A stretch of 64,000 nucleotides of DNA from Candidatus Parcubacteria bacterium (GTDB lineage: Bacteria; Patescibacteriota; Minisyncoccia; Phycocordibacterales; UBA918), in NCBI GenBank assembly GCA_021731405.1, contig JAKFXN010000005.1, positions 105,892-169,891 on the forward strand, given 5' to 3'. Below the pieces are notes generated by a model. The model worked only from the letters and a program-made list of their open reading frames with translations, had not been told where the DNA came from and did not search any database. Both the position numbers and the translations under genes were made by a program. Of the stretch, positions 1 through 64,000 are shown in pieces. Position 1 is the first letter of the stretch. Each line of letters begins with the position of its first letter.

Positions 1-3000
1 AACTGGAGAGTTATTTGTGACATCATACAAACGGAAATAGTAGACCGCGTTTACGCGTGCTGCTGCATGTCTAATAGTAAATGAATACTCTTGCGTAGTT
101 TCTGCAAAGTGTACGTGCCCCGTGGCTGCGTTAGGGCCAGTGTTGTGGCGTCCGCACCCAATACCTACCCCCGCCACACAAACATCTCCTCCAGTAAGAA
201 CCTTAGTACTGACTATTTGATTATCAGTCACTACAGCATCTTCGTAACACCAGAGAGAAAGGTCTGTACAGGTGGTTGTTGCAGCAACGTCTATCGGATT
301 AGTGAACGCCACGTCTTCAGAAAACTGTAGTTTAAATTTAATGTCTTCACCCTGTACGTTTCTTCTCTCATTTACATTAATCCGCAATGCAATGGCGTTA
401 CCATTCACTATATTGATAGGGGCAACGTCCTCGTTTGCGAGAGCTGTCAAAGGTGTTTCATTTTCAGAGTCATTGTACCATCGCCAGTTTTGTGTAGCGG
501 GACTAAAGCCAGCCGTCCTGATTTGCGGATAGTTACTATAGGTATCAAGTGGCGAGCCGTCACTATAGACTGCTCTAAAACAATACGTACTTTGTGGCGT
601 TGCACCGTTGTGTTGCAGATACCAATCATATTCAACATCGTCCCCATCATTTACAGGATACGGGTTTACTGCTGAAGGGCTTTCATGAACAAGGACACCA
701 GCTCGATTAGCTATAGAGATAAGGAGTTCTCCTCCGGTTGGAGGGTCGTTTGAAAGCGCTGTCCCGTCAGCAGTTCCAGTTGCTGAAAACCCTCGCCAGA
801 CGGTTCCGCTTGAAGCGTCTCCAACATCAGACCAACTTCCCCCATCTACTGCAGAGCACGTTGAAACACGGGTGGCGTACTGAAGTTTATAATTGAGAAG
901 TCCTGCGGGCATTGTGGCGTTAGCGGTACGAAGAGTCATCCGAATTCTCACCACATCACTCGTCCCAAGGGGTTCATCAGCAATCGTAATAGAAGTATTT
1001 TCTCCTAGGTTTGATGGTCCAGGTGGCCATGGATCAGTTGGGGTAAGGGCATTATTATCTGCGTAGAATCGGTAATAATTTTGTCTAATTGAAAGATCTG
1101 CCACCGGCCACTCGACCAGCTCAACACGGTACTGGAGTGCTGTACCAGTGTTACTTCTCCAAATTTGGTAGGTAGTTGTACTGGTAATAGTAAAACCCGC
1201 CATCGGTCGCGGATAGGTTGTATTGGCTCCTGCACCACTTGAGTTTGCGGAGATAGAGGTATTATTAAGAGCTTCGATTGGCGTAGAGAGTACTACCGAA
1301 AGAGCGAGTGGCGCAGTACCGCCGGTAGTAAGTCCGTTTGAACGTTGTACGACCATCGCTCCCCCACCTGATTCGATGTTTTCTATTACCCACGCCACAG
1401 AAGTTTGCTCAACCGCTACCGTCGCTCCTGATTCAAGCTGGAACGAAACTGCACCAATACTTGAAAGCCACACCTGGTCTCCGAAGTTGACAACGTTAGT
1501 GGTAGCACCAACTCGTCTTTGCGCATGGATAAATGTACGCGCTAAACTATTTACTGCAGTAATAGGTTCTGTCTCTGTGACTCCTGAGGCACTGTAGGTA
1601 TGTGATACTCTTTGCACATTCCAGTTTGGTCCAACAAATTCTACGACCGCATAGCTCACATCAATGGCACTAGCACCGTTGGCAGCTCGCCGTATGATAG
1701 GTGCTTGAAGAGCGGTATTCCACTCAGAAGTAACCTGACTCGCGTAAAAATTTCTTGCTGTATTACGGTTGCTTGAGCCAGTTACAAACACCACCACGTT
1801 ACTGTTATCGCTCACATTTGAAAGTACTGTGCCCGTAGCCACGACCGCTGTCGTATTAAATGCAAGTGTCCCAACTCCACGAACAACCATTTCATTATCT
1901 GTACCAGCGTTTCCTATAAACTCAACAATCTCCCAATCTACCCGGGTGTTGGAAGTAGCAGCGGGGGGTCTGGTAATGGTAAAGCTTGTGCTGATGTTGC
2001 TTGGATTTGAGATGTAAGCCGTAACATCATCAGCGTTTTGCCCGGCGGTGGCTACGTTGTTTCCAGCTCCAGTCTGATGTGAATTTGTGATTCTGACAAA
2101 TGCCCGCGTGCTACTGGCTGGTGCCACATAATCAACTCCGGCAGTGACTGTCGCTGAAGTCCCACTCACCTGCACCGATCCGCGCTGCACTTTAAAATCA
2201 CGTTTTGCAGCAGTGGTAACTTCAGCGTACTGAGAATAAGTGTTAAATGCAGTGCCGTTTGAAGAGGCTCTAAAGCAGTACGTAGTACCAAATGAGGTAA
2301 AACTGGTTGAGGTTAAACTAAACTCGACATCAAGATAGTCTCCAATCGGTATTGTAGTAGTGGAAGTCAACGACTCAGTATCACGAACTCCGCCGTTGGC
2401 GGCAATAAAACTTCCACTACCATTACTTACACCACCATTTGCAATTGAAATGTTGGTGGTTGTCTCACCGTTTGTGAGGAAAGCTGAGTTGTACATGTCC
2501 CAGCCATCTAAAGATGCGTTCACGTCTGTCCATACTGTAGCCATATCACAGGTAGTAATCTTTGGTGCATACTCGACGCGAAAGCGTGTCGGTACACTAG
2601 AAACTGAGCCAGTGTTGGTAATTCCAAGTCGCAGTCTAATCTCTTCATTTTGGGCAAATTCAGTCAAAGGTGTATTTTCGGTTCCTGCTGTTGCGGAAGA
2701 AGCAGTCACTTCAGTGCCGTTGTCAGTGCGCCAGTGGTATCCCAATTGCGTTACTATCGGACCCTGTACCGTAGTCTCACCGCTTATAGTAACCGCGCTT
2801 GAAGGCCCCACACTTGCCCCGCCACTCACGAGCACATCGTCAGCCGGCGAGGTAATTTCCAGATCTATTGTCTCTCCATTTTGAGCAGCATTTGAAACAT
2901 CATATACAACATACAAACAAAGAGCTGAAATAGAGGAGATACTCACGGTGTCTGTAAACACCGCCGTCTCACCCACTCCATCAAAGCCATTTGTGCTTGT

Positions 3001-5601
3001 CGCTCCGTACTGTAGTTCAGTACCACCATATGACACACTGGAGCAATTATATGGAAGTGTAGTATCAAACTCATAGACTAGACGGACATTCTCTATATCA
3101 GTTGCACCGTCAACTGTCCCAAGTTCGCTTATTTCTACAGAGGTTACGTCACGTGTAGTTGCATTCTCAATCACCGCGAAGCCACCGCCGGCGTATACAT
3201 TTGCCTCCAGCACGTCGGCTGTAGCTGTCTGTGTGCCAAAACTTTGGACTGACACGTCAGCCGCAATGGTTGCTTCTGGGTAGTGACTATAGACACTAAG
3301 TGGAGTACCGCTTCGTGTCATTCTAAAACAATATGTTTGACCCTCAGTCGCACTGGTTGACGCCACAATAGAAAACTCTGCCTCTATAAAGGCGTCAATC
3401 GCTAGTGTTACCGAGCCAGTGGTGTTTGTTGTGTCACGTACACCGCCATTGGAGGCCAAAAAAGTGGTTCCGGGTAAATCAGTTATTCCGCCACTTGATG
3501 ATGCAATATTGGTAGTGTTGTTTCCATCAGTTAAATTGGCAGAGTTAGACAATACAAAGTCAGCATCAACTGCCCCTACCGCTTCCCATGATGAAGTATC
3601 TGTACAAGCAGGCGCAGCGAGGCCGTATTCTAGTTGGTAAGTTGATGCAAGAGTTGAGGTTGAGCCCTGATTTGCCACACCAACCCGAATACGCCTCGGT
3701 ACACCAATTGATAAACTATTCAAAGGGGTATTGGGAACTCCAAGCGTCGCGGAAGACGCGGTCACCTCAGTACCATTGTCTGTGCGCCAGTGATATCCAA
3801 ACTGTGTAAGGTTTGGATCCACGATAGTTGTAGTGCCGGCAAGAGCAACGTCAGTATCTGGATAGACAAGAAAGCCACCCGATACGGTTATATCTGTCTC
3901 TGGATCTGCTACTGAAATTTCAATCGTATCACCGTCTCCAGCCGTTACTTCGACATCAAACACAGGGTAAATACACATACTTTGAGTGGGCAAAATAGAG
4001 ACTGGCGCATTGGTAAAACCGGCTACGCCATTGGCGCCTGAGAAGCCGCCACTTACGGTCGAGCCAAACTGCGCCTCACCTCCTGTATAAGATTCACTTA
4101 CACAGTTATAAGGAGCTGAAGTGTCGAATTCGTAAAAAAGTTCAACATTTTTTATATTATTTTGAGCTTGGACGGTTCCACTCTCAGTTATTACGATATT
4201 GCTGACCGTTTGACTTGAAAGCGACTCAAGCATAAATGCGCCCCCGACATAAAATGCATTTGCATCAGTGCGGGTCTGAGCTGTTTGTGTTCCGAGTGTC
4301 GTGAGTCGTATCTCAGGACCTATATCAGCGTTTGTGTCTCCAAAAATATCTTGAGTGCCGACGTTGTTGTACCAACTAGTAAACAAACGGTCATAGGACA
4401 TGATGTTCATATCAACACCATAGAAGTCACCTGCGGCACTATTGAGCGGACCTTGTTCTGCACCCCAACTAGTCATACTGTCAGTAGAACTTCGGTAGTA
4501 TACGTTTGCTGTCGCTGCTGTTCCAATGGTTGTTCTTGCGGTATAGGCTACATAAATATTGCCATTGTTTTGGTCTCTCCCAATTGCCACCTGTAAGAGG
4601 CCTCTCGTGGGATGGTTAGTAATAATATCAGCCGTACTTGACCACGAGCCGCTTGAATAAAGTCTTGTGCGGATGTCGTGGTCAGCAACAGTGAAGGTGT
4701 CATTGTCAGCAGTGTACGCAATGTAGATATCTCCCGTATCAGTATCGATAGTCGCAGCCATTCCAACGTCGTAGGTTGTGTTACGAATAGCTGAAGCATC
4801 TACAATTGTGAATCCAGACCAAATAGAACCATTCCAAGTAGATGAGCGAACCTGACTACCAGTACTGCGGTTTATAAGAAGTATGTTTCCCGCCGAGAGC
4901 GGCATGAGAATGCTCCAGCTATCAGCGTTTCCTTGTGGTGGTGTTCCAACAGCCCCCCAGTTGACTGCTAAGTTACAAGACGAGATACAGGAACGAATAA
5001 CGGTGGCGTTACCATCATCAGCCACAATATATATACGGCCATCAGTTCCTTTGGTAATACTATTTTCGTTTGTCCCAGCCGCATACACAGCGGCTGAACC
5101 AGCTGAAACGTTCACCGCTGTAACCAGAAGAAGTGTGTCGCTCGTAGTATCAAGACGGTTGTAAAAAACGTCGTCATCACCAGTATCAATAGTAGAGATA
5201 TGAATATTGGTACCGGTATCACCTGGAGTCCATTTGTCGTACCACACCGTTATACCAATACAGTCAGTCTGTGTGTCTACGACCACAAAGCTCCCCCACG
5301 TACCGCCACCATTAGTTGTCTTTCGGTAACCACACATTCCGCTACTCGGGGCTGCTCCATAACGGTGAAATTTATACCCGACTTGGTCGTCAATAAAGAC
5401 AGTAGATGCTCCGGACTGAGTGTGCACAGCAGCGGTTGTGTTTGGAGTTGCTTCAATAGTTACTTGAGCCGCCTCTGCTTCATTGGGCCAGAGTAACAAA
5501 ACATTTAAGAGTGTTGTGTTTGACACCTCAGCCAGAAAAGACAGCACTAAAAAGAGTGCTACTATTTTATTACCAATATTAAACAAACCCCGGAAATTCA
5601 T
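1..5601 (-). CDS. Very large secreted repeat protein, partial. The start codon is at 5601-5599 and the 3' end runs off the left window edge. It has a signal peptide and Thr/Ser/Gly-rich propeller-like repeats resembling modules of the giant protein.
   Basis: Manual reverse-complement translation from the ATG at 5601 gives MNFRGLFNIGNKIVALFLVLSFLAEVSNTTLLNVLLLWPNEAEAAQVTIEATPNTTAAVHTQSGAS... with no stop in the first ~250 codons checked. No other minus-strand ORF over 83 aa is listed in 1-5600, which fits one open frame truncated by the window edge. All plus-strand ORFs here look like antisense shadows. Confidence 0.6.
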   Translation of the reverse strand, partial: MNFRGLFNIGNKIVALFLVLSFLAEVSNTTLLNVLLLWPNEAEAAQVTIEATPNTTAAVHTQSGASTVFIDDQVGYKFHRYGAAPSSGMCGYRKTTNGGGTWGSFVVVDTQTDCIGITVWYDKWTPGDTGTNIHISTIDTGDDDVFYNRLDTTSDTLLLVTAVNVSAGSAAVYAAGTNENSITKGTDGRIYIVADDGNATVIRSCISSCNLAVNWGAVGTPPQGNADSWSILMPLSAGNILLINRSTGSQVRSSTWNGSIWSGFTIVDASAIRNTTYDVGMAATIDTDTGDIYIAYTADNDTFTVADHDIRTRLYSSGSWSSTADIITNHPTRGLLQVAIGRDQNNGNIYVAYTARTTIGTAATANVYYRSSTDSMTSWGAEQGPLNSAAGDFYGVDMNIMSYDRLFTSWYNNVGTQDIFGDTNADIGPEIRLTTLGTQTAQTRTDANAFYVGGAFMLESLSSQTVSNIVITESGTVQAQNNIKNVELFYEFDTSAPYNCVSESYTGGEAQFGSTVSGGFSGANGVAGFTNAPVSILPTQSMCIYPVFDVEVTAGDGDTIEISVADPETDITVSGGFLVYPDTDVALAGTTTIVDPNLTQFGYHWRTDNGTEVTASSATLGVPNTPLNSLSIGVPRRIRVGVANQGSTSTLASTYQLEYGLAAPACTDTSSWEAVGAVDADFVLSNSANLTDGNNTTNIASSSGGITDLPGTTFLASNGGVRDTTNTTGSVTLAIDAFIEAEFSIVASTSATEGQTYCFRMTRSGTPLSVYSHYPEATIAADVSVQSFGTQTATADVLEANVYAGGGFAVIENATTRDVTSVEISELGTVDGATDIENVRLVYEFDTTLPYNCSSVSYGGTELQYGATSTNGFDGVGETAVFTDTVSISSISALCLYVVYDVSNAAQNGETIDLEITSPADDVLVSGGASVGPSSAVTISGETTVQGPIVTQLGYHWRTDNGTEVTASSATAGTENTPLTEFAQNEEIRLRLGITNTGSVSSVPTRFRVEYAPKITTCDMATVWTDVNASLDGWDMYNSAFLTNGETTTNISIANGGVSNGSGSFIAANGGVRDTESLTSTTTIPIGDYLDVEFSLTSTSFTSFGTTYCFRASSNGTAFNTYSQYAEVTTAAKRDFKVQRGSVQVSGTSATVTAGVDYVAPASSTRAFVRITNSHQTGAGNNVATAGQNADDVTAYISNPSNISTSFTITRPPAATSNTRVDWEIVEFIGNAGTDNEMVVRGVGTLAFNTTAVVATGTVLSNVSDNSNVVVFVTGSSNRNTARNFYASQVTSEWNTALQAPIIRRAANGASAIDVSYAVVEFVGPNWNVQRVSHTYSASGVTETEPITAVNSLARTFIHAQRRVGATTNVVNFGDQVWLSSIGAVSFQLESGATVAVEQTSVAWVIENIESGGGAMVVQRSNGLTTGGTAPLALSVVLSTPIEALNNTSISANSSGAGANTTYPRPMAGFTITSTTTYQIWRSNTGTALQYRVELVEWPVADLSIRQNYYRFYADNNALTPTDPWPPGPSNLGENTSITIADEPLGTSDVVRIRMTLRTANATMPAGLLNYKLQYATRVSTCSAVDGGSWSDVGDASSGTVWRGFSATGTADGTALSNDPPTGGELLISIANRAGVLVHESPSAVNPYPVNDGDDVEYDWYLQHNGATPQSTYCFRAVYSDGSPLDTYSNYPQIRTAGFSPATQNWRWYNDSENETPLTALANEDVAPINIVNGNAIALRINVNERRNVQGEDIKFKLQFSEDVAFTNPIDVAATTTCTDLSLWCYEDAVVTDNQIVSTKVLTGGDVCVAGVGIGCGRHNTGPNAATGHVHFAETTQEYSFTIRHAAARVNAVYYFRLYDVTNNSPV

Positions 5602-5643
5602 ACCCGATGGCTTTATTGTACACGAAGCTGTTCAAAAAATTGG

Positions 5644-7188
5644 TTATTCTTGCACAACCATTGACGATGAAGATGCTCTATAAGGCTCTATGATGAGGTC
5701 AAACTCGGTTGACGCACTCGTTTCTATATTTTCAAATACTGCTTCTGATTCGAGTAGTGAGGTTAAGTCTAAAGTAAGAGCTTCAGTTGTTGTGGCGGTT
5801 GCAGGTGGCACATTTGCGTTTGCGGTAGAGGTACCTACGCCATCCACTACTTCTTCAACCTCAGATTTGAGGCTTGGCTTACTCTGAATAAGCGCCCTTG
5901 TTTCGCCAGTAGAGTCACTGGCAGGAAGTTCATCGGGAAGGTTCCGAGGTAACGTGTCTAGGTCTATAAACTTACGAGCTAGTACGTCATATCCCTTAGT
6001 AACAATATCTCCATTTGGGTGAAGTGAGTCATAGACAAAAACCATGCGTGGGTTTGAGACAGACATACCATCTGGATCGTCAACAGAAACGTACGTGTCA
6101 TTCTCAATGTCATACATTTCTATAGTCTTTTCACTTGTACCAGTGTAGCGATTCCATACAACGAGTGAGCCGTGAATATACGGCGCGATATTATGGCTAG
6201 AGGTTTTTGTTATCTGAGATTCTGTCTCACCGTCAAATAAAATGATGTTCCACCCTCCATCAATCCAACGCTGCCAAACCGTGTACGAACCTTGCCTGGT
6301 TGGCTCCATGTTGTTTTCGCCTGTTCTGGTGAGTTGTGTCTCTTCTTCTTCCTCAATATCAAAAGATATAATCTGGTAGCGATCGTCAATCAAACGATGC
6401 CACACCAGCGTATTGGTGTTTTGGTCAAAGTATGGAGAAGCGTCGTCCATAGAGTTACTGGTAACCTGTGTCTGTACTCCATCTCGAACCAAAAATATCT
6501 CAAGGTCACCTTCCTCATCAGGAGCAGAAAAAAGGGCGTCATCAAGAACATTTTCTTGTGGCTGATGACAGTAAAAAGAACCGGTAGCGAGTTGTGTACA
6601 TTCGTCTTTATTAAAAGAAAACTCAGAATCACTCTCGGTAACAGACACCATTTCGTGTGTCACATTTGTCTCAAGAAGCACCTCCTCTGTTTCGGGTATT
6701 TCTTCAACTACCACGTCGCCATCTTCCAAAGATTCTTCAGTCTCAACTGGTTCCTCGGTATTTATTGGATCTGTATCATCTTCAGCTGAAGCATCTTCTT
6801 CTGACTCCGGTTCTTGGCTAGCCTCATCATCTTCCGATACAGAATCTCCTTCCTCAACATCAACAGCTTCTTCGGAGGACTCAACCGGAGCCTCTGTCAT
6901 CACATCTTCTTCGAGAGAAATGTTCTCTGGAATATTTTCTTCGAGTTGAATCTCGGAAATAGTCTCGATTTCCTCAATCGTTTCCTCTACGGATACTGTC
7001 TCGTTCGCATAGACTTTTTCAACTCCTTGCACAAAGAATGAGACTACCAGCAAGAAGGACATCAGGAGACTAAAGGTGCTTGAGTATACAAAACGGTACA
7101 AAAATAAATTGTTTTTACAATTAGCAAAATCACCTATCACAGGTGTACTGTAAACTTTTGTATTACTTTTTTGAATTTTTTTACTCAT
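5644..7188 (-). CDS. Secreted/membrane-anchored protein with a long acidic Glu/Asp/Ser stalk followed by propeller-like repeats (LVWHRL / TVWQRW / LVVWNRY). Function unknown.
   Basis: 525-aa ORF in the track. The likely true start is the internal Met (MSKKIQKS...) followed by a hydrophobic signal anchor. The W-containing strand motifs repeat at about 45-aa spacing. Confidence 0.6.
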   Translation of the reverse strand: MSKKIQKSNTKVYSTPVIGDFANCKNNLFLYRFVYSSTFSLLMSFLLVVSFFVQGVEKVYANETVSVEETIEEIETISEIQLEENIPENISLEEDVMTEAPVESSEEAVDVEEGDSVSEDDEASQEPESEEDASAEDDTDPINTEEPVETEESLEDGDVVVEEIPETEEVLLETNVTHEMVSVTESDSEFSFNKDECTQLATGSFYCHQPQENVLDDALFSAPDEEGDLEIFLVRDGVQTQVTSNSMDDASPYFDQNTNTLVWHRLIDDRYQIISFDIEEEEETQLTRTGENNMEPTRQGSYTVWQRWIDGGWNIILFDGETESQITKTSSHNIAPYIHGSLVVWNRYTGTSEKTIEMYDIENDTYVSVDDPDGMSVSNPRMVFVYDSLHPNGDIVTKGYDVLARKFIDLDTLPRNLPDELPASDSTGETRALIQSKPSLKSEVEEVVDGVGTSTANANVPPATATTTEALTLDLTSLLESEAVFENIETSASTEFDLIIEPYRASSSSMVVQE

Positions 7189-7296
7189 CAGTCGCAGCCA
7201 TACGTAGGATAGAGTAAGCAAATCCCATCACTATCTAATAATAGCAATATTTTTCAATCTTTTTTTAACTGTTATCAACAGTAGTTTGAGGAGAAA

Positions 7297-8052
7297 CTAA
7301 GCACCGAAGAACGATTTTGCCAGAATAATTGAGAAATCGACAAAGTTCATTTTTCCATCACTATTGAAATCATGGGTCAGGGTTTTACTATTCCAAGCAA
7401 CCATAAAAGCACTGATGTCTCTCAGGGTTACTTTACCGTCACCATCTATGTCTGCAGTAATATTGACTCCTAGGTTGGCAGAAATAGCGCTTGGGTCTTC
7501 ATCTTGGTCATATATGTAAAAACTTTGCTTTGAGGCGCTACCAGTACCAGAAACAGCAACCGGGGTTCCTCTTCCGTCACCAGCCAAGAGCTGGGCTTCG
7601 CGGACAAAAAATTCTGTGTTGCCACTCACTTTCGCTTGAGCTTTAATGGTGGCAATGAGATGTTCTCCCACAAAGCCTCGTCTAAATGTACCTCCGCCGA
7701 GAGTGATGGTTGATCCTTCAACAATGGGTTCTTGTGTCCAAACTGTTAGCACCGACTGTGCTTTGTCCACTGAAACAACCTCTACTTTATCTGGTGAAAA
7801 ATCAATCGTGATATCGATTGCGTTTACAGGAACATGTGCAGAGGCATAAATATCAATTGAAAAGCGCTCTCCTTCCATCACTGCAGTTTGGGACGGCTCT
7901 AATCGAATATAGGACTTGTCAGTAGAGACGACAGACGCACTCAGGACTGCAAATACACCTAGTACCAGTGGAAACATGTACTTCACTGTCAAACCATCCT
8001 GAACTGGTCTTTCAGGCCTAAATATCCTAAAAAGCGCTTTCAAATAGTTCAT
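7297..8052 (-). CDS. Small secreted protein with an N-terminal cohesin-like beta-sandwich and a C-terminal type-I dockerin (two DxDxDG Ca-binding loops).
   Basis: C-terminus DIDGDGKVTLRDISAFMVAWNS...DFNSDGKMNFVDFSIILAKSF matches the duplicated F-hand dockerin pattern. The N-terminal region is paralogous to the cohesin-like domains of 8762-10489, 10493-11569 and 42786-44360. Confidence 0.65.
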   Translation of the reverse strand: MNYLKALFRIFRPERPVQDGLTVKYMFPLVLGVFAVLSASVVSTDKSYIRLEPSQTAVMEGERFSIDIYASAHVPVNAIDITIDFSPDKVEVVSVDKAQSVLTVWTQEPIVEGSTITLGGGTFRRGFVGEHLIATIKAQAKVSGNTEFFVREAQLLAGDGRGTPVAVSGTGSASKQSFYIYDQDEDPSAISANLGVNITADIDGDGKVTLRDISAFMVAWNSKTLTHDFNSDGKMNFVDFSIILAKSFFGA

Positions 8053-8708
8053 GGCGTAACAAGAGCAGAGCGAAGTTGTGATGCTTCTGCGGTTGCTGCT
8101 GCGAGTTTTTGTTGAACTACTTGCACCTCAGTCTGAATTGTTGTAATTGTTTCACTTGATGCCGTTTCGCCGTTCATAAGGGCATTTATAATATTGCTTT
8201 GAAGCGCAACTAATGCATAAAATTGTGTACTAATTTCTTTTTCCTTAGCTACCAAACTTTTCCATGAGTCAAGTCGTGCATCTTCGTAGTTTTCTTTGCC
8301 AAGGAGACTTCTTTGTGAGACCCCTTCTTCAAGTAGTGTTACTTTTTGCTCGAGAAGCAAACTCATGACAGCCCTTCGTGTTGCGGGAATTGATCCACAT
8401 TGGTTGAAAAGCTCAGTTAAAGTACGGAGTTCTGCAGTAGTCAGTCCTTTATCTAGTGAGGCAAGGAGTTCGTCGTATTGAAGATTTTTATCACTTGGAC
8501 ATTCGTGGATGATTTCTTTTACATTTGCAAGGACACCGCCACGCCCGATCTCGCGAGCTACTTCCACAGCAGCTGCTTCAGTTTCAATTATCAAAGTATC
8601 GTACGCAGACCGAATATCATGGAGTCTTTTTTCAACCACCAAACTCGAACATATAAAGACTAAAAGAATTCCTACCGCAACTCCGTACACTGTTTGTTTG
8701 TTTTTCAT
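8049..8708 (-). CDS. Hypothetical membrane-anchored protein with an N-terminal TM and a helical ectodomain. Its stop overlaps the downstream gene start by 4 nt.
   Basis: 219-aa ORF with N-terminal hydrophobic segment GVAVGILLVFICSSLVV. The ATGA-type overlap with 7297-8052 suggests translational coupling. Confidence 0.55.
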   Translation of the reverse strand: MKNKQTVYGVAVGILLVFICSSLVVEKRLHDIRSAYDTLIIETEAAAVEVAREIGRGGVLANVKEIIHECPSDKNLQYDELLASLDKGLTTAELRTLTELFNQCGSIPATRRAVMSLLLEQKVTLLEEGVSQRSLLGKENYEDARLDSWKSLVAKEKEISTQFYALVALQSNIINALMNGETASSETITTIQTEVQVVQQKLAAATAEASQLRSALVTP

Positions 8709-8761
8709 ATGTGACTAACTGAATATTAACCGTTCTGACTATGTGTCTATAATAGCTCTTT

Positions 8762-10489
8762 TTATACCAACTGTTCAACGTCATCAACTTCCTTTTCAAC
8801 CCGTGTTTGCGCTCCTTTAAGAGCGCCGCTGAGTGAGACAAACATATCCTCTTCTGCTTTTGAGAGTTTTTTAGTCTTTTTTGCTTGAGTGAGACGCTCT
8901 TGTTCTTGACCCAAGACCTCATGTAGGTGAGCAAATTCACGCGCCAAAATAACAAGAGCTTCTTGTGATTCGGTAGAAACTCTACCTTTAAACCGGCGCA
9001 TGTATGCAACAAGGAACCACATAGATAAAACAAGTAGTACGAGCATTGCTAGAAGCGGAATTACCACTGACAGAATGTTTATGAGGAACGTTCCTATTTG
9101 GACATATCCAGGTTGCTGGACAGCAATTCGTATTGTCTCAGAAGTCTCTGATTGGGCACCAAACTCATCAATTGCTTTTGCCGTAAGTTCGTAGACACCT
9201 TGTGTGAAGGTGCCTTCAGGAATCAAAGTAAAGACTCCCGAGTCGTCAGCTGTGAGATTGTAGAGAGTCGGCTCAGCTCCAATCTTTTGGACACTCACTT
9301 CTACCTGCGCCCGTGGTCTTGTGAGTCCGCGCACTACTGGAATCACTTCTTCATTTATTTCATTTGGATATTCCGTGAATGTTGGCTTATCAAACGCTGA
9401 AAGTGTCAGTGAGAATGAACTTACGGTACTATTTCCAGCTCTATCGAAGGCCTCTACGATAACTGAATGTAGGCCTGGATCAAGTTCCTTCAGCTCAATT
9501 TTCTGCTCATTTTTTTCATCCAAAAATTCATAGGCTTCTTCATTATCAATTTTTATTGCATATCGGTTCACTCCAGAAGCACTGTCTTTCACTTGTACCA
9601 AAAGAGTCTGTTTTGGATTTGAAAGATCAGCTCCTTCTGGTAAGCTCAAGGCGAGTTCAGAGGGTGCTTCTGTATCTACCGCTAACCGATAGTGACTCAC
9701 TCTACCCCACCCGTCTTCATTTCGAAACTGAAGGTGAAAATATGACTCTCCTTCTGGTAAGTCGTTAAGTGTAATGGTAGAAATTGGTGTCTCGTACACG
9801 CGAGTCGGAACTGAACTTGGTGACTCATCAAGCAGCGTTCGTACTGAGGTTACTCCTGCAGGCAGCGTCCATGACAGTACAGCATTCTTTGTTTTATACC
9901 AACCTTCTCTATCGCTGTGTGTACTTGATTCAATTTGCGGAGCTCCTGGAGTATTTGCCGGAGCCACATATTCAACTACCTCGGGTGTTGGAGAGGTGGA
10001 AGGGGCTTGAATAGTGTACGTGCCACCGTTCATACTAGAGAGCACATTGGTACCCATTCCGTCATTTGCCAGCACTGCTCCTCCAGTCAAAGTAACTCTA
10101 GCAGTGCTGGCATTAGTAGTTCTGAAAGTAATATTAAAAACTGTTCCCGATGAACCGGTGTAGCCAGTTGGAAGCCCTCCACTGAAAGTTACCGTGCCAG
10201 CAGAATTTGAAAAACTAGGTTCTGTCACCCAAAGACTAAAAATGGAGTTAGATCTATCAACAGACACCACTGTGACTTCTTGTGGATTAAATTTTATGGT
10301 TCCTTCAGCAGCATTGATAGATTTTCCAGCAGAGTTTACTACTACTCTGGCAGTAAAGGTTGCCCCGGCAGAATACACACCAGTGGCCGGCGACATAGAC
10401 ATCGTGGCAGCAGACGATACTGCAGGCAGCAGCAAACTTAGAAGGGTGATTCCAAAAAATACGTAGGTGTTGCGGAGGGAAAGTGACAT
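8762..10489 (-). CDS. Anchoring-scaffoldin-like surface protein: signal peptide, cohesin-like domain, Ig-like/FN3-like domains, a C-terminal TM helix and a charged coiled-coil cytoplasmic tail.
   Basis: N-terminus MSLSLRNTYVFFGITLLSLLLPAVSSA then ATMSMSPATGVYSAGATFTARVVV...FSLWVTEPSFSNSAGTVTFSGGLP (cohesin-like). TM LINILSVVIPLLAMLVLLVLSMWFLVAY followed by the basic/acidic tail KKLSKAEED...VEKEVDDVEQLV. Confidence 0.65.
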   Translation of the reverse strand: MSLSLRNTYVFFGITLLSLLLPAVSSAATMSMSPATGVYSAGATFTARVVVNSAGKSINAAEGTIKFNPQEVTVVSVDRSNSIFSLWVTEPSFSNSAGTVTFSGGLPTGYTGSSGTVFNITFRTTNASTARVTLTGGAVLANDGMGTNVLSSMNGGTYTIQAPSTSPTPEVVEYVAPANTPGAPQIESSTHSDREGWYKTKNAVLSWTLPAGVTSVRTLLDESPSSVPTRVYETPISTITLNDLPEGESYFHLQFRNEDGWGRVSHYRLAVDTEAPSELALSLPEGADLSNPKQTLLVQVKDSASGVNRYAIKIDNEEAYEFLDEKNEQKIELKELDPGLHSVIVEAFDRAGNSTVSSFSLTLSAFDKPTFTEYPNEINEEVIPVVRGLTRPRAQVEVSVQKIGAEPTLYNLTADDSGVFTLIPEGTFTQGVYELTAKAIDEFGAQSETSETIRIAVQQPGYVQIGTFLINILSVVIPLLAMLVLLVLSMWFLVAYMRRFKGRVSTESQEALVILAREFAHLHEVLGQEQERLTQAKKTKKLSKAEEDMFVSLSGALKGAQTRVEKEVDDVEQLV

Positions 10490-10492
10490 AGG

Positions 10493-11527
10493 TTATACAA
10501 TATCTTCAGACATGTCTTCTTTCGTCTTTGTTGTAGCAGAGAGTTTTCTTCTTCGTCGCACAATGAAATACGTTCCCAAGAGAAGAAGGATGAAAAGCAC
10601 GCTGAGAGAACCGAGGGCAATGTATGAGTAGAGTTCGTTTCGCGATAGTGTCTGTTGTGATTCATCTGGAATATAGGTAGCAATATATTCATTACCAGCC
10701 TTATCAATAGCTTTTACGCGGATAACACTATTGAGACTTTGATCATTGAGTACATATGGGCTTTCACCTCGGAGCCAAGCGCTTCCGACACCTCCCCAAG
10801 TGAAGTTACTAAACTCTAAAACCGGCTCCTCCATTACCTCATAATGGCTGATACCTGTCTGTTTGTCAGTAGTACTAAAGACAATAAAATACTTTCCATT
10901 GAAGTAAACTCCTTCTGAGTCTTTCTCTAAAGTGATACTAAACTCCTCTGGTGCTACATCATCCGCTCGCACCGCTTCACGCCAATCATCAACGATTCCT
11001 GAACCAGCGTTTTTATCAAGCGTAAAAGTCCCTCCAAGTGCAGTCAAAGGTGCTCGAGTGCCTTGACCATCGTTTAGAAGAACTTGGGTCTCTGGAGCAA
11101 AATCAATCCTGGCGGTAGTATCGTCAGAACCTCCAATCTGCATACCAGGCGAACGGAATATAATTTCAGCAATAACATTAGTGAGGCGAGGATCCCCTTC
11201 AACTCGGCCGCAGTATCCATTTGGAATACCGCCAGCAAAAGTAATGGTCTTTTCCTCTTTGTTTATAACAGGTGGCTCTATCCAGACATTAAGAATCGAC
11301 TTTCCAATTGAAATATCTACTGGTTGGATATTATCTGTATACGTGAGTACTACATCAAGGGCGTTTATACATTCCCCAGCCTGACTGTCGGGCATAAGTC
11401 GTACCGCCGCTGTCAAAGCGTCGCCTCGATACAGCGTCCCAACGCCAGGATCAATATAGATGGTAGCTGCTTCCGAAACAGGAGCATACAACAAGAAAAG
11501 GAACGCAGCGAAACGCACAATGTGAAT
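10493..11527 (-). CDS. Cohesin-like surface protein with a C-terminal TM anchor and a short basic tail.
   Basis: Probable start at internal Met MIHIVRFAAFLFLLYAPVSEA (track start 11569). Cohesin-like ATIYIDPGVGTLYRGDALTAAVRL...ILNVWIEPP...ITFAGGIPNGYCG. C-terminal TM LGSLSVLFILLLLGTYFIV then RRRRK. Confidence 0.6.
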   Translation of the reverse strand: MHIVRFAAFLFLLYAPVSEAATIYIDPGVGTLYRGDALTAAVRLMPDSQAGECINALDVVLTYTDNIQPVDISIGKSILNVWIEPPVINKEEKTITFAGGIPNGYCGRVEGDPRLTNVIAEIIFRSPGMQIGGSDDTTARIDFAPETQVLLNDGQGTRAPLTALGGTFTLDKNAGSGIVDDWREAVRADDVAPEEFSITLEKDSEGVYFNGKYFIVFSTTDKQTGISHYEVMEEPVLEFSNFTWGGVGSAWLRGESPYVLNDQSLNSVIRVKAIDKAGNEYIATYIPDESQQTLSRNELYSYIALGSLSVLFILLLLGTYFIVRRRRKLSATTKTKEDMSEDIV

Positions 11528-11582
11528 CATGTTGTAAGTATAGCAAAACAAGCATTCTCTAATCTTCACTGTACACAGACAA

Positions 11583-11625
11583 ACAAAAAACCCGTCTCGT
11601 GGTGGGAGATAGGGTTTTTTGTTTT
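11583..11625 (-). terminator. Terminator-like hairpin with flanking A/T runs, downstream of 11651-12799.
   Basis: AAAAAACCCGTCTC-GTGGTGG-GAGATAGGGTTTTTTGTTTT. Confidence 0.6.
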
Positions 11626-11650
11626 AGCTCCAAGCTTGGAACCAATATTC

Positions 11651-12799
11651 CTAGAATACTGGCGTTGCTACGTATGTCAGCGTAGCTGTGTAATCGCTGC
11701 CCGCTTCTTGTAGCGGACCTACTTCAACGGTATATCCTACACGTGTGATACCGACTCCTTGCGTTGTCGAATCAGCTGGTCCATCGTGTCGGAAGATTTC
11801 TACTGGTGTAGTAGAAGCAGATACATACATTCGTCCGCCGCCCCCTACATCAAAGTAGTTATCGAGGTCAGGATAAATGGTATCGTCGTTTGTTGTGATT
11901 CCCCAGTGTCCATAGGTATCTTCGTCACCTAGGGCAGATGTTGGACTCTCATAAAACAACGGTGTGTCTGTATATGCTCCATTACTATAACCATCGATAT
12001 CAGCACCTGTGGCTGATGTGAGTTGTTGGTCAGCATGTACTGTAACGACAAAGCCGTTAGCTGCGTTGGTACTTACTTCTAAGTCCTGCGCAGCGGTGAC
12101 TGCTGTATCAGCTTCTAGAACTCCAAAAGGAATTTCAGTAGAAGTTGTTGTACCGCTCGTTGTGTCTCCGTTGATTGCAGCTCCCGCATTTACACCTGTA
12201 ACAGTGAAATCGAAAATTGTTTCAACAGAGGCAGTAACTGTAACAACGTCAACAATTGCTACTCGCGTCGCACCAGTATCACTACTTCCAACAGTAAGCG
12301 TAATTTCGTACGAGTTTACAGCAGGGTTAGTGATTTGGTTTGAACCAGCTCCACCAGTAGTGGCGTTGGTACCAATTTCAATGGTGACAGTAGCATTTGC
12401 TCCGATAGTACTTGTGCCACTTTCAATGTCAATGACATCTCCAGCGGCAGTAACGTTCCAGTCCGCCCCACTGGCAACACCGTCGATAAGACTTTGCTCA
12501 ACGCCGTTGACGTTTAGGTCAACATCGGCAGCAACGATGGTTCCAACATCTGTAAAGACGCCAGTACCGAAGTTGATTGAGATTGTCTCACCAGCAGCGA
12601 GGCCAGTTGGTGTAACGAAGGATAGTGTGTGGTTGGATACTACCCCAGGTGCAGAATCTGAGAGTGTGTTACTAAATGAGATGACATTTGCAGCTTCCGC
12701 TCGGAATAAAGGTACACCTACGAACCATAAAATGATTGCGAGGGTAACAACTGCGGTGATTGCTTGGAGCAACGTGAACGTTGTATTCGTTCTAATCAT
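11651..12799 (-). CDS. Secreted Thr/Gly-rich beta-sandwich surface protein with a possible distant WxL-like C-terminus. Paralog of 53041-54132.
   Basis: Signal anchor then AEA|ANVISFSNTLSDSAPGVVSNHTLSF. The C-terminal region contains YGHWGITTND and ends TLTYVATPVF, alongside WGHWGLTSDD...TLMYIATPTF in the paralog. Confidence 0.55.
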   Translation of the reverse strand: MIRTNTTFTLLQAITAVVTLAIILWFVGVPLFRAEAANVISFSNTLSDSAPGVVSNHTLSFVTPTGLAAGETISINFGTGVFTDVGTIVAADVDLNVNGVEQSLIDGVASGADWNVTAAGDVIDIESGTSTIGANATVTIEIGTNATTGGAGSNQITNPAVNSYEITLTVGSSDTGATRVAIVDVVTVTASVETIFDFTVTGVNAGAAINGDTTSGTTTSTEIPFGVLEADTAVTAAQDLEVSTNAANGFVVTVHADQQLTSATGADIDGYSNGAYTDTPLFYESPTSALGDEDTYGHWGITTNDDTIYPDLDNYFDVGGGGRMYVSASTTPVEIFRHDGPADSTTQGVGITRVGYTVEVGPLQEAGSDYTATLTYVATPVF

Positions 12800-13091
12800 G
12801 TTGCTCTACGTTGTATTAGTTTTTCAGCTTAGATTGACGTCGCGACCGAAAAAACTAAATGAGCAGATACTCATGCGGGCGTCGGGTCTCCACTCCTTTC
12901 GCCTATATGTGCGCTGCAAAACATACCTACTTTGAAACACTCGGCTGAAGTGTCCAGATACAGCTACGCTGCACCTGCAGTAAGACTAATTTCTTACCTC
13001 CTAAGTAAGTACTCTTTCATTGTAACGTGTTGAATTTTTTTATAGGCTGCGTTATACACAAACGAACAGAGGAACGTAGTGACTATTGTGA

Positions 13092-13150
13092 GTTTGTGCA
13101 GCCGCTTAGCTGAGCTGCGACCCCGAAGGGAGCAGTCAGCTGCAGCGGTC
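13092..13150. ncRNA. Repeated intergenic element X, copy 1: hairpin with a GACC-CCGAAGG-G core, then CTGCAGCGGTCTGCCAAAT.
   Basis: CCGCTTAGCTGAGCTGCGACCCCGAAGGGAGCAGTCAGCTGCAGCGGTCTGCCAAATAT. A related sequence occurs at 13194-13258 and 44938-44988. Confidence 0.45.
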
Positions 13151-13193
13151 TGCCAAATATTTGCGTTTAAATATTTAAAGGGTAGTGAGATAC

Positions 13194-13258
13194 TGCAGCC
13201 ACTTAATTGAATTCGACCTTCGGGAGAGAATTCAATTGCAGTGGTCTGTCAAACGGTC
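13194..13258. ncRNA. Repeated intergenic element X, copy 2, with a perfect 10-bp stem around a UUCG-type loop.
   Basis: AATTGAATTC-GACCTTCGGGAGA-GAATTCAATT-GCAGTGGTCTGTCAAA-CGGTCTGACAAATAAT. A partial third repeat GCAGTCTGCCAAAG lies at 13280-13296. Confidence 0.45.
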
Positions 13259-13366
13259 TGACAAATAATAGATAAAGCCGGACAAATATAGCAGTCTGCC
13301 AAAGAAATAATAAAACCTCACCACATGCTGGCAAGGTTTTATAACCCTTAGTAAAATCAATATTAA

Positions 13367-14497
13367 TTATCCGCTCCAATTAAACAGCAAAATAGAAAAG
13401 TCCTCAATACTCACCCTCCCGTTACCATTTATATCCGCAGGAGGATTAGAGTTTCCTCCGTCTGTCTGCCACCAGAAAATCAAAATAGAAAAGTCGATTA
13501 GGTTTACTCGTCCGTCACGATTGAGATCTGAAGGAGTAGTTACCTGTCCATCAACGCCAACAAAAAGTTGTAGGGTGGAACTAAAACTACTTTGTGTAGT
13601 CAATTGTCCGGTCCCCGTAACCGAACGAGCCCGAAGGGTATGCGGAGCAACTGAGAGTGAGGCGGTGTTTAAAGTAAGACTCCAATTTCCCTCCGCGTTT
13701 GCCGTGGTGCGTTCTATAGTTGAGCCTGTATCTATATGTACTTCTATTCCTGCGCTAGGAATAGATTGTCCACTTACAGTCACTATGTCTCCCGGGTTTA
13801 CGTTTTGGTTTGGAACACGAATAGTCGGCGGCAAAATAACACCAGCAATATTTGTAACCGCACCCTGCGTCACATCAAAGGTAGTGTTGAGAGTAATTGA
13901 GCGAGTCCCTGCAACGTCTGTGGCCCAAAAGCCAAGTGAGGCGGTGCCTGGTGAAGCGTCGGTAGTAAAATCAAATCTTCCTGCCCCATTGGCGCGTACA
14001 CTACCGACTGTTTCTGAGTCAAGAATTATATTGATAGTACGGCCAGGGTAGGCGAGGCCCGTGACACTTATGATAGTATCTCCCAGTTCAGTGGTACTTC
14101 CTCCGCTACCACCACTTCCTCCTCCCGAGCTTCCTCCTCCTCCCGAACCAGCTGGTTCAACCTGACAAATTGCTGAACAAAAGTCTCCATTGTCATTATT
14201 ACCATCATCACATTCTTCAGAGAATTGTGTCTGTAAAATTCCGTCCCCGCAATACGGACCAAAATTACAAATAGTGCTGCACTGTCGTCCAACTATAGTT
14301 GTACTATACACACCAGTCTCACCTGGAGCATCACACTGCTCACCATCGTCTACAAGTGCATTACCGCAGATACTTAAACTAAGGGTGGTTGATGCTGTAC
14401 CTGCAAAAAAAGTTTGTGCGAAAGCGACCTCCCCTTGGAGTAGTAGGAGTACAAGGCAAGAAAGTAAATAGAAAGTAAATCTCATAAGTCTATCCAA
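13367..14497 (-). CDS. Secreted dockerin-bearing protein: N-terminal Cys-rich repeats of the Myxococcus-type CGDG...CDDGN...C pattern, a Gly-rich linker, two Ig-like domains and a C-terminal type-I dockerin.
   Basis: YCGDGILQTQFSEECDDGNNDNGDFCSAIC repeat. C-terminus DLNRDGRVNLIDFSILIFWW...DINGNGRVSIEDFSILLFNWSG (two dockerin segments). The C-terminal half is paralogous to that of 45148-47058. It overlaps the upstream gene by 8 nt. Confidence 0.7.
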   Translation of the reverse strand: MDRLMRFTFYLLSCLVLLLLQGEVAFAQTFFAGTASTTLSLSICGNALVDDGEQCDAPGETGVYSTTIVGRQCSTICNFGPYCGDGILQTQFSEECDDGNNDNGDFCSAICQVEPAGSGGGGSSGGGSGGSGGSTTELGDTIISVTGLAYPGRTINIILDSETVGSVRANGAGRFDFTTDASPGTASLGFWATDVAGTRSITLNTTFDVTQGAVTNIAGVILPPTIRVPNQNVNPGDIVTVSGQSIPSAGIEVHIDTGSTIERTTANAEGNWSLTLNTASLSVAPHTLRARSVTGTGQLTTQSSFSSTLQLFVGVDGQVTTPSDLNRDGRVNLIDFSILIFWWQTDGGNSNPPADINGNGRVSIEDFSILLFNWSG

Positions 14498-15455
14498 CCT
14501 GTCGGCGAGAAAGACGTCTGTTGTAAATGAAATACAGAACGAGGATCAAAAGTGCAAAGATTGGCAGCAAGATTGAGATCTTATGCGGGACCGAGAGTCC
14601 ACTAAAGCCAAAGCCTGCTTGTTGTAGTGTGCCGTACGGAAGAATACTGAGACTAACTTCCCCTTCTTGCTTAACTTCATCGCCATTATAAATACTGTAC
14701 CGCGCAATATAGTTTCCGGCTGGAAGACGAGTTGGAATCTCAGCCAGTACTTCTTCAGTTGCGTAAGGAGCAATCTCAGTTATACGTCCCTTATGATCTG
14801 TTTCTTCAAGGAGAACATTTCCAGCGAAGTCAAAGATTCTAAATGCAACACGTGAAGGTGAAATATCTACGTTACCAGTGTTTTCGATTAACATAGTGAA
14901 ATTAATCTTTCCAGGGAAATACAACCAACCAAGTTTCTTTCCTTCATTCAAATCAGAAAGTCCAATTTTACGTACTCGAAAATCTTTTATTTCTCTATCA
15001 ATAACAGTGAGACCTATATCAACCTGCGCACCAAGTGAAATACTCACCGCACCAGCAGCTACTTGATCATCATCAGGTACAGTCTTGATTCTAATGACAC
15101 CTTTATAGTCTTTGAATTCAGCGTCATCAGGAACCGTTACTCGGACAGTCATTGGTACTTTCTGTACGCCTCGTGGCAATGGCACAGACTCTCCTTCTAC
15201 AATCTGGATCCAGTCCATGATTTCGGGAGCGTCCACGCTAATTTGGGCCTTCTGGGGCACATCAGGATTACCGCGCACCAACAAAATCTGTTGTTCGTAA
15301 GTGGAGTTTCGAGTCAGGCTCGTATTGCGTACATATGGTGGCGTAATACCAAAACCCGCTCGCACTATCTCAGTTGAGAGCACAAAAAAAAGCAGGCAGA
15401 TGGAAATAACCTTCTTCATATAAACAATATCGAGTACATCTCTTGCACTCTCCAA
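14490..15455 (-). CDS. DUF916-like cell-surface protein with an N-terminal signal, Ig-like ectodomain and a C-terminal TM plus basic tail (ends ...LVLYFIYNRRLSRRQVG).
   Basis: N-terminal GFGITPPYVRN...ILLVRGNPDVPQKAQISVD resembles the start of DUF916 proteins from lactobacillus/enterococcus WxL loci, recalled from memory. The C-terminus has LPYGTL then a hydrophobic stretch and an RR tail. Paralog of 51829-52974. Confidence 0.5.
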   Translation of the reverse strand: MESARDVLDIVYMKKVISICLLFFVLSTEIVRAGFGITPPYVRNTSLTRNSTYEQQILLVRGNPDVPQKAQISVDAPEIMDWIQIVEGESVPLPRGVQKVPMTVRVTVPDDAEFKDYKGVIRIKTVPDDDQVAAGAVSISLGAQVDIGLTVIDREIKDFRVRKIGLSDLNEGKKLGWLYFPGKINFTMLIENTGNVDISPSRVAFRIFDFAGNVLLEETDHKGRITEIAPYATEEVLAEIPTRLPAGNYIARYSIYNGDEVKQEGEVSLSILPYGTLQQAGFGFSGLSVPHKISILLPIFALLILVLYFIYNRRLSRRQVG

Positions 15456-15464
15456 TTATCGAAA

Positions 15465-15515
15465 ATAAATCAATAAAAAGCAACAGCCACTGTATGGATA
15501 ACAATGGCTGTTGCG
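15465..15515 (-). terminator. Hairpin plus U-run downstream of 15543-17405.
   Basis: CAACAGCCA...TGGCTGTTG 9-bp stem. On the minus strand it is followed by CTTTTTATTGATTTATTTT. Confidence 0.55.
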
Positions 15516-15542
15516 TCGATATTCTGTGTTGTGGTATGTAGT

Positions 15543-17405
15543 CTACCAGTCTGTACTACTTGAGGTCACGGCGTAGAAGGTGTTTAGCCCTGTGTAGGCA
15601 CCAGCTACAGTAATCGCGATCGGTACTTCAATTCCCCAGTACGTTACACCTGAGTTAGGTGATGAGGTGGCTGTGGTCTTTGGTACTTTGAGCTCGAGGA
15701 GCTGTTGTGTTGTAGAAGAAAGATTGTATCCACTTCCGTACGCAACAGAACTTGTTCCGAACTCTTGTTGGTAATCTGGAATAGTTGAAGAAGCACTGTT
15801 TGCACATGGACTTCCCACCGCAAATCCTGGACACATCGCCTCACCTTCAAGTTCTTGGTTGAGCCCGGTGTTACCTACCGAGAGAACAGTTGTCGTTGCG
15901 TCGAGCGTTCCGGTGTTGTCTCCTGGTTCGAGTGATCCATATGGAATTTCTCCTGTAATCAAGTCAATGGCTGGGAAACTAAGGAGAGTCACTGGACTTG
16001 AGCCAACTGTTCTTGTTCCAGTAGCGTTGTTGTCATCGATACCAGCAATTGCTGCTACCCAATCATCGGCAGCAAATGGAGAGATAACGTCTGTTGGTTC
16101 AGCAACGAACCAGAGTGGGAATGTGCAAGACCAAAGTTGAGTTGGGTCTGATGGTCCACCACAACTAGTGGTAGATGCTGTACATGAGAGGTTCCAGACG
16201 TTGCTTGGGGCTCCACTTGGATAACAGTTGTTTGGATTGTATGAGCCGGCAAGACCAGAACAAGTTGATGTTCCAATACTACTTCGGTAAAGAGAGACTA
16301 CATATCCGACCATCTCGTCACCTCCAAGAGCATTTTCGCAACTGTTGGCATCGGAAGTTTCAAAGGCGAGTGGGAAGTTTAGAGTTTCTCCCGCTTCTAC
16401 CGTGAGTGAGATGTTTAATCCTCCGTTGACTGAGATACTTCCCGCAGCCACTGTTGGCGCTACGTTGCTTACCACAAAGCCATCATTTTCACCTTGAGAT
16501 CCACCTACTGCTGTGTGTCCATGGTTGTCTACAATGAAGCCGTAAGCATCAAAAGTATCATCTTGGATAACGCTTGGAAGAGTGAATGCCGCTGTAGCGT
16601 TTGCAGTTACTGGAACAGTAGTGGTAGCGATAGTTCCGCCGATACCACAACTTGCTGTTGTTGTACTGTAGTCGTTTGCATTACAGACATGCAGTGTAAG
16701 CACGTCTTCTCCACCAACAACGTCAGGGTCAGTTGAAGTTGAGAAGAAGGTTACAACGGCTCCAGGGTTAGCTGGTGAGTTGTTGTAGAAAGATGTAAAG
16801 CTTGGTCTGAAGTTTACATGGAAAGGAGAAGAGTTAGTTGCATTAGTACCTTGAGAACTTACGTCATTACAACGTGGGTTCACAGGATCGTCGTCACATA
16901 CCCAACCATACCAGTTGTTGCTTTCAGCAAACGGTGCGACTTCTGATGTTGTGGTTGCGACCCGGGCTTGCGCAAGAGCAGCTGTGGCGGTAGAGACTCC
17001 CCACTGCACTCCACCCACACACTCTGGCGGCTCAGTACCGAGCGTACCGAGACTGGCTGCAGCGTTTGGCGTCGGTGTAGCACTGCCACTACAGATAATC
17101 AAGAAATACGGCGCATTTCCAGAGTTGTCAGCCCGAGCTGTCCACGAGACTTGTCTTCCTGAGTTAGTCGGTGTGCTGGTTGAAGATTCAAACTCTTCTA
17201 CAGCAAAATCAATCCAAATCGGAGGAGTGTTGAGTACGGTCAGTGTCGTAGTTGCGGTCTGTGCTTCTACTTTTAGGAGCTCTGTTTTTCCTGCGTTAAA
17301 GAGGAACACGAAGGCAAAAATGAGCACTCCAGAAACAGCAGCCGCAATGGTGATTTTGCCTGCAGTTTCTAGGTAATTAAATTTCTCTACTTTGTTGTAC
17401 AACAT
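15543..17405 (-). CDS. Secreted 620-aa protein with an N-terminal signal anchor. It is a paralog of the C-terminal ~500 aa of the giant protein, including the shared YWGI(E/A)VP C-terminal domain.
   Basis: C-terminus SGVTYWGIEVPIAITVAGAYTGLNTFYAVTSSSTDW against the giant protein's TDVYWGIAVPFTASNAAHTGTNIFTAIGID. The upstream 100 aa also align (IPYGSLEPGDNTGTLDATTTVLSVGNTGLNQELEG against INYGALSGDSDTGSFNPTTTITNLGNTPINVDVEG). Confidence 0.65.
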   Translation of the reverse strand: MLYNKVEKFNYLETAGKITIAAAVSGVLIFAFVFLFNAGKTELLKVEAQTATTTLTVLNTPPIWIDFAVEEFESSTSTPTNSGRQVSWTARADNSGNAPYFLIICSGSATPTPNAAASLGTLGTEPPECVGGVQWGVSTATAALAQARVATTTSEVAPFAESNNWYGWVCDDDPVNPRCNDVSSQGTNATNSSPFHVNFRPSFTSFYNNSPANPGAVVTFFSTSTDPDVVGGEDVLTLHVCNANDYSTTTASCGIGGTIATTTVPVTANATAAFTLPSVIQDDTFDAYGFIVDNHGHTAVGGSQGENDGFVVSNVAPTVAAGSISVNGGLNISLTVEAGETLNFPLAFETSDANSCENALGGDEMVGYVVSLYRSSIGTSTCSGLAGSYNPNNCYPSGAPSNVWNLSCTASTTSCGGPSDPTQLWSCTFPLWFVAEPTDVISPFAADDWVAAIAGIDDNNATGTRTVGSSPVTLLSFPAIDLITGEIPYGSLEPGDNTGTLDATTTVLSVGNTGLNQELEGEAMCPGFAVGSPCANSASSTIPDYQQEFGTSSVAYGSGYNLSSTTQQLLELKVPKTTATSSPNSGVTYWGIEVPIAITVAGAYTGLNTFYAVTSSSTDW

Positions 17406-17510
17406 ACTAATGAACTATTTATAAATACTTTACTTCATATACTATTGTAACCAATGTAAAGCAACACTTCTCTTTAGTTATACACATTTTATCTACAGGT
17501 TATGTACCTG

Positions 17511-18719
17511 TTATTCATATCTAATCGCATCAAGTGGATTGAGGGTTGAAGCACGTCTGGCTGGGAAAACTCCTGTTAAGTACCCCACTCCAGCTGAGAA
17601 AAGAGCAATGAAGACCAAAAATACAATTGGGAAAGAGAAAAGTGAGACAGATTGTCCACCAAATTGACCCGCCACGATATTCAAAAATAGATTGACAGTA
17701 AGACCTAAGGCAACGCCCATCACAATTCCACTCACCCCACCCATAAAGCCCACCACAATAGACTCAGAAATAAAGAGGTTTTTTACGTCTTTTGGTGAAG
17801 CGCCAATTGTACGCATAATTCCAATTTCTTTTGTTCGTTCAAGGAGTGTAACTGTCATGGTATTAAACATACCAATAGCAGATACAATAAGTGCAATTCC
17901 GCCAAAGGTAGCCAGTACCGCTTGTACGCCTTGGAAAATCTTTGACGCCTGCTCCACAGTCTTTGAAAGTGCGGTTACTCGATAGCCAGCTTCAATAAGG
18001 CGAGCTTCAACAATCGGTAGATTTTCGTTTGAGTTCACACGAACTTGAATACGCTCATATTCTTCAATACCCACGTGATTGCGAAGCTCTGGAAGCATCA
18101 TCATGGCATTAAGAACACCTTCTTCTTTTGTAATACCACGTACGGTGTACTCTTTATCAATTGGAACCTCAACCACTGCGTCAGTCCCATCCTCAGCTGG
18201 TACAAGCAGTCTGAAAGATACTTTTTCGCCAACAAAAGACTCCGCTTCATCAATTCCGAAAAGCTTCAAAACAGCAGGGGAAAGCATTATGCTGTTTGTA
18301 TCACCAGCATCTTCATCAGTAAAAACAGTTCCTTCGGTTGCTGTTACTCCTGCATACCGTAGGTATGGAGGCTCAACACCTTGAATAAAGACGTTTCCGG
18401 TTAAACCTTTATAGGTAACGAGCGCAGGAAAGCGAGCCAATGGTGCAGCATCAAGAACCTCTTCATACTTTTTAAAAGTATCAACTGTTTCAACTGTGAG
18501 TTTGAGGTTTTGTGCACCTGTGGCAGAAACACCAAGTGAGAGAAGTGTCTCTCCAAACACAATCTGCTCAAGAATGATTTTTTGTAGACCAAAGCCGAGT
18601 CCAACCAGCACCACCACCGCTCCAGTTCCCACACCCATACCTAAAATCGTAAGCCACGTACGAAGTGGGTTAGTTTTAAACATTCGAGTTGAGAGTTGGG
18701 CTAGATCTTGAATTCGCAT
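17511..18719 (-). CDS. ABC transporter permease, FtsX/MacB-like, with an N-terminal TM, a large extracytoplasmic domain and a C-terminal 3-TM FtsX domain.
   Basis: 402 aa. N-terminal TM LRTWLTILGMGVGTGAVVVLVGLG, ~230-aa ectodomain, then C-terminal FtsX-like helices (ATFGGIALIVSAIGMFNTMTVTLLERTKEIGIMRTIGAS...). Immediately downstream of the ABC ATPase. Confidence 0.8.
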   Translation of the reverse strand: MRIQDLAQLSTRMFKTNPLRTWLTILGMGVGTGAVVVLVGLGFGLQKIILEQIVFGETLLSLGVSATGAQNLKLTVETVDTFKKYEEVLDAAPLARFPALVTYKGLTGNVFIQGVEPPYLRYAGVTATEGTVFTDEDAGDTNSIMLSPAVLKLFGIDEAESFVGEKVSFRLLVPAEDGTDAVVEVPIDKEYTVRGITKEEGVLNAMMMLPELRNHVGIEEYERIQVRVNSNENLPIVEARLIEAGYRVTALSKTVEQASKIFQGVQAVLATFGGIALIVSAIGMFNTMTVTLLERTKEIGIMRTIGASPKDVKNLFISESIVVGFMGGVSGIVMGVALGLTVNLFLNIVAGQFGGQSVSLFSFPIVFLVFIALFSAGVGYLTGVFPARRASTLNPLDAIRYE

Positions 18720-18797
18720 TAAATGAAATAATGAGCGTAGCGATTATATTGAATTTAGTTCCTAATTTTCTCCATTACTAGAGAAAATTACTGGAAC
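18719..18797. ncRNA. Conserved structured intergenic element, copy A (hairpin-motif family), lying between the ABC ATPase stop and the FtsX start codon.
   Basis: TTAAATGAAATAATGAGCGTAGCGATTATATTGAATTTAGTTCC-TAATTTTCTC-cattacta-GAGAAAATTA-CTGGAAC. The outer stem GTTCC/GGAAC and the 10-bp inner stem are shared with copy B, and the inner stem shows compensatory changes between copies. Confidence 0.5.
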
Positions 18798-18865
18798 GAC
18801 CCAACGCCCCTATTAAATGTAATTGTAACACTTCAAACTCTCAAAGAAACAAGTTTCCCCCGTAA

Positions 18866-20188
18866 CTAACTCTTGTAACTCACATCCACTCCTTGGGCGA
18901 TGATTTTTTCGAAGTAACGTGTAAGATCATCCGCTTCTTTTGGATCTAGTGCGAGTCCACCACCTTTTATACCAAGCATGAGACGTTCATTAAACTGCGC
19001 TTCCTCCACTACGCCAGTCACACGGTCGGCAATCATTTCAACCATGTTGTCATTTTGTTCTTTACTCAATTTCATATGGTAAGAACCCATTAGGTGGTCA
19101 CGTAACCGCTCAGCTAGTTTATGTTGGCTAAAAAAGATATCGTCGTTATCTTTTTTTGCTCTAAAACGCCTAATATCATCTGCTTGATGCATAAGTTTTT
19201 CGGCCACGTGTGCCATCCGCTTGGCTTCTTTTTCTTCAATCTCTACTCCACCTTGCTCAAGCTTGAGTACAAGCGCACGGATAAATGTGTCTTTGTCTAT
19301 TTTGCCTTTGATAAATAGGGCAATAGCATGCTCTAGGCGAATAATTTGGTCATAGGTGTACTCTTGGGTCAGGAAGTTAACCATACTCTTCACGCGAAGC
19401 GTATCAACTGAGTCGTAGGGATACAGACGAGCAAGTTGTTCAAGCTCAGTCACAATAGTCTCACCTTCGCGGACTGGTTTAATTTGTTTTCGCTGTGGGT
19501 TTACCACTTCTCGCACCACAAAGCCGTCTTTGAGATAATACACGCGGTGCGCATAGCTCAAGTGCGCAGCGTTATGAGACACCATAATAATGGTTCGTCT
19601 ATCAAACGTGTTAATTTCGTCAATCTTGTCCATTACCTGCTGCGTAGAAACCGAGTCGAGGTTTCCGGTTGGTTCATCTGCCAAGAGAATTTTTGGGTCG
19701 TTCACCATCGAACGAGCCACCGACACACGCTGCTGCTGTCCTCCAGAAAGCATGGCTGGGATTTTGTGAGATACATGCCCTACCCCAAAGCGATCAAGCA
19801 GTGACTGCGCACGACGTTCGCGTGTCACTCTATCAGCATCACAAAAAATCATTGGGAGCGCGACGTTGTCGAGTACTGAAAGGGAGCCAATCAGGTTGAA
19901 AGACTGAAAAATAATACCCATCACGTACCGTTGAAAATAAACACGTTCACTCGGTGGATATGAATAGATATCGTCTCCACGAATAAGGAGAGTGCCGTCT
20001 CCTGGGGGAAGCGAGCCCTGAATTGAATACATCAAAGTAGACTTTCCTGAACCTGAAGCACCGAAAAGAATGATGTACTCCCCTTCATAGATATCAGTAT
20101 TTACACCCTGAAGGGCTCTAAATTCATTAGATTTGCCTTTGTTGTAGATGATTGAAAGATCACGACAAACAATGAGTGGTTTCGCCAT
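18866..20188 (-). CDS. ABC transporter ATP-binding protein (MacB/LolD/FtsE-like NBD) with an unusual ~200-aa charged helical C-terminal extension.
   Basis: Walker [11 protein letters not shown]-loop, ABC signature LSGGQQQRV, Walker [14 protein letters not shown]-loop VSHN. The C-terminal part beyond the NBD is charged and helical (...[11 protein letters not shown]...[30 protein letters not shown]...) and has no match I recognise. Confidence 0.85.
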
Positions 20189-20248
20189 GTGTACATTATG
20201 CCATTAGTCTTACAATCTTTAGGCTTCTTCTATCCCCACTGCAGACAT

Positions 20249-21748
20249 CTATACTCCAATGTTCTTAACCCAACCGAAGGTACTCTGGAAGTTTTCAAGA
20301 ATGAGGTCAATAATGTTTTTTTCTTGAATCGGTGTAAAGAGCACAAAGTTTTCCGACTGTGTCTTATTCCCTGCTTCGTCTTCACAGTTGAGCCAGAACT
20401 GATACACCGTTGCTGGCGCAAAGTCGACCACCACTTCTACATGCTTAGTATTGTACTCCACTCGCTCTTTTTCACGCACTGTTGGTTCACTTCCCCCGGC
20501 CACACCTTCGCGATACGTCATCAAACAGTAGGCTGGTTCATCAGAGACCCATTCAATAATAGTTTGAATTCTTGATTCTCCTCCTGGGAATAGCGTTGAT
20601 TCATTAGTTACGTTTGAAATAATTGGCGGAGCAATATCCCGTACAGTAATAAACTGAATTGGCTGACTGCGTACGCGGTCTCCGCCCGAGTTTTCTGAAA
20701 TTACAAAGGCCACGTACCTAGTACCAAGCGTCAAGTCAGCTAAACGCATCTGGTGTGAAGTAGCAAGCGTTGGACGTCCAACTGAGTTTTGCGCACCGGT
20801 TGTTTGGTCTTGGAATTCAATCAAGGCCTTAGCTGGTACCGTAGTGTCCCAAGCAAGCGTAGCAGCATTTTCTTCCACCTTGAGCACCCGTAGATTTCGG
20901 ATTTCTGGTAAAGAGGCTTTGGTGAGGAAAGTGAAGTTTCTACTTTCACCAGTAATATTTAACCCATCAGTTGAAAGGACTTTGAAGCTATACTCAGTAT
21001 AGGGTTCAAGTCCAATGATACGAATTTCGTGATCTGTTGTTGGTCCACCGGTTGAAGCCTGTGAATAGGCATAATTTGTACCATCAAAACTGGCTGAGGG
21101 TGAAAATTGTACCTCTGAGGAAGCTTCGCGGTCAGTCGTCCAACGCACAAGCGCTGTGGTTGTCTCTGGTATAACGGTTGGTGGACCAATAATTGTCAAA
21201 TCGGTAGTAATACCTTGAATCGCTTCCACAACTTCAGTTAAGATTTCCTGCAGTTGCTGGGGGCTGGTGATTTGATTTATTTGTTCAATAATTTCTTCTA
21301 CGGTTGGCGTCGGCGTAGCCGATTGAGAAGTAGTTGAGTCAGATGATGATTGTCCTTGCCCAGGACCATCGCCAGTTTGTGGAGTACCACTCATTTGCAC
21401 CTTATAGTCTGCAGAAATACCTTGGTTGCCATCTTCATCAGCAGAAATCACCCGAAAGTAATAGACCCGTCCAGCTTCGAGATTCTCGAGAGTGATCGAG
21501 TGCACAGTTTTGTCAGGGACAGGAATACGAACAATGCCTAAGTCAGGCTGTAGACCATAGTTTACAACTGAGTCTGAATCTTTATCAGTTTCCCATGTCA
21601 CCGTAAGTGAATCTTCAGTCACGTTTTCAATCTGTACATTACTAATTTCAGGGGGGTCTGTTGATTGAGCAAAAGCTATCTGGGCAGCAATAACTACTCC
21701 GACAGTAAAGAGTAGCGAGAGTATTTTATAGGTAAGAACATTCCTCAT
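20249..21748 (-). CDS. Secreted protein with multiple fibronectin type III-like domains and a Pro/Thr/Gly/Ser linker. Lies immediately downstream of the giant gene.
   Basis: Signal peptide MRNVLTYKILSLLFTVGVVIAAQIAFAQS. FN3-like SNVQIENVTEDSLTVTWETDKD...RVYYFRVISADEDGNQG, repeated after the linker (LRVLKVEENAATLAWDT...). Confidence 0.65.
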   Translation of the reverse strand: MRNVLTYKILSLLFTVGVVIAAQIAFAQSTDPPEISNVQIENVTEDSLTVTWETDKDSDSVVNYGLQPDLGIVRIPVPDKTVHSITLENLEAGRVYYFRVISADEDGNQGISADYKVQMSGTPQTGDGPGQGQSSSDSTTSQSATPTPTVEEIIEQINQITSPQQLQEILTEVVEAIQGITTDLTIIGPPTVIPETTTALVRWTTDREASSEVQFSPSASFDGTNYAYSQASTGGPTTDHEIRIIGLEPYTEYSFKVLSTDGLNITGESRNFTFLTKASLPEIRNLRVLKVEENAATLAWDTTVPAKALIEFQDQTTGAQNSVGRPTLATSHQMRLADLTLGTRYVAFVISENSGGDRVRSQPIQFITVRDIAPPIISNVTNESTLFPGGESRIQTIIEWVSDEPAYCLMTYREGVAGGSEPTVREKERVEYNTKHVEVVVDFAPATVYQFWLNCEDEAGNKTQSENFVLFTPIQEKNIIDLILENFQSTFGWVKNIGV

Positions 21749-21768
21749 AGTATTTCTATCATAACACT

Positions 21769-24700
21769 CTAATCAATACCGATAGCAGTAAAGATGTTGG
21801 TACCCGTGTGTGCGGCGTTACTAGCTGTAAACGGAACCGCGATACCCCAATACACATCAGTCTCTACTGGAGGAGTCACAACACTTGGCTTGCTGAGGTT
21901 AAGTCCAAGTACAACGGCACTACTTGATGAGAGCTGCTGGCAAGTAACACAGGCGTTGTAGGTGAAAGTTGAGGTAGCAACTTTCTGTTGATCAGCTGGA
22001 ATAGCTGAAGATTCACCGTCAGTTAGATCAGTTCCTTCAACATCAACGTTGATTGGTGTGTTGCCGAGGTTTGTGATGGTGGTAGTTGGGTTAAACGAAC
22101 CAGTGTCAGAGTCTCCTGAGAGAGCGCCGTAATTTATGACAGAATCCACTGCCATCGCTCTTAGAGTAATGAGTTCTACTCCAATAGCGGAGGCAAAATC
22201 ATAGCCTTCACTAGAATCTTCTGCCTCAGCGTAAGCTTCCCAAGTTTGTCCTAAATATGGCTCCTCGTCTGTTGCATCCGCATGGAAGAAGATATCAACT
22301 TCACAAGACAGATCACAACTGTTTCCAACACAGTTAGTGAGCGTACATTGACCATTTTCAGTTGTAGCTACGTAACAGTTGTTGTTATCTGGTGTACAAG
22401 TAGGACCAGCCCCACTGCGGTAAATAGTAGCTGTCGCATGAATGATGTCAGAAGCACCATTGAAGTCAGTGACAATACCCGAAACAGTAACTGGCGTAGT
22501 TGTACCTGGAGTAAGATTTATATCTCCTCCACCATTAAGTGTAACTGCACCAAAGGTTGGGTCAAATTGAAGTCCTAGTTCAGCAATTTTAGCGTAAAAG
22601 TCCAGTGGAGTTCCATCGTTTGTGACTCTGAAGCAGTAGTCATCTGAAGCATTACTTGTTGGGGTCAGTACATACTCGAGTTCAGTGTAGAAGTCTTGAT
22701 CTAAGTCAGTCGCAGCTGTTTGACTCGAAGGACTCTCAACAATTGAACCCTCACTAAATGTTCCTTCTGTACCAGTGAGTAAATCAGTAGCAGGGTCGCC
22801 ATTTGTGACAAAAGTAGAGGCTTGCATACAAACAGGAGAACTGCCACAAGATGCTTGGTTTGGCACAGTAGCATATGAAGCACTGTTGACAGACTCACAA
22901 GTAGGGGCTGCTCCCTTAGCAGCAAACTCAAGTCGGTACTGTTGAGCAGTCACATCGAGACCTGAGTTTTCAACCGCCAACCTTAGACGAACAATGTCAC
23001 CTGGGATAGCTGTTGTAATTCCATCTAAACTAGAGGCCCAACTTGCACCACCATCGGTCTGCTTTGCACCAAGGAAAACAGTTGGAGTAGTAGCTATTCG
23101 GGCCCGTGAGGTAAAGCTGTCCCAAGCTCCGTTCTGGAACCAGAAGGCATATCCAAATCCGCCAGAAGTGTAGTTGGCGTCAGTGGCAGAAGTAGTCGCA
23201 ATGAGGGTGCCGGCACTATTAAAGAGTGATACTTCCATTAAGTCACTTGTCTGCCAGTCAATTTCTACTTCATACCAACCAGTTGTGTATGTGACTGTAG
23301 TGGTGGCAAGTACAACTCCCGAAGTATCATTATTGTCTACATCTCGAGCGAGAGAAATTCTATCTACCCCGAACTGCTCAAGACAAACGCCGTAATTTTG
23401 GTTTGTTGTTCCTGGCGACTGCACTCCAAAAAGTGTACAAGGTTCATCTCCACTACCACCCGAAGTGTTTACATATTGCATGTAGCGAATTATTTCACCT
23501 TGAGTCACCGGATCATCAAAGCGGAAAATACCGTCCGTCGTCTTTCCGCTTGGATTTGAAGGTGCAAGCGACCGCGCTCCGCCATAGACTGGAGTTGTAA
23601 CAGTGGTAAAGAGACTGGTGTCTCCTGAATACTCAGAGATAGAAGCGTCTTCATAATCATCAAATGCATTCATGGTACTTGTTCCACTACTTTGTGACAC
23701 AGCTGTAGAGCTTCCATAATACATAAACACCGTTGCATAATCGCTTGCTGGCAATGTTGGGACTCGCACCCAAATCTGTGCGTCGGTACTGGCAGTGTAC
23801 CTTTCTATCCAGAACGGAATTTGTGTTTGCCCGTTATCGCTCGTGAAGCGAATATCTTCAAAGTCTGATTGCATTGAACTATCGTACGGAACAATCACCT
23901 TAACGGCGGTTGAAGCATATGCTTGGTTGTCGTTATTAAGTACTCGCACTCGTGTCCGATAATCAAAGCTGCTATTAAACCACTCTGTAGATGGTGCACC
24001 TTCTCCACCATCATCATTTCGCCAGCGAACGTGTGTTTGTTCGGTGAGGAGACAAGAGCTGTTATCAAATCGGATTGAGCCACAAGCATCAATGCCATCA
24101 ATGTCGAATCCTTCTCCGCCAATATTTCCATAGTTGTTGGTAAAGCGCCACGCGTTTGCAGTCTCGCCAGTGAGATTTATGTTATAGCCCGTAAGTGGCC
24201 CTGTGGCATTAAAACCTACGGCGTCAAATGTTTTTGAAGGATTGGCGTTGAGGGTGGTTGAAGAAAGTGTGACCGCAGAACCAGAAGCCACGGCGATATC
24301 GAAGTATCCGTTCGATAGTTCATCAATAGTAGACAGACCACTTAACTGAAGACCAAACACATTCATATCACCAAACTCATAATAATTGGCATTGAGAGTT
24401 CCTCCGGTCACGGCAAAGTTATATGTTCCACTACCTTGATTTTGCATGATAGTTGAACTTCCAGATGTTCCTACAATCTGAAGCGAGCCAGTAGTGACCG
24501 TCGTAGTTGCATTTGGCGCAAACGAGACCGTTACTTTTCGTTGATTACTGCCACTGAGTACCGTTCCGTCAAAGTCGTTACTGTAATTCCAGTACTCAGT
24601 AGTGGTGGCGATTTGTAGATCTCCGTACACATATAGCGCCCCGTTAGTGTTTGCGTGGTCTTGTGAGTACAACGAACCAGAAAGCGCAACGGTTGTAGTA

Positions 24701-27700
24701 GCAGCACTACTGTACCAACTTCGAATGTCAGTGTTGGCATCGATACTGATAGTACCGTACACGTCTCCACTGTTTGAGCGGGTATTAATACTGTAACCAG
24801 ACTGACTGATTAGTCTGAGAGTTGTGTTTGTCCAAGTAGTACCCGCTCCACCAACTGAGTTTGTGAACACACCTCCGACCGTGATGACCGCTGTAGGATT
24901 TACGGTAAGAATATTCGCACTGGCAATAGTGAGGTTGTTTGTCGTAGTGGCACTAAAGAGTGTATACCCACCACTTGGTGCACCAAACTGAAGGTTATAG
25001 AACGGGCTAGTGCCAGGATTTACTGTAAGACCGGCTGAAGCAGAATTGAGGAGGACTGTTCCACTTGCACTGGCAAATGTACCGCCTGTTGCTACAAATG
25101 AACCTCCGACTGCAGTTGTACTTGCTCCAAGGGCGACACTGCCACTGGCAATAGTAAATGAATCCAAGAACGTAATGTTTGCGTCAGTAATGGTGAAAGC
25201 TGCTGGTCCAACAAATCGAACTGCGTACAAATCTGAAGAACTAGCGGTCAAAACAGCGGTACTGGTTGCTGTCATGATAAGGTCGGAAGTATTGTGCGTC
25301 ACGGTACCGGAACGTTTCTCGAAGCTGCCTCCAATAGCAAAGTTTCCGCTTGGAAGCGTCACGGTACTACCAGTAATCAAAACTGAACCAGTACTGGTGG
25401 CGTTTGTATCACTCATTGTGAACGAGCCACTGTTTGTGAATCGGAGGGAAGACACAACTGAATTGTTGAAACGAACAGTATTACCGCCAGAGGTACTTGT
25501 GAAGACAAATGGGCTACCGCCATTGGTAAATGAACCAGAGGTGACATTAAATGATGCGCCAATGGTTGTCGTACCTGACCCAAATGTAACTGCACCATTT
25601 GATTGTGTGTAAGAGCCACCAAGTGTGAGCGTAGCGTCAGTCACCACGTAACTGCCCGATCCAGAAACAGTAAGGTTGTGTAATGCTGCACTATTTACAT
25701 CAAAGGTTCTACTGGCACCAGTTGTAGTGAGGGTTAGAGTTGAACTGGCACCTACAAACTCCGCTCCTGTACCAAAGATGACACTACCGCCGATGCTATG
25801 AGCTTCAGTTGTTTTTGCTCTAAATCGAGCGTTTGTCTGAGCTTCAAGTGTTCCATCATACGCCGCTCCAGCACCAGCACCAGCAAGGGTTACGTTTCCG
25901 TTTGGTTCAAATGTTTTTCCTGTCCAAATGAGAAGCTTCGTGTCAGCTGGTAGTGTGAGGGTGTCGGTACCTGTTGTTGTGGCAGTGAAATTAATATCTG
26001 AATCAAAACTAGAGTCCCACACAGCCATATTTGCAATGGTAATCGGATCAGTGTTTTCATGACGCACCACCACTCGATTGTGATACAGATGCATGTTACT
26101 GATTGAAGAAATTGGCGCCACACTCACTGTTGTTGCTTTTGGTGTCTCACCATTAATGAAGAGTGTCAGTGTATCAAGTGGACTAAAAGCAACTCCACTA
26201 ATACTGTAGGCACCTGTACCTGCGTTACAACTTGTGTTGTATGTCGTAAGACCGGCCACCACCAGACGAATATTATTGGTAGAACCGTCACAAACGGTTG
26301 ATACCGTAACTCCTTCATCACTGTATACGTTTCCTGCCACGGTAATAAGCGCAGCTGAGTCGTCCCATACCACATAGCCAGGGTCGCCTGCTGGATCATC
26401 ATCAAAGGCTTCTCCACTTATGTTTCCAAGGTGGTTTGTAAAGCGCCATGAACTTATTGTTGTACCAGTTGCAGTTACGTTTTTAGCACCCGTTACTCCG
26501 CCACCAGCTTCAAACTTGTTGTTAGTGAAGTTCTTTGCTTCGTTTGCATTTATAACAGTGCCCCCTACCGTAATTGCGCTACCACTGTTGATACCAACCA
26601 AATGATCAGTTCGAGAAAAATCAGTGACTGTTGGCGCACCAGCAAACACAACTCCGTTACTATTAGTATCGCGAACTTGAACCGTGTCAAACTGAACTGT
26701 CGACCCTGTACCGAAAGTGATTCCATAGGTACCACTTCCTTGATTTTGAATCGTTGTGGTAGCTGAAGGTGTCCCCACAGCTACAATTGAACCGCCTGCC
26801 CACAAAGCACTAGCACCGCTGGCGAAGTATATTTCCGCCTGACGTTCACTACCGCCAGTGAGGTTAGTACCATCGAAGTCTGTGGAGTAACTCCAGTAAT
26901 CATTTCCGGTGGTTCGTACCAGCTGACCCCAGATATACGCGTCACCATTTACTCCTGCATGGTCTTGAGAGTAGAGCGAACCTGTTGCGTTTACCGCATA
27001 AGAAGAAGCGCTAGAATTCCACATTCGAATTTGTGTGCCGGCCGCAATAGCGAGGTTGTTATAGACATCGTTTGTAGTTGAAGCATTAATTGAGTATGTT
27101 CCCGAACCAGTGAGGAGAAGAGTTGAAGTTCCCCAGTTTGTTGCGGCTCCACCAAGTGTGTTGGTGAATTGTCCACCAACAGAAAGCGTTTGTCCATTGT
27201 TTACGTTAAACGCACTATGATTTGTGAGTGTAAAGGCGTTGGTCGCAGTTGCATGTGAGTTGAGAGAAAACGTTCCTGTTCCATCTATAACTACATTACT
27301 AAAGCTTGAAGAACCGGCATTTATGAGCGAAGTGGTTGAGCCGGTAAAACGAACTGTTCCACTATTGCCAACAAAAGTACCGAGATTGGTGTAATCTCCG
27401 AGAATAGTTAGATTGGCACTATTGCTTGCTTGTAGTGTGCCATTATTCTGAATAACTACGTCGCCACGCACTTCTACCACGGGATCGCTTGTATTGGCGG
27501 TAAAAGTTGATGTGGCACTACCACCAATGATAAGGTCGTTGTACACAAGAATTCCAGAGCCTGTACCAGTGTATGTTGCGGAGCCAGCGCCAGCATTGAG
27601 TACAAGGTTGTAGTAGTTGATGGACGGCACATTAGCTGTAGCGCCACTAAACCGCAGAGTACTGGTGTCCTCAAGGAACGTTCCAGTTCGCACAAGCACG

Positions 27701-30700
27701 TTACCAGTACCTGACAAATCAAAGACAGCATTCCCTGCATCGAGGAAGTGAGCGTTTGCAATGGTGAGGGTTCCTGAGACAGTAGTAGTTGCAGCAGAAG
27801 CTGGGGTCGTTGTCCCGACCACAGAACCATTTCCTAAGATAAGGTTACTAAACGTCCAAGCAGAGGTACCGCCAAGAGTATTGGTACGATTAATGGTTGT
27901 GGTACCAGAACCAAGAGAAAGTATACCGTTACCATACAGAGATCCGTTTTGAATGGTTATGTTATTGGTACCAGTGACCGTTCCTGAAGCGATGTTCATA
28001 TCAGCCACAACAGAGATTGGGGCAGTGATATTCCAGCCGCCTCCAGTTCCTGCAAACTGCAGTTGATTGAAGGTTACGAGATTTGGACTAGTAATGCTCT
28101 TTCCCGTTGTTGTGGCGTTAAAGATAAAGGTTGATGAAGCAGATGTGAAAGTTGACGTAGTTGCCATTACAAACCGTCCTGCAAGTGTATGGGTCTGTGT
28201 ACCTGACGCAGTGAAGGTAGCGTTCGCACCAATCTGCAGCGTCCCTTCGTAACTATTAGCATTTCCGTTTCCTGTAAGCGTAACATTTCCGCCTGGAGCG
28301 AACGTAGAACTAGCAAATACAAAGAGTTCAGTGTTTGCAAGAACTGTAAGCGTGCCAGTAGCTGCCACAAAACGCAGATCAGTATCATTATCAAAGTCAT
28401 ATGACTGCAAATCAGCAATTGTTAGCGGGGAGACGTCTTGGTGTCTTGTAATTACCCGGTTTGCATAAATGTGCATGTTGGTAATATTCCCTGTTGGAGT
28501 CTTGGTAATAACGCTTCCTTGGACACCACCATTAGTATCAAGGTAGACGACTACTTTTGGATCACCTGTATATGCAACAGCCGGGAAAGAGTAGGCACCT
28601 GTCGTACCATTACAACTTGTCGAAGAAGCGTAAGTTCCACCATCTACAACCACTCGCACATTTTGTGTCGATCCATCACAGGTTGGTCCGCCAAGCGTAG
28701 TTAGTCCGGCATCAGCATACACAACACCCGAAATAGTAACGGTGTTCGAACTATCGTCGAAACGGATCGAACCTGGGTTACTGTCATTATTATCAAATGC
28801 TTCGCCATAAAGACCACCAGTTCCTTCACGAAACCAAATGAATGAACTTGGCGATCCTTGGAGAGTAATGTTTGAGGCAGCCCCTGGACTAGTAGTAGCA
28901 AAACCAACCCGATAATACTGAACGGTTGGATTCGTATCTATGGTTGATGCATCTACAGTAATACCAGTTCGTGACGGAGCAACAGTGAATAGTCCATCCC
29001 TGAAGACTGAAAGTGTTGAGGACGCTTTGAGGCCAAAACCCTCAGCATTTGTACCCGCAACTCTAAAGTGTTCGGCGGTAACGGTGGTATTTGTCGCATT
29101 GAGACTAAATGTTCCCGACAGTGCGTCGATGGTCGTTGATGCACTCGCTATACCTACGAGATTCAAAGAAGCATTTGTAAGACCAATCTGACTACTAGTG
29201 GCAATGCGAACATCTACTTGACGGCTGGTACTAGCAATCAAGGCCGTGCCATCGAAGTCAGTGCCATAACTCCAATACTCAGTTCCTGTTGAACGAATAT
29301 AGTTACCAAAAATGTATAGGTCTCCATCTACAGCTGCGTGGTCCTGAGAATATATTGCTCCTGCCGCTCCGCTCGTGACGTAACTTGTGGCACTTGAGTT
29401 CCACATTTTTGCAAGTGTGCTACTGGCTGCTTCAAGTGTTCCGTACACATCTCCACCATGTGTCTTAGCATTCATGTTTGTGGTGGTAGCACTCAAGAGT
29501 CTCAAGGTTGATCCAGTCCAAGTGGTGTTGGTACCACTCACTGCATTAGTGAAAGTTCCTTGTGTCGCCAGAACTCGTCCGCTTGAGAGCGTAAACTGCG
29601 AAACGTTAGTTAGATTAACAGCCACCGTCGCCGTAGCATTTTCAGTGATAGTAAAGTCCCCTGTTACGCTATCAAATGTCACCGTTGCAAACGAAGAATC
29701 CCCAGCATCAATAGTCTCAGAACCAGCAGTTGAGTTGAAACGAACGGTTCCATTATTAGCATTAAACTGAGCGTTGTTTGTAAACGAGCCTCCTACTGAC
29801 AAAGTACCAGTATTAAATGTACTATCGCCACCAGTATCAAGAATAAGATTTCCTAACACCGTCGCATTTGTGTCGGCAAAGGTGCGAGTGAACTGGGCTT
29901 CGCTTGCACTGACTGCATAAAACTGAGTCGTGCTAGCCATGTTATTAAACGAAGTAGTCAACCAACCTTGGGTTCGTGCTGTATTTGAAATCCGCACCTC
30001 GTCTAAAAGGCCGTTATAGAAGCGACCGCCAGCACTATCTTGACCGAAGTTGAGGGCGTTAATGAGTGAATTACCATGAGTAGTGACGTTCACTCCTGAA
30101 GTAATACCACTTGTTGCATGTACGTACGCAGTGGCTTGGTTAGGAAGCACAACCAACGACGCCATAAACCATGTATTGCGAGGATAGACTGGTCCACCGT
30201 TCCAGTTGTAGGTAGCGGCCGCGTCGTTCCAATGATATCCGATACGATTGGCCGTATTATCGATATTAATACCTGAAGTTTGCCCGCCTCGAGAGAAGAG
30301 AACTCCGTCATACGCCCCCTGATTGCCGTCTGTCCTCATCCAGAGCGACCAAGTTGAGGTAGCAAGTGTACGATTCATATTTGTACCGATGTACTCATTA
30401 GTACCATCGAGATCAGCACCACGACCTACTTGCGCAGCTTGTTGGTCTCCAGTCTCCATGTTAAAGGCAGTACCGGTAGTTGAACCTGTGCTGTCGATAT
30501 ATTGTGGAGCACCGAGAGATGGATCTTGATCCATGTGATAAACCGCTACGTATCCATTTGACCACACATTGTTTCGACCATAGGTAGCTGTGGTAGCGTA
30601 CGCTGTAGCACTCGGATTTCCATGATACACATAAAAAGTTGTATCGGTAGTTGAGTCAAGAGCGGCACGGAAATGGATTTCACCAGTCTTTGCAACGGTA

Positions 30701-33700
30701 TCAATAGTCACAAGCTCAAATGGTACTTCGGTAAAACCATCTCCGGTAGTGACACGGATATCGTCTCCGTCTGCTTGTAAAGCAGCAAAGAAAGCGTCTG
30801 GAAGATCATCTAGATTTACATACACAGGGAAATCAGTGAGGTTCTCTTCTACCGAGTCCGCATCTATTGTCACAGGCACGCGACCAGACCAACTATTGTC
30901 ATACCAAGAACCAGCCGCCCCCATTACTCTGAGGTTATTAAATGAAGAACCATTTGTTCGCACCTCATCAGCATCACTTACGAGTAGTATCACCTCACCG
31001 TTGTTGTGAGCAAAAGCACCAGAACCGGTTGTCAAGAAGTCTCCGCCTATTGTCAGCTGACCGGCTGGGAAAGTAACCGTACCTGATTGAATACGGAAAT
31101 TGCGTGTGGTACTGGCATTTGCTTCACTAAAGCTCCAAGCACCAGAGCCCGAAAAGACCAAGTCATAAAAGGCATTGAGGAAGGCCGTTCCACTTTGTGT
31201 AATGGTGCGCCCACCAGCAGTACTTGTCATTCTCACCTCTCCATTATTGTGCAGGAAAGTACCACCAGTGTTACTAAATGAACCTGCAATGGTAGTGGTT
31301 CCAGTCGGAAGTGTGACTGTACCTGTCGCAATAGACAAGTTTCCGGTTAAAGCGAGAGTTGAAGTAGAGAACGACCAATTACCGCCAGCTCCGGTAAATG
31401 ATAGGTTATTGAATGAGGAAGATCCTCTATTGATTGAGCCGGTAGTAGTTCCAACAAAAGTGACCGTTCCAGATTGTGGAATAAAGGCATTGTTGTTGAC
31501 CCAGCTTCGATACACGTTAATGTTGTAGCCTGAACCAGACGCATTAAGGGTATCGTCTGTCCCGATAGTAACGGACTCTGCCCCAACATTGCCAGCTAAA
31601 GTAATTGTTTTGGTTGTCCCATCAATTACTACGTAACCGATATTACTACTGGAAGTGGTTGCTTTTGCGTCACTCCATGTATTACTTCCCGAACCATCAA
31701 AAGTAGTTGTTCCAAGACCAGACATACTACCGCCTGCCGCTAATGAGAGGTTCCCCGCTACAGCTATTGAAGTTGTACTGCGAGCTAAAGTTCCAAAATT
31801 GACAGCAAGCGCTCCATCGATATCCAGATTTTTGCTTGAATTCCAGGTTGCAGTACCACTCGTTTCTCCAAAAGTTAGATTGTAGAAGCCAAGTGAACTT
31901 GAAGCACTCAGTGTTGAGCTTGAGGTTGTGGCTGTAAAAATGACCGTTGATTGACCGATATTAAACGTGCCGTTTTGTGTCCAAGAACCACGAACCCTAA
32001 CTGTACTTGTGGCAGGAGAGAACGTGCCGTAGTTTTCAAAATTAATCAGTGACGTATTTGCACTTGGGGTATATGTTGTACCTGCAAGTACTCGCAACTT
32101 TGCATCTGTACAGCCTGACTCAACACAGAGTGTCAATACAGAACTACCATCAATACTAAAGAAAATATCTTCGTCGTCAGTATTATCAAACTGACCCAAA
32201 AACGCGTTGGTGAGAGTTGGACTATCAGATGAGCCGAGCGATAAATGTCTTCGTGCCAGCTGCATGTTTGTCACGTCACCGATACCATTATATATAGTGA
32301 CCGCAACTGATTCCTCTGCATCCACTGCCCCATCCATAAATGTAGTCACAACATCGTCTTCAAAAGCAGTGACATTGTTGATTGCCCATGTCCCATCCCC
32401 AAGCACTGTTGCTGTCTTACCTGCCTGAACAACACCATTTACAGCTACACCCACCGTACCACTTGAAAGAGTTGTTGAGGCATTGTAATCATACGCGGTA
32501 CCTGAGACAGTAATACCTTCAGACCATTCCACTGTCCAATCATTGAGAGTTGGACACGAACCAGACACACACACAAACTCTGCATCAAGTGACAGAATTT
32601 CATAAATAGTTCTATCAACAGCTGAAATATCGATAGGGCTCGCTGTAAAGCCAGCACTGTTCCCTGGTAAAGCACTATCTGGAATAAGCTCATACCCTGA
32701 AGATGTTGCGTAGTATATATGATATTCAATATAACTAGCTCCTGGTGTTACGTCGGTGAACGTCACCTCTTCCCAACGAGGTCCGGCACCGTCATTAAAA
32801 TCAATTGTTGTAGAACGGATCGAGCCGGCAGTGAAGTTAGGGTACGTTCTAGCAGCCATTGTGTATGATCCGTCAAACGGTGTTCCTGTGATTGACGGAG
32901 TCGTGCTAATTGTTTGGAGCACTGTCCAAGTACTACCATCCCACTGACTTACATCATAGCGATCATTTGTATCATCAAAGAATACCGTATGGATAAGACC
33001 GTCGCCAGCTCTAAGAGATGACACCCGCCAAGAGTCCTGCATGGTAGTAAGTGAGAGTTCACCATTAAAAGACGAGGTGGCATAAAACTGGTACCGACCA
33101 GCTGTTGCATCGGAGTATGGCACTATCAAATAACCATCTCTCCCTGCCGTGGTTTCGTACGTACAGTCTACAGGTTGTCCGGCTTTTCCATTTGCTATCT
33201 GTTCAATTTCTGTAAAGGCGCCCCAAGCACTTCCGCTCCACTGAATCACTCCAACGTTTGTGTCGTTATCGACATAACATAATGAGACAGCATCTGAGCC
33301 TTCGTCACGCTTTAGAGAAGCCCATTCAATATGGTCACCAAGTGGAGTAGTAGAAGTTGACCATGCCGAACCATTCCAAAGCGCATAAAGAAGAGTGGTG
33401 GCAGCATTGTTAGTCAAGGCGACAATTGCCTGATTACCCGACTCTTCGTATACAACTGCCGCTCCCGCATTAGCATTTTCCGCCATATCACCAAGTGCTA
33501 GTGAATTCCCCCAAGCCGAACCACTCCATACCAAAATTTGGTAATCGACAGCACTAGTATTGGTATGCTTAAACACAGCCACAATCTCGTCTGATATTGG
33601 GTCTGAAGCGAGTTCAATATATAAACAATTATTTGCATTAGCTAGGTTAATTGTTGTTGTAGCAGACCAGGTTGTACCATTCCAGATTGCGTAGGTGGCA

Positions 33701-36700
33701 TCTACCCCATTACACGACACCGCCAACAAATCCCCTGAGGTGGTTTCGTAACTTAAATCAAAGCCACGTTGTAATGTGTCTGGTATAGCATCTTCAAGCT
33801 CATACACATCTCCCCACGAATCGCTATTAGCATCGTATATTTGCACATTCATGTCGTTGTCCGTACCAACGGTACCTAATGCATACTCAGCTCGAGTTGG
33901 TGAAGCCTTGAGCTCTGTCCAACGTATCTGTGCACCAACACTAGCTGCAGTTCCAGCGGCGCTCCAAGACGTTCCGTTCCACAAACGATATCGCGGAGCT
34001 TGTCCGGTTCCTTCTCCATAGGCCATCAACACTTCATTCACGATTGAAGTAATTTGGGCACTACCAGCATCTGTCTCGATACTATCAAGGACACCAGTCT
34101 CAAACTGTTCTCCAGTTGTTTGATGCCACATAGACACCGTAATAGCAGTGTCTACCGTAAAGCTATACGGGTCGGAATACTCGGACCAATTATTTGCACC
34201 ACCCGGATCGCGTGCTCGCACTCTCCACCAGTAGGTATTGCCGTTTGTAAGTGCTGATTGTAGTGTATAGCGAATTGTTTCACCTGAATTAAATGGTGTC
34301 GTATCTCCACCAGTTATGGTGTTTGAAAAACCAGCATCAGCACCTGAGTTAAAAGTTGAAGACGAGGTAAAAGCGTAGCTACTAGATAGCTGAACCTCAT
34401 ACTCAATTGAATCATTTTCTGGGTCAGTTGAAAAAAATGTTAGAGCTGGTGTAGTGGTAGCAACTTTAGCATTATCAAACGGCTGAACTTGTGAAGGAAT
34501 TTCAATTGTTTCAGACCACTCCACCGTCCAATCGAGCAGTCGTGGCAAAGTCGCGTTGCCAGTAAAACCAGCTACAATGCGAAGTTCATTGTATGTAGTA
34601 GTATTTAAATCAGCTAAAGACACAGGTGAGCTTGTAAAGCCACTACTGTTTCCCGCCAAGGCTACATCTGGAACAAGCGCATAGGTATCTCCTGCCACTA
34701 AGTACTCAATGTAGTAGCGAATTGCTCCCGAGCTCACATTATGGGTAAAAGAGAAATCTCCCCAAGCATTACCACTTGTTCTATCATCGTAATCAATCAC
34801 TGACGACGTAGTTGTACCTGCAGTAAAGCCTGATTCAATTCCAACATCGTTACTGCTAGTTGAAGTGACCAGATCAACAAAATTATTAGTAGCAAATTGA
34901 CTACCAGTGGTCTGGAACCAAGTTGTAATCGTATTTGAGGTGTTAATGGTTACGCTATAAGGAGTAGACCAATCACCGTACTCGCCTGAACCCGACACAT
35001 CTTGTCCACGCACTCTCCACCAGTAGGTATTGCCGTTTGACAGAGCGGTGGCTGACTCAAAGCGGATTCTTTGTCCGCTTGTGAATTCACTTTTTTGAGT
35101 CGGTTGGAGCAGGTTGGTAAATGCAGCAAAATTACTGACTGAATCAGTACTAATATCTGGTGTGCCAAAATTGACATCAGTATCTACTTGAATCTGGTAC
35201 GCAATTAAGTCCCCTACTTCATCGGTGGCTGCAAATTCAAACCACGGTGTTGTAGATGCAAGGCGCTCATTATCAAACGGAGCGTATAGCTCAGGCGCTA
35301 CAGGCGGTGCATTTGTAATAAGGCGGGGATAATTTGAGTATGTATTAAACAGAGACCCGTCTTCATACACCATACGGAAACAGTAATTGGTGTTTGACTC
35401 GGCATTATTATCTTGGATGACAAAATCCCACTCTGATTCTTCACCTACCGGTAGATCATTTTGATTCTCGCGAGTTGGGTTTTCAGTTTCGTATGTTTCA
35501 GGGTTGTCCGATGAAGACAAAAGAGTTGTGGGGAGCAATCTTCCGTCACTTATGAGCTCTTCACTAGACACTCCATAAAAACCCGTTGGATTTGATTTAT
35601 TATTGTAGGTAGTTGCGAGCCAAGTTGCACTTCGTGCAACGTTAGAAAGAGTAATTTCATCAACCAAACCATTAAAAGAGCGAGCGGCACCAAATGGATC
35701 TCGACCAATAGTGAGTGCGTCGATAGTTGCAGTTGCGTGCGTTACCGCATTTGTTCCACTAGCCACACCGCTTCCAGTATGAGCATACATAGTTGCTGTT
35801 GTGGGTTGAACCACCAAAGAGGCCATAAACCACTGATTGGTTGGATAAAGTGGACCCCCAACCCAGCTGTAGGTATTAACGGCATCTCGCCAGTGATAGC
35901 CAAGCCTTGTTCCAGCACTATCCACATTCATACCATTAGTGAGGGTTCCTCGTGACATCAAGAGTCCATCATATGCTCCTTGGGCACCATCCGCGTTCAA
36001 CCAAATAGACCAAGTGGAGGTAAGCATGTTCTGATTCATGTTGGTAGTGATATGTTCATCAACACCATCGTGATCAATTGCCCGCCCCACCACTCCAGCG
36101 AGCCTATCTCCTACTTCGAGGTTAACAGCTGTACCAGCGTTGTTTCCGGTACTATCAATAAACTGTGGAGCACTGGCAGTTGGGCTTTGATCAAGGTGAA
36201 ATACCGCCAAAAAACCATTGGTCCACACATTATTTCGACCATAGGTAGCTGAGACTGAATACCCCGACGCGCCTGAATTACCATAGTAGACAAAAAACTC
36301 TGAATCAGTTGTTGAGGATACATTAGCCTTAAAATGTAACTCTCCGGTTTTTGCAGAGGTATCTATTGCCACGAGCTCATAAGGAAGTTCTGTTTCTCCA
36401 TCACTTTCAGTGATTCGAATATCATCACCGTCGACCTGCACATTACTGAAAAAAGCATCGGGAAAATCGTCTAGGTTTAGATAGACTGGGAAATTTGTTT
36501 GGTCACCGGTGACAAGACCACTATCTATTGTCACTTTTACACGCCTATCCCAACTGCCACTATACCAACCGTCTCCGACTGCGGGATTTTCAAATCCCCG
36601 CCATAGCGCAGTAGTGGAAGACGTGTCGCCCACATCAGACCAAACTAAGGAGTTACTGCAGGTCAGACCTTCAGCATACTGCAGCTTAAAGGCTTCTGAA

Positions 36701-39700
36701 AAAGCCGGCAACTCGACATTTTCACCCATAAGTGACATACGTAGACGAATCACATCATCTGCATTAATTGCCATCACAGAAGTAAGTGGTGCATTTTCTG
36801 CAAGATCAGTCGCTCCGACTGGCCAGACATCTGTTGGGGTCAAGAAGCTTCCATTTACATACCAACGATAATTGTTCTGCGAAAGTTTTGGCTCGCGAAC
36901 CCACGCCAAGGTCCACTCTTCAAGTGAAGCAGACTCACTTCCGAGTGTAGTAAGTGTCGCCTCAAGACATATTTGGTCATAGGTTGTGGTTGAAAGCCCA
37001 GTAAGGTCGATTGGTGAGTTAGTCACATCAAATCCTGCACCATTACCAGAGAGTGCACCATCAGAAATATACGCATCACAGGTTCCAACATTAGAGTATT
37101 TGATACGTACTTTTACATCAGTACCAAACGGTTCAGTAGTTGAAAACGAGACATCACCCCAAGTTGGCTGATTTGGTACCGCTGTAAAATCAATCGGTGG
37201 AGTTTCAACTACCCCCTCAGAAAATTCAAATTTCTTAGAAACAATGTCATACATTTCATACGGAGTAGCAATAACAGATGAAGGGCTTGTTTCTAGTAAC
37301 TCTTCTGTAGACCATGACGAACCATTCCAAGCTGAGGCATTGAGGTCATCAGTCACATCATCAAGCGCTGCTATTATGATGGTTCCATCGCCTGCTCGTG
37401 CGGTCTGTACCCAAAACGAATCCTGCATGGTGCCAATTGTAGCTTCTGTACTGTATGCACTTGAGGTAGCTGAACGATAGCGTACATTTCCAGTATCACT
37501 ATATGGTGCCATCAAATAGTCACTGCGACCTGGAGCAATTTCAAATGCACACTCGATAGGTCTTGCGGTGTCTATATTGCCATCTATGTCTAACTCCACA
37601 AACGTACTCCATACACCCCCATCCCAGCGTAAGACCCCAACATCGTTGTCGGTATCAATATAACAAAGGGCAATTTTGTCTGAACTCGGATCTGCGGTCA
37701 GTCGACCAAATTCGAAGTCGTCACCAATGGCTTGCGTGGCATTAGCACTAAACTCAGTCCCATTCCAAGTAGTATAAAAGATAGCTGGATTTGCGTTGTC
37801 ACTCACAGTGATAATCGCCTGATCTCCTGAAGATTCATACACTACAGACATACCCTCTCTAGCTACAAGTGCAGATGAGCCGATAACTCGACTTTCTATC
37901 CACGCACTTCCATCCCAGACCAAAGCTTCGTACTGAGTACCAGTGTCACGGACCACCAAAATCAATTCATCTGAAGCAGGGTCAGAAGCAATTTCAAGGA
38001 AGTTACAGTTATTAGCTGAACTAACAGTAATTGAACTCGTTGCAGACCAAGTTGTACCGTTCCATACTCGATATACTGGATTTGGACCATTACTACAAGA
38101 AACAGCAATTGCGTCACCCGAAAGACTTTCATATCCAACTGCGACACCTCGATAAGCGGCGCTCGTGACAACCGAAGAAAGGAGGGTCAGATTTCCCCAT
38201 GAGCTCGTAGAAGCACTGTATATCTGAGCGTAGGCATCGTTTGCGGAATCAAGCGTGACCATTGCATACTCATCACGACTGACTGCCGCTGATGTACGTA
38301 CCCAATTGATAGTACCGCTTACTGCCTGCGCACTACCTTCAAGTCCCCAGTTTGCACCGTTCCACAATCTGTATCGTGGAGTTGTCACCGAGCCTTCGCC
38401 ATATGCAATGAGGACTTCAGAGCTTTCAGTGGCATCAACTTGTACACGATCAGCGCCACTGGAAACAGTTCCGACAAGCGAGTCTCCTTCAAATTGCCCA
38501 CTGTACGACTGGAACCAGCTAGGTGCCGACGCAGCCATGTCAACAGTAAGACTTTGGGTAGTAGACCAATCTCCGTATTCTCCTGAACCCGTCACATCCC
38601 GCGCCCGAGTTCTCCAGTAATAGGTAGTGAGATCAGTAAGAGCGTCTCCAGAGCTAAGTTGTAGACGAATTATATTATTTTCAACAAATGGTGATAGGTC
38701 TGTTGAGGATGAAGTATTAAAGAACTCAGAATCGACTGATGAATTAAATGTTGTCGATGCTGCAAAGCCAGTACTGGTAGAGATAGAAAATTCGTATTCT
38801 ATATTTGATGTACCGTCAGGATCGTTAGCTTGAAAATCAAAAAATGGTGTCGTTGACGCAAAGCGAATATTATCAAACGGAAGATTATAAGTTGTTGGAG
38901 CATCGGGTCTAAAGTCGATTTCTGCTTTCTTCCACATTAGAAGTTGTCCATCTGTAGAATCATTAAGCGTTCCTGCAGCTCCCTCCTGCTGAACAGTTAC
39001 CGTAATCACGTCTCCTATCAAGAGGTCTTCAACCACCATTACTAACGCGGAAGAAGACTCGGAATGCGCATTTTGGTTTCTTATGAAATGAGATTTGGTT
39101 TGCGCACCACTAATTCCAGTACCATTTTTTAGTACTGTTACTCTACTGTTTGCTCGTGTCACTCCGCCAGTGAGTGCATCATTATATGAAAGTAGGTAAT
39201 CCCCATCTGAACCGATTGTAATTTGGTGACTATTACTTGAAGTCGAGTGGGTGAAGAGAGAAGAATCGTACGCATCTCTGCTCGTCCATTGAATTGCTGC
39301 GGCTGCAGCAGGGTTCCAGTTTGTCCCTCCAACAACTGCGGTTCCGCGCAATGCAATAAACTCTGTCGAAGGCATTTCACGCACCAAAACGGAACCAAAG
39401 AACCCGGAGGTAACTGTTACTGTTCCGGCGTTTCCTTCCCGCAGTGCAGTTAGGGTAAGGACTTGGTTTGTAGTGGTTGCTACGACAATACCCGACCAGT
39501 GTATGGAACCTTCACTATCTGATTCAGTTCCAGGCGCCTGAGTGTATCCTTGCTTAAATTGACCTCCAGAGACTAAGGCCCCATCTAACCTGACTTGACC
39601 TGTGATGTTGGTATTGTTTGCACTACTTGTTATCGGAATATTTACTTGTACAAAGTAAGTACCTGGATTTGAAATAATAATCTGTTCAGGATTCACTGAA

Positions 39701-42672
39701 TCAGAATGAACAAAACCGCTATCTTGACGACTTTCTACCCAACTAAACGGGTATTCAGTAGTTTGGTTGAGGTTAGTTGAATTGGTAGTCTGTGTTGTGG
39801 TGGCGGCGAATACACCTGCCCCAACACCAATATACTCAAGGTACATAGAAGCTTTGCCAGTAACATTTATAATGTCTGCCACGTTGATGGTGGTAAGTCC
39901 TTCCACATACACTTCAAGCACATCATCAGCAACAATATCTGAGAGTAGAAAATGTGCATTGGTGGAGGATTCAGCATGTCCGTTTTGGTTTGAAATATAA
40001 CCACTTCTACCAAGACTCTCTGGTACAGAAACACCGTTTACACGAACCTCAACACCAACACGTGTACCACGTGCGTTTCCATCTGTCCGTTGATGTGGAA
40101 CAGAGATCGCCAAGAAATAATCTCCTGTTTGTCGCAAAGTTACTTCATGTGAGTCTGTGGTAGTTGAGTGTGTGTAGTAGAAAGTATCAACAGAAGAAGT
40201 ACTCCACTGCATCGGGCTGGCTGTCTGATTAAGGTTAGTGCCAGCTATAGTTCGTGTTCCAGAAAAAGAACCAATTGAAGTTAATGCATCCGAAGCAATT
40301 TGCCACTGCCGAAGCTCTGTAAAGCCATCCATATTGAGCGGCCCAAGCAAAAACATGTACGGGCTTATGTCTGGCGCATCAAACTGATATGACAAAAGTA
40401 GATCATCTCCTTCTTCGAGGACAACATTTCTCCAGATAAGCTCTGTGTACTCTGGCATAGTCAAGACTTCTGCCCCTTCTGAGTTTTCTGTCAGGACAAA
40501 GCCACGCGGAATACGCTCAATAATATCTCCCTCGTAGCTCCGGTTGGCTTTAATTTTTAATGAAACATCATAAGGAGCAGGCGGGTAAATACGAGTTGGC
40601 GCTGTTCGTTCAATATCGTACGGAATAAAGTCACGAACTTCAAAACTATCTTCAATACTATGCACCACTTCCCCTTCACGGTTCAGATGTTTTAGCTGAA
40701 TGGTGTACTCTCCTATTTCGTGGGCATCTTTAAAGTACGCAAGGTAGTCAGGGATATCTGTCACGTTATTTTTGCCGCAAGAACCTGACTGTTCTACGGG
40801 TACTTCGTAGATAGTGTTTGCAGGATCAATAATCTTGAGCTCCAGTCGAGCATCACAAATGGTATCTCCCTTTTCGGTCAATGCTGCAAGATTGAGTGTC
40901 ACATCTTCGTCAGCAAAATACATACTCTTGGTGGTGTTTACGGCCAAGACGCCCCAGTAGAATTCAAACGTATCAGTGTAGAGGGTATCGTTTTCGTTAA
41001 TTACCAGCTCCATCTGGTATCTGCCTGGCACCAGCTTTTGTGGTTGCTTAAGGAACTGCACTGTCCAAGTCATATCTTCATGATAAATAACATCAACAGG
41101 CACGGTCATTACCGTCCCGGCACTATCTGTGATTTTCACACTATCAACAAGATACTGATTTTCACTAAAGATATCGTTGAATGTTCTTCTGAAAAAACCT
41201 TGCTGAGGTGAATAGCTCAACGTGAATGAAGGCAACTCACTCATTGAAGGATCAAGGTCGGGATTGTTTAACTCATGAAACTTTGGCTCCTCAAGTGTCC
41301 GCCCATATTCAATAGCTCCACTCAGATATTCAGGATCTGTTTCTTCATAAAATGTAGCTGAAGTCACTTCAAGCCAGACACTTTCTATATAGGCACGTTC
41401 AAGCTGGCTAATATCTCCTTGATAAGAAACACGTACTTGAAGGTTTGAGAGTTGACTTTGTGCTTGCGGACGCTCAAGCGAGACGAGGAAGTAGCCGCCA
41501 TTAATACTGTTTGATGTTTCGTCTTCAATATCAATAATTGTGGCAGTACGCCAAGGAGTACCTACTTCGTACGTATACTCAACTACAAATCGCTGCAACT
41601 TCTCTCTATCTTCTGTCTTAGTGCGAGCGCCAAGTGAAAGACGGAGCTGTGCGCCAGAAAGAAATGTTCCACTTTCAAACTCTGGCATTGAGAAACCAGA
41701 AAAAATCGAGCTGTAGAGTTTACACTCAGTATCTCCAATACAATCGTCTTCAATGTTTGGAATTATTTCTTCCTCCTCAACTACTTCTTCCTCTGAAATA
41801 TTTTCATCAGCTGCATCAACCTCTTCAGAATTTTCTTCTGCAGCGCCTGAATTTTCTTGTCCAGATTCATCAATCACCTCTTCCTCATTTACCATTACCT
41901 CTTCAGAATTTTCCTCAACCTCCGTTTCGACTGGAGCTATCTCTTCAGGCACAACAGGTTCTTCTTCTACAATAACTTCTGGTTCAGTTTCTGACTCTGG
42001 TTCTGGTTGCACCTCTTCTTCTATAACCTCTTCGGGCACAACTGGCACTGGCTCATCATTAGTATTATTTACATCAGTAGTTATAACTTCCTGTGCAAAA
42101 GGAAATAGTTTTACAGTTGAAGCTTCTTCTGCTGGTTCTGGTTCTTGTTCTACCTCAGGTTCCGGTTGTGTTTCAGGTTTTTCTGTCGCAGACTCTGGTT
42201 CTGGCTCCTCTACAACTTCAGGCTCTGTTTCAACTGGTGACTCTGAAGGTTCCTCCGTTTCATCAGATACAGCCTCTTCTGGATTTGTTTCCGCATTTTC
42301 GCCTGAAGGTTCCTCTGAACCTTCAGTACCTGGAGTGTCGGTTTGCTCTGCCTCTGATTCAGTTACATCAACTGGAGAAGCTTCTGGCTCAGCTAACTCA
42401 ATTTCAGGAACAGTCACTATGCTCACAGCGTCTATGTAGGCTGAGTTCTGCTGATTAAAATCTTGGTACAAAGATTCTTCGGGCACATCATTAATAAGTG
42501 CATTTTCGAGATTACTCCAAACACTTGAAGTGACCGTGTCTGGAATGACAATAAGCTGCTCAGTTGTATAGACGGTTTTATCGATTGTTGCGTACACAAA
42601 AACACCTATAAGCAGGCCAAAAACAGCTATCATTAATAATGATGTCTTTTGGAAAAAAACCTTAATTTGCAT
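21769..42672 (-). CDS. Giant 6967-aa multidomain surface protein. Order along the protein: signal anchor; acidic Glu/Pro stalk; Ig-like domains; FN3-like domains; two ~440-aa beta-propeller-like modules; three DUF2341-like units, two of them followed by LamG/concanavalin-like domains; long parallel beta-helix-like tandem repeats; a C-terminal conserved domain shared with 15543-17405.
   Basis: Single uninterrupted 20.9-kb ORF. N-terminus MQIKVFFQKTSLLMIAVFGLLIGVFVYA. Acidic region about nt 42400-41750. FN3 signature YYWR(T/V)RARD at about 38600, 35020 and 34230. DUF2341-like WYSGSWDRRVKVTIDSGL...NFPVYLNLDD at about 36570 and WYDNSWSGRVPVTIDADS...DFPVYVNLDD at about 30915, each followed by a LamG-like ...GLVDEITLSNVARSATWL. 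Third DUF2341-like at about 24040. Approximately 780-aa tandem units at about 29900-22900. Ends VYWGIAVPFTASNAAHTGTNIFTAIGID. Confidence 0.8.
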   Translation of the reverse strand: MQIKVFFQKTSLLMIAVFGLLIGVFVYATIDKTVYTTEQLIVIPDTVTSSVWSNLENALINDVPEESLYQDFNQQNSAYIDAVSIVTVPEIELAEPEASPVDVTESEAEQTDTPGTEGSEEPSGENAETNPEEAVSDETEEPSESPVETEPEVVEEPEPESATEKPETQPEPEVEQEPEPAEEASTVKLFPFAQEVITTDVNNTNDEPVPVVPEEVIEEEVQPEPESETEPEVIVEEEPVVPEEIAPVETEVEENSEEVMVNEEEVIDESGQENSGAAEENSEEVDAADENISEEEVVEEEEIIPNIEDDCIGDTECKLYSSIFSGFSMPEFESGTFLSGAQLRLSLGARTKTEDREKLQRFVVEYTYEVGTPWRTATIIDIEDETSNSINGGYFLVSLERPQAQSQLSNLQVRVSYQGDISQLERAYIESVWLEVTSATFYEETDPEYLSGAIEYGRTLEEPKFHELNNPDLDPSMSELPSFTLSYSPQQGFFRRTFNDIFSENQYLVDSVKITDSAGTVMTVPVDVIYHEDMTWTVQFLKQPQKLVPGRYQMELVINENDTLYTDTFEFYWGVLAVNTTKSMYFADEDVTLNLAALTEKGDTICDARLELKIIDPANTIYEVPVEQSGSCGKNNVTDIPDYLAYFKDAHEIGEYTIQLKHLNREGEVVHSIEDSFEVRDFIPYDIERTAPTRIYPPAPYDVSLKIKANRSYEGDIIERIPRGFVLTENSEGAEVLTMPEYTELIWRNVVLEEGDDLLLSYQFDAPDISPYMFLLGPLNMDGFTELRQWQIASDALTSIGSFSGTRTIAGTNLNQTASPMQWSTSSVDTFYYTHSTTTDSHEVTLRQTGDYFLAISVPHQRTDGNARGTRVGVEVRVNGVSVPESLGRSGYISNQNGHAESSTNAHFLLSDIVADDVLEVYVEGLTTINVADIINVTGKASMYLEYIGVGAGVFAATTTQTTNSTNLNQTTEYPFSWVESRQDSGFVHSDSVNPEQIIISNPGTYFVQVNIPITSSANNTNITGQVRLDGALVSGGQFKQGYTQAPGTESDSEGSIHWSGIVVATTTNQVLTLTALREGNAGTVTVTSGFFGSVLVREMPSTEFIALRGTAVVGGTNWNPAAAAAIQWTSRDAYDSSLFTHSTSSNSHQITIGSDGDYLLSYNDALTGGVTRANSRVTVLKNGTGISGAQTKSHFIRNQNAHSESSSALVMVVEDLLIGDVITVTVQQEGAAGTLNDSTDGQLLMWKKAEIDFRPDAPTTYNLPFDNIRFASTTPFFDFQANDPDGTSNIEYEFSISTSTGFAASTTFNSSVDSEFFNTSSSTDLSPFVENNIIRLQLSSGDALTDLTTYYWRTRARDVTGSGEYGDWSTTQSLTVDMAASAPSWFQSYSGQFEGDSLVGTVSSGADRVQVDATESSEVLIAYGEGSVTTPRYRLWNGANWGLEGSAQAVSGTINWVRTSAAVSRDEYAMVTLDSANDAYAQIYSASTSSWGNLTLLSSVVTSAAYRGVAVGYESLSGDAIAVSCSNGPNPVYRVWNGTTWSATSSITVSSANNCNFLEIASDPASDELILVVRDTGTQYEALVWDGSAWIESRVIGSSALVAREGMSVVYESSGDQAIITVSDNANPAIFYTTWNGTEFSANATQAIGDDFEFGRLTADPSSDKIALCYIDTDNDVGVLRWDGGVWSTFVELDIDGNIDTARPIECAFEIAPGRSDYLMAPYSDTGNVRYRSATSSAYSTEATIGTMQDSFWVQTARAGDGTIIIAALDDVTDDLNASAWNGSSWSTEELLETSPSSVIATPYEMYDIVSKKFEFSEGVVETPPIDFTAVPNQPTWGDVSFSTTEPFGTDVKVRIKYSNVGTCDAYISDGALSGNGAGFDVTNSPIDLTGLSTTTYDQICLEATLTTLGSESASLEEWTLAWVREPKLSQNNYRWYVNGSFLTPTDVWPVGATDLAENAPLTSVMAINADDVIRLRMSLMGENVELPAFSEAFKLQYAEGLTCSNSLVWSDVGDTSSTTALWRGFENPAVGDGWYSGSWDRRVKVTIDSGLVTGDQTNFPVYLNLDDFPDAFFSNVQVDGDDIRITESDGETELPYELVAIDTSAKTGELHFKANVSSTTDSEFFVYYGNSGASGYSVSATYGRNNVWTNGFLAVFHLDQSPTASAPQFIDSTGNNAGTAVNLEVGDRLAGVVGRAIDHDGVDEHITTNMNQNMLTSTWSIWLNADGAQGAYDGLLMSRGTLTNGMNVDSAGTRLGYHWRDAVNTYSWVGGPLYPTNQWFMASLVVQPTTATMYAHTGSGVASGTNAVTHATATIDALTIGRDPFGAARSFNGLVDEITLSNVARSATWLATTYNNKSNPTGFYGVSSEELISDGRLLPTTLLSSSDNPETYETENPTRENQNDLPVGEESEWDFVIQDNNAESNTNYCFRMVYEDGSLFNTYSNYPRLITNAPPVAPELYAPFDNERLASTTPWFEFAATDEVGDLIAYQIQVDTDVNFGTPDISTDSVSNFAAFTNLLQPTQKSEFTSGQRIRFESATALSNGNTYWWRVRGQDVSGSGEYGDWSTPYSVTINTSNTITTWFQTTGSQFATNNFVDLVTSTSSNDVGIESGFTAGTTTSSVIDYDDRTSGNAWGDFSFTHNVSSGAIRYYIEYLVAGDTYALVPDVALAGNSSGFTSSPVSLADLNTTTYNELRIVAGFTGNATLPRLLDWTVEWSETIEIPSQVQPFDNAKVATTTPALTFFSTDPENDSIEYEVQLSSSYAFTSSSTFNSGADAGFSNTITGGDTTPFNSGETIRYTLQSALTNGNTYWWRVRARDPGGANNWSEYSDPYSFTVDTAITVSMWHQTTGEQFETGVLDSIETDAGSAQITSIVNEVLMAYGEGTGQAPRYRLWNGTSWSAAGTAASVGAQIRWTELKASPTRAEYALGTVGTDNDMNVQIYDANSDSWGDVYELEDAIPDTLQRGFDLSYETTSGDLLAVSCNGVDATYAIWNGTTWSATTTINLANANNCLYIELASDPISDEIVAVFKHTNTSAVDYQILVWSGSAWGNSLALGDMAENANAGAAVVYEESGNQAIVALTNNAATTLLYALWNGSAWSTSTTPLGDHIEWASLKRDEGSDAVSLCYVDNDTNVGVIQWSGSAWGAFTEIEQIANGKAGQPVDCTYETTAGRDGYLIVPYSDATAGRYQFYATSSFNGELSLTTMQDSWRVSSLRAGDGLIHTVFFDDTNDRYDVSQWDGSTWTVLQTISTTPSITGTPFDGSYTMAARTYPNFTAGSIRSTTIDFNDGAGPRWEEVTFTDVTPGASYIEYHIYYATSSGYELIPDSALPGNSAGFTASPIDISAVDRTIYEILSLDAEFVCVSGSCPTLNDWTVEWSEGITVSGTAYDYNASTTLSSGTVGVAVNGVVQAGKTATVLGDGTWAINNVTAFEDDVVTTFMDGAVDAEESVAVTIYNGIGDVTNMQLARRHLSLGSSDSPTLTNAFLGQFDNTDDEDIFFSIDGSSVLTLCVESGCTDAKLRVLAGTTYTPSANTSLINFENYGTFSPATSTVRVRGSWTQNGTFNIGQSTVIFTATTSSSTLSASSSLGFYNLTFGETSGTATWNSSKNLDIDGALAVNFGTLARSTTSIAVAGNLSLAAGGSMSGLGTTTFDGSGSNTWSDAKATTSSSNIGYVVIDGTTKTITLAGNVGAESVTIGTDDTLNASGSGYNINVYRSWVNNNAFIPQSGTVTFVGTTTGSINRGSSSFNNLSFTGAGGNWSFSTSTLALTGNLSIATGTVTLPTGTTTIAGSFSNTGGTFLHNNGEVRMTSTAGGRTITQSGTAFLNAFYDLVFSGSGAWSFSEANASTTRNFRIQSGTVTFPAGQLTIGGDFLTTGSGAFAHNNGEVILLVSDADEVRTNGSSFNNLRVMGAAGSWYDNSWSGRVPVTIDADSVEENLTDFPVYVNLDDLPDAFFAALQADGDDIRVTTGDGFTEVPFELVTIDTVAKTGEIHFRAALDSTTDTTFYVYHGNPSATAYATTATYGRNNVWSNGYVAVYHMDQDPSLGAPQYIDSTGSTTGTAFNMETGDQQAAQVGRGADLDGTNEYIGTNMNRTLATSTWSLWMRTDGNQGAYDGVLFSRGGQTSGINIDNTANRIGYHWNDAAATYNWNGGPVYPRNTWFMASLVVLPNQATAYVHATSGITSGVNVTTHGNSLINALNFGQDSAGGRFYNGLLDEVRISNTARTQGWLTTSFNNMASTTQFYAVSASEAQFTRTFADTNATVLGNLILDTGGDSTFNTGTLSVGGSFTNNAQFNANNGTVRFNSTAGSETIDAGDSSFATVTFDSVTGDFTITENATATVAVNLTNVSQFTLSSGRVLATQGTFTNAVSGTNTTWTGSTLRLLSATTTNMNAKTHGGDVYGTLEAASSTLAKMWNSSATSYVTSGAAGAIYSQDHAAVDGDLYIFGNYIRSTGTEYWSYGTDFDGTALIASTSRQVDVRIATSSQIGLTNASLNLVGIASASTTIDALSGTFSLNATNTTVTAEHFRVAGTNAEGFGLKASSTLSVFRDGLFTVAPSRTGITVDASTIDTNPTVQYYRVGFATTSPGAASNITLQGSPSSFIWFREGTGGLYGEAFDNNDSNPGSIRFDDSSNTVTISGVVYADAGLTTLGGPTCDGSTQNVRVVVDGGTYASSTSCNGTTGAYSFPAVAYTGDPKVVVYLDTNGGVQGSVITKTPTGNITNMHIYANRVITRHQDVSPLTIADLQSYDFDNDTDLRFVAATGTLTVLANTELFVFASSTFAPGGNVTLTGNGNANSYEGTLQIGANATFTASGTQTHTLAGRFVMATTSTFTSASSTFIFNATTTGKSITSPNLVTFNQLQFAGTGGGWNITAPISVVADMNIASGTVTGTNNITIQNGSLYGNGILSLGSGTTTINRTNTLGGTSAWTFSNLILGNGSVVGTTTPASAATTTVSGTLTIANAHFLDAGNAVFDLSGTGNVLVRTGTFLEDTSTLRFSGATANVPSINYYNLVLNAGAGSATYTGTGSGILVYNDLIIGGSATSTFTANTSDPVVEVRGDVVIQNNGTLQASNSANLTILGDYTNLGTFVGNSGTVRFTGSTTSLINAGSSSFSNVVIDGTGTFSLNSHATATNAFTLTNHSAFNVNNGQTLSVGGQFTNTLGGAATNWGTSTLLLTGSGTYSINASTTNDVYNNLAIAAGTQIRMWNSSASSYAVNATGSLYSQDHAGVNGDAYIWGQLVRTTGNDYWSYSTDFDGTNLTGGSERQAEIYFASGASALWAGGSIVAVGTPSATTTIQNQGSGTYGITFGTGSTVQFDTVQVRDTNSNGVVFAGAPTVTDFSRTDHLVGINSGSAITVGGTVINANEAKNFTNNKFEAGGGVTGAKNVTATGTTISSWRFTNHLGNISGEAFDDDPAGDPGYVVWDDSAALITVAGNVYSDEGVTVSTVCDGSTNNIRLVVAGLTTYNTSCNAGTGAYSISGVAFSPLDTLTLFINGETPKATTVSVAPISSISNMHLYHNRVVVRHENTDPITIANMAVWDSSFDSDINFTATTTGTDTLTLPADTKLLIWTGKTFEPNGNVTLAGAGAGAAYDGTLEAQTNARFRAKTTEAHSIGGSVIFGTGAEFVGASSTLTLTTTGASRTFDVNSAALHNLTVSGSGSYVVTDATLTLGGSYTQSNGAVTFGSGTTTIGASFNVTSGSFTNGGSPFVFTSTSGGNTVRFNNSVVSSLRFTNSGSFTMSDTNATSTGSVLITGSTVTLPSGNFAIGGSFEKRSGTVTHNTSDLIMTATSTAVLTASSSDLYAVRFVGPAAFTITDANITFLDSFTIASGSVALGASTTAVGGSFVATGGTFASASGTVLLNSASAGLTVNPGTSPFYNLQFGAPSGGYTLFSATTTNNLTIASANILTVNPTAVITVGGVFTNSVGGAGTTWTNTTLRLISQSGYSINTRSNSGDVYGTISIDANTDIRSWYSSAATTTVALSGSLYSQDHANTNGALYVYGDLQIATTTEYWNYSNDFDGTVLSGSNQRKVTVSFAPNATTTVTTGSLQIVGTSGSSTIMQNQGSGTYNFAVTGGTLNANYYEFGDMNVFGLQLSGLSTIDELSNGYFDIAVASGSAVTLSSTTLNANPSKTFDAVGFNATGPLTGYNINLTGETANAWRFTNNYGNIGGEGFDIDGIDACGSIRFDNSSCLLTEQTHVRWRNDDGGEGAPSTEWFNSSFDYRTRVRVLNNDNQAYASTAVKVIVPYDSSMQSDFEDIRFTSDNGQTQIPFWIERYTASTDAQIWVRVPTLPASDYATVFMYYGSSTAVSQSSGTSTMNAFDDYEDASISEYSGDTSLFTTVTTPVYGGARSLAPSNPSGKTTDGIFRFDDPVTQGEIIRYMQYVNTSGGSGDEPCTLFGVQSPGTTNQNYGVCLEQFGVDRISLARDVDNNDTSGVVLATTTVTYTTGWYEVEIDWQTSDLMEVSLFNSAGTLIATTSATDANYTSGGFGYAFWFQNGAWDSFTSRARIATTPTVFLGAKQTDGGASWASSLDGITTAIPGDIVRLRLAVENSGLDVTAQQYRLEFAAKGAAPTCESVNSASYATVPNQASCGSSPVCMQASTFVTNGDPATDLLTGTEGTFSEGSIVESPSSQTAATDLDQDFYTELEYVLTPTSNASDDYCFRVTNDGTPLDFYAKIAELGLQFDPTFGAVTLNGGGDINLTPGTTTPVTVSGIVTDFNGASDIIHATATIYRSGAGPTCTPDNNNCYVATTENGQCTLTNCVGNSCDLSCEVDIFFHADATDEEPYLGQTWEAYAEAEDSSEGYDFASAIGVELITLRAMAVDSVINYGALSGDSDTGSFNPTTTITNLGNTPINVDVEGTDLTDGESSAIPADQQKVATSTFTYNACVTCQQLSSSSAVVLGLNLSKPSVVTPPVETDVYWGIAVPFTASNAAHTGTNIFTAIGID

Positions 42673-42720
42673 TACATAACAACCGCCGTGTCCTTGGGAG
42701 ACACAAAGAGGTTCTTTTAA

Positions 42721-42755
42721 TTATACCGCGTACCCACTCAAGGGTACGCGGTATA
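42721..42755. promoter_or_regulatory. Perfect 15-bp inverted repeat (hairpin) in the 113-nt spacer between the scaffoldin-like gene end and the giant gene start.
   Basis: TTATACCGCGTACCC-ACTCAA-GGGTACGCGGTATAA. No strong U-run, so it may be a terminator, an attenuator or a protein-binding palindrome. Confidence 0.5.
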
Positions 42756-42785
42756 ACGTCTGTATGTGGGGATTGAAGTAGTATT

Positions 42786-44360
42786 TTACTTCAGAATTGC
42801 CTTTACATCATTGATTTCCTTTTCAATCAAGGTCTCTGAAACTTCGAGTGCTTGATTGAGTCCTTCCACTGCTTCTCGCTCACTTTTTGACAATCGCTTT
42901 CGTTTAGTAATCATGTTTACTTGGTCATAGATTTCATCTCGCAGTGCTGAGAAAATTTTCTCCATTTGATCTTGAACCTCACGTGTTTCTCGACGCAACT
43001 TCTCTTCTTTTATCTTAAGTTGTTTTCTTTCATACCAGATAAATATTGCCATCAAAAGGATAATAACAAAGAGGAAGAAGATGAGTAGGTTGCCGGGAGT
43101 CAAGAACGACCAGAAAGATTCTTCTTCAAGCACCTCAGCTGGTTTTATCCAGCCAGCCGTGATGAGTACCGCCTTGTTACTCTCTCGAATATTTCCAGCC
43201 TTGTCATGTGCAACTACTTTTACCGTGTAGGTGCCATCTTCAAGTTCACCAAGCAAATATCCGAGCAGTGCTTCATCTGGAGTTACTCTAAATGGCTCCT
43301 TGTCTGCAATCGTAAGCTCATAGAAGTCTATGCCTGAAATTTTATCTATCGCTTCAAATACAAGGAGTGGGAATGACGACGGTGTACTGCCAGTTCGTAC
43401 GCCAATTTCAAATGGTTCTGGAGGAATGGTATCAATCTGAAGTTTTCGATTGAGCGTTACTCCCCAACCAACTTGGTTCTTAAATCTAATACTAAGATAC
43501 TGTACTCCATCGACAATGATGTCTTTTGTGATTCTGAATTCATCTACTGGCGGTTCGAGTACTGAATCGGGATTGAGACTCGGATCGTTTTCACTTGAAG
43601 TTGCCATTTCTATTGCAACTGCATTTACGTCAAATGGTAGTGTCCAAGTAAATAGTCCTTCAGTAGTGTTGTACCACACTTCAGGGTCAAGGAAGGCTGG
43701 TGAGCCAACTTCTGGAGCACGTGGCGGATCTCCGAAAATAAGCGCTTCTTCACTATCATCTTCTTCATCGGGCTCTGGCGTATTTGGGGTAGGTGTTGGT
43801 GTCGGAGTTGGGGTAGGTGTTGGTGTCGGAGTCACAGCAGCTCCAATGGTAAAGTTGCTTGGGGAGGAAGTCTGATATACGTCGGTGCCGCGACCGTCTG
43901 CCGCTAGTACTGAAGCAGCACTAAAGCTAACAGCGGCTGTTCCTGCTTTTAATGTTCGAAACGTTACATTGATAAGGTTCGAGGTTGCAGAAAATGGGGC
44001 TGGGCTACCACCTCCGAAGCTTACGGTACCGGCTGTATTAGAAAAGGTTGGCTCTACAGTCCAAAGTGAGAAGGCGGAACCATCTTTTGTGATACTCACA
44101 ACTGAGAGAAGTGTTGGGTCAAACTTGAGAGTAGCCTCAACTGCATTAATGTTTTGACCGGCAGGTAGCACGCGTACCGCAGCGGTAAATGTCTGCCCTC
44201 CAGTATAAGAGCCCGTGCTTGGGTTCAATTGCAAAGTGGCAGCACTCGCAGTAAGTGCGCTCAAGAAAAATAGTACACTTACCGCAAGCAGACACAGAAG
44301 CTTTACAGCCACTTGTTCAACTTTATTATGTAAATGAATGTGTAACATACGTGATTTCAA
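42786..44360 (-). CDS. Anchoring-scaffoldin-like protein: signal, cohesin-like domain, (TP)n linker, Ig-like domains, a C-terminal TM and a coiled-coil cytoplasmic tail. Paralog of 8762-10489.
   Basis: ATLQLNPSTGSYTGGQTFTAAVRVLPAGQNINAVEATLKFDPTLLSVVSITKDGSAFSLWTVEPTFSNTAGTVSFGGGSP then TPTPTPTPTPTPTPNTPEP. TM LIFFLFVIILLMAIFIWY. Tail ...KRKRLSKSEREAVEGLNQALEVSETLIEKEINDVKAILK is conserved with the tail of 8762-10489. Confidence 0.65.
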   Translation of the reverse strand: MKSRMLHIHLHNKVEQVAVKLLCLLAVSVLFFLSALTASAATLQLNPSTGSYTGGQTFTAAVRVLPAGQNINAVEATLKFDPTLLSVVSITKDGSAFSLWTVEPTFSNTAGTVSFGGGSPAPFSATSNLINVTFRTLKAGTAAVSFSAASVLAADGRGTDVYQTSSPSNFTIGAAVTPTPTPTPTPTPTPTPNTPEPDEEDDSEEALIFGDPPRAPEVGSPAFLDPEVWYNTTEGLFTWTLPFDVNAVAIEMATSSENDPSLNPDSVLEPPVDEFRITKDIIVDGVQYLSIRFKNQVGWGVTLNRKLQIDTIPPEPFEIGVRTGSTPSSFPLLVFEAIDKISGIDFYELTIADKEPFRVTPDEALLGYLLGELEDGTYTVKVVAHDKAGNIRESNKAVLITAGWIKPAEVLEEESFWSFLTPGNLLIFFLFVIILLMAIFIWYERKQLKIKEEKLRRETREVQDQMEKIFSALRDEIYDQVNMITKRKRLSKSEREAVEGLNQALEVSETLIEKEINDVKAILK

Positions 44361-44373
44361 GGTACTAATTAAC

Positions 44374-44838
44374 TTATGCTTGGGTCTTACGTTCTTGTTT
44401 TACTCGTAAGCGCACTCGTTCTTTTTCTGAGGATTTCAGAAGAGGCAAAATGAGTATCAAAACTCCGTTTTTAATTTTCGCTTCTGCTTTTTCTATCTCA
44501 ACACTCTCGGGCAAAATAATGCGACGATAAAAATCTCCCCAAACACACTCCGAAGCGAAGTACGCTCCCTGCTCAGTGCGTTTAGGAAACACGATGTACT
44601 CAGGTCTAATTCTTCTTCCTTCAATGAGCACAATGTCAGCATCACCCTCGATAGAAACGTTGACGTCATTCATATCCGCTCCAGCTGACTGTGCGTAGAT
44701 GACAATTTTATTTTCAGTTTGAAAAACATCAACGTCAAGTTGAGCTACTTTGTCTACCGCGGTTTCTTCGGACTCAGACTGCAAAGAAGACTGCCCAGAA
44801 CGAACACCTCTATTTTTTAGTCTCTGTAGAAAGGACAT
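44374..44838 (-). CDS. Small heat-shock protein of the Hsp20/alpha-crystallin family.
   Basis: 154 aa with an alpha-crystallin-domain-like core (...VNVSIEGDADIVLIEGRR...) and a C-terminal IKNGVLILILP. A TATAAT-like box sits just upstream of the ATG on the minus strand. Confidence 0.8.
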   Translation of the reverse strand: MSFLQRLKNRGVRSGQSSLQSESEETAVDKVAQLDVDVFQTENKIVIYAQSAGADMNDVNVSIEGDADIVLIEGRRIRPEYIVFPKRTEQGAYFASECVWGDFYRRIILPESVEIEKAEAKIKNGVLILILPLLKSSEKERVRLRVKQERKTQA

Positions 44839-44937
44839 ACACTAGTATTATAGTATTTTTTATTATCTATTTGTGATGTTACCCACACAAGTAGAAATAA
44901 GAAGAAGCAAAGCTTCTACTATATTTTACTTGTGCAG

Positions 44938-44988
44938 GCGCTTAGCCATGATTCGACCCCGCAGGGAGAATCTGGCTGCAGCGAGCTG
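44938..44988. ncRNA. Repeated intergenic element X, copy 3.
   Basis: GCGCTTAGCCATGATTCGACCCCGCAGGGAGAATCTGGCTGCAGCGAGCTGCCAAATGAG. It shares GCTTAGC, the CGACC-hairpin-AG core and CTGCAGCGxxCTGCCAAAT with copy 1. Confidence 0.45.
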
Positions 44989-45162
44989 CCAAATGAGTAA
45001 AGAAGCATAGTGAAGTCTATATCTTTATCCAGTCCAGTTTAAATGAGTAGACGAGCGTAGCGACTACTACGAATTTAGTTCCCGATTTGTCCTCCTAAGG
45101 CAAATCGCTGGAACTCGAAGTAAAGAAGCATAGTGAAGTCTATATCTTTATCCTGTCCAGTT
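44987..45162. repeat. Two direct repeats of about 44 bp flanking element B: R1 at 44987-45039 and R2 at 45120-45162. R2 includes the last four codons and the stop of the dockerin gene 45148-47058.
   Basis: GTAAAGAAGCATAGTGAAGTCTATATCTTTATCC(A/T)GTCCAGTT occurs twice, about 133 bp apart, with the hairpin element in between. Confidence 0.6.
45043..45118. ncRNA. Conserved structured intergenic element, copy B (same family as 18719-18797).
   Basis: TTAAATGAGTAGACGAGCGTAGCGACTACTACGAATTTAGTTCC-CGATTTGTCC-tcctaa-GGCAAATCG-CTGGAAC. The inner stem sequence differs from copy A but complementarity is preserved. Confidence 0.5.
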
Positions 45163-47058
45163 AAACAGCAATATAGAGAAGTCAGTTAAGTTAACCTTGC
45201 TGTCACTATTAATGTCAGCTGACGGATCAGAATTACCGCCATCGGAATTCCACCAGAAAAGTAGAATTGAGAAGTCAGTTAAGTTAACCTTGCTGTCACG
45301 GTTCAAGTCGGCATTAATAGGGCGCGCAGCTGATTGTCCCACACCGTAAAACGTAAAGTTTGAAAAGTTTGTTGAGGCACCAGAGGCCTGTACTGCCCGT
45401 GCGCGCGTTTTATAAGTACCAACAGAGAAGCCGCTGGTGTTTATTGTTGTTGACCATTGCCCGTTTCCGTCAGAAGTAACGGTTAGACTTTGCTTTGAAG
45501 CGGCTGACCCTTCCTTTTCATTTTCTATAGTTATTGTTGCGTCTGGTAGTGCATACCCGCTTAGAGTGAGTGTACTTCCTGGAGTAACAGGGTCAGGAGA
45601 AACTTTAATAGTTGGGGCAAGGTTGATGTTTGAAAGCGCTGAAGTTCGAGCACCAATAACCGTAAATGAGGTACTAAAGGTAGATGAGCGCACTTGCGCA
45701 GTATCGACCGCATACACACCAAAGGTATACGCACCGCGCGCTATCTCATCAACAGTAATTGAATACACTCCCTGATTATCTGCACGTTCACTTGTTACCG
45801 CCTTCCCATCAACAAGTGCAAAGACCTCACTTCGCGGAAAAGCGTAACCAGAAATAATTACCCGAGCATCTCCACTTCGATACGGTCCATCGGTACTTTC
45901 AAATCCTCCGCCAGCGGTGTTACCTGAACCTCCACCCGAACCACCACCGCCGCCGCCACCCGAGCCACCCGAACCAGAGGATCCACCTTGAGCAGGTGCA
46001 ACTCCGTCAGAGCTTCCTGTCTCCCCTCCGGAACCTCCTCCGTCTCCGGTACCATTATTACCCGTACCGGTACCATCACCATCTACTTCTCCTTCGGTAT
46101 TGGATTCACCGGTTGGAACAGCACTAACGGCAAATTCGATTAAGTAATCATCGATGTTAAAGTTTCCTTCATCGTCAATACAGCGGACATAAAATTGTTG
46201 AATCGTATCTGGAAGAACTGAGACTACAACCGTGTGAAAAATAAGGCCCGTACCTGTAAAGGTGTTCGGCATTGAGGCATAACTTTGTCCTGGTGTAAGA
46301 CTATACTTGCAAACTGCCAACTCATCAGTCTGAAGGAAAAGTTCGACACTCAAAGTAACACCGGTTACCGTACTACTCGGCGCACCATTAAAGCGATCAG
46401 GCGGAATCTCTTCTGTCGTATCGATTGGTCCAACACCAACACGGTTTACCAGCGAGATAGAAAAACTTGCATCTGCTACCAGTCCGCCATCATACACTTC
46501 GAGGCGTACTTTTTTAGTACCCGTAGTTGAGGCGTTTATTACTGGTTCTTCATCGCCAATTATTGTAGTAGTACCAGTTGTGGTGGCAAACGTTTCACTA
46601 AACTCAAGAGATTTTGAAGTATGGTTTCCAATCTTCAATACCAACTCAGAACCAGAAGTGATTCCGGTCACGGGGTTAAGTGTGTACTTAATTGAACCAG
46701 GTGAACCGGGAAATATTTCAACCATATCCACCCCTGGAGCAAGAGTGCTGTCAGAGCTTCTTAAAGATCCATCTACCAACAATTCAACATTTCGCTCAGC
46801 TGCAAACGTACTAGTACTTAGGACTTCAAAACCAGCAGGAAGCGTGACTTCAAAGTACCCTCCCGGAGAAACATTAGTGCCAATCTTAAACGAAAGGGTG
46901 TGATTAGAAGCTCGTAGTGGCGCCGAATCAGAGATAGTGTCTTTATATTCATTGATATTGCGAGCGAACAAGATATCTGGAAAAAACAGAAACAACGTCA
47001 GCATCAGAATACCAACCGCTGCCAGTAAAAACGCCCAGGCTTTAACCACTAAAGTCAT
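45148..47058 (-). CDS. Secreted dockerin-bearing protein: signal peptide, an N-terminal beta-sandwich shared with the WxL-like proteins, a Gly-rich linker, Ig-like domains and a C-terminal type-I dockerin.
   Basis: The track start at 47211 would overlap the upstream ABC gene by 86 nt. The internal Met MTLVVKAWAFLLAAVGILMLTLFLFFPDILFA (about 47058) is a better signal peptide. N-terminal motif SDSAPLRASNHTLSF. C-terminus DLNRDSKVNLTDFSILLFWW...DINSDSKVNLTDFSILLFNWTG. Confidence 0.7.
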   Translation of the reverse strand: MTLVVKAWAFLLAAVGILMLTLFLFFPDILFARNINEYKDTISDSAPLRASNHTLSFKIGTNVSPGGYFEVTLPAGFEVLSTSTFAAERNVELLVDGSLRSSDSTLAPGVDMVEIFPGSPGSIKYTLNPVTGITSGSELVLKIGNHTSKSLEFSETFATTTGTTTIIGDEEPVINASTTGTKKVRLEVYDGGLVADASFSISLVNRVGVGPIDTTEEIPPDRFNGAPSSTVTGVTLSVELFLQTDELAVCKYSLTPGQSYASMPNTFTGTGLIFHTVVVSVLPDTIQQFYVRCIDDEGNFNIDDYLIEFAVSAVPTGESNTEGEVDGDGTGTGNNGTGDGGGSGGETGSSDGVAPAQGGSSGSGGSGGGGGGGSGGGSGNTAGGGFESTDGPYRSGDARVIISGYAFPRSEVFALVDGKAVTSERADNQGVYSITVDEIARGAYTFGVYAVDTAQVRSSTFSTSFTVIGARTSALSNINLAPTIKVSPDPVTPGSTLTLSGYALPDATITIENEKEGSAASKQSLTVTSDGNGQWSTTINTSGFSVGTYKTRARAVQASGASTNFSNFTFYGVGQSAARPINADLNRDSKVNLTDFSILLFWWNSDGGNSDPSADINSDSKVNLTDFSILLFNWTG

Positions 47059-47125
47059 CTTATCTATAAGTATACCCCGCACAAATACAAACAATATGTC
47101 TGGTCGTGAACAACTTGTAACTCTT

Positions 47126-48892
47126 TTATTCAACCAAAAATCCACCAGCTTGGTGTTGCCACAACTGAGCGTAGTGACCTTGTTTCTGAAGCAGTGTCTC
47201 GTGAGTACCATCTTCAGTTATTGTTCCTTCTTCAAGAACGATAATCCTATCCATTTCTCGGAGCGTCGATAGTCTATGAGCAATAGCAATAACCGTCTTA
47301 CCTTCCATCAAAACATGGAGTGCTTTTTGTATTTCTCGTTCGCTGGTGCTATCGAGGGCAGAAGTAGCCTCGTCTAGGATAAGAATAGGAGCGTTTTTGA
47401 GCATTGCCCGAGCAATAGCTACGCGCTGCTTTTGTCCACCCGAGAGCTTTACTCCCCGTTCTCCCACAAGGGTGTCATACTTTTGTGGCAGTCGCATGAT
47501 AAAGTCATGTGCCTCGGCCTTCTTGGCGACTGCTATAATTTCGTCCGAGGATGCGTCAGGTCTCCCGTAGGCAATATTTTCTCTAATAGTCCGATGAAAT
47601 AATGACGGTTCTTGCGGTACCAGTGCAATTAACTCGCGAAGTGAGTCTTGTGTGACACTAGAAATATCTTGGCCATCAATACATATTCGCCCCTTTAAAA
47701 TAGCGTGTTGTCGCAAAAGGAGTGACACAAATGTACTCTTTCCTGCTCCAGAAGAACCAACCAGTCCAATTTTTTGGTGTGGCAAAATTGTCAGGTTAAA
47801 ATTTTCAAACACAGCCAAATCATCAAATTTAAAAGTGACGTCTTTCCAATCAATACCACCGCCTTCTACTTTTAAGGGTGAGGCTGGGATCATATCAACT
47901 ATCTCGTACGGTAGCAGGATGTCATCAAGTCCTTCGCGTAATTCTCCGGCAGTCCTTGCGGTGGCGTTAAAGGCTCTTCCGATAAAGAGTAGTGAGCCAG
48001 TAATATTTGAGATTAGAGCTAATACAAGCACAAACTCACCGGTAGTGAGCATACCTTCGCCCCACTGCGTTACAAGCCGCCAAAACATGAGTGAAGCAAA
48101 TACAAATAAGAGCAGGCTGTTTATCGTCAAAAGTTTCTCGGTGTACAGCCAGTTCCGTACCCCTTTTTCAAACTTGTTTTGCGTCAATTTTTGTACTTCA
48201 GTGAGCTCATAGTCTTTCCGCACGTATTGGCGTGTAGTATGCACGTTTGAAAGCACATCCACCAAATACCCTTGTAGCAAGGAACCAGCTTCAGCATTTT
48301 CTTTCGCCACAATAGCTTTTGTCTTAGCGAAGCGTTTATTAACTACAAAGAGTACCGTAAGGAGTCCAATAAAAATAATCCCCGACTGAGAATCTACAGT
48401 TAAGATGAGGGCAAATGTCACTAAAAAGGTAACGAGGACACTCAAATGTGCCCACAAAATATCTGGAATCATCTCATCAAACGCTGAGGTGACGTTTTTT
48501 ATTTTATTGGTAATTGAACCGGCGAATCGATCAATGAAGTAACTATGACTATGCCTCATAATGTACGTCATTAGGGTATTAGTAGCCGTCTGATTACTAC
48601 CAACAGTGAGGTGCGCACCTGCATATCCACTCACTCGATATATAAGCTGAACTAGTAGTATAAAAAATGGATATAAAAGTCCCCACATTAAAGCCGCGTT
48701 AAGGTCGTCCGCTTCGACAGCATCAATGATGAGCTTAAAGAAGTAGCTGGTTGATGCTCCTGCGGCTGACGCAATCACTACCGCGATTACTGCCAAAGCT
48801 GCCCAGCCCTTGTGCTTACCTATAATGTATATGAAAAAACGATACGGAGTATTTGGAATTGTTGTTTCTCTGGCGGAGGTGAGTGATTTCAT
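47126..48892 (-). CDS. ABC exporter with fused N-terminal 6-TM domain and C-terminal NBD (MsbA/type-I exporter family).
   Basis: 588 aa. Walker A GSSGAGKST, signature LSGGQKQRVAIARAML, Walker B ILILDEATSALD. N-terminal half hydrophobic. Confidence 0.85.
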   Translation of the reverse strand: MKSLTSARETTIPNTPYRFFIYIIGKHKGWAALAVIAVVIASAAGASTSYFFKLIIDAVEADDLNAALMWGLLYPFFILLVQLIYRVSGYAGAHLTVGSNQTATNTLMTYIMRHSHSYFIDRFAGSITNKIKNVTSAFDEMIPDILWAHLSVLVTFLVTFALILTVDSQSGIIFIGLLTVLFVVNKRFAKTKAIVAKENAEAGSLLQGYLVDVLSNVHTTRQYVRKDYELTEVQKLTQNKFEKGVRNWLYTEKLLTINSLLLFVFASLMFWRLVTQWGEGMLTTGEFVLVLALISNITGSLLFIGRAFNATARTAGELREGLDDILLPYEIVDMIPASPLKVEGGGIDWKDVTFKFDDLAVFENFNLTILPHQKIGLVGSSGAGKSTFVSLLLRQHAILKGRICIDGQDISSVTQDSLRELIALVPQEPSLFHRTIRENIAYGRPDASSDEIIAVAKKAEAHDFIMRLPQKYDTLVGERGVKLSGGQKQRVAIARAMLKNAPILILDEATSALDSTSEREIQKALHVLMEGKTVIAIAHRLSTLREMDRIIVLEEGTITEDGTHETLLQKQGHYAQLWQHQAGGFLVE

Positions 48893-48918
48893 AGTCTGAC
48901 ACTATACCAGAAGCAGTA

Positions 48919-49722
48919 CTATTTCACACAGCGAAAACCAACCGCTGCTCCACTAAAGTTTGGGGGTGTTTGCGCATGTACCGTATAGGTACCAGCATCA
49001 TCTTTACTGCCATAAAATCCACCACGAATAATTCCAAAAGCACCTGTTCCACTTGTCCAAAAATAATCCCCTTTTATTTCAGTGCTTGTCTCTTCTTGTG
49101 TGATGGTCGCCATTCCCGAACTATCAACTTGGCTCACATATCCAGTCCCTGGTAACTCTCTTCCCTGATACACCCCCTCAATGACATCATCGCTCACCCA
49201 CTCCCACACATTACCAACCGTATCTTTTACGCGAGCGGCGGAAATACATGTTTCATACTCACCAGCTGCGCTAATGTCGCCACTTGCAATATTACAACTA
49301 TCTTTTGTCGTTCCGAGGGAAAATTGATACCACTCACTCGCTGAGGGAAGTCGTTTGCCTGCTCTCGTACAAAGTATGGCTGCTTGCTCTCTGTCAACAA
49401 ACCGCCATGGTTCATTACCCACCTCACTAGTAGGTACACAATCACTTTTTGAGAGATTTATTTCTGTATCATACTGACTTGAAGGATTGACGACGGTACA
49501 ATCTTCTTGAACTGATGCTTCAAACTCATCTACGCACGTAAATGTCAGAGCCCCGGATACCGGTATCATCCCCGCAGGACAAATTTCTGTCTGTGTTCCA
49601 ATGAGCGAGGCTAGCATAGTACCCCCTTTTCCAGTCAATGTGTCAGTAGCATCAATACTAAAAGTCGTAAGAATAAGGGCTACAAGAACCCCGCCACCAA
49701 TTGTGAAGACCTTCTTATACAT
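48919..49722 (-). CDS. Secreted formylglycine-generating-enzyme (FGE)/SUMF1-family domain protein, paralog 1 of 3.
   Basis: N-terminal TM/signal. C-terminal ...DYFWTSGTGAFGIIRGGFYGS...GFRCVK is characteristic of the FGE-sulfatase (SUMF1/EgtB/PvdO) fold. Multiple conserved Cys. Confidence 0.7.
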   Translation of the reverse strand: MYKKVFTIGGGVLVALILTTFSIDATDTLTGKGGTMLASLIGTQTEICPAGMIPVSGALTFTCVDEFEASVQEDCTVVNPSSQYDTEINLSKSDCVPTSEVGNEPWRFVDREQAAILCTRAGKRLPSASEWYQFSLGTTKDSCNIASGDISAAGEYETCISAARVKDTVGNVWEWVSDDVIEGVYQGRELPGTGYVSQVDSSGMATITQEETSTEIKGDYFWTSGTGAFGIIRGGFYGSKDDAGTYTVHAQTPPNFSGAAVGFRCVK

Positions 49723-49760
49723 ATATATGTATATTGTACCGCAAAGCTGCAGCGAAACCT

Positions 49761-50579
49761 TTATTTAACACACCGAAATCCAATGGCGGCACTAGCAAAA
49801 TTCTGATCAGTTTGAGCATGTGCAGCATATATTCCGCCATCCGCACGACTACCATAAAATCCTCCGCGAATAAGCGTGAAGTACCCTGTTTCTTGTGACC
49901 AAAAATAGTCATCATGATAAATAGTATTTGGTTCTGAGGTAGTCAAAAGTGCAACTCCAGAAGAATCGGCGAGAGCAACATATCCTTCAGCTGGTAAAGT
50001 CCGGTTTTGATACTGCCCATCTTTGATGGTTTCACTGGTGTGCTCCCAAACGTTACCCACCATATCAAACACACCAACGCCTGAAGTACAGTCTTTAAAC
50101 TGGCCTGTTTTTGCCAACTGACCATCTGTATTACAAACAGCACCATCTGTACTACCAATTGCTGCCAAGAACCATTCTTCTGCCGAAGGTAGTCTCTTCC
50201 CCGTCTTTGCGCATAGTTCTACTGCTTGCGGTCGAGCCACTGAAGTCCATGGAAGAACCCCTTCTTCAGACACTGGTACACAATTTTTTTGCGAAATATT
50301 ATGTGCGGTATCTACCGTACTGGCTGGTGCTTCAATAATACAATCCTGACTTGGACTCGCTTCATACACATCGATACAAAAACTACCGCGTTCACTTTCT
50401 ACCAGCTGCATCCCAGCATCGCACTCTTCATTATTAATATTTGTAGCAAATATACTTAAAGCAGTTTGCGAGCCACGTAGGGTATCAGTGGCGTCAATAG
50501 TAAACGAGGTCAACAAAATAATCCCGAGCGTAACGAGTGAAAACCTGAGGCTCTGTGTGAGTATTTTTTTCATGCTCAT
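49761..50579 (-). CDS. Secreted FGE/SUMF1-family domain protein, paralog 2 of 3.
   Basis: Same architecture: signal, Cys-rich N-terminal half, ...YFWSQETGYFTLIRGGFYGS...GFRCVK. Confidence 0.7.
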   Translation of the reverse strand: MSMKKILTQSLRFSLVTLGIILLTSFTIDATDTLRGSQTALSIFATNINNEECDAGMQLVESERGSFCIDVYEASPSQDCIIEAPASTVDTAHNISQKNCVPVSEEGVLPWTSVARPQAVELCAKTGKRLPSAEEWFLAAIGSTDGAVCNTDGQLAKTGQFKDCTSGVGVFDMVGNVWEHTSETIKDGQYQNRTLPAEGYVALADSSGVALLTTSEPNTIYHDDYFWSQETGYFTLIRGGFYGSRADGGIYAAHAQTDQNFASAAIGFRCVK

Positions 50580-50594
50580 ACCAATAAGTATACG

Positions 50595-51410
50595 TTAGAG
50601 AATATCCCGTACGCAGCGAAAGCCCACACCAACCGCAGAGAAGTTGAGCGGTACTGCTATATTTTGTGAAAAGATTCCGCCATCTTCCCCACTCCCGTAG
50701 AACCCGCCACGAATAATTCCCTGTACTCCCGTGCTGTTTACCCAGGCATAATCTTCCCCAAAACGAGCGTCTGGCTCAGTATGAGTAGTCAGTACTACTC
50801 CATCGCTATCAACGAGCGTTATATACCCAGACTCTGGGAGACTTCTGTCTTTGTACGTACCGTCTGTTACCGTGTCGTCCATCCACTCCCAGACATTACC
50901 AACCACATCATGGACACCAGTATTGGTTACACAATTTGCAGTTCCGGTAAGTTCTAATGTTTGACTCAAAAAACAAGCGTCTAGTTCAGTCTGCCCTAAG
51001 GCGACTTTGTACCATTCTTCGTTGGTCGGCAAGCGCTTACCCGCCCGAGCACACAACTGTTGAGCTTCGGTATAGGTCACATATTTCCAAGGATCAAGGC
51101 TTGGAGCAGAATGTGCACGGCAAGCCTCAGCCCCAATATTTACTTGTGTATCTACTTCACTTTTGATTTGTTCATACGGACACGAAGTATGTGGACTCGC
51201 TTCATAGACATCCATGCAGACACTGTGAGAGCCAAACAATATAGGTACTTCGTGTAGGCCACATACGCCCTGTGACTCCAAGACGAGCCCCGAAAGCCGA
51301 CCACTAACTCCAGCCAGTTCGTCACTCGCTTGTATCCCTAATGTAGAAATAATAAGAGCCCCGACTCCAACCAAAATCGACTTAGGCAGCGCTTTCATTT
51401 CTCTGAACAT
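50595..51410 (-). CDS. Secreted FGE/SUMF1-family domain protein, paralog 3 of 3.
   Basis: ...DYAWVNSTGVQGIIRGGFYGS...GFRCVRDIL. Tandem with the other two copies. Confidence 0.7.
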   Translation of the reverse strand: MFREMKALPKSILVGVGALIISTLGIQASDELAGVSGRLSGLVLESQGVCGLHEVPILFGSHSVCMDVYEASPHTSCPYEQIKSEVDTQVNIGAEACRAHSAPSLDPWKYVTYTEAQQLCARAGKRLPTNEEWYKVALGQTELDACFLSQTLELTGTANCVTNTGVHDVVGNVWEWMDDTVTDGTYKDRSLPESGYITLVDSDGVVLTTHTEPDARFGEDYAWVNSTGVQGIIRGGFYGSGEDGGIFSQNIAVPLNFSAVGVGFRCVRDIL

Positions 51411-51810
51411 ATATTTCTTTTACCTCTTTTCTCCGTGCACGCATAAAATCTAGAATATAGTTGAGTACAATGAGTGTTAGTAAAATAAAAAGAATGACGC
51501 TCAATATAAAAGTTGAGGTATCAAACGGTGCGGTCGATTGAGTATTCCCGACCGAGACAGCGATGAGTCTTTCTTTTGCCTCAAGCTCTGTCTCGAGTTC
51601 AGTAATGCGACCTGTCAGTTGATTGAGTTCATTTGGCGCCACTCCGACAGTCACCCCAACTACGTTTGCAAGATGTTGCTCAGTTGTATTTGAAAGTAGC
51701 ACGGTCTCTTCAAACAAAAGTCCACTATCAAACACCAGGGCAATCGCCAAAACACTCACCGTTACACGCAGAAAGCTATGGTAGAGGCTATGTTCAAGCG
51801 AATTTCTCAT
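51382..51810 (-). CDS. Small bitopic membrane protein with an N-terminal TM, a coiled coil, a C-terminal TM and a basic stretch.
   Basis: 142 aa. TM segments VTVSVLAIALVF and FILSVILFILLTLIVLNYIL followed by RARRKE. It overlaps the upstream FGE gene by 29 nt. It occupies the position of the small cell-surface protein in Csc-type clusters. Confidence 0.45.
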   Translation of the reverse strand: MRNSLEHSLYHSFLRVTVSVLAIALVFDSGLLFEETVLLSNTTEQHLANVVGVTVGVAPNELNQLTGRITELETELEAKERLIAVSVGNTQSTAPFDTSTFILSVILFILLTLIVLNYILDFMRARRKEVKEIYVQRNESAA

Positions 51811-51828
51811 ATACCTTATAGTATATCA

Positions 51829-52935
51829 CTAAGCAAAAAGCAGGAGGAGTATGATAAAGAATAGAGCAGTTACCGCCAGCATTGAGATAAACACCAGCAA
51901 AACCGGAAATTGGTTTTGCTGTCTTGAGCGAACAAGCCTCCTAGTAACTCCAGAGCTCGCAACTGCCATACTACGTTTTACGTACACCTTGACGGTCACA
52001 TAAATAAGTAAGAAGAGAACGATAAGACCAATCAATGCAGGAGTAACAATATTCATTGGCAAGATCCAGAACGTTACCGTACTTGAAATAGTATTGATAC
52101 TTCCTTGTTCTCCATACACAACGCTTAAGAGTGCTTCATACCGCCCAAAGCCTGGACTCTCATCTGTCCAGTTGATGTCAAACTCACGAGTCCCTTCGGG
52201 GTTACTCGCTGTCTTCGGAAAAACACTGGCTTGGTTGTCATTAAACTTCAGCATTGCCACTTGCTTACCGAACATATTTTTTACTTCCAGTGGACCAATT
52301 GGCTTTATGAGTGTATTACCCTCATTTTCAATATGTACATTAAAATCAACATCAGTTGTTCCGTATATGTACTGTGACGTTGAAAATTGGCGGATACGGG
52401 CGGACTCATACGCATCACCAGCAATTCTAATACTAATGATATTTGCTACTTCATACCCAATACCTGCACCAGACGCACGGAGTTTTGGTGGTTCCGCCGA
52501 AATTATCAAGCTTCCGAAGTGACTTCCTGGACTGACTTCAAGCGGTACATTCATCACAAAGGTATATTCTTTTGTTTCCCCCGGTTGAAGCTGTATTTCC
52601 TCAGCTGAAAGGGTAAGCCAGTCACTAATTTCGTAGCCTGTTTTTTCTGAACTATCGGTTGAAAATATCGGGACTCCACCGTCTCGTACCCCAATAATGT
52701 CACGAATAGAAAGATAGAAAGTTTTCTCAACAGTATTGAGGTTAGATATCTCAACACTAAATTGAGCAGTAGCCCCAGGTTCAAATTGCTCTGCCGGCTC
52801 TATAATTGCGGGACTTATTCCAATACCGGCCGCGGCCTGGGCAAGCGCGAAAGAGCTTGACCCGGCGTAGAAAAATGAGAGTAAAAAGAGTGCTAATGCA
52901 AATAAAACTGGGCGTGAAAAAATGTGGGTATTCAT
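51829..52935 (-). CDS. DUF916-like cell-surface protein with a signal peptide, Ig-like ectodomain and C-terminal TM helices. Paralog of 14490-15455.
   Basis: After the signal: AAGIGISPAIIEPAEQFEPGATAQFSVEISNLNTVEKTFYLSIRD, which resembles the (F/I)xVxP...PGxxQxLxVxLxNxT opening of DUF916 proteins. C-terminus WILPMNIVTPALIGLIVLFLLIYVTVKVYVKRS. Start may be 52974 or 52935. Confidence 0.5.
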   Translation of the reverse strand: MNTHIFSRPVLFALALFLLSFFYAGSSSFALAQAAAGIGISPAIIEPAEQFEPGATAQFSVEISNLNTVEKTFYLSIRDIIGVRDGGVPIFSTDSSEKTGYEISDWLTLSAEEIQLQPGETKEYTFVMNVPLEVSPGSHFGSLIISAEPPKLRASGAGIGYEVANIISIRIAGDAYESARIRQFSTSQYIYGTTDVDFNVHIENEGNTLIKPIGPLEVKNMFGKQVAMLKFNDNQASVFPKTASNPEGTREFDINWTDESPGFGRYEALLSVVYGEQGSINTISSTVTFWILPMNIVTPALIGLIVLFLLIYVTVKVYVKRSMAVASSGVTRRLVRSRQQNQFPVLLVFISMLAVTALFFIILLLLFA

Positions 52936-52990
52936 ATATAAGTGTCGCCTTATAGTAACACTCCTAAAACGCAAGTTTGTAAATTTATAA

Positions 52991-53026
52991 ACACAAAAAG
53001 AACCGCCGAAGCGGTTCTTTTTGTGT
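52991..53026 (-). terminator. Rho-independent terminator downstream of 53041-54132.
   Basis: AAAAAGAACCGC-CGAA-GCGGTTCTTTTT hairpin with flanking A/T runs. Confidence 0.75.
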
Positions 53027-53040
53027 ACATACTTTTATAG

Positions 53041-54132
53041 TTAGAAAGTAGGTGTAGCGATGTACATGAGAGTTGTCGTGTAGTCATCTCCCGCTTCCTG
53101 AAGTGGTGAAATCTGAACTCGGTATCCGATTGTAGCAGAACCGACATCCTGTGTTACACCATCAGCTGGGTCGTTGTGAGAGAAAATAATACGTGGAGTA
53201 GTACTTGCCGCGACCCATTTATCCCCGCCACCTGAGGTGAATTCAGAACCGTTAAGGTTTGAGTCATCAGAGGTAAGACCCCAGTGCCCCCAAGTGTTTT
53301 CAAGCAAGAGAGAGTTTGTAGGTGCAGACCACGCAGTAGGGGTGTTGGTATAAGCACCATTGATGAAAGCATCAATATCGGCACCTGTACTGGATAGCAA
53401 GTTCTGATCCTGTTGTACTGTTACAACGAATCCGTTTGCAGCGTTTGTTTCTACCGTAAGCTCTTGAGCTAGGGTATACACATCACCAGCATCTAGAATT
53501 CCGAATGGAATTTCTGTAGCTGTTGAGGCGCCACTTGTTGTTGTGGCATTAACTGTTGTTGAAGTAGCTGTCCCTGCAACAACGAAGTCGAAGGTTGTTT
53601 CTACCACAGCAGTCACTGTTACATAATCAACGATAGCTACTCGTGTACGTCCTGTGTCTGTCGTAGCATTCGCAATTGAAATTGTGAATTCGTATGACAT
53701 CACTGGTGCAGGATTTCCTACAATGCCAGGTGCCAACACTACAGTCACAACATCTGTTGATGTTGCCGCAACGTTATCAAAGGTAAGTGTTTGTGCGCCT
53801 GCTGCGAAGTTACCGATTGTAATCGGAGCTCCACCGTTCAGTCGTACCGTCAGGTCACCTGAGACAACTGTGTTTACATCTGTGAACCCTGACGGGAAAG
53901 TAATTACGTAATCACTAGTTGAGGCTACAGATGAACCAAGCGGAATTTCAAAACTGAAATTGTGCCCTGAGAGCGCACTTGGACCTGAGTCTGTTAAAGT
54001 ATTGCTAATCTCAATAAGGTTAGCTGCTTGTGCGGTTGTGTAGACTCCGACTGACCAGAGAACTACTGCACACGCAACGAGCATCGCGACTACCCGGTGC
54101 GTAAAGCCAACGTGTGTTGGTATTACGAACAT
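53041..54132 (-). CDS. Secreted Thr/Gly-rich surface protein, possibly WxL-like. Paralog of 11651-12799.
   Basis: Signal anchor then AQA|ANLIEISNTLTDSGPSALSGHNFSF. C-terminal ...NTWGHWGLTSDDSNLNG...TTTLMYIATPTF. Adjacent to the DUF916-like and small membrane protein genes. Confidence 0.55.
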   Translation of the reverse strand: MFVIPTHVGFTHRVVAMLVACAVVLWSVGVYTTAQAANLIEISNTLTDSGPSALSGHNFSFEIPLGSSVASTSDYVITFPSGFTDVNTVVSGDLTVRLNGGAPITIGNFAAGAQTLTFDNVAATSTDVVTVVLAPGIVGNPAPVMSYEFTISIANATTDTGRTRVAIVDYVTVTAVVETTFDFVVAGTATSTTVNATTTSGASTATEIPFGILDAGDVYTLAQELTVETNAANGFVVTVQQDQNLLSSTGADIDAFINGAYTNTPTAWSAPTNSLLLENTWGHWGLTSDDSNLNGSEFTSGGGDKWVAASTTPRIIFSHNDPADGVTQDVGSATIGYRVQISPLQEAGDDYTTTLMYIATPTF

Positions 54133-54451
54133 GTTTATGTTGTATTAAATTTTATTAAATAACTATGCTCTGCCCTACTTTCGTAAAACAAAACTATCCG
54201 ACTGAAGTTTCTGTGGAGAAGATGCGTGTGAAATTTTTTGAAAAAGCTCAGCCAATTTCGCGTCATCACTTCTGTCGTCTTCCCATATTATACCGTTACA
54301 TGAGACAACCTGTCTGATACTTGATGTTGATAACTAATCAGTAAACAGACATTGTTCTAAGAGTAAACCTTATTTTAAACATCCTTACTTAGACATTGGA
54401 GACAATGGTCTTAAAGTCCATCAAGAACAAGTGTCTTTTCTGGCCATATAG

Positions 54452-55717
54452 TTACTTTGCCAGGACAGTCTTCACATCTGACCAACTCGTCGTATACGAA
54501 GGTGACTCAGAATCTTTTCTCACACCCCACGCTTGTGTTTTGCTACTAAGTCTACCTAGCTGTAATGCCCCTTTCCCATGCTTTGTGTTAATAGAAAAAA
54601 GGGCTTCGGTTAAGCTTTCTGTTTTCACACTTCTCTCTTTTGATCCAAAGAGATTGAGGGTTTCAGTCTCTGCCCCGACTAAGTCCGAGAGAATAACTCC
54701 GGCTCGTTTATAGGGTACCTCTGGCTTAAAACAAGCTTGTAAGAGCAGAAGGGCCACCTTCTCAAGTACAAACAAGTCTTTGGTCGGAGCAAAGGTGAGT
54801 TCTTTGCTTGCACCTTGTAATACATAGTCTCCATGGCGACTTGGCTGTATTAAGACCCGCATTTTTCGGGCTGAAAGGTTCATAGCATCAAGGTCTTTAG
54901 CCCCTTCATGGAGGTGATACAAGAGAGCATCTTCAAGCACAGAGAGGCTGGTGGTGGTCTTTGCAAATGAACGTGTATTCATAATACTTTGTTGTGCACT
55001 TACTACTCGCTTAACAGCACTCACAGAGACACCCTGTAGTTCAGAGTGTAATCTGCTTCCTTCTACACCAAATAATTTCCCGACCACTCTTTGTTCAAGC
55101 TTACAAAGATCAGCGACAGTTGTGAGTCCATGTTTTTTGAACTCGTCATTGCGCCCTCTCCCCACTCCCCAAATCTCAAAAAGTGAAATGTGCGGGGCGC
55201 GTTCCTGCCACTCTGCTTCGCTCCACACCGCAAGGCCATTTGTCTTTTTGGCTACTCCATTCACATACTTAGCTCGTGTCTTTGAAGAAGAAACACCGAT
55301 GGAGACCGGTATCCCAACCTGTCTTTCTACCTGCTCCTTCAGCACCTTAATAACCTCAAGCGGTGTATCAGATTCGAAGTTAATGAAGCATTCATCAATA
55401 GAATATTGTTCTACAGTATCAAAGTTTTCACGCACCACCTCAAAGACACGTTTTGAAATGTCACGGTAGAGCGCGAAGTGAGTAGAGAAAGTTACCGCCT
55501 TAATCTCCTGTAGTGTGTCCTTTATCTGAAAATAAGGGACACCCATGGGAATTCCTTTGTCCTTTATCTCTTTAGAGCGCGCTATGACACAGCCGTCATT
55601 ACTAGAAAGAACTACTACCGGCCTGTGCTTTAAGTCTGGCCGAAAAAGTCGTTCACAAGAAACGAAGAAATTATTGCAATCAAGTAAGGCTATATGCTGC
55701 ATATGTTTGTGATACAC
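54452..55717 (-). CDS. umuC: Y-family DNA polymerase, UmuC-like (error-prone translesion polymerase Pol V catalytic subunit).
   Basis: N-terminus ...LLDCNNFFVSCERLFRPDLKHRPVVVLSSNDGCVIARSKEIKDKGIPMGVPYFQIKD closely parallels E. coli UmuC (CDVNAFYASCETVFRPDLWGKPVVVLSNNDGCVIARNAEAKALGVKMGDPWFKQKD). Confidence 0.85.
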   Translation of the reverse strand: MYHKHMQHIALLDCNNFFVSCERLFRPDLKHRPVVVLSSNDGCVIARSKEIKDKGIPMGVPYFQIKDTLQEIKAVTFSTHFALYRDISKRVFEVVRENFDTVEQYSIDECFINFESDTPLEVIKVLKEQVERQVGIPVSIGVSSSKTRAKYVNGVAKKTNGLAVWSEAEWQERAPHISLFEIWGVGRGRNDEFKKHGLTTVADLCKLEQRVVGKLFGVEGSRLHSELQGVSVSAVKRVVSAQQSIMNTRSFAKTTTSLSVLEDALLYHLHEGAKDLDAMNLSARKMRVLIQPSRHGDYVLQGASKELTFAPTKDLFVLEKVALLLLQACFKPEVPYKRAGVILSDLVGAETETLNLFGSKERSVKTESLTEALFSINTKHGKGALQLGRLSSKTQAWGVRKDSESPSYTTSWSDVKTVLAK

Positions 55718-55726
55718 TATTTTATC

Positions 55727-56200
55727 ATGTCAGAAAATCAGTATTTTAGAGCAGGGACCGGAACCATCATCTACAATGACCAAAACGAAATCCTCCTTTT
55801 TCAAAGAGCAAACAAAGCTGAAGTCTGGCAACTTCAGCAGGGCGGAATGGACACCGGAGAAGCCGTGGAAGAAACCCTAGCTCGAGAACTCTTTGAAGAA
55901 ACATCTCTTACTCTTGAAGACATGGAGAAAGTTACTCTTTACCCTACTTGGCTCTACTACGAATACCCAGACAGCATAAAAGCGCATATGAAAGATCCAA
56001 ATAGCCTTGGACAAATCCACCGCTGGTATTTCTTAAAACTAAAACCTGGTACCGCTATCGATGTTTCAAAGGCGAAAGACAAAGAGTTTACAAACAGCAA
56101 GTGGTCAACCTTTGAGGATTTACTGGCTCGTGCCGACATCCTCAAACACGCTGTCTATACAGAGCTCTACCATTACTTCAAAACTAACATCCTTAAATAA
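55727..56200 (+). CDS. NUDIX hydrolase. It is the only plus-strand gene in the window.
   Basis: NUDIX box GGMDTGEAVEETLARELFEETSL. Track start 55694; the internal Met MSENQYF is more likely. Followed by a bidirectional terminator. Confidence 0.8.
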   Translation: MSENQYFRAGTGTIIYNDQNEILLFQRANKAEVWQLQQGGMDTGEAVEETLARELFEETSLTLEDMEKVTLYPTWLYYEYPDSIKAHMKDPNSLGQIHRWYFLKLKPGTAIDVSKAKDKEFTNSKWSTFEDLLARADILKHAVYTELYHYFKTNILK

Positions 56201-56235
56201 TAAAACCGCCCCTTGGGGCGGTTTTATTATTTTAG
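56200..56235. terminator. Bidirectional rho-independent terminator shared by the NUDIX (+) and GH18 (-) genes.
   Basis: AAAACCGCCCC-TTGG-GGCGGTTTT flanked by A-runs and T-runs on both sides. Confidence 0.8.
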
Positions 56236-57431
56236 AACAAATCCCAGATATCAGGGTCTTCTTCTCCGTCAATCTTAAAGAAGGCGACCCCCGCCAGACC
56301 GTATTTTTTTGCTAAAGCTACTTTATCTTTTGCTGCCTCTGCGTCTGAGTAAGTGGCGAAACGGACCGTTACCTCTTGTCCGGTCAGATTGGCAAACATC
56401 AATGCTCGGGCAGCATCTTCATATCCCTTCGGTGTTCCTGAAGGAACAGGAAGAGCGGTAAGACCTTTGTATACAGAGGTGGTCGGGAAGTAACTAAATA
56501 CTGCTTCACCACTCACCGCTCTACCGAGTGATACCTTGTACTCTTTCACAAGCTCTTTAAAACGAGGTACATTGAGGGTGCCCGCTAAGGTGTAGTCACG
56601 GTACCAATCTGGTGCCACAGCAACGTCCCAAGCCCGGCCATACGTCGCAATACCCACATACACCTTATCTGCTGGAAAATCTTCTACTGCCAAATCTATT
56701 ACCTTCTCAACCCATTCCTCATCAGCCACAGGCATGTACGGCAGCCCTGTTCGTTTTTCATTAAGCTTAAGATCAGCCCGCTGTTGGTCATAAGTCATAA
56801 TCTCAATCCGGTCACAGTGTTTGGCAATTTCCTCGTAGTCATTGGCATACTCCAGTGTAGCTGGCACATTTTTATACAGTGAGTCAGCGGGTGTGCGTGC
56901 TTCTATAGCACACGTCACGAGCTTCCGGCCGAGCTTCTTATTGAGCTCCTTTAGAAAAAGAGAAAAGTCGTCTTTAGTCTTTGCCTCCTTTTGTTCGTAA
57001 TCAATATTAATACCGTCGTACTTACCTCTCTCCACAATCTTAGCGATATCGTTAATGTGCCGCGTGCGCTTAGTTTTATTACTCAGGATTTCATCAATTT
57101 GTTCTCCATCAAACCAAGCGATGGTAGGGATGATTTCTACCCGTTCTTTGCGTGCCGCTTTAAAGAAATTCAGCCACAAGCGTGAGGAAAGTTCGGTCTT
57201 TTCAACAATCCGACCCTCTGCATTCACTTCAAAAACAAATGGGTAGACGGTATCTAGTGTTTTAATATTTTTAGTGGCACTTTTCACTCCTTCTGTTTCT
57301 TGCCACCACGGTATCCATCCAGCCACCTCTAAATCACTTGTCGCCGCAAATGTGAAACTTGGCAGCATTAGAGTGGCCAACAGCGACCCTAATACCAACT
57401 TTTGATTTATAGTTATTTTATTTTTGAACAT
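56232..57431 (-). CDS. Secreted glycoside hydrolase family 18-like protein (chitinase/peptidoglycan-hydrolase-like TIM barrel).
   Basis: Signal peptide [31 protein letters not shown]18 catalytic motif DGINIDYEQ (DxxDxDxE). Confidence 0.7.
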
Positions 57432-57566
57432 ATTTATTTATGACGCAAGAAGTCATTGTTTCTTACTAGTTCGTCGCGTATAGCGACATTATACATGTAC
57501 CGCCGGTGGGCGGGTCTTCTGCTAGCAAAACACCTAGGTTCCGGGGTCTGTCCGGATGTTTTTACA

Positions 57567-58046
57567 CTAAAAAACTCGTGCACTTCCTATTACCACTCCC
57601 CAGATATAACAATCGTCGTTGTCATTCACCAAAATTGGCTCGTACCCTTCCTGTTCTGAGATAAGCTGTGTTCCTTCTTTAGTAATACGCAGACGTTTTA
57701 CCACCATTTCACCATACACCGCAGCCACCACTATTTTACCTGAAGTTGGCGTCACTGATCTATCTACCACCAGAATATCGCCCGAAAATATCTTTGCCCC
57801 CTCCATCGAGTCCCCCTCCACCCGCACAAAAAAAGTAGCGGTGGGGTTTTCTATTAATAAATCATTGATATCGAGTGACTTCTCTAGCAAATCGTCCCCG
57901 GGCGCTGGAAACCCAGCAGCTGGGCGAGAAGCATATAGAGAGTGTAGGCTACTCTCGCCAGACACACTTTCTGAAATGGCTCTTACTTTCGTCTCATTTT
58001 TCCCAAGCATACTATAACTGTTGTGTTTCTGGTGTCTCAGCCGCAA
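57567..58046 (-). CDS. umuD: UmuD-like S24 peptidase (LexA-type self-cleaving serine protease fold without a DNA-binding domain).
   Basis: ...FFVRVEGDSMEGAKIFSGDILVVDRS...GKIVVAAVYGEMVVKRLRI aligns with E. coli UmuD ([26 protein letters not shown]...GDIVIAAVDGEFTVKKLQL). Catalytic Ser (GDSM) and Lys (VKRL) present. The start may be the internal Met at about 58010. Confidence 0.85.
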   Translation of the reverse strand: MRLRHQKHNSYSMLGKNETKVRAISESVSGESSLHSLYASRPAAGFPAPGDDLLEKSLDINDLLIENPTATFFVRVEGDSMEGAKIFSGDILVVDRSVTPTSGKIVVAAVYGEMVVKRLRITKEGTQLISEQEGYEPILVNDNDDCYIWGVVIGSARVF

Positions 58047-59136
58047 TCACTACTTCAGTTGTAAGCGCGGTGTGAACCTGAAAAAGTGCGCTCATAAGCA
58101 AGAGGAGACCGAGTCCATACACAATTTGTAGCGGGCGCTCGTACTTTATCCCAATCACAATTGAAGACATTAAAAGAGAAGCGACAAACAGACCTATGAG
58201 TAAGTACATAAACTGCAGTACAGCATTTGGCTTCGTCGCTACCGCACTCATGATTGAGGCTTCGGTGGCAGTGCTCCCACTTACATTTTCAAGCATCATT
58301 GGAGCAAGTCCTGAACTGGTTGCAAAATGAGTTGAAAAGACTGACGTATTTTTTTCATCGGTATACACCTCAGCCACTTCAACAGGAGTTTCATTTTCTA
58401 TTATTTCGTCTACCTGTTCATTTACAATCTCCGCTTCGGTTGTTTGTTCTCCAGCCACCACTTGAGAAGCTTCTGTCTCGGTAGTTTCAATTGAGAGTGT
58501 TCCTATTTCTGCAGGGGCTTCTACCGCTACTGTAGAAGGTACAGGAGTTGGAGGAATTACTGCTACTGGAGAAGGTTTTTCGGCTGGAGTACCAAAAAGC
58601 TGAACCACAAAGACTGTGTCATAGCCATCAAAAGTTCCTTTAGCGGTTCCGACACCTATTTCGGTGTATTTATCACTGACAATATTTGCCTTATGAAGCG
58701 GAGACTTCATCCATGCCGACACCACTGCGTTTGAGTCATTAAAATGAATAGCCAGATTTTCGCCCGCATGAGCATAGGTATAGTCTACTTCATCAAACCA
58801 AACCCAAGGTGAAACACCATCTGGACTATAGTGGGCAAAATAGCTATTTTCTGCCATGTGTTCAGCTTTGAGCCTCGCTGCTTCATCCAAAAGCGCATTG
58901 CGCACCAGAGGAACAGCCGCTACGTCTTTTCGTTCGCTATTGGTAAGGTCTACCACCACCGCTGGAAGTACCGTACCCACGAGCCAATCCGAAGACTGCC
59001 AAAACAAAGCCTGAATATTTACCGCGGTAAATGAAAGGAGAGTAAGGACGACCATCATCACCATTGCCGCTTTTTGCAAAAGATGTGGTGTATAGTCGTT
59101 TTCTTTGGTCGGTAGAAAGAGATCAGTGAATTTCAT
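58012..59136 (-). CDS. Membrane-anchored CAP/SCP (PR-1-like, YkwD-like) domain protein with C-terminal TM helices.
   Basis: CAP-domain motifs ...LKAEHMAENSYFAHYSPDG...YAHAGENLAI...GVGTAKGTFDGYDTVFVVQLFG. N-terminal TM and two C-terminal hydrophobic helices. Confidence 0.7.
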   Translation of the reverse strand: MKFTDLFLPTKENDYTPHLLQKAAMVMMVVLTLLSFTAVNIQALFWQSSDWLVGTVLPAVVVDLTNSERKDVAAVPLVRNALLDEAARLKAEHMAENSYFAHYSPDGVSPWVWFDEVDYTYAHAGENLAIHFNDSNAVVSAWMKSPLHKANIVSDKYTEIGVGTAKGTFDGYDTVFVVQLFGTPAEKPSPVAVIPPTPVPSTVAVEAPAEIGTLSIETTETEASQVVAGEQTTEAEIVNEQVDEIIENETPVEVAEVYTDEKNTSVFSTHFATSSGLAPMMLENVSGSTATEASIMSAVATKPNAVLQFMYLLIGLFVASLLMSSIVIGIKYERPLQIVYGLGLLLLMSALFQVHTALTTEVVIAAETPETQQL

Positions 59137-59156
59137 ATTGTAAGTATACCAAGTTC

Positions 59157-59825
59157 TTACTCAACGAGCCGCGCGTAGACGATTAAGTTGTGCGTGTAGC
59201 GTTGTGTGCCACGTACGTATATTCCCGTACAAGTAATAAGTCTGAGTCCCGCATGGTCAATGTCTCCATACACACGTGCGGTCGGAAACTCAGACTGTGC
59301 TGGACGTTCCATAGACTCCACTTTAAAATGCGCTGTAGTTCCATCAGCTCTTTCGATATAGATATCATCGTCTGGTTTGAGTTGTCCCAGCGAAAAGAAC
59401 ACTGCTGGACCGGTGTATGAGTCGACATGCCCAAAGATAACTGCTGGACCAACTGATCCCGGGGTTGGGCTGTATTTGTACCAACCTACCTCGCCATACG
59501 AATCAGGTACTGCCGCTTCCCCATTTTCGAGCAATCCGAGCGGCTCCACAAACGTTGTGTTGAGCTTTAGAGCTGGAATACGCAGACGAGTTGGTTCTGA
59601 GCTCGGAAATGCCAAGACAGCTTGTGGAGACTCTTCTACCGGCAAAGGTACTCCTACCTGATCTTTTTGCCCACTTAGTATAGAGATAGTAAAAAACAAG
59701 ACTACGCCAAACACCAAACCGACCCCAGCCACTAAGCCGTGTTTCATAGAGAGCTTTGGTAGCTTGTTTTTAATAGCTTTTACATCCATGAAGATAATAC
59801 TAGGCGCTTTGATAGAAATACGCAA
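59157..59825 (-). CDS. Sortase-family transpeptidase.
   Basis: N-terminal TM. Catalytic His (VIFGHVDS) and the TLxTC-type Cys motif LRLITCTG with a downstream Arg, the arrangement of the sortase triad. Confidence 0.75.
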   Translation of the reverse strand: MRISIKAPSIIFMDVKAIKNKLPKLSMKHGLVAGVGLVFGVVLFFTISILSGQKDQVGVPLPVEESPQAVLAFPSSEPTRLRIPALKLNTTFVEPLGLLENGEAAVPDSYGEVGWYKYSPTPGSVGPAVIFGHVDSYTGPAVFFSLGQLKPDDDIYIERADGTTAHFKVESMERPAQSEFPTARVYGDIDHAGLRLITCTGIYVRGTQRYTHNLIVYARLVE

Positions 59826-59830
59826 GGCAA

Positions 59831-59864
59831 CAAAAAACCGCGCCGAAGCGCGGTTTTTTGTTGA
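59831..59864. terminator. Rho-independent terminator downstream of the 59879-64000 gene, with bidirectional geometry.
   Basis: AAAAAACCGCGC-CGAA-GCGCGGTTTTTT. Confidence 0.8.
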
Positions 59865-59878
59865 GCGGAGTCTTATGG

Positions 59879-62800
59879 TTACGCTACATCACGCCGTCGT
59901 TGGACAAAGAGAAGTTGTAGTAGTGTCAGACCTGAGGTTGCTGCACTTCCTCCGTGACCAGTTCCTGGAGCACCATATGGCACTGCAGTTACTTGCTCAC
60001 CGAGTACAAGTGGCATCAAGCCTGGAGCTGAGATACTGTCTCCAGCTACTGATGGCTTAGGCTTCTTTACGAGAGTTCCGCCACCACCTCCTGAACGACC
60101 GTTTGGTGTTGGGTCTGGGTCAGTTACAACTACCTCACTTTCGTCGTTACCGAAGTTAAGGTCATCTACTATACCTATAACTGCAGCATGTGCTACTGGC
60201 ACAAGGAGTGCAAATACTTTTTCTACTAGAGTTTGAGTGAATAGGTCGTCTGGTACAGTCACAACGTAAGATTCTGGCTCTGTTGTCTGCTCCCATCCGT
60301 CTGGAAGAACCTGTGTGATTTCCCATGTACCTTCAGTCACCACAAAACTATAGTACCCATTTTCATCTGTAGTTGCGGTATGTGTAGTGGCACCTTTTGT
60401 TGCTTTTACTGTCCATCCAGCTAGTGGGTTTTCTACATACTCATCGAGAAGTTGGATTTCTTCTAGATATTCCTCGTATCCCTGCTCCCACTCTGTGTTT
60501 TTATTGTCATCATGCCATACATATCCTTCAAGACGGTAGACATCATCGTTTTCACCATCATCACCATCTTCTGGTTCACGACAATTAAGTGACACATCAT
60601 CAAGGAAGGTTCCTTCTGAGTTGCCGAGTCCAGCGTCTTGGAACGTTACGGTCACGAGAGCACCCGTACCAGTAAAGACATAGTTGTCAGCTGTCCATGA
60701 AGTGTTTGATCCCCCAGTTCCTGTGTTAGTCTTCTTCACTACACCATCCACCAACACTTCAAGTACGTTTTGGTATTCACTGGTGTTTGGTCGTGGTGAG
60801 AACTTCCATGAAAGTGAGTATTCCTTGCCAGCGATGGTTTGTACGGTTTGTGAGATTGCTACTGAAGCATTTTCACCACTCGTACCCGCTGGTCCTTGCC
60901 AATCACTATCAAGCTCAGCATGTTGGTCTCCTCCAGCTGGTGTCCAACCGTTTACACCTTCATGGAGTTCAAGAGATGCTACTTCTGGAGCATCTGCGCC
61001 GTTCATCCACTCTACAACCCAAGCAAGTGCTGGTGAGGTAGAAAAGATATCCCAAAGAGCTCCATTTGTTACTTCTGGGGATTCAAACCCTCCGTTAGCA
61101 AGTAGGTTTACTTGTGGCTGACAGATTGGAGCTGGCTCTTCGATATGATTCCACGCTACACAGTTGTACGTGTTGTTTACTGCAATACCATCTACACGGT
61201 CGTAGTTGTCGTAGTTGAATACGTCAGTATGACAATACATTTCTGCAGTAAAGCTGTCGGTATTAGTTGCATTTGTTGGTCCGTAGGTAAATGGAATATA
61301 TCCATCTTTTAACACTTCTCGCATCCAGATGTTACTCATTCCCGCGATTTGTGCAGCAGTAAGTTGTACTTGTGTCTTTCCATCTACCCCAGTTGCTGGA
61401 AGAAGAGTCCAGTCCCCACCAGCTGCACCGTAAAATGCTGTTGTTGGTAGGTTATTGTCTGGATTTGAAGCACTCTGTCCTGCCCATTCGAATTGCCAAC
61501 CTGACTCAAACTCACATGATTTGTGATCTAGTACCCACTGCGCAGCAGTAGTAGAAGAGATTACATTTCCGTTCACTGCGCCCCAGTTTGGAAGCTCTGC
61601 TTCATCAGTACACACAATCTTGTGAGCAATAACAGTTGCTACTGGCTCTGTCGGGATAGTTATTGGTCGGTTTACAACTGTGAAGGTTTCAGTCTCTGAA
61701 TCAACAGTTACTTCGCCAAGACCAGATACGTTTTGCCATCCATCTTTCATGATCTCGTCTACATCGTATGTTCCAAACGGTACGTTTGTGAAAGTTACAC
61801 AACCGTTTTGATTGGTAGTAGAAGCGTATCCTTCAAATACAGTCACATCTAGTGAACCAGTGTTGTCACCGTAGAATGTGTCGTAAATAGCAAATGTAGC
61901 TGAGCCGGTAGCCGTTTGGTTAAAACCGCGAGCATATTCATGTCCGCTGTTGTAAGTACCCCAATTTGAATTTGGATCAGTTACTCCATTGAGTTGAAGC
62001 TCAAGAATATCTGTGCCGTAACCAGTAAATCCGTCCATCTGTGTAGCCCAGTTATCTTCGGTTGAGTACTCAGCATCAACGATATTGAGTGGACCACGGT
62101 TATTGTCCCAAGTACCTGAAGCTACGGCTACGTATGATCCGGTATTAAGAGCTACAGTCGCTCCAGTACCATTAGTAGCTGAAACGTCTACTGTATCTAC
62201 TTCGTCCCCAAGAAGCATAAGATTCCAGCCTGAAAGGGCATTTTGATTTCCATCAATCTTACACATTGTCACGGTAGAAAACTTTGGTTCTTCGTATGGA
62301 ATATCACACTCTGCATCAGTTCCAGTAATCACAAGCTCATACTTAAGACCAGCTGGGTTACTTTGTGTTGTACCGTTAGCTTGAGCCCAGTTTTTCACTG
62401 AAACTTCAAGGTCGTTGTTTCCTTGATCAATAAATGTAGTGAGGTCGTGTGTATTTGCAGCCGCGTAATTGAATTCAGTTGCATCTACACCAGCCACATC
62501 ACCATTTACAGCTACTTCGTAACTGTTGTCAGCAGCAATTGTGAGAATAGCGCTTGTTACAGGGCCGTTCCAACCAAACTTCTTCAAGAAGGTTTGATTT
62601 GTTTCGTTTACTGGGTCTGCTACTGGATTATCTCCCCAAATCCACTTACTTGGTGCATTTACTACCGCATCCCAAGCATCATGAATAAATGTAACGAGTT
62701 TTGCAGCAGCACCATCCACAGTATCAGTCGTATCACTTACGATAGTTACACTACAAATCTTTGGTTCTTCTGGTGCCTCACAGACAGACTTTGTTGCAGC

Positions 62801-64000
62801 AATCGCATCAACGTCAAAACCGTCAGCGTCATTTGCGTGGAGAGCTGGATTACTGGTGTCTGTTACTCGAACAAACTTAATCCAAGCATATCCAGTTCCA
62901 TCAAAATCAAAGTAGGAGATTTTGCCAGCATTGGTGTTACTTGCAATACCAACTGACTTCCACTCGATTCCGTCCTGACTTACTTCTACAGTAGCTGTTT
63001 CTGCTGGATATGTCCCGTTAGTAGCTTCATGTACCGCGATATCGTTGCCAGCTACATTTGGTACATAGGTGTCAAATTCTACAGTCACAAACCCACCAAA
63101 TCCAAGGGCGAAGAAGCCTGTTGAACCATTATTAACCCAATCAGAAGCGCCGAGCACAGCTTCATCATCTGTACGATTTGGGTCAGTTATAGCTGAACCA
63201 TTCTTTTTTAGCTTTTGATCACTTTCCACGACACTTCCTGCCCAGTCACCATTTGGCATATCTTCACAAGGTGGAACATATTCGTTTGTGAATACACAAC
63301 GCTTGTCATCTGTGTCAGGAACCTGCACAAAAGTAATAATGGAGTCCACAACTTCACGACCAAAGAAGACACATTGTTCAGTTACTTCATCCTCAGAGTT
63401 AACGTAACCATTTTCTACACTTACATCAACTTGCTCCCAATCTTTCTGTATTTCTTCATTTACCGTCCATGGGCCATCATTTGGATTTACCATTTGTGAC
63501 ACACAACCGTCTTTTTCTGTTTCAAGTGTGTATGAAATATCTCCATTTGAAAGTGTCATTTCCCAACCTTCTATTGATGCTTTTAGTGCGTCATACTTAC
63601 ATATTTCAATTTCCTCAAGTACGGGTACATTCCAAGCTACACAGTGATAGGTCTTGTCTACTTGTACCTTTGAAATCCATTCGAGATTATCGTAACCAGC
63701 CGCATCATCGGCACAATAAATTTCAGCAGAAACATTTCCACCTTCACTACCTACAAATGGAATATAGTCATCGCTCCAAACTTCTCGCACTGAAATAGTT
63801 GGCTTATTGCCTACGATATTCTCAGAGAGAGTAATAACTACATTTCCATTCTCGTCAGTATAGTCTGACGTTAACCACGGCGAATTGAGCTCCCCAGCGT
63901 TATCTGGAGACGAACCATTTGACTGGCCATTCTTAGCCCATTGAAACTTAAAATCCTCTACTGGTGAACAATCTCCTTGGTGTTGCGCAAGGAAACTTGC
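59879..64000 (-). CDS. Large (over 1370 aa) surface protein, partial, with the 5' end beyond the right window edge. It has a Cna-B/SdrD-B-like domain and a C-terminal hydrophobic segment plus RRRD tail, so it is a putative sortase substrate.
   Basis: The frame remains open upstream of the track start (63790 is a GTG). Manual translation of 63794-63850 shows no stop. Cna-B-like LEGYVWHDDNKNTEWEQG...LAGWTVKATKGATTHTATTDENGYYSFVVTEGTWEI...PDGW. C-terminus ...AVPYGAPGTGHGGSAATSGLTLLQLLFVQRRRDVA. Confidence 0.65.
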   Translation of the reverse strand, partial: ASFLAQHQGDCSPVEDFKFQWAKNGQSNGSSPDNAGELNSPWLTSDYTDENGNVVITLSENIVGNKPTISVREVWSDDYIPFVGSEGGNVSAEIYCADDAAGYDNLEWISKVQVDKTYHCVAWNVPVLEEIEICKYDALKASIEGWEMTLSNGDISYTLETEKDGCVSQMVNPNDGPWTVNEEIQKDWEQVDVSVENGYVNSEDEVTEQCVFFGREVVDSIITFVQVPDTDDKRCVFTNEYVPPCEDMPNGDWAGSVVESDQKLKKNGSAITDPNRTDDEAVLGASDWVNNGSTGFFALGFGGFVTVEFDTYVPNVAGNDIAVHEATNGTYPAETATVEVSQDGIEWKSVGIASNTNAGKISYFDFDGTGYAWIKFVRVTDTSNPALHANDADGFDVDAIAATKSVCEAPEEPKICSVTIVSDTTDTVDGAAAKLVTFIHDAWDAVVNAPSKWIWGDNPVADPVNETNQTFLKKFGWNGPVTSAILTIAADNSYEVAVNGDVAGVDATEFNYAAANTHDLTTFIDQGNNDLEVSVKNWAQANGTTQSNPAGLKYELVITGTDAECDIPYEEPKFSTVTMCKIDGNQNALSGWNLMLLGDEVDTVDVSATNGTGATVALNTGSYVAVASGTWDNNRGPLNIVDAEYSTEDNWATQMDGFTGYGTDILELQLNGVTDPNSNWGTYNSGHEYARGFNQTATGSATFAIYDTFYGDNTGSLDVTVFEGYASTTNQNGCVTFTNVPFGTYDVDEIMKDGWQNVSGLGEVTVDSETETFTVVNRPITIPTEPVATVIAHKIVCTDEAELPNWGAVNGNVISSTTAAQWVLDHKSCEFESGWQFEWAGQSASNPDNNLPTTAFYGAAGGDWTLLPATGVDGKTQVQLTAAQIAGMSNIWMREVLKDGYIPFTYGPTNATNTDSFTAEMYCHTDVFNYDNYDRVDGIAVNNTYNCVAWNHIEEPAPICQPQVNLLANGGFESPEVTNGALWDIFSTSPALAWVVEWMNGADAPEVASLELHEGVNGWTPAGGDQHAELDSDWQGPAGTSGENASVAISQTVQTIAGKEYSLSWKFSPRPNTSEYQNVLEVLVDGVVKKTNTGTGGSNTSWTADNYVFTGTGALVTVTFQDAGLGNSEGTFLDDVSLNCREPEDGDDGENDDVYRLEGYVWHDDNKNTEWEQGYEEYLEEIQLLDEYVENPLAGWTVKATKGATTHTATTDENGYYSFVVTEGTWEITQVLPDGWEQTTEPESYVVTVPDDLFTQTLVEKVFALLVPVAHAAVIGIVDDLNFGNDESEVVVTDPDPTPNGRSGGGGGTLVKKPKPSVAGDSISAPGLMPLVLGEQVTAVPYGAPGTGHGGSAATSGLTLLQLLFVQRRRDVA

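Follow-up and report, generated by a model that had tools for sequence, protein, structure and literature searches.

To our knowledge, little is known about host recognition and attachment by uncultivated CPR bacteria beyond a few Saccharibacteria with type IV pili. The systems closest to the gene cassette described below are the Pam operon and the WxL/Csc surface clusters of Firmicutes. The pam pilus operon was described in Ca. Mycosynbacter amalyticus, where the pilin has a nine-strand β-sandwich N-terminal domain, a linker strand and a truncated Ig-like C-terminal domain, with donor-strand exchange, and where PamC/PamD is FimC/PapD-like and anchored by a C-terminal TM helix (bioRxiv 10.64898/2026.03.03.709456). 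The same work reported no dedicated assembly platform and left unexplained a modification on Ser356 of PamA; FGE-like, dockerin and cohesin parts are all missing from the published operon (bioRxiv 10.64898/2026.03.03.709456).

The fold of interest here is shared by DGR variable proteins (TvpA, TaqVP, AvpA and Mtd; P0298 and P0359, identified here, in CPR), by the C-terminal receptor-binding domains of phage tail fibres (phrog_11262, phrog_2889), by FGE (SUMF1) and pFGE (SUMF2), and by PorK/GldK/GldJ, in which a non-catalytic FGE fold is a structural or binding component of the envelope. PvdO, an FGE-fold protein without the Cys pair, takes part in a biosynthetic pathway. Literature searches turned up nothing that connects FGE-like proteins with WxL/DUF916, with Parcubacteria or with the pili of Patescibacteria. 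Here we describe, in a large Paceibacteria-type clade, a conserved cassette that is akin to the recently reported Pam pilus and also includes cohesin-dockerin and giant surface proteins. One of its parts has no described counterpart in Pam pili, namely 1-3 fixed copies of a receptor-binding module that is otherwise diversified by retroelements in other CPR and placed on tail-fibre tips by phages.

FGE-like paralogs in a pilus-like cassette

The window, i.e., the whole 64-kb stretch of DNA that was analysed, carries three tandem ORFs on the minus strand for FGE/C-type-lectin-fold paralogs, here called position 1 (271 aa; 50595..51410), position 2 (272 aa; 49761..50579) and position 3 (267 aa; 48919..49722). 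All three exceed the gathering score of 23.3 bits for the Pfam FGE-sulfatase domain PF03781 (41-59 bits; 48.9, 59.4 and 41.1, respectively), and they are 38-45% identical to one another. Each contains exactly eight Cys, seven of them within the first ~165 residues and the first at residue 48-53, and each carries a C-terminal IRGGFYGS...GFRCV(K/R) signature. The Kyte-Doolittle hydropathy of their N-terminal hydrophobic segment (1.7-2.15) is similar to that of the cleavable signal peptides of the adjoining pilin and chaperone (1.9-2.25), whereas genuine membrane anchors encoded in the locus score higher (2.5-3.1). A c-region-like TSFTIDA follows, with Ala at -1 in 59/59 family sequences, and the paralogs are probably cleaved at I-D-A|T. 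These observations agree with the first-pass annotation, which had described three tandem secreted FGE-domain paralogs of ~270 aa, each with a signal peptide, a Cys-rich N-terminal half and this C-terminal signature.

A database search with the position-2 paralog found 223 homologs, and conservation was counted on a family alignment of 59 members. Scanning genome contigs with a single peptide pattern returned 80 loci; because only one pattern was used, just 7 were true family members and the rest encoded generic FGE-domain proteins. Gene order was compared across 14 FGE-bearing loci, including that of the window, and, for the upstream genes, across the 13 loci with sequence on that side.

The genes of the operon are closely packed: gaps measure 15-38 nt, and a single pair of genes overlaps, by 29 nt. 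The overlap joins the start of paralog 1 to the end of a translationally coupled gene for a small protein of 142 aa (51382..51810, minus strand), for which hydropathy predicts two TM segments around a coiled-coil-like stretch. Profile searches gave no family match for this protein; homologs occupy the same position in loci L002, L005, L006, L009 and L085-L089 and follow the FGE gene in L007. Next to it, on the same strand, lies a gene for a 381-aa WxLIP (DUF916)-type protein (51829..52974; PF06030 WxLIP_PGBD, 29.6 bits, above the gathering score of 27.3), with a signal peptide, a β-rich ectodomain and two C-terminal TM segments (300-335 and 354-381). It had no PDB sequence match. Its architecture is as described for PamC/D, and we regard it as a putative pilus chaperone; wherever a locus has upstream sequence, 1-3 copies of its gene directly precede the FGE genes.

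Further upstream, the minus-strand ORF at 53041..54132 encodes a candidate Pam-like pilin or major fibre subunit of 363 aa with an AQA|A signal peptide. Directly after the pilin gene, a strong 16-bp GC-containing hairpin with T-runs on both strands (52991..53026) is a predicted terminator or attenuator separating it from the chaperone-small-FGE operon. The sole family match of the pilin candidate was NCBIfam NF058581 (CPR_Pam_pilin_C), which covers just the last 35 residues and scores 27.4 bits where the cutoff is 55; 38 of 47 pilin-family members match it, the best at 7.6e-8. AF2 predicted a nine-strand β-sandwich N-terminal domain (residues 40-166, pLDDT >90), followed by a low-confidence linker and all-β C-terminal domain. 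Foldseek, run on a PDB set with no Pam entry, matched this model to generic Ig-like pilins and adhesins only, a PDB sequence search gave nothing useful, and at least 1303 homologs were found, all unannotated.

With the Pam and WxL/Csc systems the cassette would share a pilin with a predicted nine-strand N-terminal domain, a linker and an Ig-like C-terminal domain ending in the NF058581 match, a putative WxLIP/DUF916 chaperone anchored by C-terminal TM segments, and Sec signal peptides on all parts. It differs from Pam in the sub-cutoff NF058581 score and in its taxon, which is Paceibacteria-type and not Saccharimonadia or Microgenomatia. That score (27 vs 55 bits) and the low confidence of the modelled C-terminal domain count against making the paralogs part of a Pam-like pilus, as does the lack of an FGE-like component in the M. 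amalyticus pam operon. We see the Pam-like pilin and WxLIP-like chaperone just upstream, both missed by the first-pass annotation, as the functional partners of the FGE-like genes.

The genes downstream are also on the minus strand. They encode a dockerin-bearing surface protein (45148..47211; Dockerin_1, Big_6), whose true start is likely at 47058 (Met52) and whose L002 ortholog has 636 aa; an HSP20 small heat-shock protein (44374..44838; PF00011, supported by synteny); and a membrane-anchored cohesin protein of 524 aa (42786..44360; Cohesin PF00963, 34.4 bits, supported by hydropathy and synteny) with a TM segment at 415-446 and a cytoplasmic coiled-coil tail, the probable docking partner of the dockerin protein. 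A giant surface protein of 6967 aa (21769..42672; Ig_Rha78A_N, DUF2341) closes the cassette, with orthologs of 5488-7578 aa at the same position. The dockerin protein has an N-terminus similar to the N-terminal domain of the pilin, tblastn giving cross-matches between the pilin N-terminus and its residues ~83-148.

The order pilin, chaperone, small two-TM protein, 1-3 FGE-like proteins, dockerin, HSP20, cohesin, giant protein holds for 13/13 loci that have upstream sequence. In each of these 13 the FGE genes are preceded at once by the chaperone-like gene(s) and have dockerin downstream, with 35-60% protein identity; the dockerin gene follows the FGE genes in every FGE-bearing locus, and HSP20 always lies between the dockerin and cohesin genes. 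The earlier view of the region as a surface-protein locus is supported. The paralogs group by gene position and not by genome (48-60% identity between matched positions vs 37-43% across positions). The position-1 orthogroup is common to the window, L002, L006, L087 and L089, and the position-3 orthogroup is found in every multi-copy locus, showing at the sequence level that the trio consists of ancient orthogroups whose order is fixed. Where a lineage has one FGE copy it carries three chaperone copies, and vice versa. A further locus, L088 (Parcubacteria OLB19), retains genes for the pilin, the small protein, the exporter and the dockerin protein and has no FGE genes. Either these are dispensable there or the locus is decaying, the latter being suggested by several of its genes being split.

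Between paralog 3 and the dockerin gene lies a gene for a type-1 ABC exporter of 588 aa (47126..48892, minus strand; ABC_membrane and ABC_tran). It had been called MsbA-like, and its best match is indeed MsbA-related, but at 336 bits it falls far below the equivalog cutoff of 780 and is better described as generic. It had also been suggested to be functionally linked to the paralogs, which could be its cargo or partners. A gap of only 26 nt separates it from them in the window, and the same arrangement occurs in L002/L003 and L089. On comparative synteny we rejected this link. The exporter is missing from 11/14 FGE-bearing loci (L005-L011, L085-L087 and JGI 3300056388 lack it) and present in L088, which has no FGE genes; the insertion found in this region of L006 is another transporter set, unrelated to the exporter; and the paralog N-termini are of Sec type. 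We therefore give an exporter-cargo relationship hardly any credence: because it occurs in only 3/14 FGE-bearing loci, the exporter is, as judged from gene content, a lineage-specific insertion and not a core partner.

Catalytic residues, fold and nearest relatives

HMM alignment to human FGE, a check that the first-pass annotation had recommended for the catalytic and Cu-binding Cys, placed Ser opposite C336 and Ala/Gly opposite C341. Between RGG and FRC, Cys was present in 0/59 family members and Ser in 56/59, and the residue equivalent to human S333 is aromatic in all 59. The paralogs share PF03781, CIDxYE and GNxWE with FGE and pFGE and keep the LCxxxGKRLP Cys paired with the GFRC Cys (human C218-C365). 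Unlike FGE, they lack the C336/C341 pair, have a 3-residue deletion in that loop and six extra conserved Cys, and are exported by a CPR bacterium in a pilus context with no sulfatase partner. The invariant residues of the family are Cys, Gly and the fold motifs GNxWE, CIDxYE and GFRC; no conserved metal-binding Cys pair or His triad was found. Only a signal peptide and linker precede the FGE-like domain, with no DinB domain as in EgtB/OvoA, and the EgtB/OvoA/SenA NCBIfam equivalogs scored 15-30 bits against cutoffs of 360-420.

The paralogs are not FGE or sulfatase-maturing enzymes, since the catalytic Cys pair is missing in 59/59 family members. Ordinary sulfatase maturation, in which the paralogs would be canonical aerobic FGEs and their sulfatase would be encoded at another place in the genome, would suit the presence of a Pfam FGE-sulfatase domain as well as database labels like 'formylglycine-generating enzyme required for sulfatase activity'. 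It is effectively refuted by the loss of both Cys and the aromatic S333-equivalent, and by the genomic partners, which at every locus are pilus/surface genes. A sweep of every sizeable ORF of the window revealed no sulfatase domain, in line with the first reading that no sulfatase gene lies nearby. No CxPxR motif was found in the exported proteins of the window; the window holds one CxAxR, in a cytoplasmic ABC ATPase, and four SxPxR, about as many as expected by chance on an uncomputed estimate. A non-canonical role, as originally suggested, is supported, and the database labels, including 'SUMF1/EgtB/PvdO family nonheme iron enzyme', are misleading here because the catalytic residues are missing throughout the family.

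An AF2 model of the position-2 paralog (pLDDT 92.6) was matched by Foldseek to the DGR variable proteins TaqVP and Mtd (1.6-3e-7) and to FGE from human, S. coelicolor and T. curvata (~5e-7), and structure prediction thereby confirmed the FGE fold. Best matches in a viral library, at 2e-9 to 1e-5, were tail-fibre and tail-collar-fibre proteins of phages, whose TMq of 0.5-0.62 compares with 0.41 for FGE. The predicted structure thus resembles FGE no more closely than it does DGR variable proteins, Mtd and the tips of phage tail fibres. By profile, the PHROG 'tail protein' phrog_11262 matched paralog residues 55-271 at 5e-12. Unlike phage fibres, the paralogs belong to a conserved chromosomal surface locus of a cellular genome, have no fibre shaft and have no phage genes nearby. 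The best PDB sequence match was pFGE (SUMF2; 9e-10), which also lacks the catalytic pair.

The closest relatives outside the family are the C-terminal tips of fibre-like DGR targets, which we verified for P0298, a CPR fibre-like protein. Its C-terminus is the same module (37% identity across the entire globular module, E=6e-49), with all eight Cys aligned. The P0298 gene is followed by bAvd and RT genes, and its VR/TR pair of 122 nt has 14 differences, 13 of them at TR adenines; the P0359 gene is likewise followed by bAvd and RT. By comparison, the likeness to GldJ/GldK-type lipoproteins put forward in the first-pass annotation held in part. PorK structures were matched (~5e-5), more weakly than DGR variable proteins, so that this group is a more distant analogue than DGR proteins and phage fibre tips. 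In addition, the paralogs have no lipobox Cys, PorK is ~440 aa long, CPR have no outer membrane, and a Pfam sweep of the window found no T9SS genes.

Conservation of the putative binding face

The paralogs and DGR variable proteins, the top Foldseek matches, have in common a C-terminal RGG...GFRC ligand-binding segment and the absence of the FGE catalytic Cys. They differ in that the paralogs are stand-alone proteins of ~270 aa in which a conserved N-terminal peptide takes the place of a long fibre stalk, occur as 1-3 ancient copies inside a pilus cassette, have no template repeat, Avd or RT nearby, and are fixed at VR-equivalent positions. Mean entropy at these positions was 1.31 bits vs 1.79 for the domain (59 members). 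Among these positions, D247 is conserved in 59/59, S244 in 56/59 and G243 in 53/59, and the C-terminus is almost identical between homologs that are 81% identical. By these measures the putative binding face was shown to be fixed, the positions diversified in DGR relatives being more conserved here than average.

Active diversification by a retroelement outside the window would suit both the nearest non-family relatives, which are verified DGR targets, and the top fold matches. We nonetheless consider it very improbable, given the conservation of the VR-equivalent positions and the near-identity of C-termini between homologs. The 64 kb contain no template repeat of the C-terminal segments, the only similarity found being the 72-77% between paralogs, and neither RT (RVT_1) nor Avd was found in the window ORFs or in annotated related loci. 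A local DGR was rejected for the window on the lack of a TR-like repeat, RT and Avd.

Candidate functions of the paralogs

Fold, relatives and context tip the balance, by a modest measure, toward the paralogs being non-catalytic ligand-binding accessory subunits of a CPR pilus/adhesion system. Target binding is a more probable role for them than catalysis, because they have no catalytic residues, are fixed relatives of receptor-binding proteins and always lie in a pilus-like cluster; the binding module envisaged by the first-pass annotation thus remains the best reading. We propose that these exported, disulfide-rich, stand-alone and sequence-fixed members of the FGE subclass of the C-type-lectin fold, related to the receptor-binding modules at the ends of DGR-diversified fibre proteins and of phage tail fibres, would serve as conserved accessory parts of a Pam-like (WxL/Csc-like) cassette in Paceibacteria-type CPR. 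They would be co-transcribed with the membrane-anchored chaperone and small two-TM protein and exported by Sec, probably with signal-peptide cleavage, and the conserved N-terminal peptide TDTLxGSQxALxI may hold each at the pilus or at the machinery of the cell surface. One conserved ligand could then be bound by the face that carries out catalysis in FGE and is hypervariable in DGR proteins, and the three ancient paralogs might either differ in specificity, in a related way, or be the different subunits of a hetero-oligomer; the ABC exporter stands outside this system. Points against binding are that FGE-fold proteins without the Cys pair (PvdO, ToxD, CalU17) serve biosynthetic pathways, which leaves some room for a catalytic or co-catalytic role, and that L088 keeps cassette genes without FGE genes. 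A further one is that an N-terminus retained as an uncleaved anchor would, with a linker of ~20 residues, keep the domain near the membrane and poorly placed for host contact. The paralogs stand out as specific candidates for recognising a host or a ligand, and with their DGR relatives they allow one binding scaffold to be compared in its frozen and its diversified form.

The paralogs could instead be scaffold components, forming a homo- or hetero-oligomeric collar at the pilus base that works with the membrane-anchored chaperone and small two-TM protein, as PorK/GldK do in the type IX secretion ring. Co-transcription and translational coupling with two membrane proteins would suit such a membrane-proximal role, as would the presence of PorK structures among the fold neighbours, the reciprocal copy numbers of FGE and chaperone genes, the fixed paralog order and ancient orthogroups, which suggest a defined stoichiometry, and the lack of a dedicated assembly platform in the Pam report. 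So would the short linker between the hydrophobic N-terminus and the domain. However, judged by the hydropathy of the N-terminus and the Ala fixed at -1, a cleaved signal peptide is more probable than an anchor, there is no lipobox, PorK is only a weaker neighbour in fold, and the closest sequence relatives are distal fibre tips and not base components. We regard a scaffold as unlikely, though worth keeping in mind. Still less probable is a new extracytoplasmic FGE-fold enzyme that modifies the pilin or adjoining surface proteins. Such activity has precedents in Cys-pair-less proteins of biosynthetic pathways (ToxD and CalU17 were among our Foldseek matches), could relate to the modified Ser356 of PamA (bioRxiv 10.64898/2026.03.03.709456), and could draw on the invariant Asp247 and near-invariant Ser244 of the former active-site segment. 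Against it, neither type of metal site is conserved, the exported proteins of the window lack CxPxR motifs, and there is no Cys at all in the mature forms of the pilin, the chaperone and the small protein; the equivalent positions are freely mutated in DGR relatives, and therefore form a binding face and not a catalytic one. The earlier proposal that neighbouring surface proteins are modified found no positive support.

Within the preferred ligand-binding reading, it is a doubtful but specific possibility that the 1-3 paralogs form an Mtd-like (pseudo-)trimeric receptor-binding head, attached through the N-terminal peptide to a Pam-like donor-strand pilus or a fibre anchored by cohesin-dockerin. 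If so, a pilus of uncultivated Paceibacteria would have captured and 'frozen' a DGR/phage-tail-fibre receptor-binding domain for host recognition. The paralogs would then be a host-specificity determinant of a large CPR clade and illustrate a route from diversifying module to fixed adhesin. Use of the N-terminal peptide as a β donor strand for the pilin groove was disfavoured, its hydrophobic positions 34, 41, 44 and 48 following a helical periodicity; AF2 predicted a weak helix at residues 40-48 of the position-2 paralog.

Fold and catalytic residues of the FGE-like proteins

Three adjacent minus-strand ORFs, at 50595-51410, 49761-50579 and 48919-49722 (positions 1, 2 and 3; 271, 272 and 267 aa), had been described by the first-pass annotation as tandem paralogs carrying the formylglycine-generating enzyme (FGE) domain. 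Pfam searches confirmed this, since all three matched FGE-sulfatase (PF03781) at 41-59 bits (gathering score 23.3). The paralogs share 38-45% pairwise identity, the C-terminal IRGGFYGS...GFRCV(K/R) signature and exactly eight cysteines each, seven of which lie within the first ~165 residues. Gaps of only 15-38 nt between the operon genes, together with a 29-nt overlap between paralog 1 and the small gene upstream, indicate a tight operon. By the names of its homologs, the source organism is a Patescibacteria/CPR bacterium of the Paceibacteria (Parcubacteria) type.

The AlphaFold2 model of the middle paralog, built from a 59-sequence alignment (pLDDT 92.6), placed a helix at the N-terminus (residues 3-33) and a globular domain at 50-272, joined by a linker of low confidence (31-50). 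Foldseek comparison with the PDB identified variable proteins of diversity-generating retroelements (DGRs), TaqVP (5vf4) and Mtd (1yu0-4), at 1.6-3e-7, and human and bacterial FGE at ~5e-7 (TMq ~0.41), followed by pFGE, CalU17, ToxD and OvsA/EgtB; the T9SS ring protein PorK was matched at ~5e-5. Among viral models, phage 'tail collar fiber' and 'tail fiber' proteins were recovered at 2e-9 to 1e-5 (TMq 0.5-0.62), and residues 55-271 matched the C-terminal half of the PHROGs 'tail protein' profile phrog_11262 at 5e-12.

A non-canonical role, rather than sulfatase maturation, had been proposed for these proteins. Alignment of the family profile (59 members) to human FGE supported this proposal: catalytic Cys336 is faced by Ser (56/59 members) and Cys341 by Ala or Gly, the catalytic Cys pair is absent in 59/59, and no member has any Cys between RGG and FRC. 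The S333-equivalent is aromatic in all. The two Cys equivalent to human C365 (in GFRC) and to its partner C218 (in LCxxxGKRLP) are retained. In 23 copies from 12 loci, the residues conserved throughout were Cys, Gly and the fold motifs CIDxYE, GNxWE and GFRC, which include the Ca2+-site residues of FGE structures. The FGE-like proteins contain no DinB-like domain and scored 15-30 bits with the NCBIfam EgtB, OvoA and SenA models, against cutoffs of 360-420. Consistent with the earlier remark that no sulfatase gene lies nearby, none of the sizeable window ORFs yielded a sulfatase domain. Cys is lacking from the mature forms of the operon's pilin-like, chaperone-like and small proteins, and the sole CxAxR motif among 20.6 k residues belongs to a cytoplasmic ABC ATPase. 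Judged from these alignments, the window paralogs are not formylglycine-generating enzymes.

DGR-target relatives and a fixed face

An exhaustive profile search of 1.84 billion representatives recovered about 60 full-length clusters of ~270 aa, and the same module was found at the C-terminus of much larger proteins and tandemly arrayed inside giant proteins. The best larger relative, P0298 (628 aa), possesses an N-terminal signal or anchor, then ~350 residues of fibre-like repeats, then the module. The latter aligned with residues 53-272 of a window paralog at 37% identity (E=6e-49) with all eight Cys matched, a distance similar to that among the window paralogs.

The contig that encodes P0298 is cellular and has FtsZ, NrdD and ComEC in the vicinity. 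The P0298 gene is directly followed by a bAvd gene and a reverse transcriptase (RT), and its last 122 nt recur 537 nt downstream with 14 differences; at 13 of these positions the downstream copy has an adenine. Such an adenine-biased pair is the signature of a DGR; the template encodes RGFIRGGNWNNGASAGVFTLNLNNAPSNTNNNIGFRCAR. Downstream of the gene for P0359 (951 aa), another fusion relative, bAvd and RT genes follow as well, and the contig of a third is too short to show the surroundings of the gene. The two DGR cassettes, in CPR-like contigs (L090, 10001-13670; L091, 6001-11291), are complete (target, bAvd, template repeat and RT), and each has as its target a fibre-like protein with this Cys-rich FGE-type module at its end. 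Several additional 23S_rRNA_IVP/Avd-like genes are present in L091, as is a Y1 transposase.

In the window family, the residues diversified in P0298 correspond to F241, G243, S244, D247, A252, H254 and F261-A265. Across the 59 members, the mean entropy at these positions was 1.31 bits, compared with 1.79 over the entire domain; all members have D247, 56/59 have S244 and 53/59 have G243. No template-like repeat was found in the window, the sole similarity being that between the paralogs themselves (72-77%), and no RT was found in the window or annotated in any related locus. Together, the low entropy and the lack of template and RT indicate that the face used for catalysis in FGE, and hypervariable among DGR proteins, is fixed in this family. 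Such a fixed face points to a single conserved ligand.

A pilus-like cassette and a proposed role for its FGE-like proteins

The FGE-like genes belong to a cassette that runs from a 363-aa pilin-like protein, through a strong hairpin (52991-53026), to a 381-aa WxLIP protein, a 142-aa two-TM protein and the FGE-like genes, and continues with a dockerin protein, HSP20, a membrane-anchored cohesin protein and a giant protein of 5.5-7.6 k residues. The 381-aa protein matched WxLIP_PGBD (DUF916) above the Pfam threshold and has a signal peptide and two C-terminal TM segments; the N-terminus of the dockerin protein is similar to the pilin N-terminal domain. We compared 14 FGE-bearing loci (the window, L002/L003, JGI 3300056388, L005-L011, L085-L087 and L089) with 35-60% protein identity. 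A chaperone-like gene immediately precedes the FGE-like genes in 13/13 loci with upstream sequence, and a dockerin gene follows them in every locus with downstream sequence. One clade combines a single pilin and a single chaperone with two or three FGE genes; in another clade, a lone FGE gene accompanies up to two pilins and three chaperones.

The type-1 ABC exporter gene next to the paralogs (47126-48892, minus strand) had been suggested to be functionally linked to them. This suggestion did not survive comparison, as the exporter is present in just three of the 14 FGE-bearing loci (the window, L002/L003 and L089) and also in L088, which lacks FGE genes, indicating a lineage-specific insertion. 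The conserved partners of the FGE-like genes are the upstream genes, not the exporter. In L088 (Parcubacteria bacterium OLB19, GCA_001567365.1, 9156-14487) all FGE-like genes are cleanly absent, which speaks against their universal presence in the cassette; its chaperone, dockerin and S24 genes are each broken into two ORFs, reflecting either a decaying locus or an error-prone assembly. In L006, an unrelated insert (10782-14052) separates FGE copies 2 and 3; it comprises an oppositely oriented Ham1/ITPase-like gene and, in tandem, three EamA-like multi-TM transporter paralogs of ~290 aa each, putative assignments made by reading the sequences.

The CPR-specific Pam pilus is assembled by donor-strand exchange from pilins whose nine-strand β-sandwich N-terminal domain is followed by a linker strand and a truncated Ig-like C-terminal domain; a TM helix at the C-terminus anchors its PapD-like chaperones, PamC and PamD (bioRxiv 10.64898/2026.03.03.709456). 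An FGE-like component, as found in the window cassette, is unmentioned in that preprint. The sole family match of the window pilin-like protein was NCBIfam NF058581 (CPR_Pam_pilin_C), over its last 35 residues and at 27 bits, below the cutoff of 55; NF058581 was likewise the sole match for 38 of 47 pilin-family members. Its AlphaFold2 model showed exactly nine strands in a confident N-terminal domain (40-166), a low-confidence linker and an all-β C-terminal domain, as would be expected for the monomer of a donor-strand-complemented subunit. Foldseek matched this model to the Ig-like pilins and adhesins EbpB, BcpA, Saf, RbmA and BslA, with no Pam entry among the matches, and the family has at least 1303 matches, none annotated. 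Based on the NF058581 pattern, the nine-strand model and the WxLIP chaperone, we describe the cassette, at moderate confidence, as Pam-like or WxL/Csc-like, the pilin match being sub-threshold for formal Pam membership.

In a neighbour-joining tree, the 23 FGE-like copies grouped by gene position, not by genome, forming three orthogroups and a separate single-copy clade. Identity between loci was 48-60% for position-matched copies versus 37-43% across positions, and some lineages retain positions 2 and 3 only. The triplication is thus ancient and maintained, which would argue for non-redundant roles or a hetero-oligomer. The N-terminal segments of the FGE-like proteins reached Kyte-Doolittle values (19-residue window) of 1.7-2.15, compared with 1.9-2.25 for the pilin and chaperone signal peptides and 2.5-3.1 for genuine TM anchors of the locus. 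From this hydropathy and the polar c-region TSFTIDA that follows, with Ala at -1 in 59/59, we infer that a Sec signal peptide is cleaved off. In the family, conservation is unusually high over the ~18 residues that come next, TDTLxGSQxALxI[LF]A. These residues are missing from the fibre-fused relatives, which have the fibre stalk in their place; we read them as a probable attachment element. A β donor strand was also considered and is disfavoured by their hydrophobic periodicity, which is helical, not alternating.

From sequence, predicted structure and synteny, we lean towards the view that the FGE-like proteins are non-catalytic, ligand-binding accessory subunits of the pilus or adhesion cassette, possibly attached through the N-terminal peptide, whose module would be derived from, or sister to, DGR and phage receptor-binding modules and whose binding face is fixed. 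By analogy with PorK, they might instead form a membrane-proximal scaffold or collar; co-transcription with membrane proteins and the fixed paralog order agree with such an arrangement, which we consider unlikely but credible. Rather less probable is a new extracytoplasmic enzyme built on the FGE fold, because relatives mutate these face positions freely and a conserved catalytic constellation is lacking. An active DGR target driven from outside the window is very improbable given the conserved positions and missing template and RT, and comparative synteny makes export by the ABC transporter equally so; with the cysteine pair gone, canonical FGE activity is the least probable of all. Each element was already known by itself (binding modules with the FGE fold, variable proteins of DGRs and, from 2026 on, Pam pili), and a literature search found no paper linking FGE-fold or DGR-type modules to a Pam-like cassette. 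The new element is that they occur together: a stand-alone, frozen DGR/phage-type module, in several paralogs, is conserved in a Pam-like cassette of a large uncultivated clade.

Other genes and repeats in and around the cassette

Directly upstream of the pilin-like gene, here as in every long related locus, lie genes for a Y-family (IMS) polymerase (54452-55717, minus), an S24 (UmuD/LexA-like) peptidase (57567-58046, minus) and a NUDIX hydrolase (55694-56200, plus); the conservation of an error-prone-polymerase pair beside a surface locus is curious. A class F sortase (59157-59825, minus; 170 bits, above cutoff) adjoins a 1303-aa SpaA/choice-of-anchor C/DUF642 surface protein (59879-63790, minus), a separate sortase-dependent surface system that flanks the cassette and is syntenic in related loci.

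In all related loci, the HSP20 gene (44374-44838, minus), for which no export signal was noted, is flanked by the dockerin gene on one side and the cohesin gene on the other. The ~310 intergenic nt that separate it from the dockerin gene contain a 47-nt direct repeat (44996-45042 and 45119-45165; 96% identical, 123 nt apart), a 76% copy of which lies upstream of another gene (18719-18768). This sequence might have a regulatory function or represent a small mobile repeat. The giant ORF (21769-42672, minus; 6967 aa) has internal repeats of ~2.3-4.4 kb and Ig_Rha78A_N and DUF2341 as sole Pfam matches; orthologs of 5.5-7.6 k residues end the cassette in other loci. Another ORF with an internal repeat (~1 kb) and no Pfam match runs off the window start (1-5631, minus; at least 1877 aa). 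A second set of two dockerin genes and one cohesin gene occupies 7297-8052, 8762-10489 and 13367-14497 (minus), the DNA of its dockerin repeats being similar to gene 45148-47211, and surface display through cohesin-dockerin pairs appears to be widespread in the genome.

What the first reader, a model, noticed from the sequence alone, without database searches (positions are those of the whole stretch)
51382..54132. Csc/WxL-type surface-protein cluster with a second set at 11651-12799 and 14490-15455
Three adjacent minus-strand genes encode (i) a secreted Thr/Gly-rich protein ending ...WGHWGL...TLMYIATPTF, (ii) a DUF916-like protein with a C-terminal TM, and (iii) a small bitopic membrane protein. 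This mirrors the WxL protein / DUF916 protein / small surface protein arrangement of cell-surface-complex loci in lactobacilli and enterococci. A second WxL-like/DUF916-like pair lies elsewhere in the window. The WxL-like proteins share their N-terminal domain (SDSAP..SNHTLSF) with dockerin protein 45148-47058, linking the two surface systems. If the homology holds, this extends WxL-type non-covalent peptidoglycan-binding systems to a new lineage.
Basis: inference. Interest (0 to 1): 0.65.

Follow-up and report, generated by a model that had tools for sequence, protein, structure and literature searches.

The report
Pam-like pilus operons with WxLIP-type chaperones
Two conserved gene clusters in this ultra-small (Paceibacteria/CPR) bacterium most likely build a recently discovered kind of thin pilus, and their assembly chaperone proves to be a true relative of the WxL-interacting protein of enterococci and lactobacilli, which ties together two surface systems that were described separately.

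Summary
The middle protein (51829-52974) is a genuine DUF916/WxLIP relative. It passes Pfam's cut-off, its closest solved structure is E. faecium WxLIP bound to a long WxL protein (9i25), and its profile aligns with authentic WxLIPs across both domains. The "WxL-like" proteins (53041-54132, 11651-12799) are not detectable WxL proteins: 0 of 143 relatives hit Pfam WxL, and "WGHWGL" is not conserved. They repeatedly match NCBIfam CPR_Pam_pilin_C, below its cut-off. They share the Pam pilin plan: signal peptide, beta-sandwich, highly conserved linker strand, C-terminal domain. Pam pili were described in a June 2026 preprint. In 79 reference-genome loci the pilin always sits beside a chaperone-type gene. 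Two conserved operon types exist, each with dockerin and membrane-anchored cohesin proteins, and a terminator hairpin follows each pilin gene. Best reading: a Paceibacteria variant of the Pam donor-strand pilus with a WxLIP-family membrane-anchored chaperone. Whether the pilin C-terminal domain and the WxL domain are homologous remains open: three motifs match in order, but profile comparison is not significant and the fold libraries needed were unavailable.

The parts
53041..54132 (-). Pilin I: signal peptide (about 1-37, cleavage after AQA), N-terminal beta-sandwich (about 38-158), conserved linker/donor strand (159-180, RVAIVDYVTVTAVVET), C-terminal domain (181-363) ending ATPTF
   Evidence: ORF. 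AF2 model pLDDT 83. NF058581 CPR_Pam_pilin_C E 2.9e-6, and 40/47 plus 66/96 relatives match. Linker and C-terminal domain most conserved.
52991..53026 (-). Terminator-type hairpin (16-bp stem, A-rich arm / GC core / U-rich arm) directly after the pilin I stop codon
   Evidence: A comparable hairpin follows the pilin gene in 47/49 type I, 16/16 type II and 11/11 unclassified loci (mean dG about -22 against about -10 for shuffles).
51829..52974 (-). WxLIP-family (DUF916 + DUF3324-like) two-domain protein with C-terminal membrane anchor (two hydrophobic segments). Proposed pilin chaperone. Likely true start is the ATG at 52935.
   Evidence: PF06030 above cut-off. PDB EfmWxLIP1 E 5.5e-5. Foldseek top hits 9i25_C and 9i1y, then RbmA and chaperone-usher chaperones. 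hhalign against authentic WxLIPs 92.2% over 232 columns. Lies within 600 bp downstream of the pilin in 47 loci.
51382..51810 (-). Small membrane protein with two hydrophobic segments flanking a coiled-coil-like ~65-aa segment. Conserved accessory gene of unknown role.
   Evidence: Present after the chaperone gene in 45/47 type I loci. No family match.
45148..47058 (-). Dockerin protein carrying a pilin-type N-terminal domain plus the first half of the linker strand, then Ig-like domains and a C-terminal dockerin. It has no pilin C-terminal (acceptor) domain. Proposed pilus-base adaptor/terminator.
   Evidence: A3 profile E 1.9e-15, profile positions 16-177. Dockerin_1 26 bits > 22.9. Same arrangement in 18 orthologues, which conserve [FM]x[IV]A[IV][IV]DxVxV. 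Dockerin-type gene within 6 kb in 30/36 type I loci.
42786..44360 (-). Membrane-anchored cohesin protein (C-terminal TM 415-446). Proposed docking site for the dockerin protein.
   Evidence: Cohesin 34.4 bits > 24.1. TM segment. Conserved synteny.
11651..12799 (-). Pilin II, a paralogue of pilin I. Identity by region: linker 82%, C-terminal domain 56%, N-terminal domain 37%.
   Evidence: NF058581 E 3.4e-5.
14490..15455 (-). Second chaperone-type protein (A4 family): signal peptide, beta-rich ectodomain, one C-terminal TM. Distant paralogue of 51829-52974.
   Evidence: hhalign A2 against A4 94.5%, E 8.3e-8. Lies 0.9-2.2 kb upstream of pilin II in 17 loci. No PF06030 hit of its own. hhalign against WxLIPs only 8.4%.
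13367..14497 (-). Cys-rich (DUF4215) / Big_6 / dockerin protein between the A4 chaperone gene and pilin II
   Evidence: Pfam. Present in 17/17 type II loci.
10493..11569 (-). Cohesin-related membrane-anchored protein immediately downstream of pilin II
   Evidence: Homologous to the cohesin protein 42786-44360 by phmmer. TM 312-339. Present in 15/16 type II loci. Not itself called by Pfam Cohesin.
8762..10489 (-). Second membrane-anchored cohesin protein of the type II cluster
   Evidence: Cohesin 31.7 bits > 24.1 and Big_13. TM 461-500. Conserved about 1.1 kb downstream of pilin II.
15543..17405 (-). 620-aa secreted Cys-rich protein, the first gene of the type II array. Its C-terminal ~250 aa is homologous to the C-terminus of the 6,967-aa giant protein.
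   Evidence: Present in 17/17 type II loci. Not related to the pilin C-terminal domain.

Best explanation
The window, from a Paceibacteria (Parcubacteria, CPR) genome, carries two conserved operons for a Pam-type pilus. This is the chaperone-assisted, usher-less, donor-strand filament recently solved in the saccharibacterium Ca. Mycosynbacter amalyticus.

Proposed mechanism:
1. Each pilin is exported by Sec and its signal peptide is removed.
2. Its C-terminal Ig-like domain lacks a strand. Until assembly, that domain is kept folded by a membrane-anchored two-domain chaperone (51829-52974 for pilin I, 14490-15455 for pilin II).
3. The conserved linker strand of the next pilin then replaces the chaperone strand, and the filament grows from its base.

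The chaperone is a sequence- and structure-level member of the DUF916/DUF3324 'WxL-interacting protein' family of Firmicutes.

The dockerin protein 45148-47058 has a pilin N-terminal domain and half a linker but no acceptor domain. It is proposed to join the pilus base and tie it, through dockerin-cohesin binding, to the membrane-anchored cohesin protein 42786-44360.

Shown here: the homologies, the architecture, the conservation pattern, the gene linkage and the post-pilin terminator. Inferred: polymerisation by donor-strand exchange, the chaperone role and the cohesin-dockerin anchoring.
For: Pilin identity:
- NF058581 CPR_Pam_pilin_C is the only significant family match. Pilin I scores E 2.9e-6 and pilin II 3.4e-5, and between them the two matches cover profile positions 2-148.
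- 40/47 close relatives and 66/96 diverse relatives match it, best E 1.5e-10.
- The AF2 model (pLDDT 83) shows a signal helix, an N-terminal sandwich, an unpaired linker and a C-terminal beta domain, as described for PamA/PamB.
- The linker and C-terminal domain are the most conserved parts (0.59-0.67 against 0.39 for the N-terminal domain). Between the two paralogues the linker is 82% identical. The preprint reports the same pattern.

Chaperone:
- PF06030 is passed above its cut-off, and 49/49 relatives match.
- The profile hits PDB EfmWxLIP1 at E 5.5e-5.
- Foldseek top hits are 9i25_C (E 7.5e-13) and 9i1y, followed by RbmA and the chaperone-usher chaperones CfaA, CsuC, Caf1M, DraB and SafB.
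- hhalign gives 92% against authentic WxLIPs over both domains.
- PamC and PamD are described as PapD-like two-domain proteins with a C-terminal TM helix.
- In WxLIP, a hairpin strand completes the WxL sandwich.

Linkage:
- 60/66 loci with both flanks have the chaperone-type gene in its canonical place. The other six have one within about 4 kb.
- Accessory genes are conserved: 45/47, 30/36, 17/17, 17/17 and 15/16.

Expression signature: a terminator hairpin follows the pilin stop codon in 74/76 loci.

No LPXTG and no conserved lysine occur in 96 relatives.
Against: - The Pam pilin model's curated cut-off (55 bits) is not reached. The window proteins score 27 and 24 bits, so they are remote relatives at best.
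- No PamA/PamB structure was available for comparison. The full-length Foldseek search of the PDB gave only generic tandem-Ig hits.
- No tip pilin with a C-terminal domain only (PamT-like) and no clear PamR-like anchor was found in the window.
- The window pilins lack the paired cysteines of PamA/PamB, although 67/86 relatives have two or more.
- The neighbourhood differs from the published pam operon: there are no ATP-synthase genes, and the system is split into two operons.
- RbmA, the fold assigned to the anchor PamR, is also a high-ranking hit of the chaperone-type model, so a role as anchor rather than chaperone is not excluded.
- No filament has been observed in this lineage.
Confidence: 0.62

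Rival explanations
1. One reading: a WxL/WxLIP (Csc-type) non-covalent surface complex. The 'pilin' is a diverged WxL protein that does not polymerise. It is held 1:1 on the cell surface or peptidoglycan by the membrane-anchored WxLIP-type protein and displays its N-terminal domain.
For: - The partner protein is a bona fide WxLIP-family member.
- The gene order, subunit then WxLIP, matches five authentic loci.
- Three motifs occur in the same order in WxL and in the pilin C-terminal domain: FG; G[WF]x[LV]xVxQ; and Y-x-TT-[LF]-T-[WY]-x-[LA]...P at the extreme C-terminus.
- The local hhalign score of the middle motif exceeds all 150 column-shuffled controls.
- In long relatives the pilin module is always C-terminal, as the WxL domain is in long WxL proteins.
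Against: - Pfam WxL does not appear among the matches for the 47 close relatives at E<=1, or among the families displayed for the 96 diverse relatives. The same kind of test finds DUF916 in 49/49 partner proteins.
- hhalign probability is 0.65-1.5% against a nine-sequence WxL profile, while the control for the partner protein gives 92%.
- The Trp and Leu of both WxL motifs are not conserved.
- There is no LPXTG protein or sortase.
- The conserved inter-domain linker strand, and its 82% identity between paralogues, has no counterpart in short WxL proteins and is what a donor strand predicts.
- The significant family match is to the Pam pilin.
Confidence: 0.2
2. A cohesin-dockerin surface scaffold in which the 'pilin-like' proteins are simply abundant monomeric surface or S-layer-type proteins. 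On this reading the DUF916-type proteins are adhesins or matrix anchors (RbmA-like) and not chaperones.
For: - Both clusters are embedded among cohesin and dockerin proteins.
- RbmA is the fourth-best structural match of the DUF916-type model.
- BslA, a surface-layer hydrophobin, matches the N-terminal domain (TM 0.63; weak Pfam hits).
- The terminator after the gene indicates only high expression.
Against: - It does not explain the strongest conservation lying in an inter-domain linker strand.
- It does not explain the recurrent match to the Pam pilin C-terminal domain.
- It does not explain the one-to-one pairing of each pilin paralogue with its own chaperone-type paralogue.
- The two-domain chaperone-usher chaperones align better over the whole protein (TMt 0.50-0.54) than RbmA does (TMt 0.32-0.33).
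Confidence: 0.12
3. A sortase-assembled Gram-positive-type pilus, as suggested by the top full-length structural hits to EbpB, BcpA and MSCRAMM adhesins.
For: Foldseek PDB hits to EbpB, ClfA, SdrE and BcpA at E 1e-6 to 2e-4.
Against: - TM-scores are only 0.18-0.26 with rmsd above 18 A, which indicates generic tandem-Ig similarity.
- None of 96 relatives has an LPxTG signal or a C-terminal anchor. All end in [AC]TP[TVI][FY].
- No column has a conserved lysine. Pilin II has no lysine and pilin I has one.
- No sortase gene is present in either cluster.
Confidence: 0.01

Closest known systems
Pam pilus of Candidatus Mycosynbacter amalyticus (PamA/PamB pilins, PamC/PamD chaperones; Troman et al., bioRxiv 10.64898/2026.03.03.709456; NCBIfam NF058581)
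   Same: - CPR-specific system.
- Sec signal peptide, N-terminal beta-sandwich, conserved linker strand and C-terminal Ig-like domain.
- Significant but sub-threshold match to the Pam pilin C-terminal model.
- Two pilin paralogues.
- Partner proteins are two-domain, PapD-like and anchored by a C-terminal TM helix.
- No usher or other envelope-spanning machine.

   Different: - The lineage is Paceibacteria. [quoted passage not shown]
- Scores are far below the NCBIfam cut-off (27 against 55 bits).
- The genes form two separate operons about 41 kb apart, each with one pilin and one chaperone.
- No PamT-like tip, PamE or PamR was recognised, and there is no ATP-synthase neighbourhood.
- The window pilins have no cysteines.
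- The type I chaperone has two C-terminal membrane segments.
- The operons are constantly associated with dockerin and cohesin proteins and with a small two-TM protein.

WxL / WxLIP (Csc) surface clusters of Lactobacillales, Listeria and Bacillus (Siezen 2006 PMC1534035; Hassan 2023 PMC10599100; PDB 9i1y, 9i25)
   Same: - The partner protein is homologous to WxLIP over both domains and shares its membrane anchor.
- WxLIP is its closest solved structure.
- The subunit gene lies immediately upstream of the WxLIP-type gene.
- The subunit's conserved domain is C-terminal.
- There is a motif-level resemblance of the subunit's C-terminal domain to WxL.

   Different: - The subunit is not recognised by the WxL model or by a WxL profile, and the WxL tryptophans and leucines are not conserved.
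- The subunit has an extra N-terminal domain and a conserved linker strand.
- There is no LPXTG protein or sortase.
- The WxLIP N-terminal NQxxxxxYFDL motif is absent: it aligns with a gap.
- Pfam DUF3324 is not hit directly.

Chaperone-usher pili of Gram-negative bacteria (Pap/Fim, CFA/I, Csu, Caf1)
   Same: - The fold of the chaperone-type protein matches CfaA, CsuC, Caf1M, DraB, SafB and CupB2 at E 1e-9 to 2e-7 and TMt about 0.5.
- The proposed logic is the same: donor-strand complementation followed by donor-strand exchange.
- A major subunit gene is followed by a terminator.
   Different: - There is no usher and no outer membrane.
- The chaperone is membrane-anchored rather than soluble.
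- The donor strand is an inter-domain linker rather than an N-terminal extension.
- The pilin has two domains.
- No Pfam PapD_N or PapD_C match appears.

Membership tests
Pam pilin (NCBIfam NF058581 CPR_Pam_pilin_C) | HMM score at or above the curated cut-off (55 bits) | tested here: not met
   27.4 bits (E 2.9e-6) and 24 bits (E 3.4e-5). 40/47 and 66/96 relatives match at E<=0.01, best 1.5e-10. This is a remote homologue, not a member by the curated rule.
Pam pilin | Architecture: Sec signal peptide, N-terminal beta-sandwich, single linker strand, C-terminal Ig-like domain | tested here: met
   AF2 model pLDDT 83: helix 10-27, strands 40-166, unpaired 167-180, strands 181-361. Compared with the description.
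Pam pilin | Linker (donor strand) and C-terminal domain are the most conserved regions | tested here: met
   Top-residue frequency is 0.59 for the linker, 0.51-0.67 for the C-terminal domain and 0.39 for the N-terminal domain in 96 diverse relatives. Paralogues are 82%, 56% and 37% identical in linker, C-terminal domain and N-terminal domain.
Pam pilin | Polymerises by donor-strand exchange into a filament | not testable with these tools
   This needs multimer prediction or cryo-EM.
Pam operon | Adjacent membrane-anchored PapD-like two-domain chaperone | tested here: met
   Model with two sandwiches plus TM. Chaperone-usher chaperones among the top hits. Adjacency in 60/66 loci.
Pam operon | Tip pilin (PamT, C-terminal domain only) and RbmA-like anchor (PamR) | tested here: not met
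   Pilin profiles A1 and A3 find a C-terminal domain only in the two pilins. No separate RbmA-like gene was recognised. The dockerin protein is proposed as a functional substitute by inference only.
WxL domain (Pfam PF13731) | Match to the WxL profile | tested here: not met
   None of 47 close relatives matches at E<=1, and WxL is not among the 25 families displayed for 96 diverse relatives. hhalign against nine authentic WxL proteins gives 0.65% full length and 1.5% domain-to-domain. The positive control for the method gives 92%.
WxL domain | Two conserved Trp-x-Leu motifs | tested here: not met
The positions that align with the true WxL motifs read G-F-x-V and T-Y-I-A.
WxL domain | Same fold as a solved WxL domain (9i25) | tested here: inconclusive
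WxL domain | Non-covalent peptidoglycan binding | not testable with these tools
   This needs a biochemical assay.
WxLIP (DUF916 + DUF3324 + TM helix) | PF06030 (WxLIP_PGBD/DUF916) at or above the gathering score | tested here: met
   29.6 bits against 27.3. 49/49 relatives match at E<=0.1, best 3e-9.
WxLIP | Second (DUF3324/HBD) domain and C-terminal TM helix | tested here: met
   hhalign against five authentic WxLIPs aligns 232 columns across both domains at 92.2%, E 5.8e-7. TM segments 287-322 and 341-368. Pfam DUF3324 itself is not hit.
WxLIP | Closest solved structure is a WxLIP | tested here: met
   9i25_C at E 7.5e-13 and 9i1y at E 4e-12 rank first. The sequence profile hits EfmWxLIP1 at E 5.5e-5.
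WxLIP | Conserved N-terminal NQIDKxxxYFDLK motif | tested here: not met
   This segment of the WxLIP profile aligns with a gap in the window family. The window family has AG-x-G-I-x-P instead.
Csc cluster (Siezen 2006) | CscA (DUF916) + CscB/CscC (WxL) + CscD (LPXTG) gene set | tested here: not met
   Only the CscA-type component is present. There is no WxL match, no LPXTG and no sortase. The third gene is a two-TM protein.

The most novel reading that the evidence does not exclude
The Pam-type pili of CPR bacteria and the WxL/WxLIP surface complexes of Firmicutes are two branches of one ancient chaperone-subunit (donor-strand complementation) system of bacteria without an outer membrane. On this reading:
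- WxLIP is a membrane-anchored pilus-type chaperone.
- The WxL domain is a strand-deficient pilin-type domain homologous to the Pam pilin C-terminal domain.
- In Paceibacteria the filament is tethered to the cell by a dockerin-cohesin pair in place of a PamR-type anchor.

Homology of the chaperone half is demonstrated here. The subunit half rests on shared gene order, three ordered motifs and the published observation that a WxLIP strand completes the WxL sandwich. No paper in the searched library links WxL to donor-strand pili, and the Pam preprint mentions neither WxL nor DUF916.
Probability: 0.35. Interest if true: 0.8.

Novelty: new variant of a known kind. Interest (0 to 1): 0.55.

Why it matters
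- **Spread of the system.** Pam pili were described only in 2026 from one cultivated saccharibacterium. The family found here has 1,434 clusters at 50% identity. It lies below the NCBIfam cut-off, and its members carry no functional name in the sources searched. This suggests that such filaments are a widespread surface organelle of Paceibacteria, a large and uncultivated CPR class whose way of attaching to hosts is unknown.

- **A link between two research areas.** The demonstrated homology between the CPR chaperone-type protein and WxLIP connects a CPR pilus with a Firmicute surface and virulence system. It also offers a mechanistic reinterpretation of WxL clusters as chaperone/strand-complementation systems.

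- **A new anchoring idea.** The constant association with dockerin and cohesin proteins suggests a way of anchoring a pilus that has not been described, and it can be tested.

Tried and rejected
1. **Giant and 620-aa proteins as 'large pilins'.** I suspected that the 6,967-aa giant protein and the 620-aa protein carry a pilin-type C-terminal domain, as large WxL proteins carry a WxL domain. The two are homologous to each other (E 6e-18). But pilin profiles A1 and A3 do not detect them. hhalign with a 19-sequence profile gives 1.8%, matching only an IP[FY]G-L-PG motif. Rejected at the sequence level.

2. **Single-sequence and profile searches of PDB sequences with the pilin.** No hits.

3. **Full-length Foldseek of the pilin against the PDB.** Only generic tandem-Ig matches.

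5. **hhalign against single authentic sequences.** It fails even for the known positive pair (0.2%), so those numbers are uninformative.

6. **Rebuilding WxL sequences from the OCR of Siezen's supplementary alignment.** Too corrupted. It was useful only as a lead to plasmid-borne WxL loci.

7. **'Global' hhalign.** It did not produce a true global alignment.

8. **The search for related loci with the diverse alignment A3.** A1 was used instead.

9. **The look-up of encoding contigs for the window's own pilin.** Not on record.

10. **Sigma-70 promoter scan.** No more sites than in shuffled sequence, so no promoter is claimed.

11. **M. amalyticus PamC/PamD sequences.** They could not be obtained, so whether they themselves hit PF06030 is untested.

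Full report
**Observation**

The second set is at 11651-12799 (382 aa) and 14490-15455 (321 aa).

- The two 'WxL-like' proteins are clear paralogues: 46% identity, E 5e-91.
- Both are Thr- and Gly-rich (15-16% and 8.5-10.7%) and almost lysine-free.
- The two 'DUF916-like' proteins are only weakly similar pairwise (E 4e-4). Profiles built from about 50 orthologues of each align at 94.5% probability (E 8.3e-8) over 157 columns. The aligned region runs from a shared N-terminal AG-x-G-I-x-P strand into the second domain.
- The N-terminal domain shared with the dockerin protein 45148-47058 is real: E 3e-9 pairwise and E 1.9e-15 with a broad family profile.

Two small corrections. The 142-aa protein has two hydrophobic segments, so it is not bitopic. 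The 381-aa protein has two C-terminal membrane segments.

**The middle gene is a WxLIP-family protein**

- 51829-52974 passes Pfam's curated cut-off for PF06030 (DUF916, now WxLIP_PGBD): 29.6 against 27.3 bits. All 49 sampled orthologues match it, best E 3e-9.
- The family profile finds exactly one kind of solved protein in the PDB, EfmWxLIP1, at E 5.5e-5.
- The AlphaFold model (pLDDT 82) has a signal helix, two beta-sandwiches and two C-terminal helices.
- Its best structural matches are 9i25_C, 'WxLIP from Enterococcus faecium locus A bound to long WxL' (E 7.5e-13), and 9i1y. RbmA and a long series of chaperone-usher chaperones follow: CfaA, CsuC, Caf1M, DraB, SafB and CupB2.
- I retrieved authentic WxL/WxLIP loci from plasmids of B. 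anthracis, B. pumilus, Listeria, E. innesii and E. gilvus.
- Against a profile of five authentic WxLIPs from these loci, the window family aligns over 232 columns spanning both the DUF916 and DUF3324 domains, at 92.2% probability and E 5.8e-7.

**The 'WxL-like' proteins are not detectable WxL proteins**

- Pfam WxL is absent from the hits at E<=1 of 47 close relatives, and from the families displayed for 96 diverse relatives. The same test design finds DUF916 in 49/49 partner proteins.
- Family profiles find no PDB sequence at all, including the WxL chain of 9i25.
- hhalign against nine authentic WxL proteins gives 0.65% at full length and 1.5% domain-to-domain.
The conserved residues are Gly, His and Gly, not Trp and Leu.

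There is still a real motif-level resemblance. Three landmarks occur in the same order in both families:
1. FG.
2. G-[WF]-x-[LV]-x-V-x-Q.
3. Y-x-T-T-[LF]-T-[WY]-x-[LA]...P at the extreme C-terminus.

**What the subunits are**

The only significant family match is NCBIfam NF058581, 'CPR_Pam_pilin_C, Pam pilus system pilin subunit'. Pilin I scores E 2.9e-6 and pilin II 3.4e-5. Both are below the 55-bit cut-off, and together the two matches cover profile positions 2-148. The match recurs in 40/47 close and 66/96 diverse relatives, best E 1.5e-10.

The Pam pilus was described in a June 2026 preprint (10.64898/2026.03.03.709456). According to that preprint:
- PamA and PamB of Ca. [quoted passage not shown]
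- That C-terminal domain accepts the linker of the neighbouring subunit.
- The linker and its groove are the most conserved parts.
- The chaperones PamC and PamD are PapD-like two-domain proteins anchored by a C-terminal TM helix.
- There is no usher.

The window proteins fit this plan.
- The AlphaFold model (pLDDT 83) shows helix 10-27, a sandwich at 40-166, an unpaired segment at 167-180 and a beta domain at 181-361.
- In 96 diverse relatives, the linker and C-terminal domain are clearly more conserved than the N-terminal domain (0.59-0.67 against 0.39).
- Between the two window paralogues, the linker is the best-conserved segment: 82% identity, against 56% for the C-terminal domain and 37% for the N-terminal domain. 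That would allow co-polymerisation, as reported for PamA and PamB.

**Family size and lineage**

An exhaustive profile search finds 1,434 clusters at 50% identity, of which 262 have E<=1e-30. Named relatives and 79 loci from species-representative genomes are labelled Paceibacteria, Paceibacterota, Kaiserbacteria, Nomurabacteria, Parcubacteria or generic Patescibacteria. The closest is a Ca. Paceibacteria MAG at 83% identity. [quoted passage not shown]

**Operon structure**

In the 79 loci there are two conserved arrays.
- Type I: DinB, pilin I, WxLIP-type gene about 100 bp downstream, small two-TM protein (45/47), optional FGE-sulfatase genes and ABC transporter, dockerin protein with the pilin N-terminal domain (30/36 within 6 kb), HSP20, membrane-anchored cohesin protein.
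- Type II: 620-aa Cys-rich protein (17/17), A4 chaperone-type gene, dockerin protein (17/17), pilin II, cohesin-related TM protein (15/16), second cohesin TM protein.

Of 66 loci with both flanks, 60 have the chaperone-type gene in its canonical position. The other six have one within about 4 kb. Several genomes carry both arrays about 37-40 kb apart, as the window does.

A terminator-type hairpin follows the pilin stop codon. In the window it lies at 52991-53026 and has a 16-bp stem. A comparable hairpin is present in 47/49 type I, 16/16 type II and 11/11 unclassified loci (mean dG about -22 against about -10 kcal/mol for shuffles). It is conserved in position but not in sequence. This is the usual signature of a highly expressed major structural subunit.

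**Cohesin-dockerin link**

Cohesin and dockerin domains pass Pfam cut-offs in 42786-44360, 8762-10489, 45148-47058, 13367-14497 and 7297-8052. The cohesin proteins have C-terminal TM anchors.

The type I dockerin protein carries the pilin N-terminal domain and the segment [FM]-x-[IV]-A-[IV]-[IV]-D-x-V-x-V. That segment corresponds to the last N-terminal strand plus the first half of the pilin linker, and it is conserved in 18 orthologues. The protein has no pilin C-terminal domain. A subunit that can donate a strand but cannot accept one is what a chain terminator or base adaptor would look like. Its dockerin could tie the filament to the membrane-anchored cohesin. This step is inference only.

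**Rivals**

- A sortase-type pilus is excluded. There is no LPxTG in 96 relatives, which all end in [AC]TP[TVI][FY]. There is no conserved lysine column, no lysine at all in pilin II and no sortase gene. The Gram-positive pilin hits have TM-scores of only 0.18-0.26.
- A generic cohesin-dockerin surface scaffold is possible at about 0.1. It does not explain the conserved linker or the paralogue-specific pairing.

**Comparison with what is known, and novelty**

The system works like a Pam pilus and is a remote homologue of it. It fails the curated membership cut-off and differs in operon organisation, accessory genes, cysteine content and lineage.

Its chaperone is a member of the WxLIP family. 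DUF916-only proteins in two CPR genomes, TM7x and a Kazan bacterium, already appear uninterpreted in a 2023 supplementary table. The Pam preprint mentions neither WxL nor DUF916. No paper in the library links WxL to donor-strand assembly, although Hassan et al. describe a WxLIP strand completing the WxL sandwich.

I therefore rate this a new variant of a known kind. The more novel possibility, not excluded and at about 0.35, is that Pam pili and WxL clusters are branches of one ancient chaperone-subunit system.

Noticed in passing
window 21769-42672 (-) and 15543-17405 (-): A 6,967-aa secreted giant protein lies between the two pilus operons. Its last ~230 aa are homologous (30% identity, E 6e-18) to the C-terminus of the 620-aa first gene of the type II operon. 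This shared Cys-rich domain ends YWGI-VP...TG-N-F-A. It has no family match and no detectable relation to the pilin C-terminal domain.
   Followed up: yes
window 48919-49722, 49761-50579, 50595-51410 (-): Three tandem paralogous membrane-anchored FGE-sulfatase (SUMF1-like) domain proteins sit between the small two-TM gene and the ABC transporter. FGE-type genes occupy this position in many type I loci but not all; they are absent in Parcubacteria OLB19, for example.
   Followed up: partly
window 53041-54132 and 11651-12799; alignment A3: The pilins are almost lysine-free (1 and 0 Lys, against 5-8% in housekeeping neighbours). Across 86 single-module relatives the median is 3 Lys per mature protein, and no column has a conserved Lys. 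The window pilins have no Cys, whereas 67/86 relatives have two or more, often including a C-terminal CTPT[YF].
   Followed up: yes
proteins P0277, P0282, P0313, P0314, P0318, P0321, P0380, P0382: Some family members are 457-1,022 aa long, with the whole pilin module at the extreme C-terminus. Among the 96 aligned relatives, a few also match LVIVD repeats, Laminin_G_3, Flg_new or a 'TafC family fimbrial protein' (E 4e-11), presumably in such N-terminal extensions. These may be adhesin-bearing pilins, which would parallel the 'long WxL' architecture.
   Followed up: partly
Hassan et al. 2023 (PMC10599100), Table S5: DUF916-only proteins with no WxL partner are listed for Ca. Nanosynbacter lyticus TM7x (TM7x_00820, 329 aa, E 5.9e-11) and candidate division Kazan GW2011_GWA1_50_15 (476 aa, E 5.2e-14). 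These may be Pam-type chaperones in the class where Pam pili were found. Their neighbourhoods were not checked.
   Followed up: no
window 44374-44838 (-): An HSP20/alpha-crystallin gene is conserved between the dockerin-protein gene and the cohesin-protein gene in many type I loci. This is an odd, constant cytoplasmic-chaperone neighbour of a surface system.
   Followed up: partly
L082 (B. anthracis pXO1, 72080-82427): The pXO1 WxL + DUF916/DUF3324 pair lies about 1.5 kb downstream of Flp/Tad pilus assembly genes (CpaB, AAA ATPase, CpaF/VirB11). In the E. innesii and E. gilvus plasmid loci, the WxL clusters sit next to a class A sortase gene, and the E. innesii locus also has an LPXTG protein.
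   Followed up: no
window 7297-8052 (-): A 251-aa protein has a C-terminal dockerin (Pfam 24.4 bits). Its N-terminal region looks cohesin-like by eye (…IRLEPSQTAVMEGERFSIDIYAS…) but is not called by Pfam. It may be a cohesin-dockerin adaptor.
   Followed up: no
window 17511-20188 (-) and 20249-21748 (-): A MacB/FtsX-type permease and an ABC ATPase with a long C-terminal extension, followed by a secreted protein with multiple FN3 domains, lie between the type II operon and the giant gene.
   Followed up: no
window 12800-13366: A 567-bp gap without a credible ORF lies between the type II dockerin gene and pilin II. It contains a terminator-like hairpin (13310-13342, minus strand) overlapping a promoter-like site. 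It is probably the pilin II regulatory region.
   Followed up: partly
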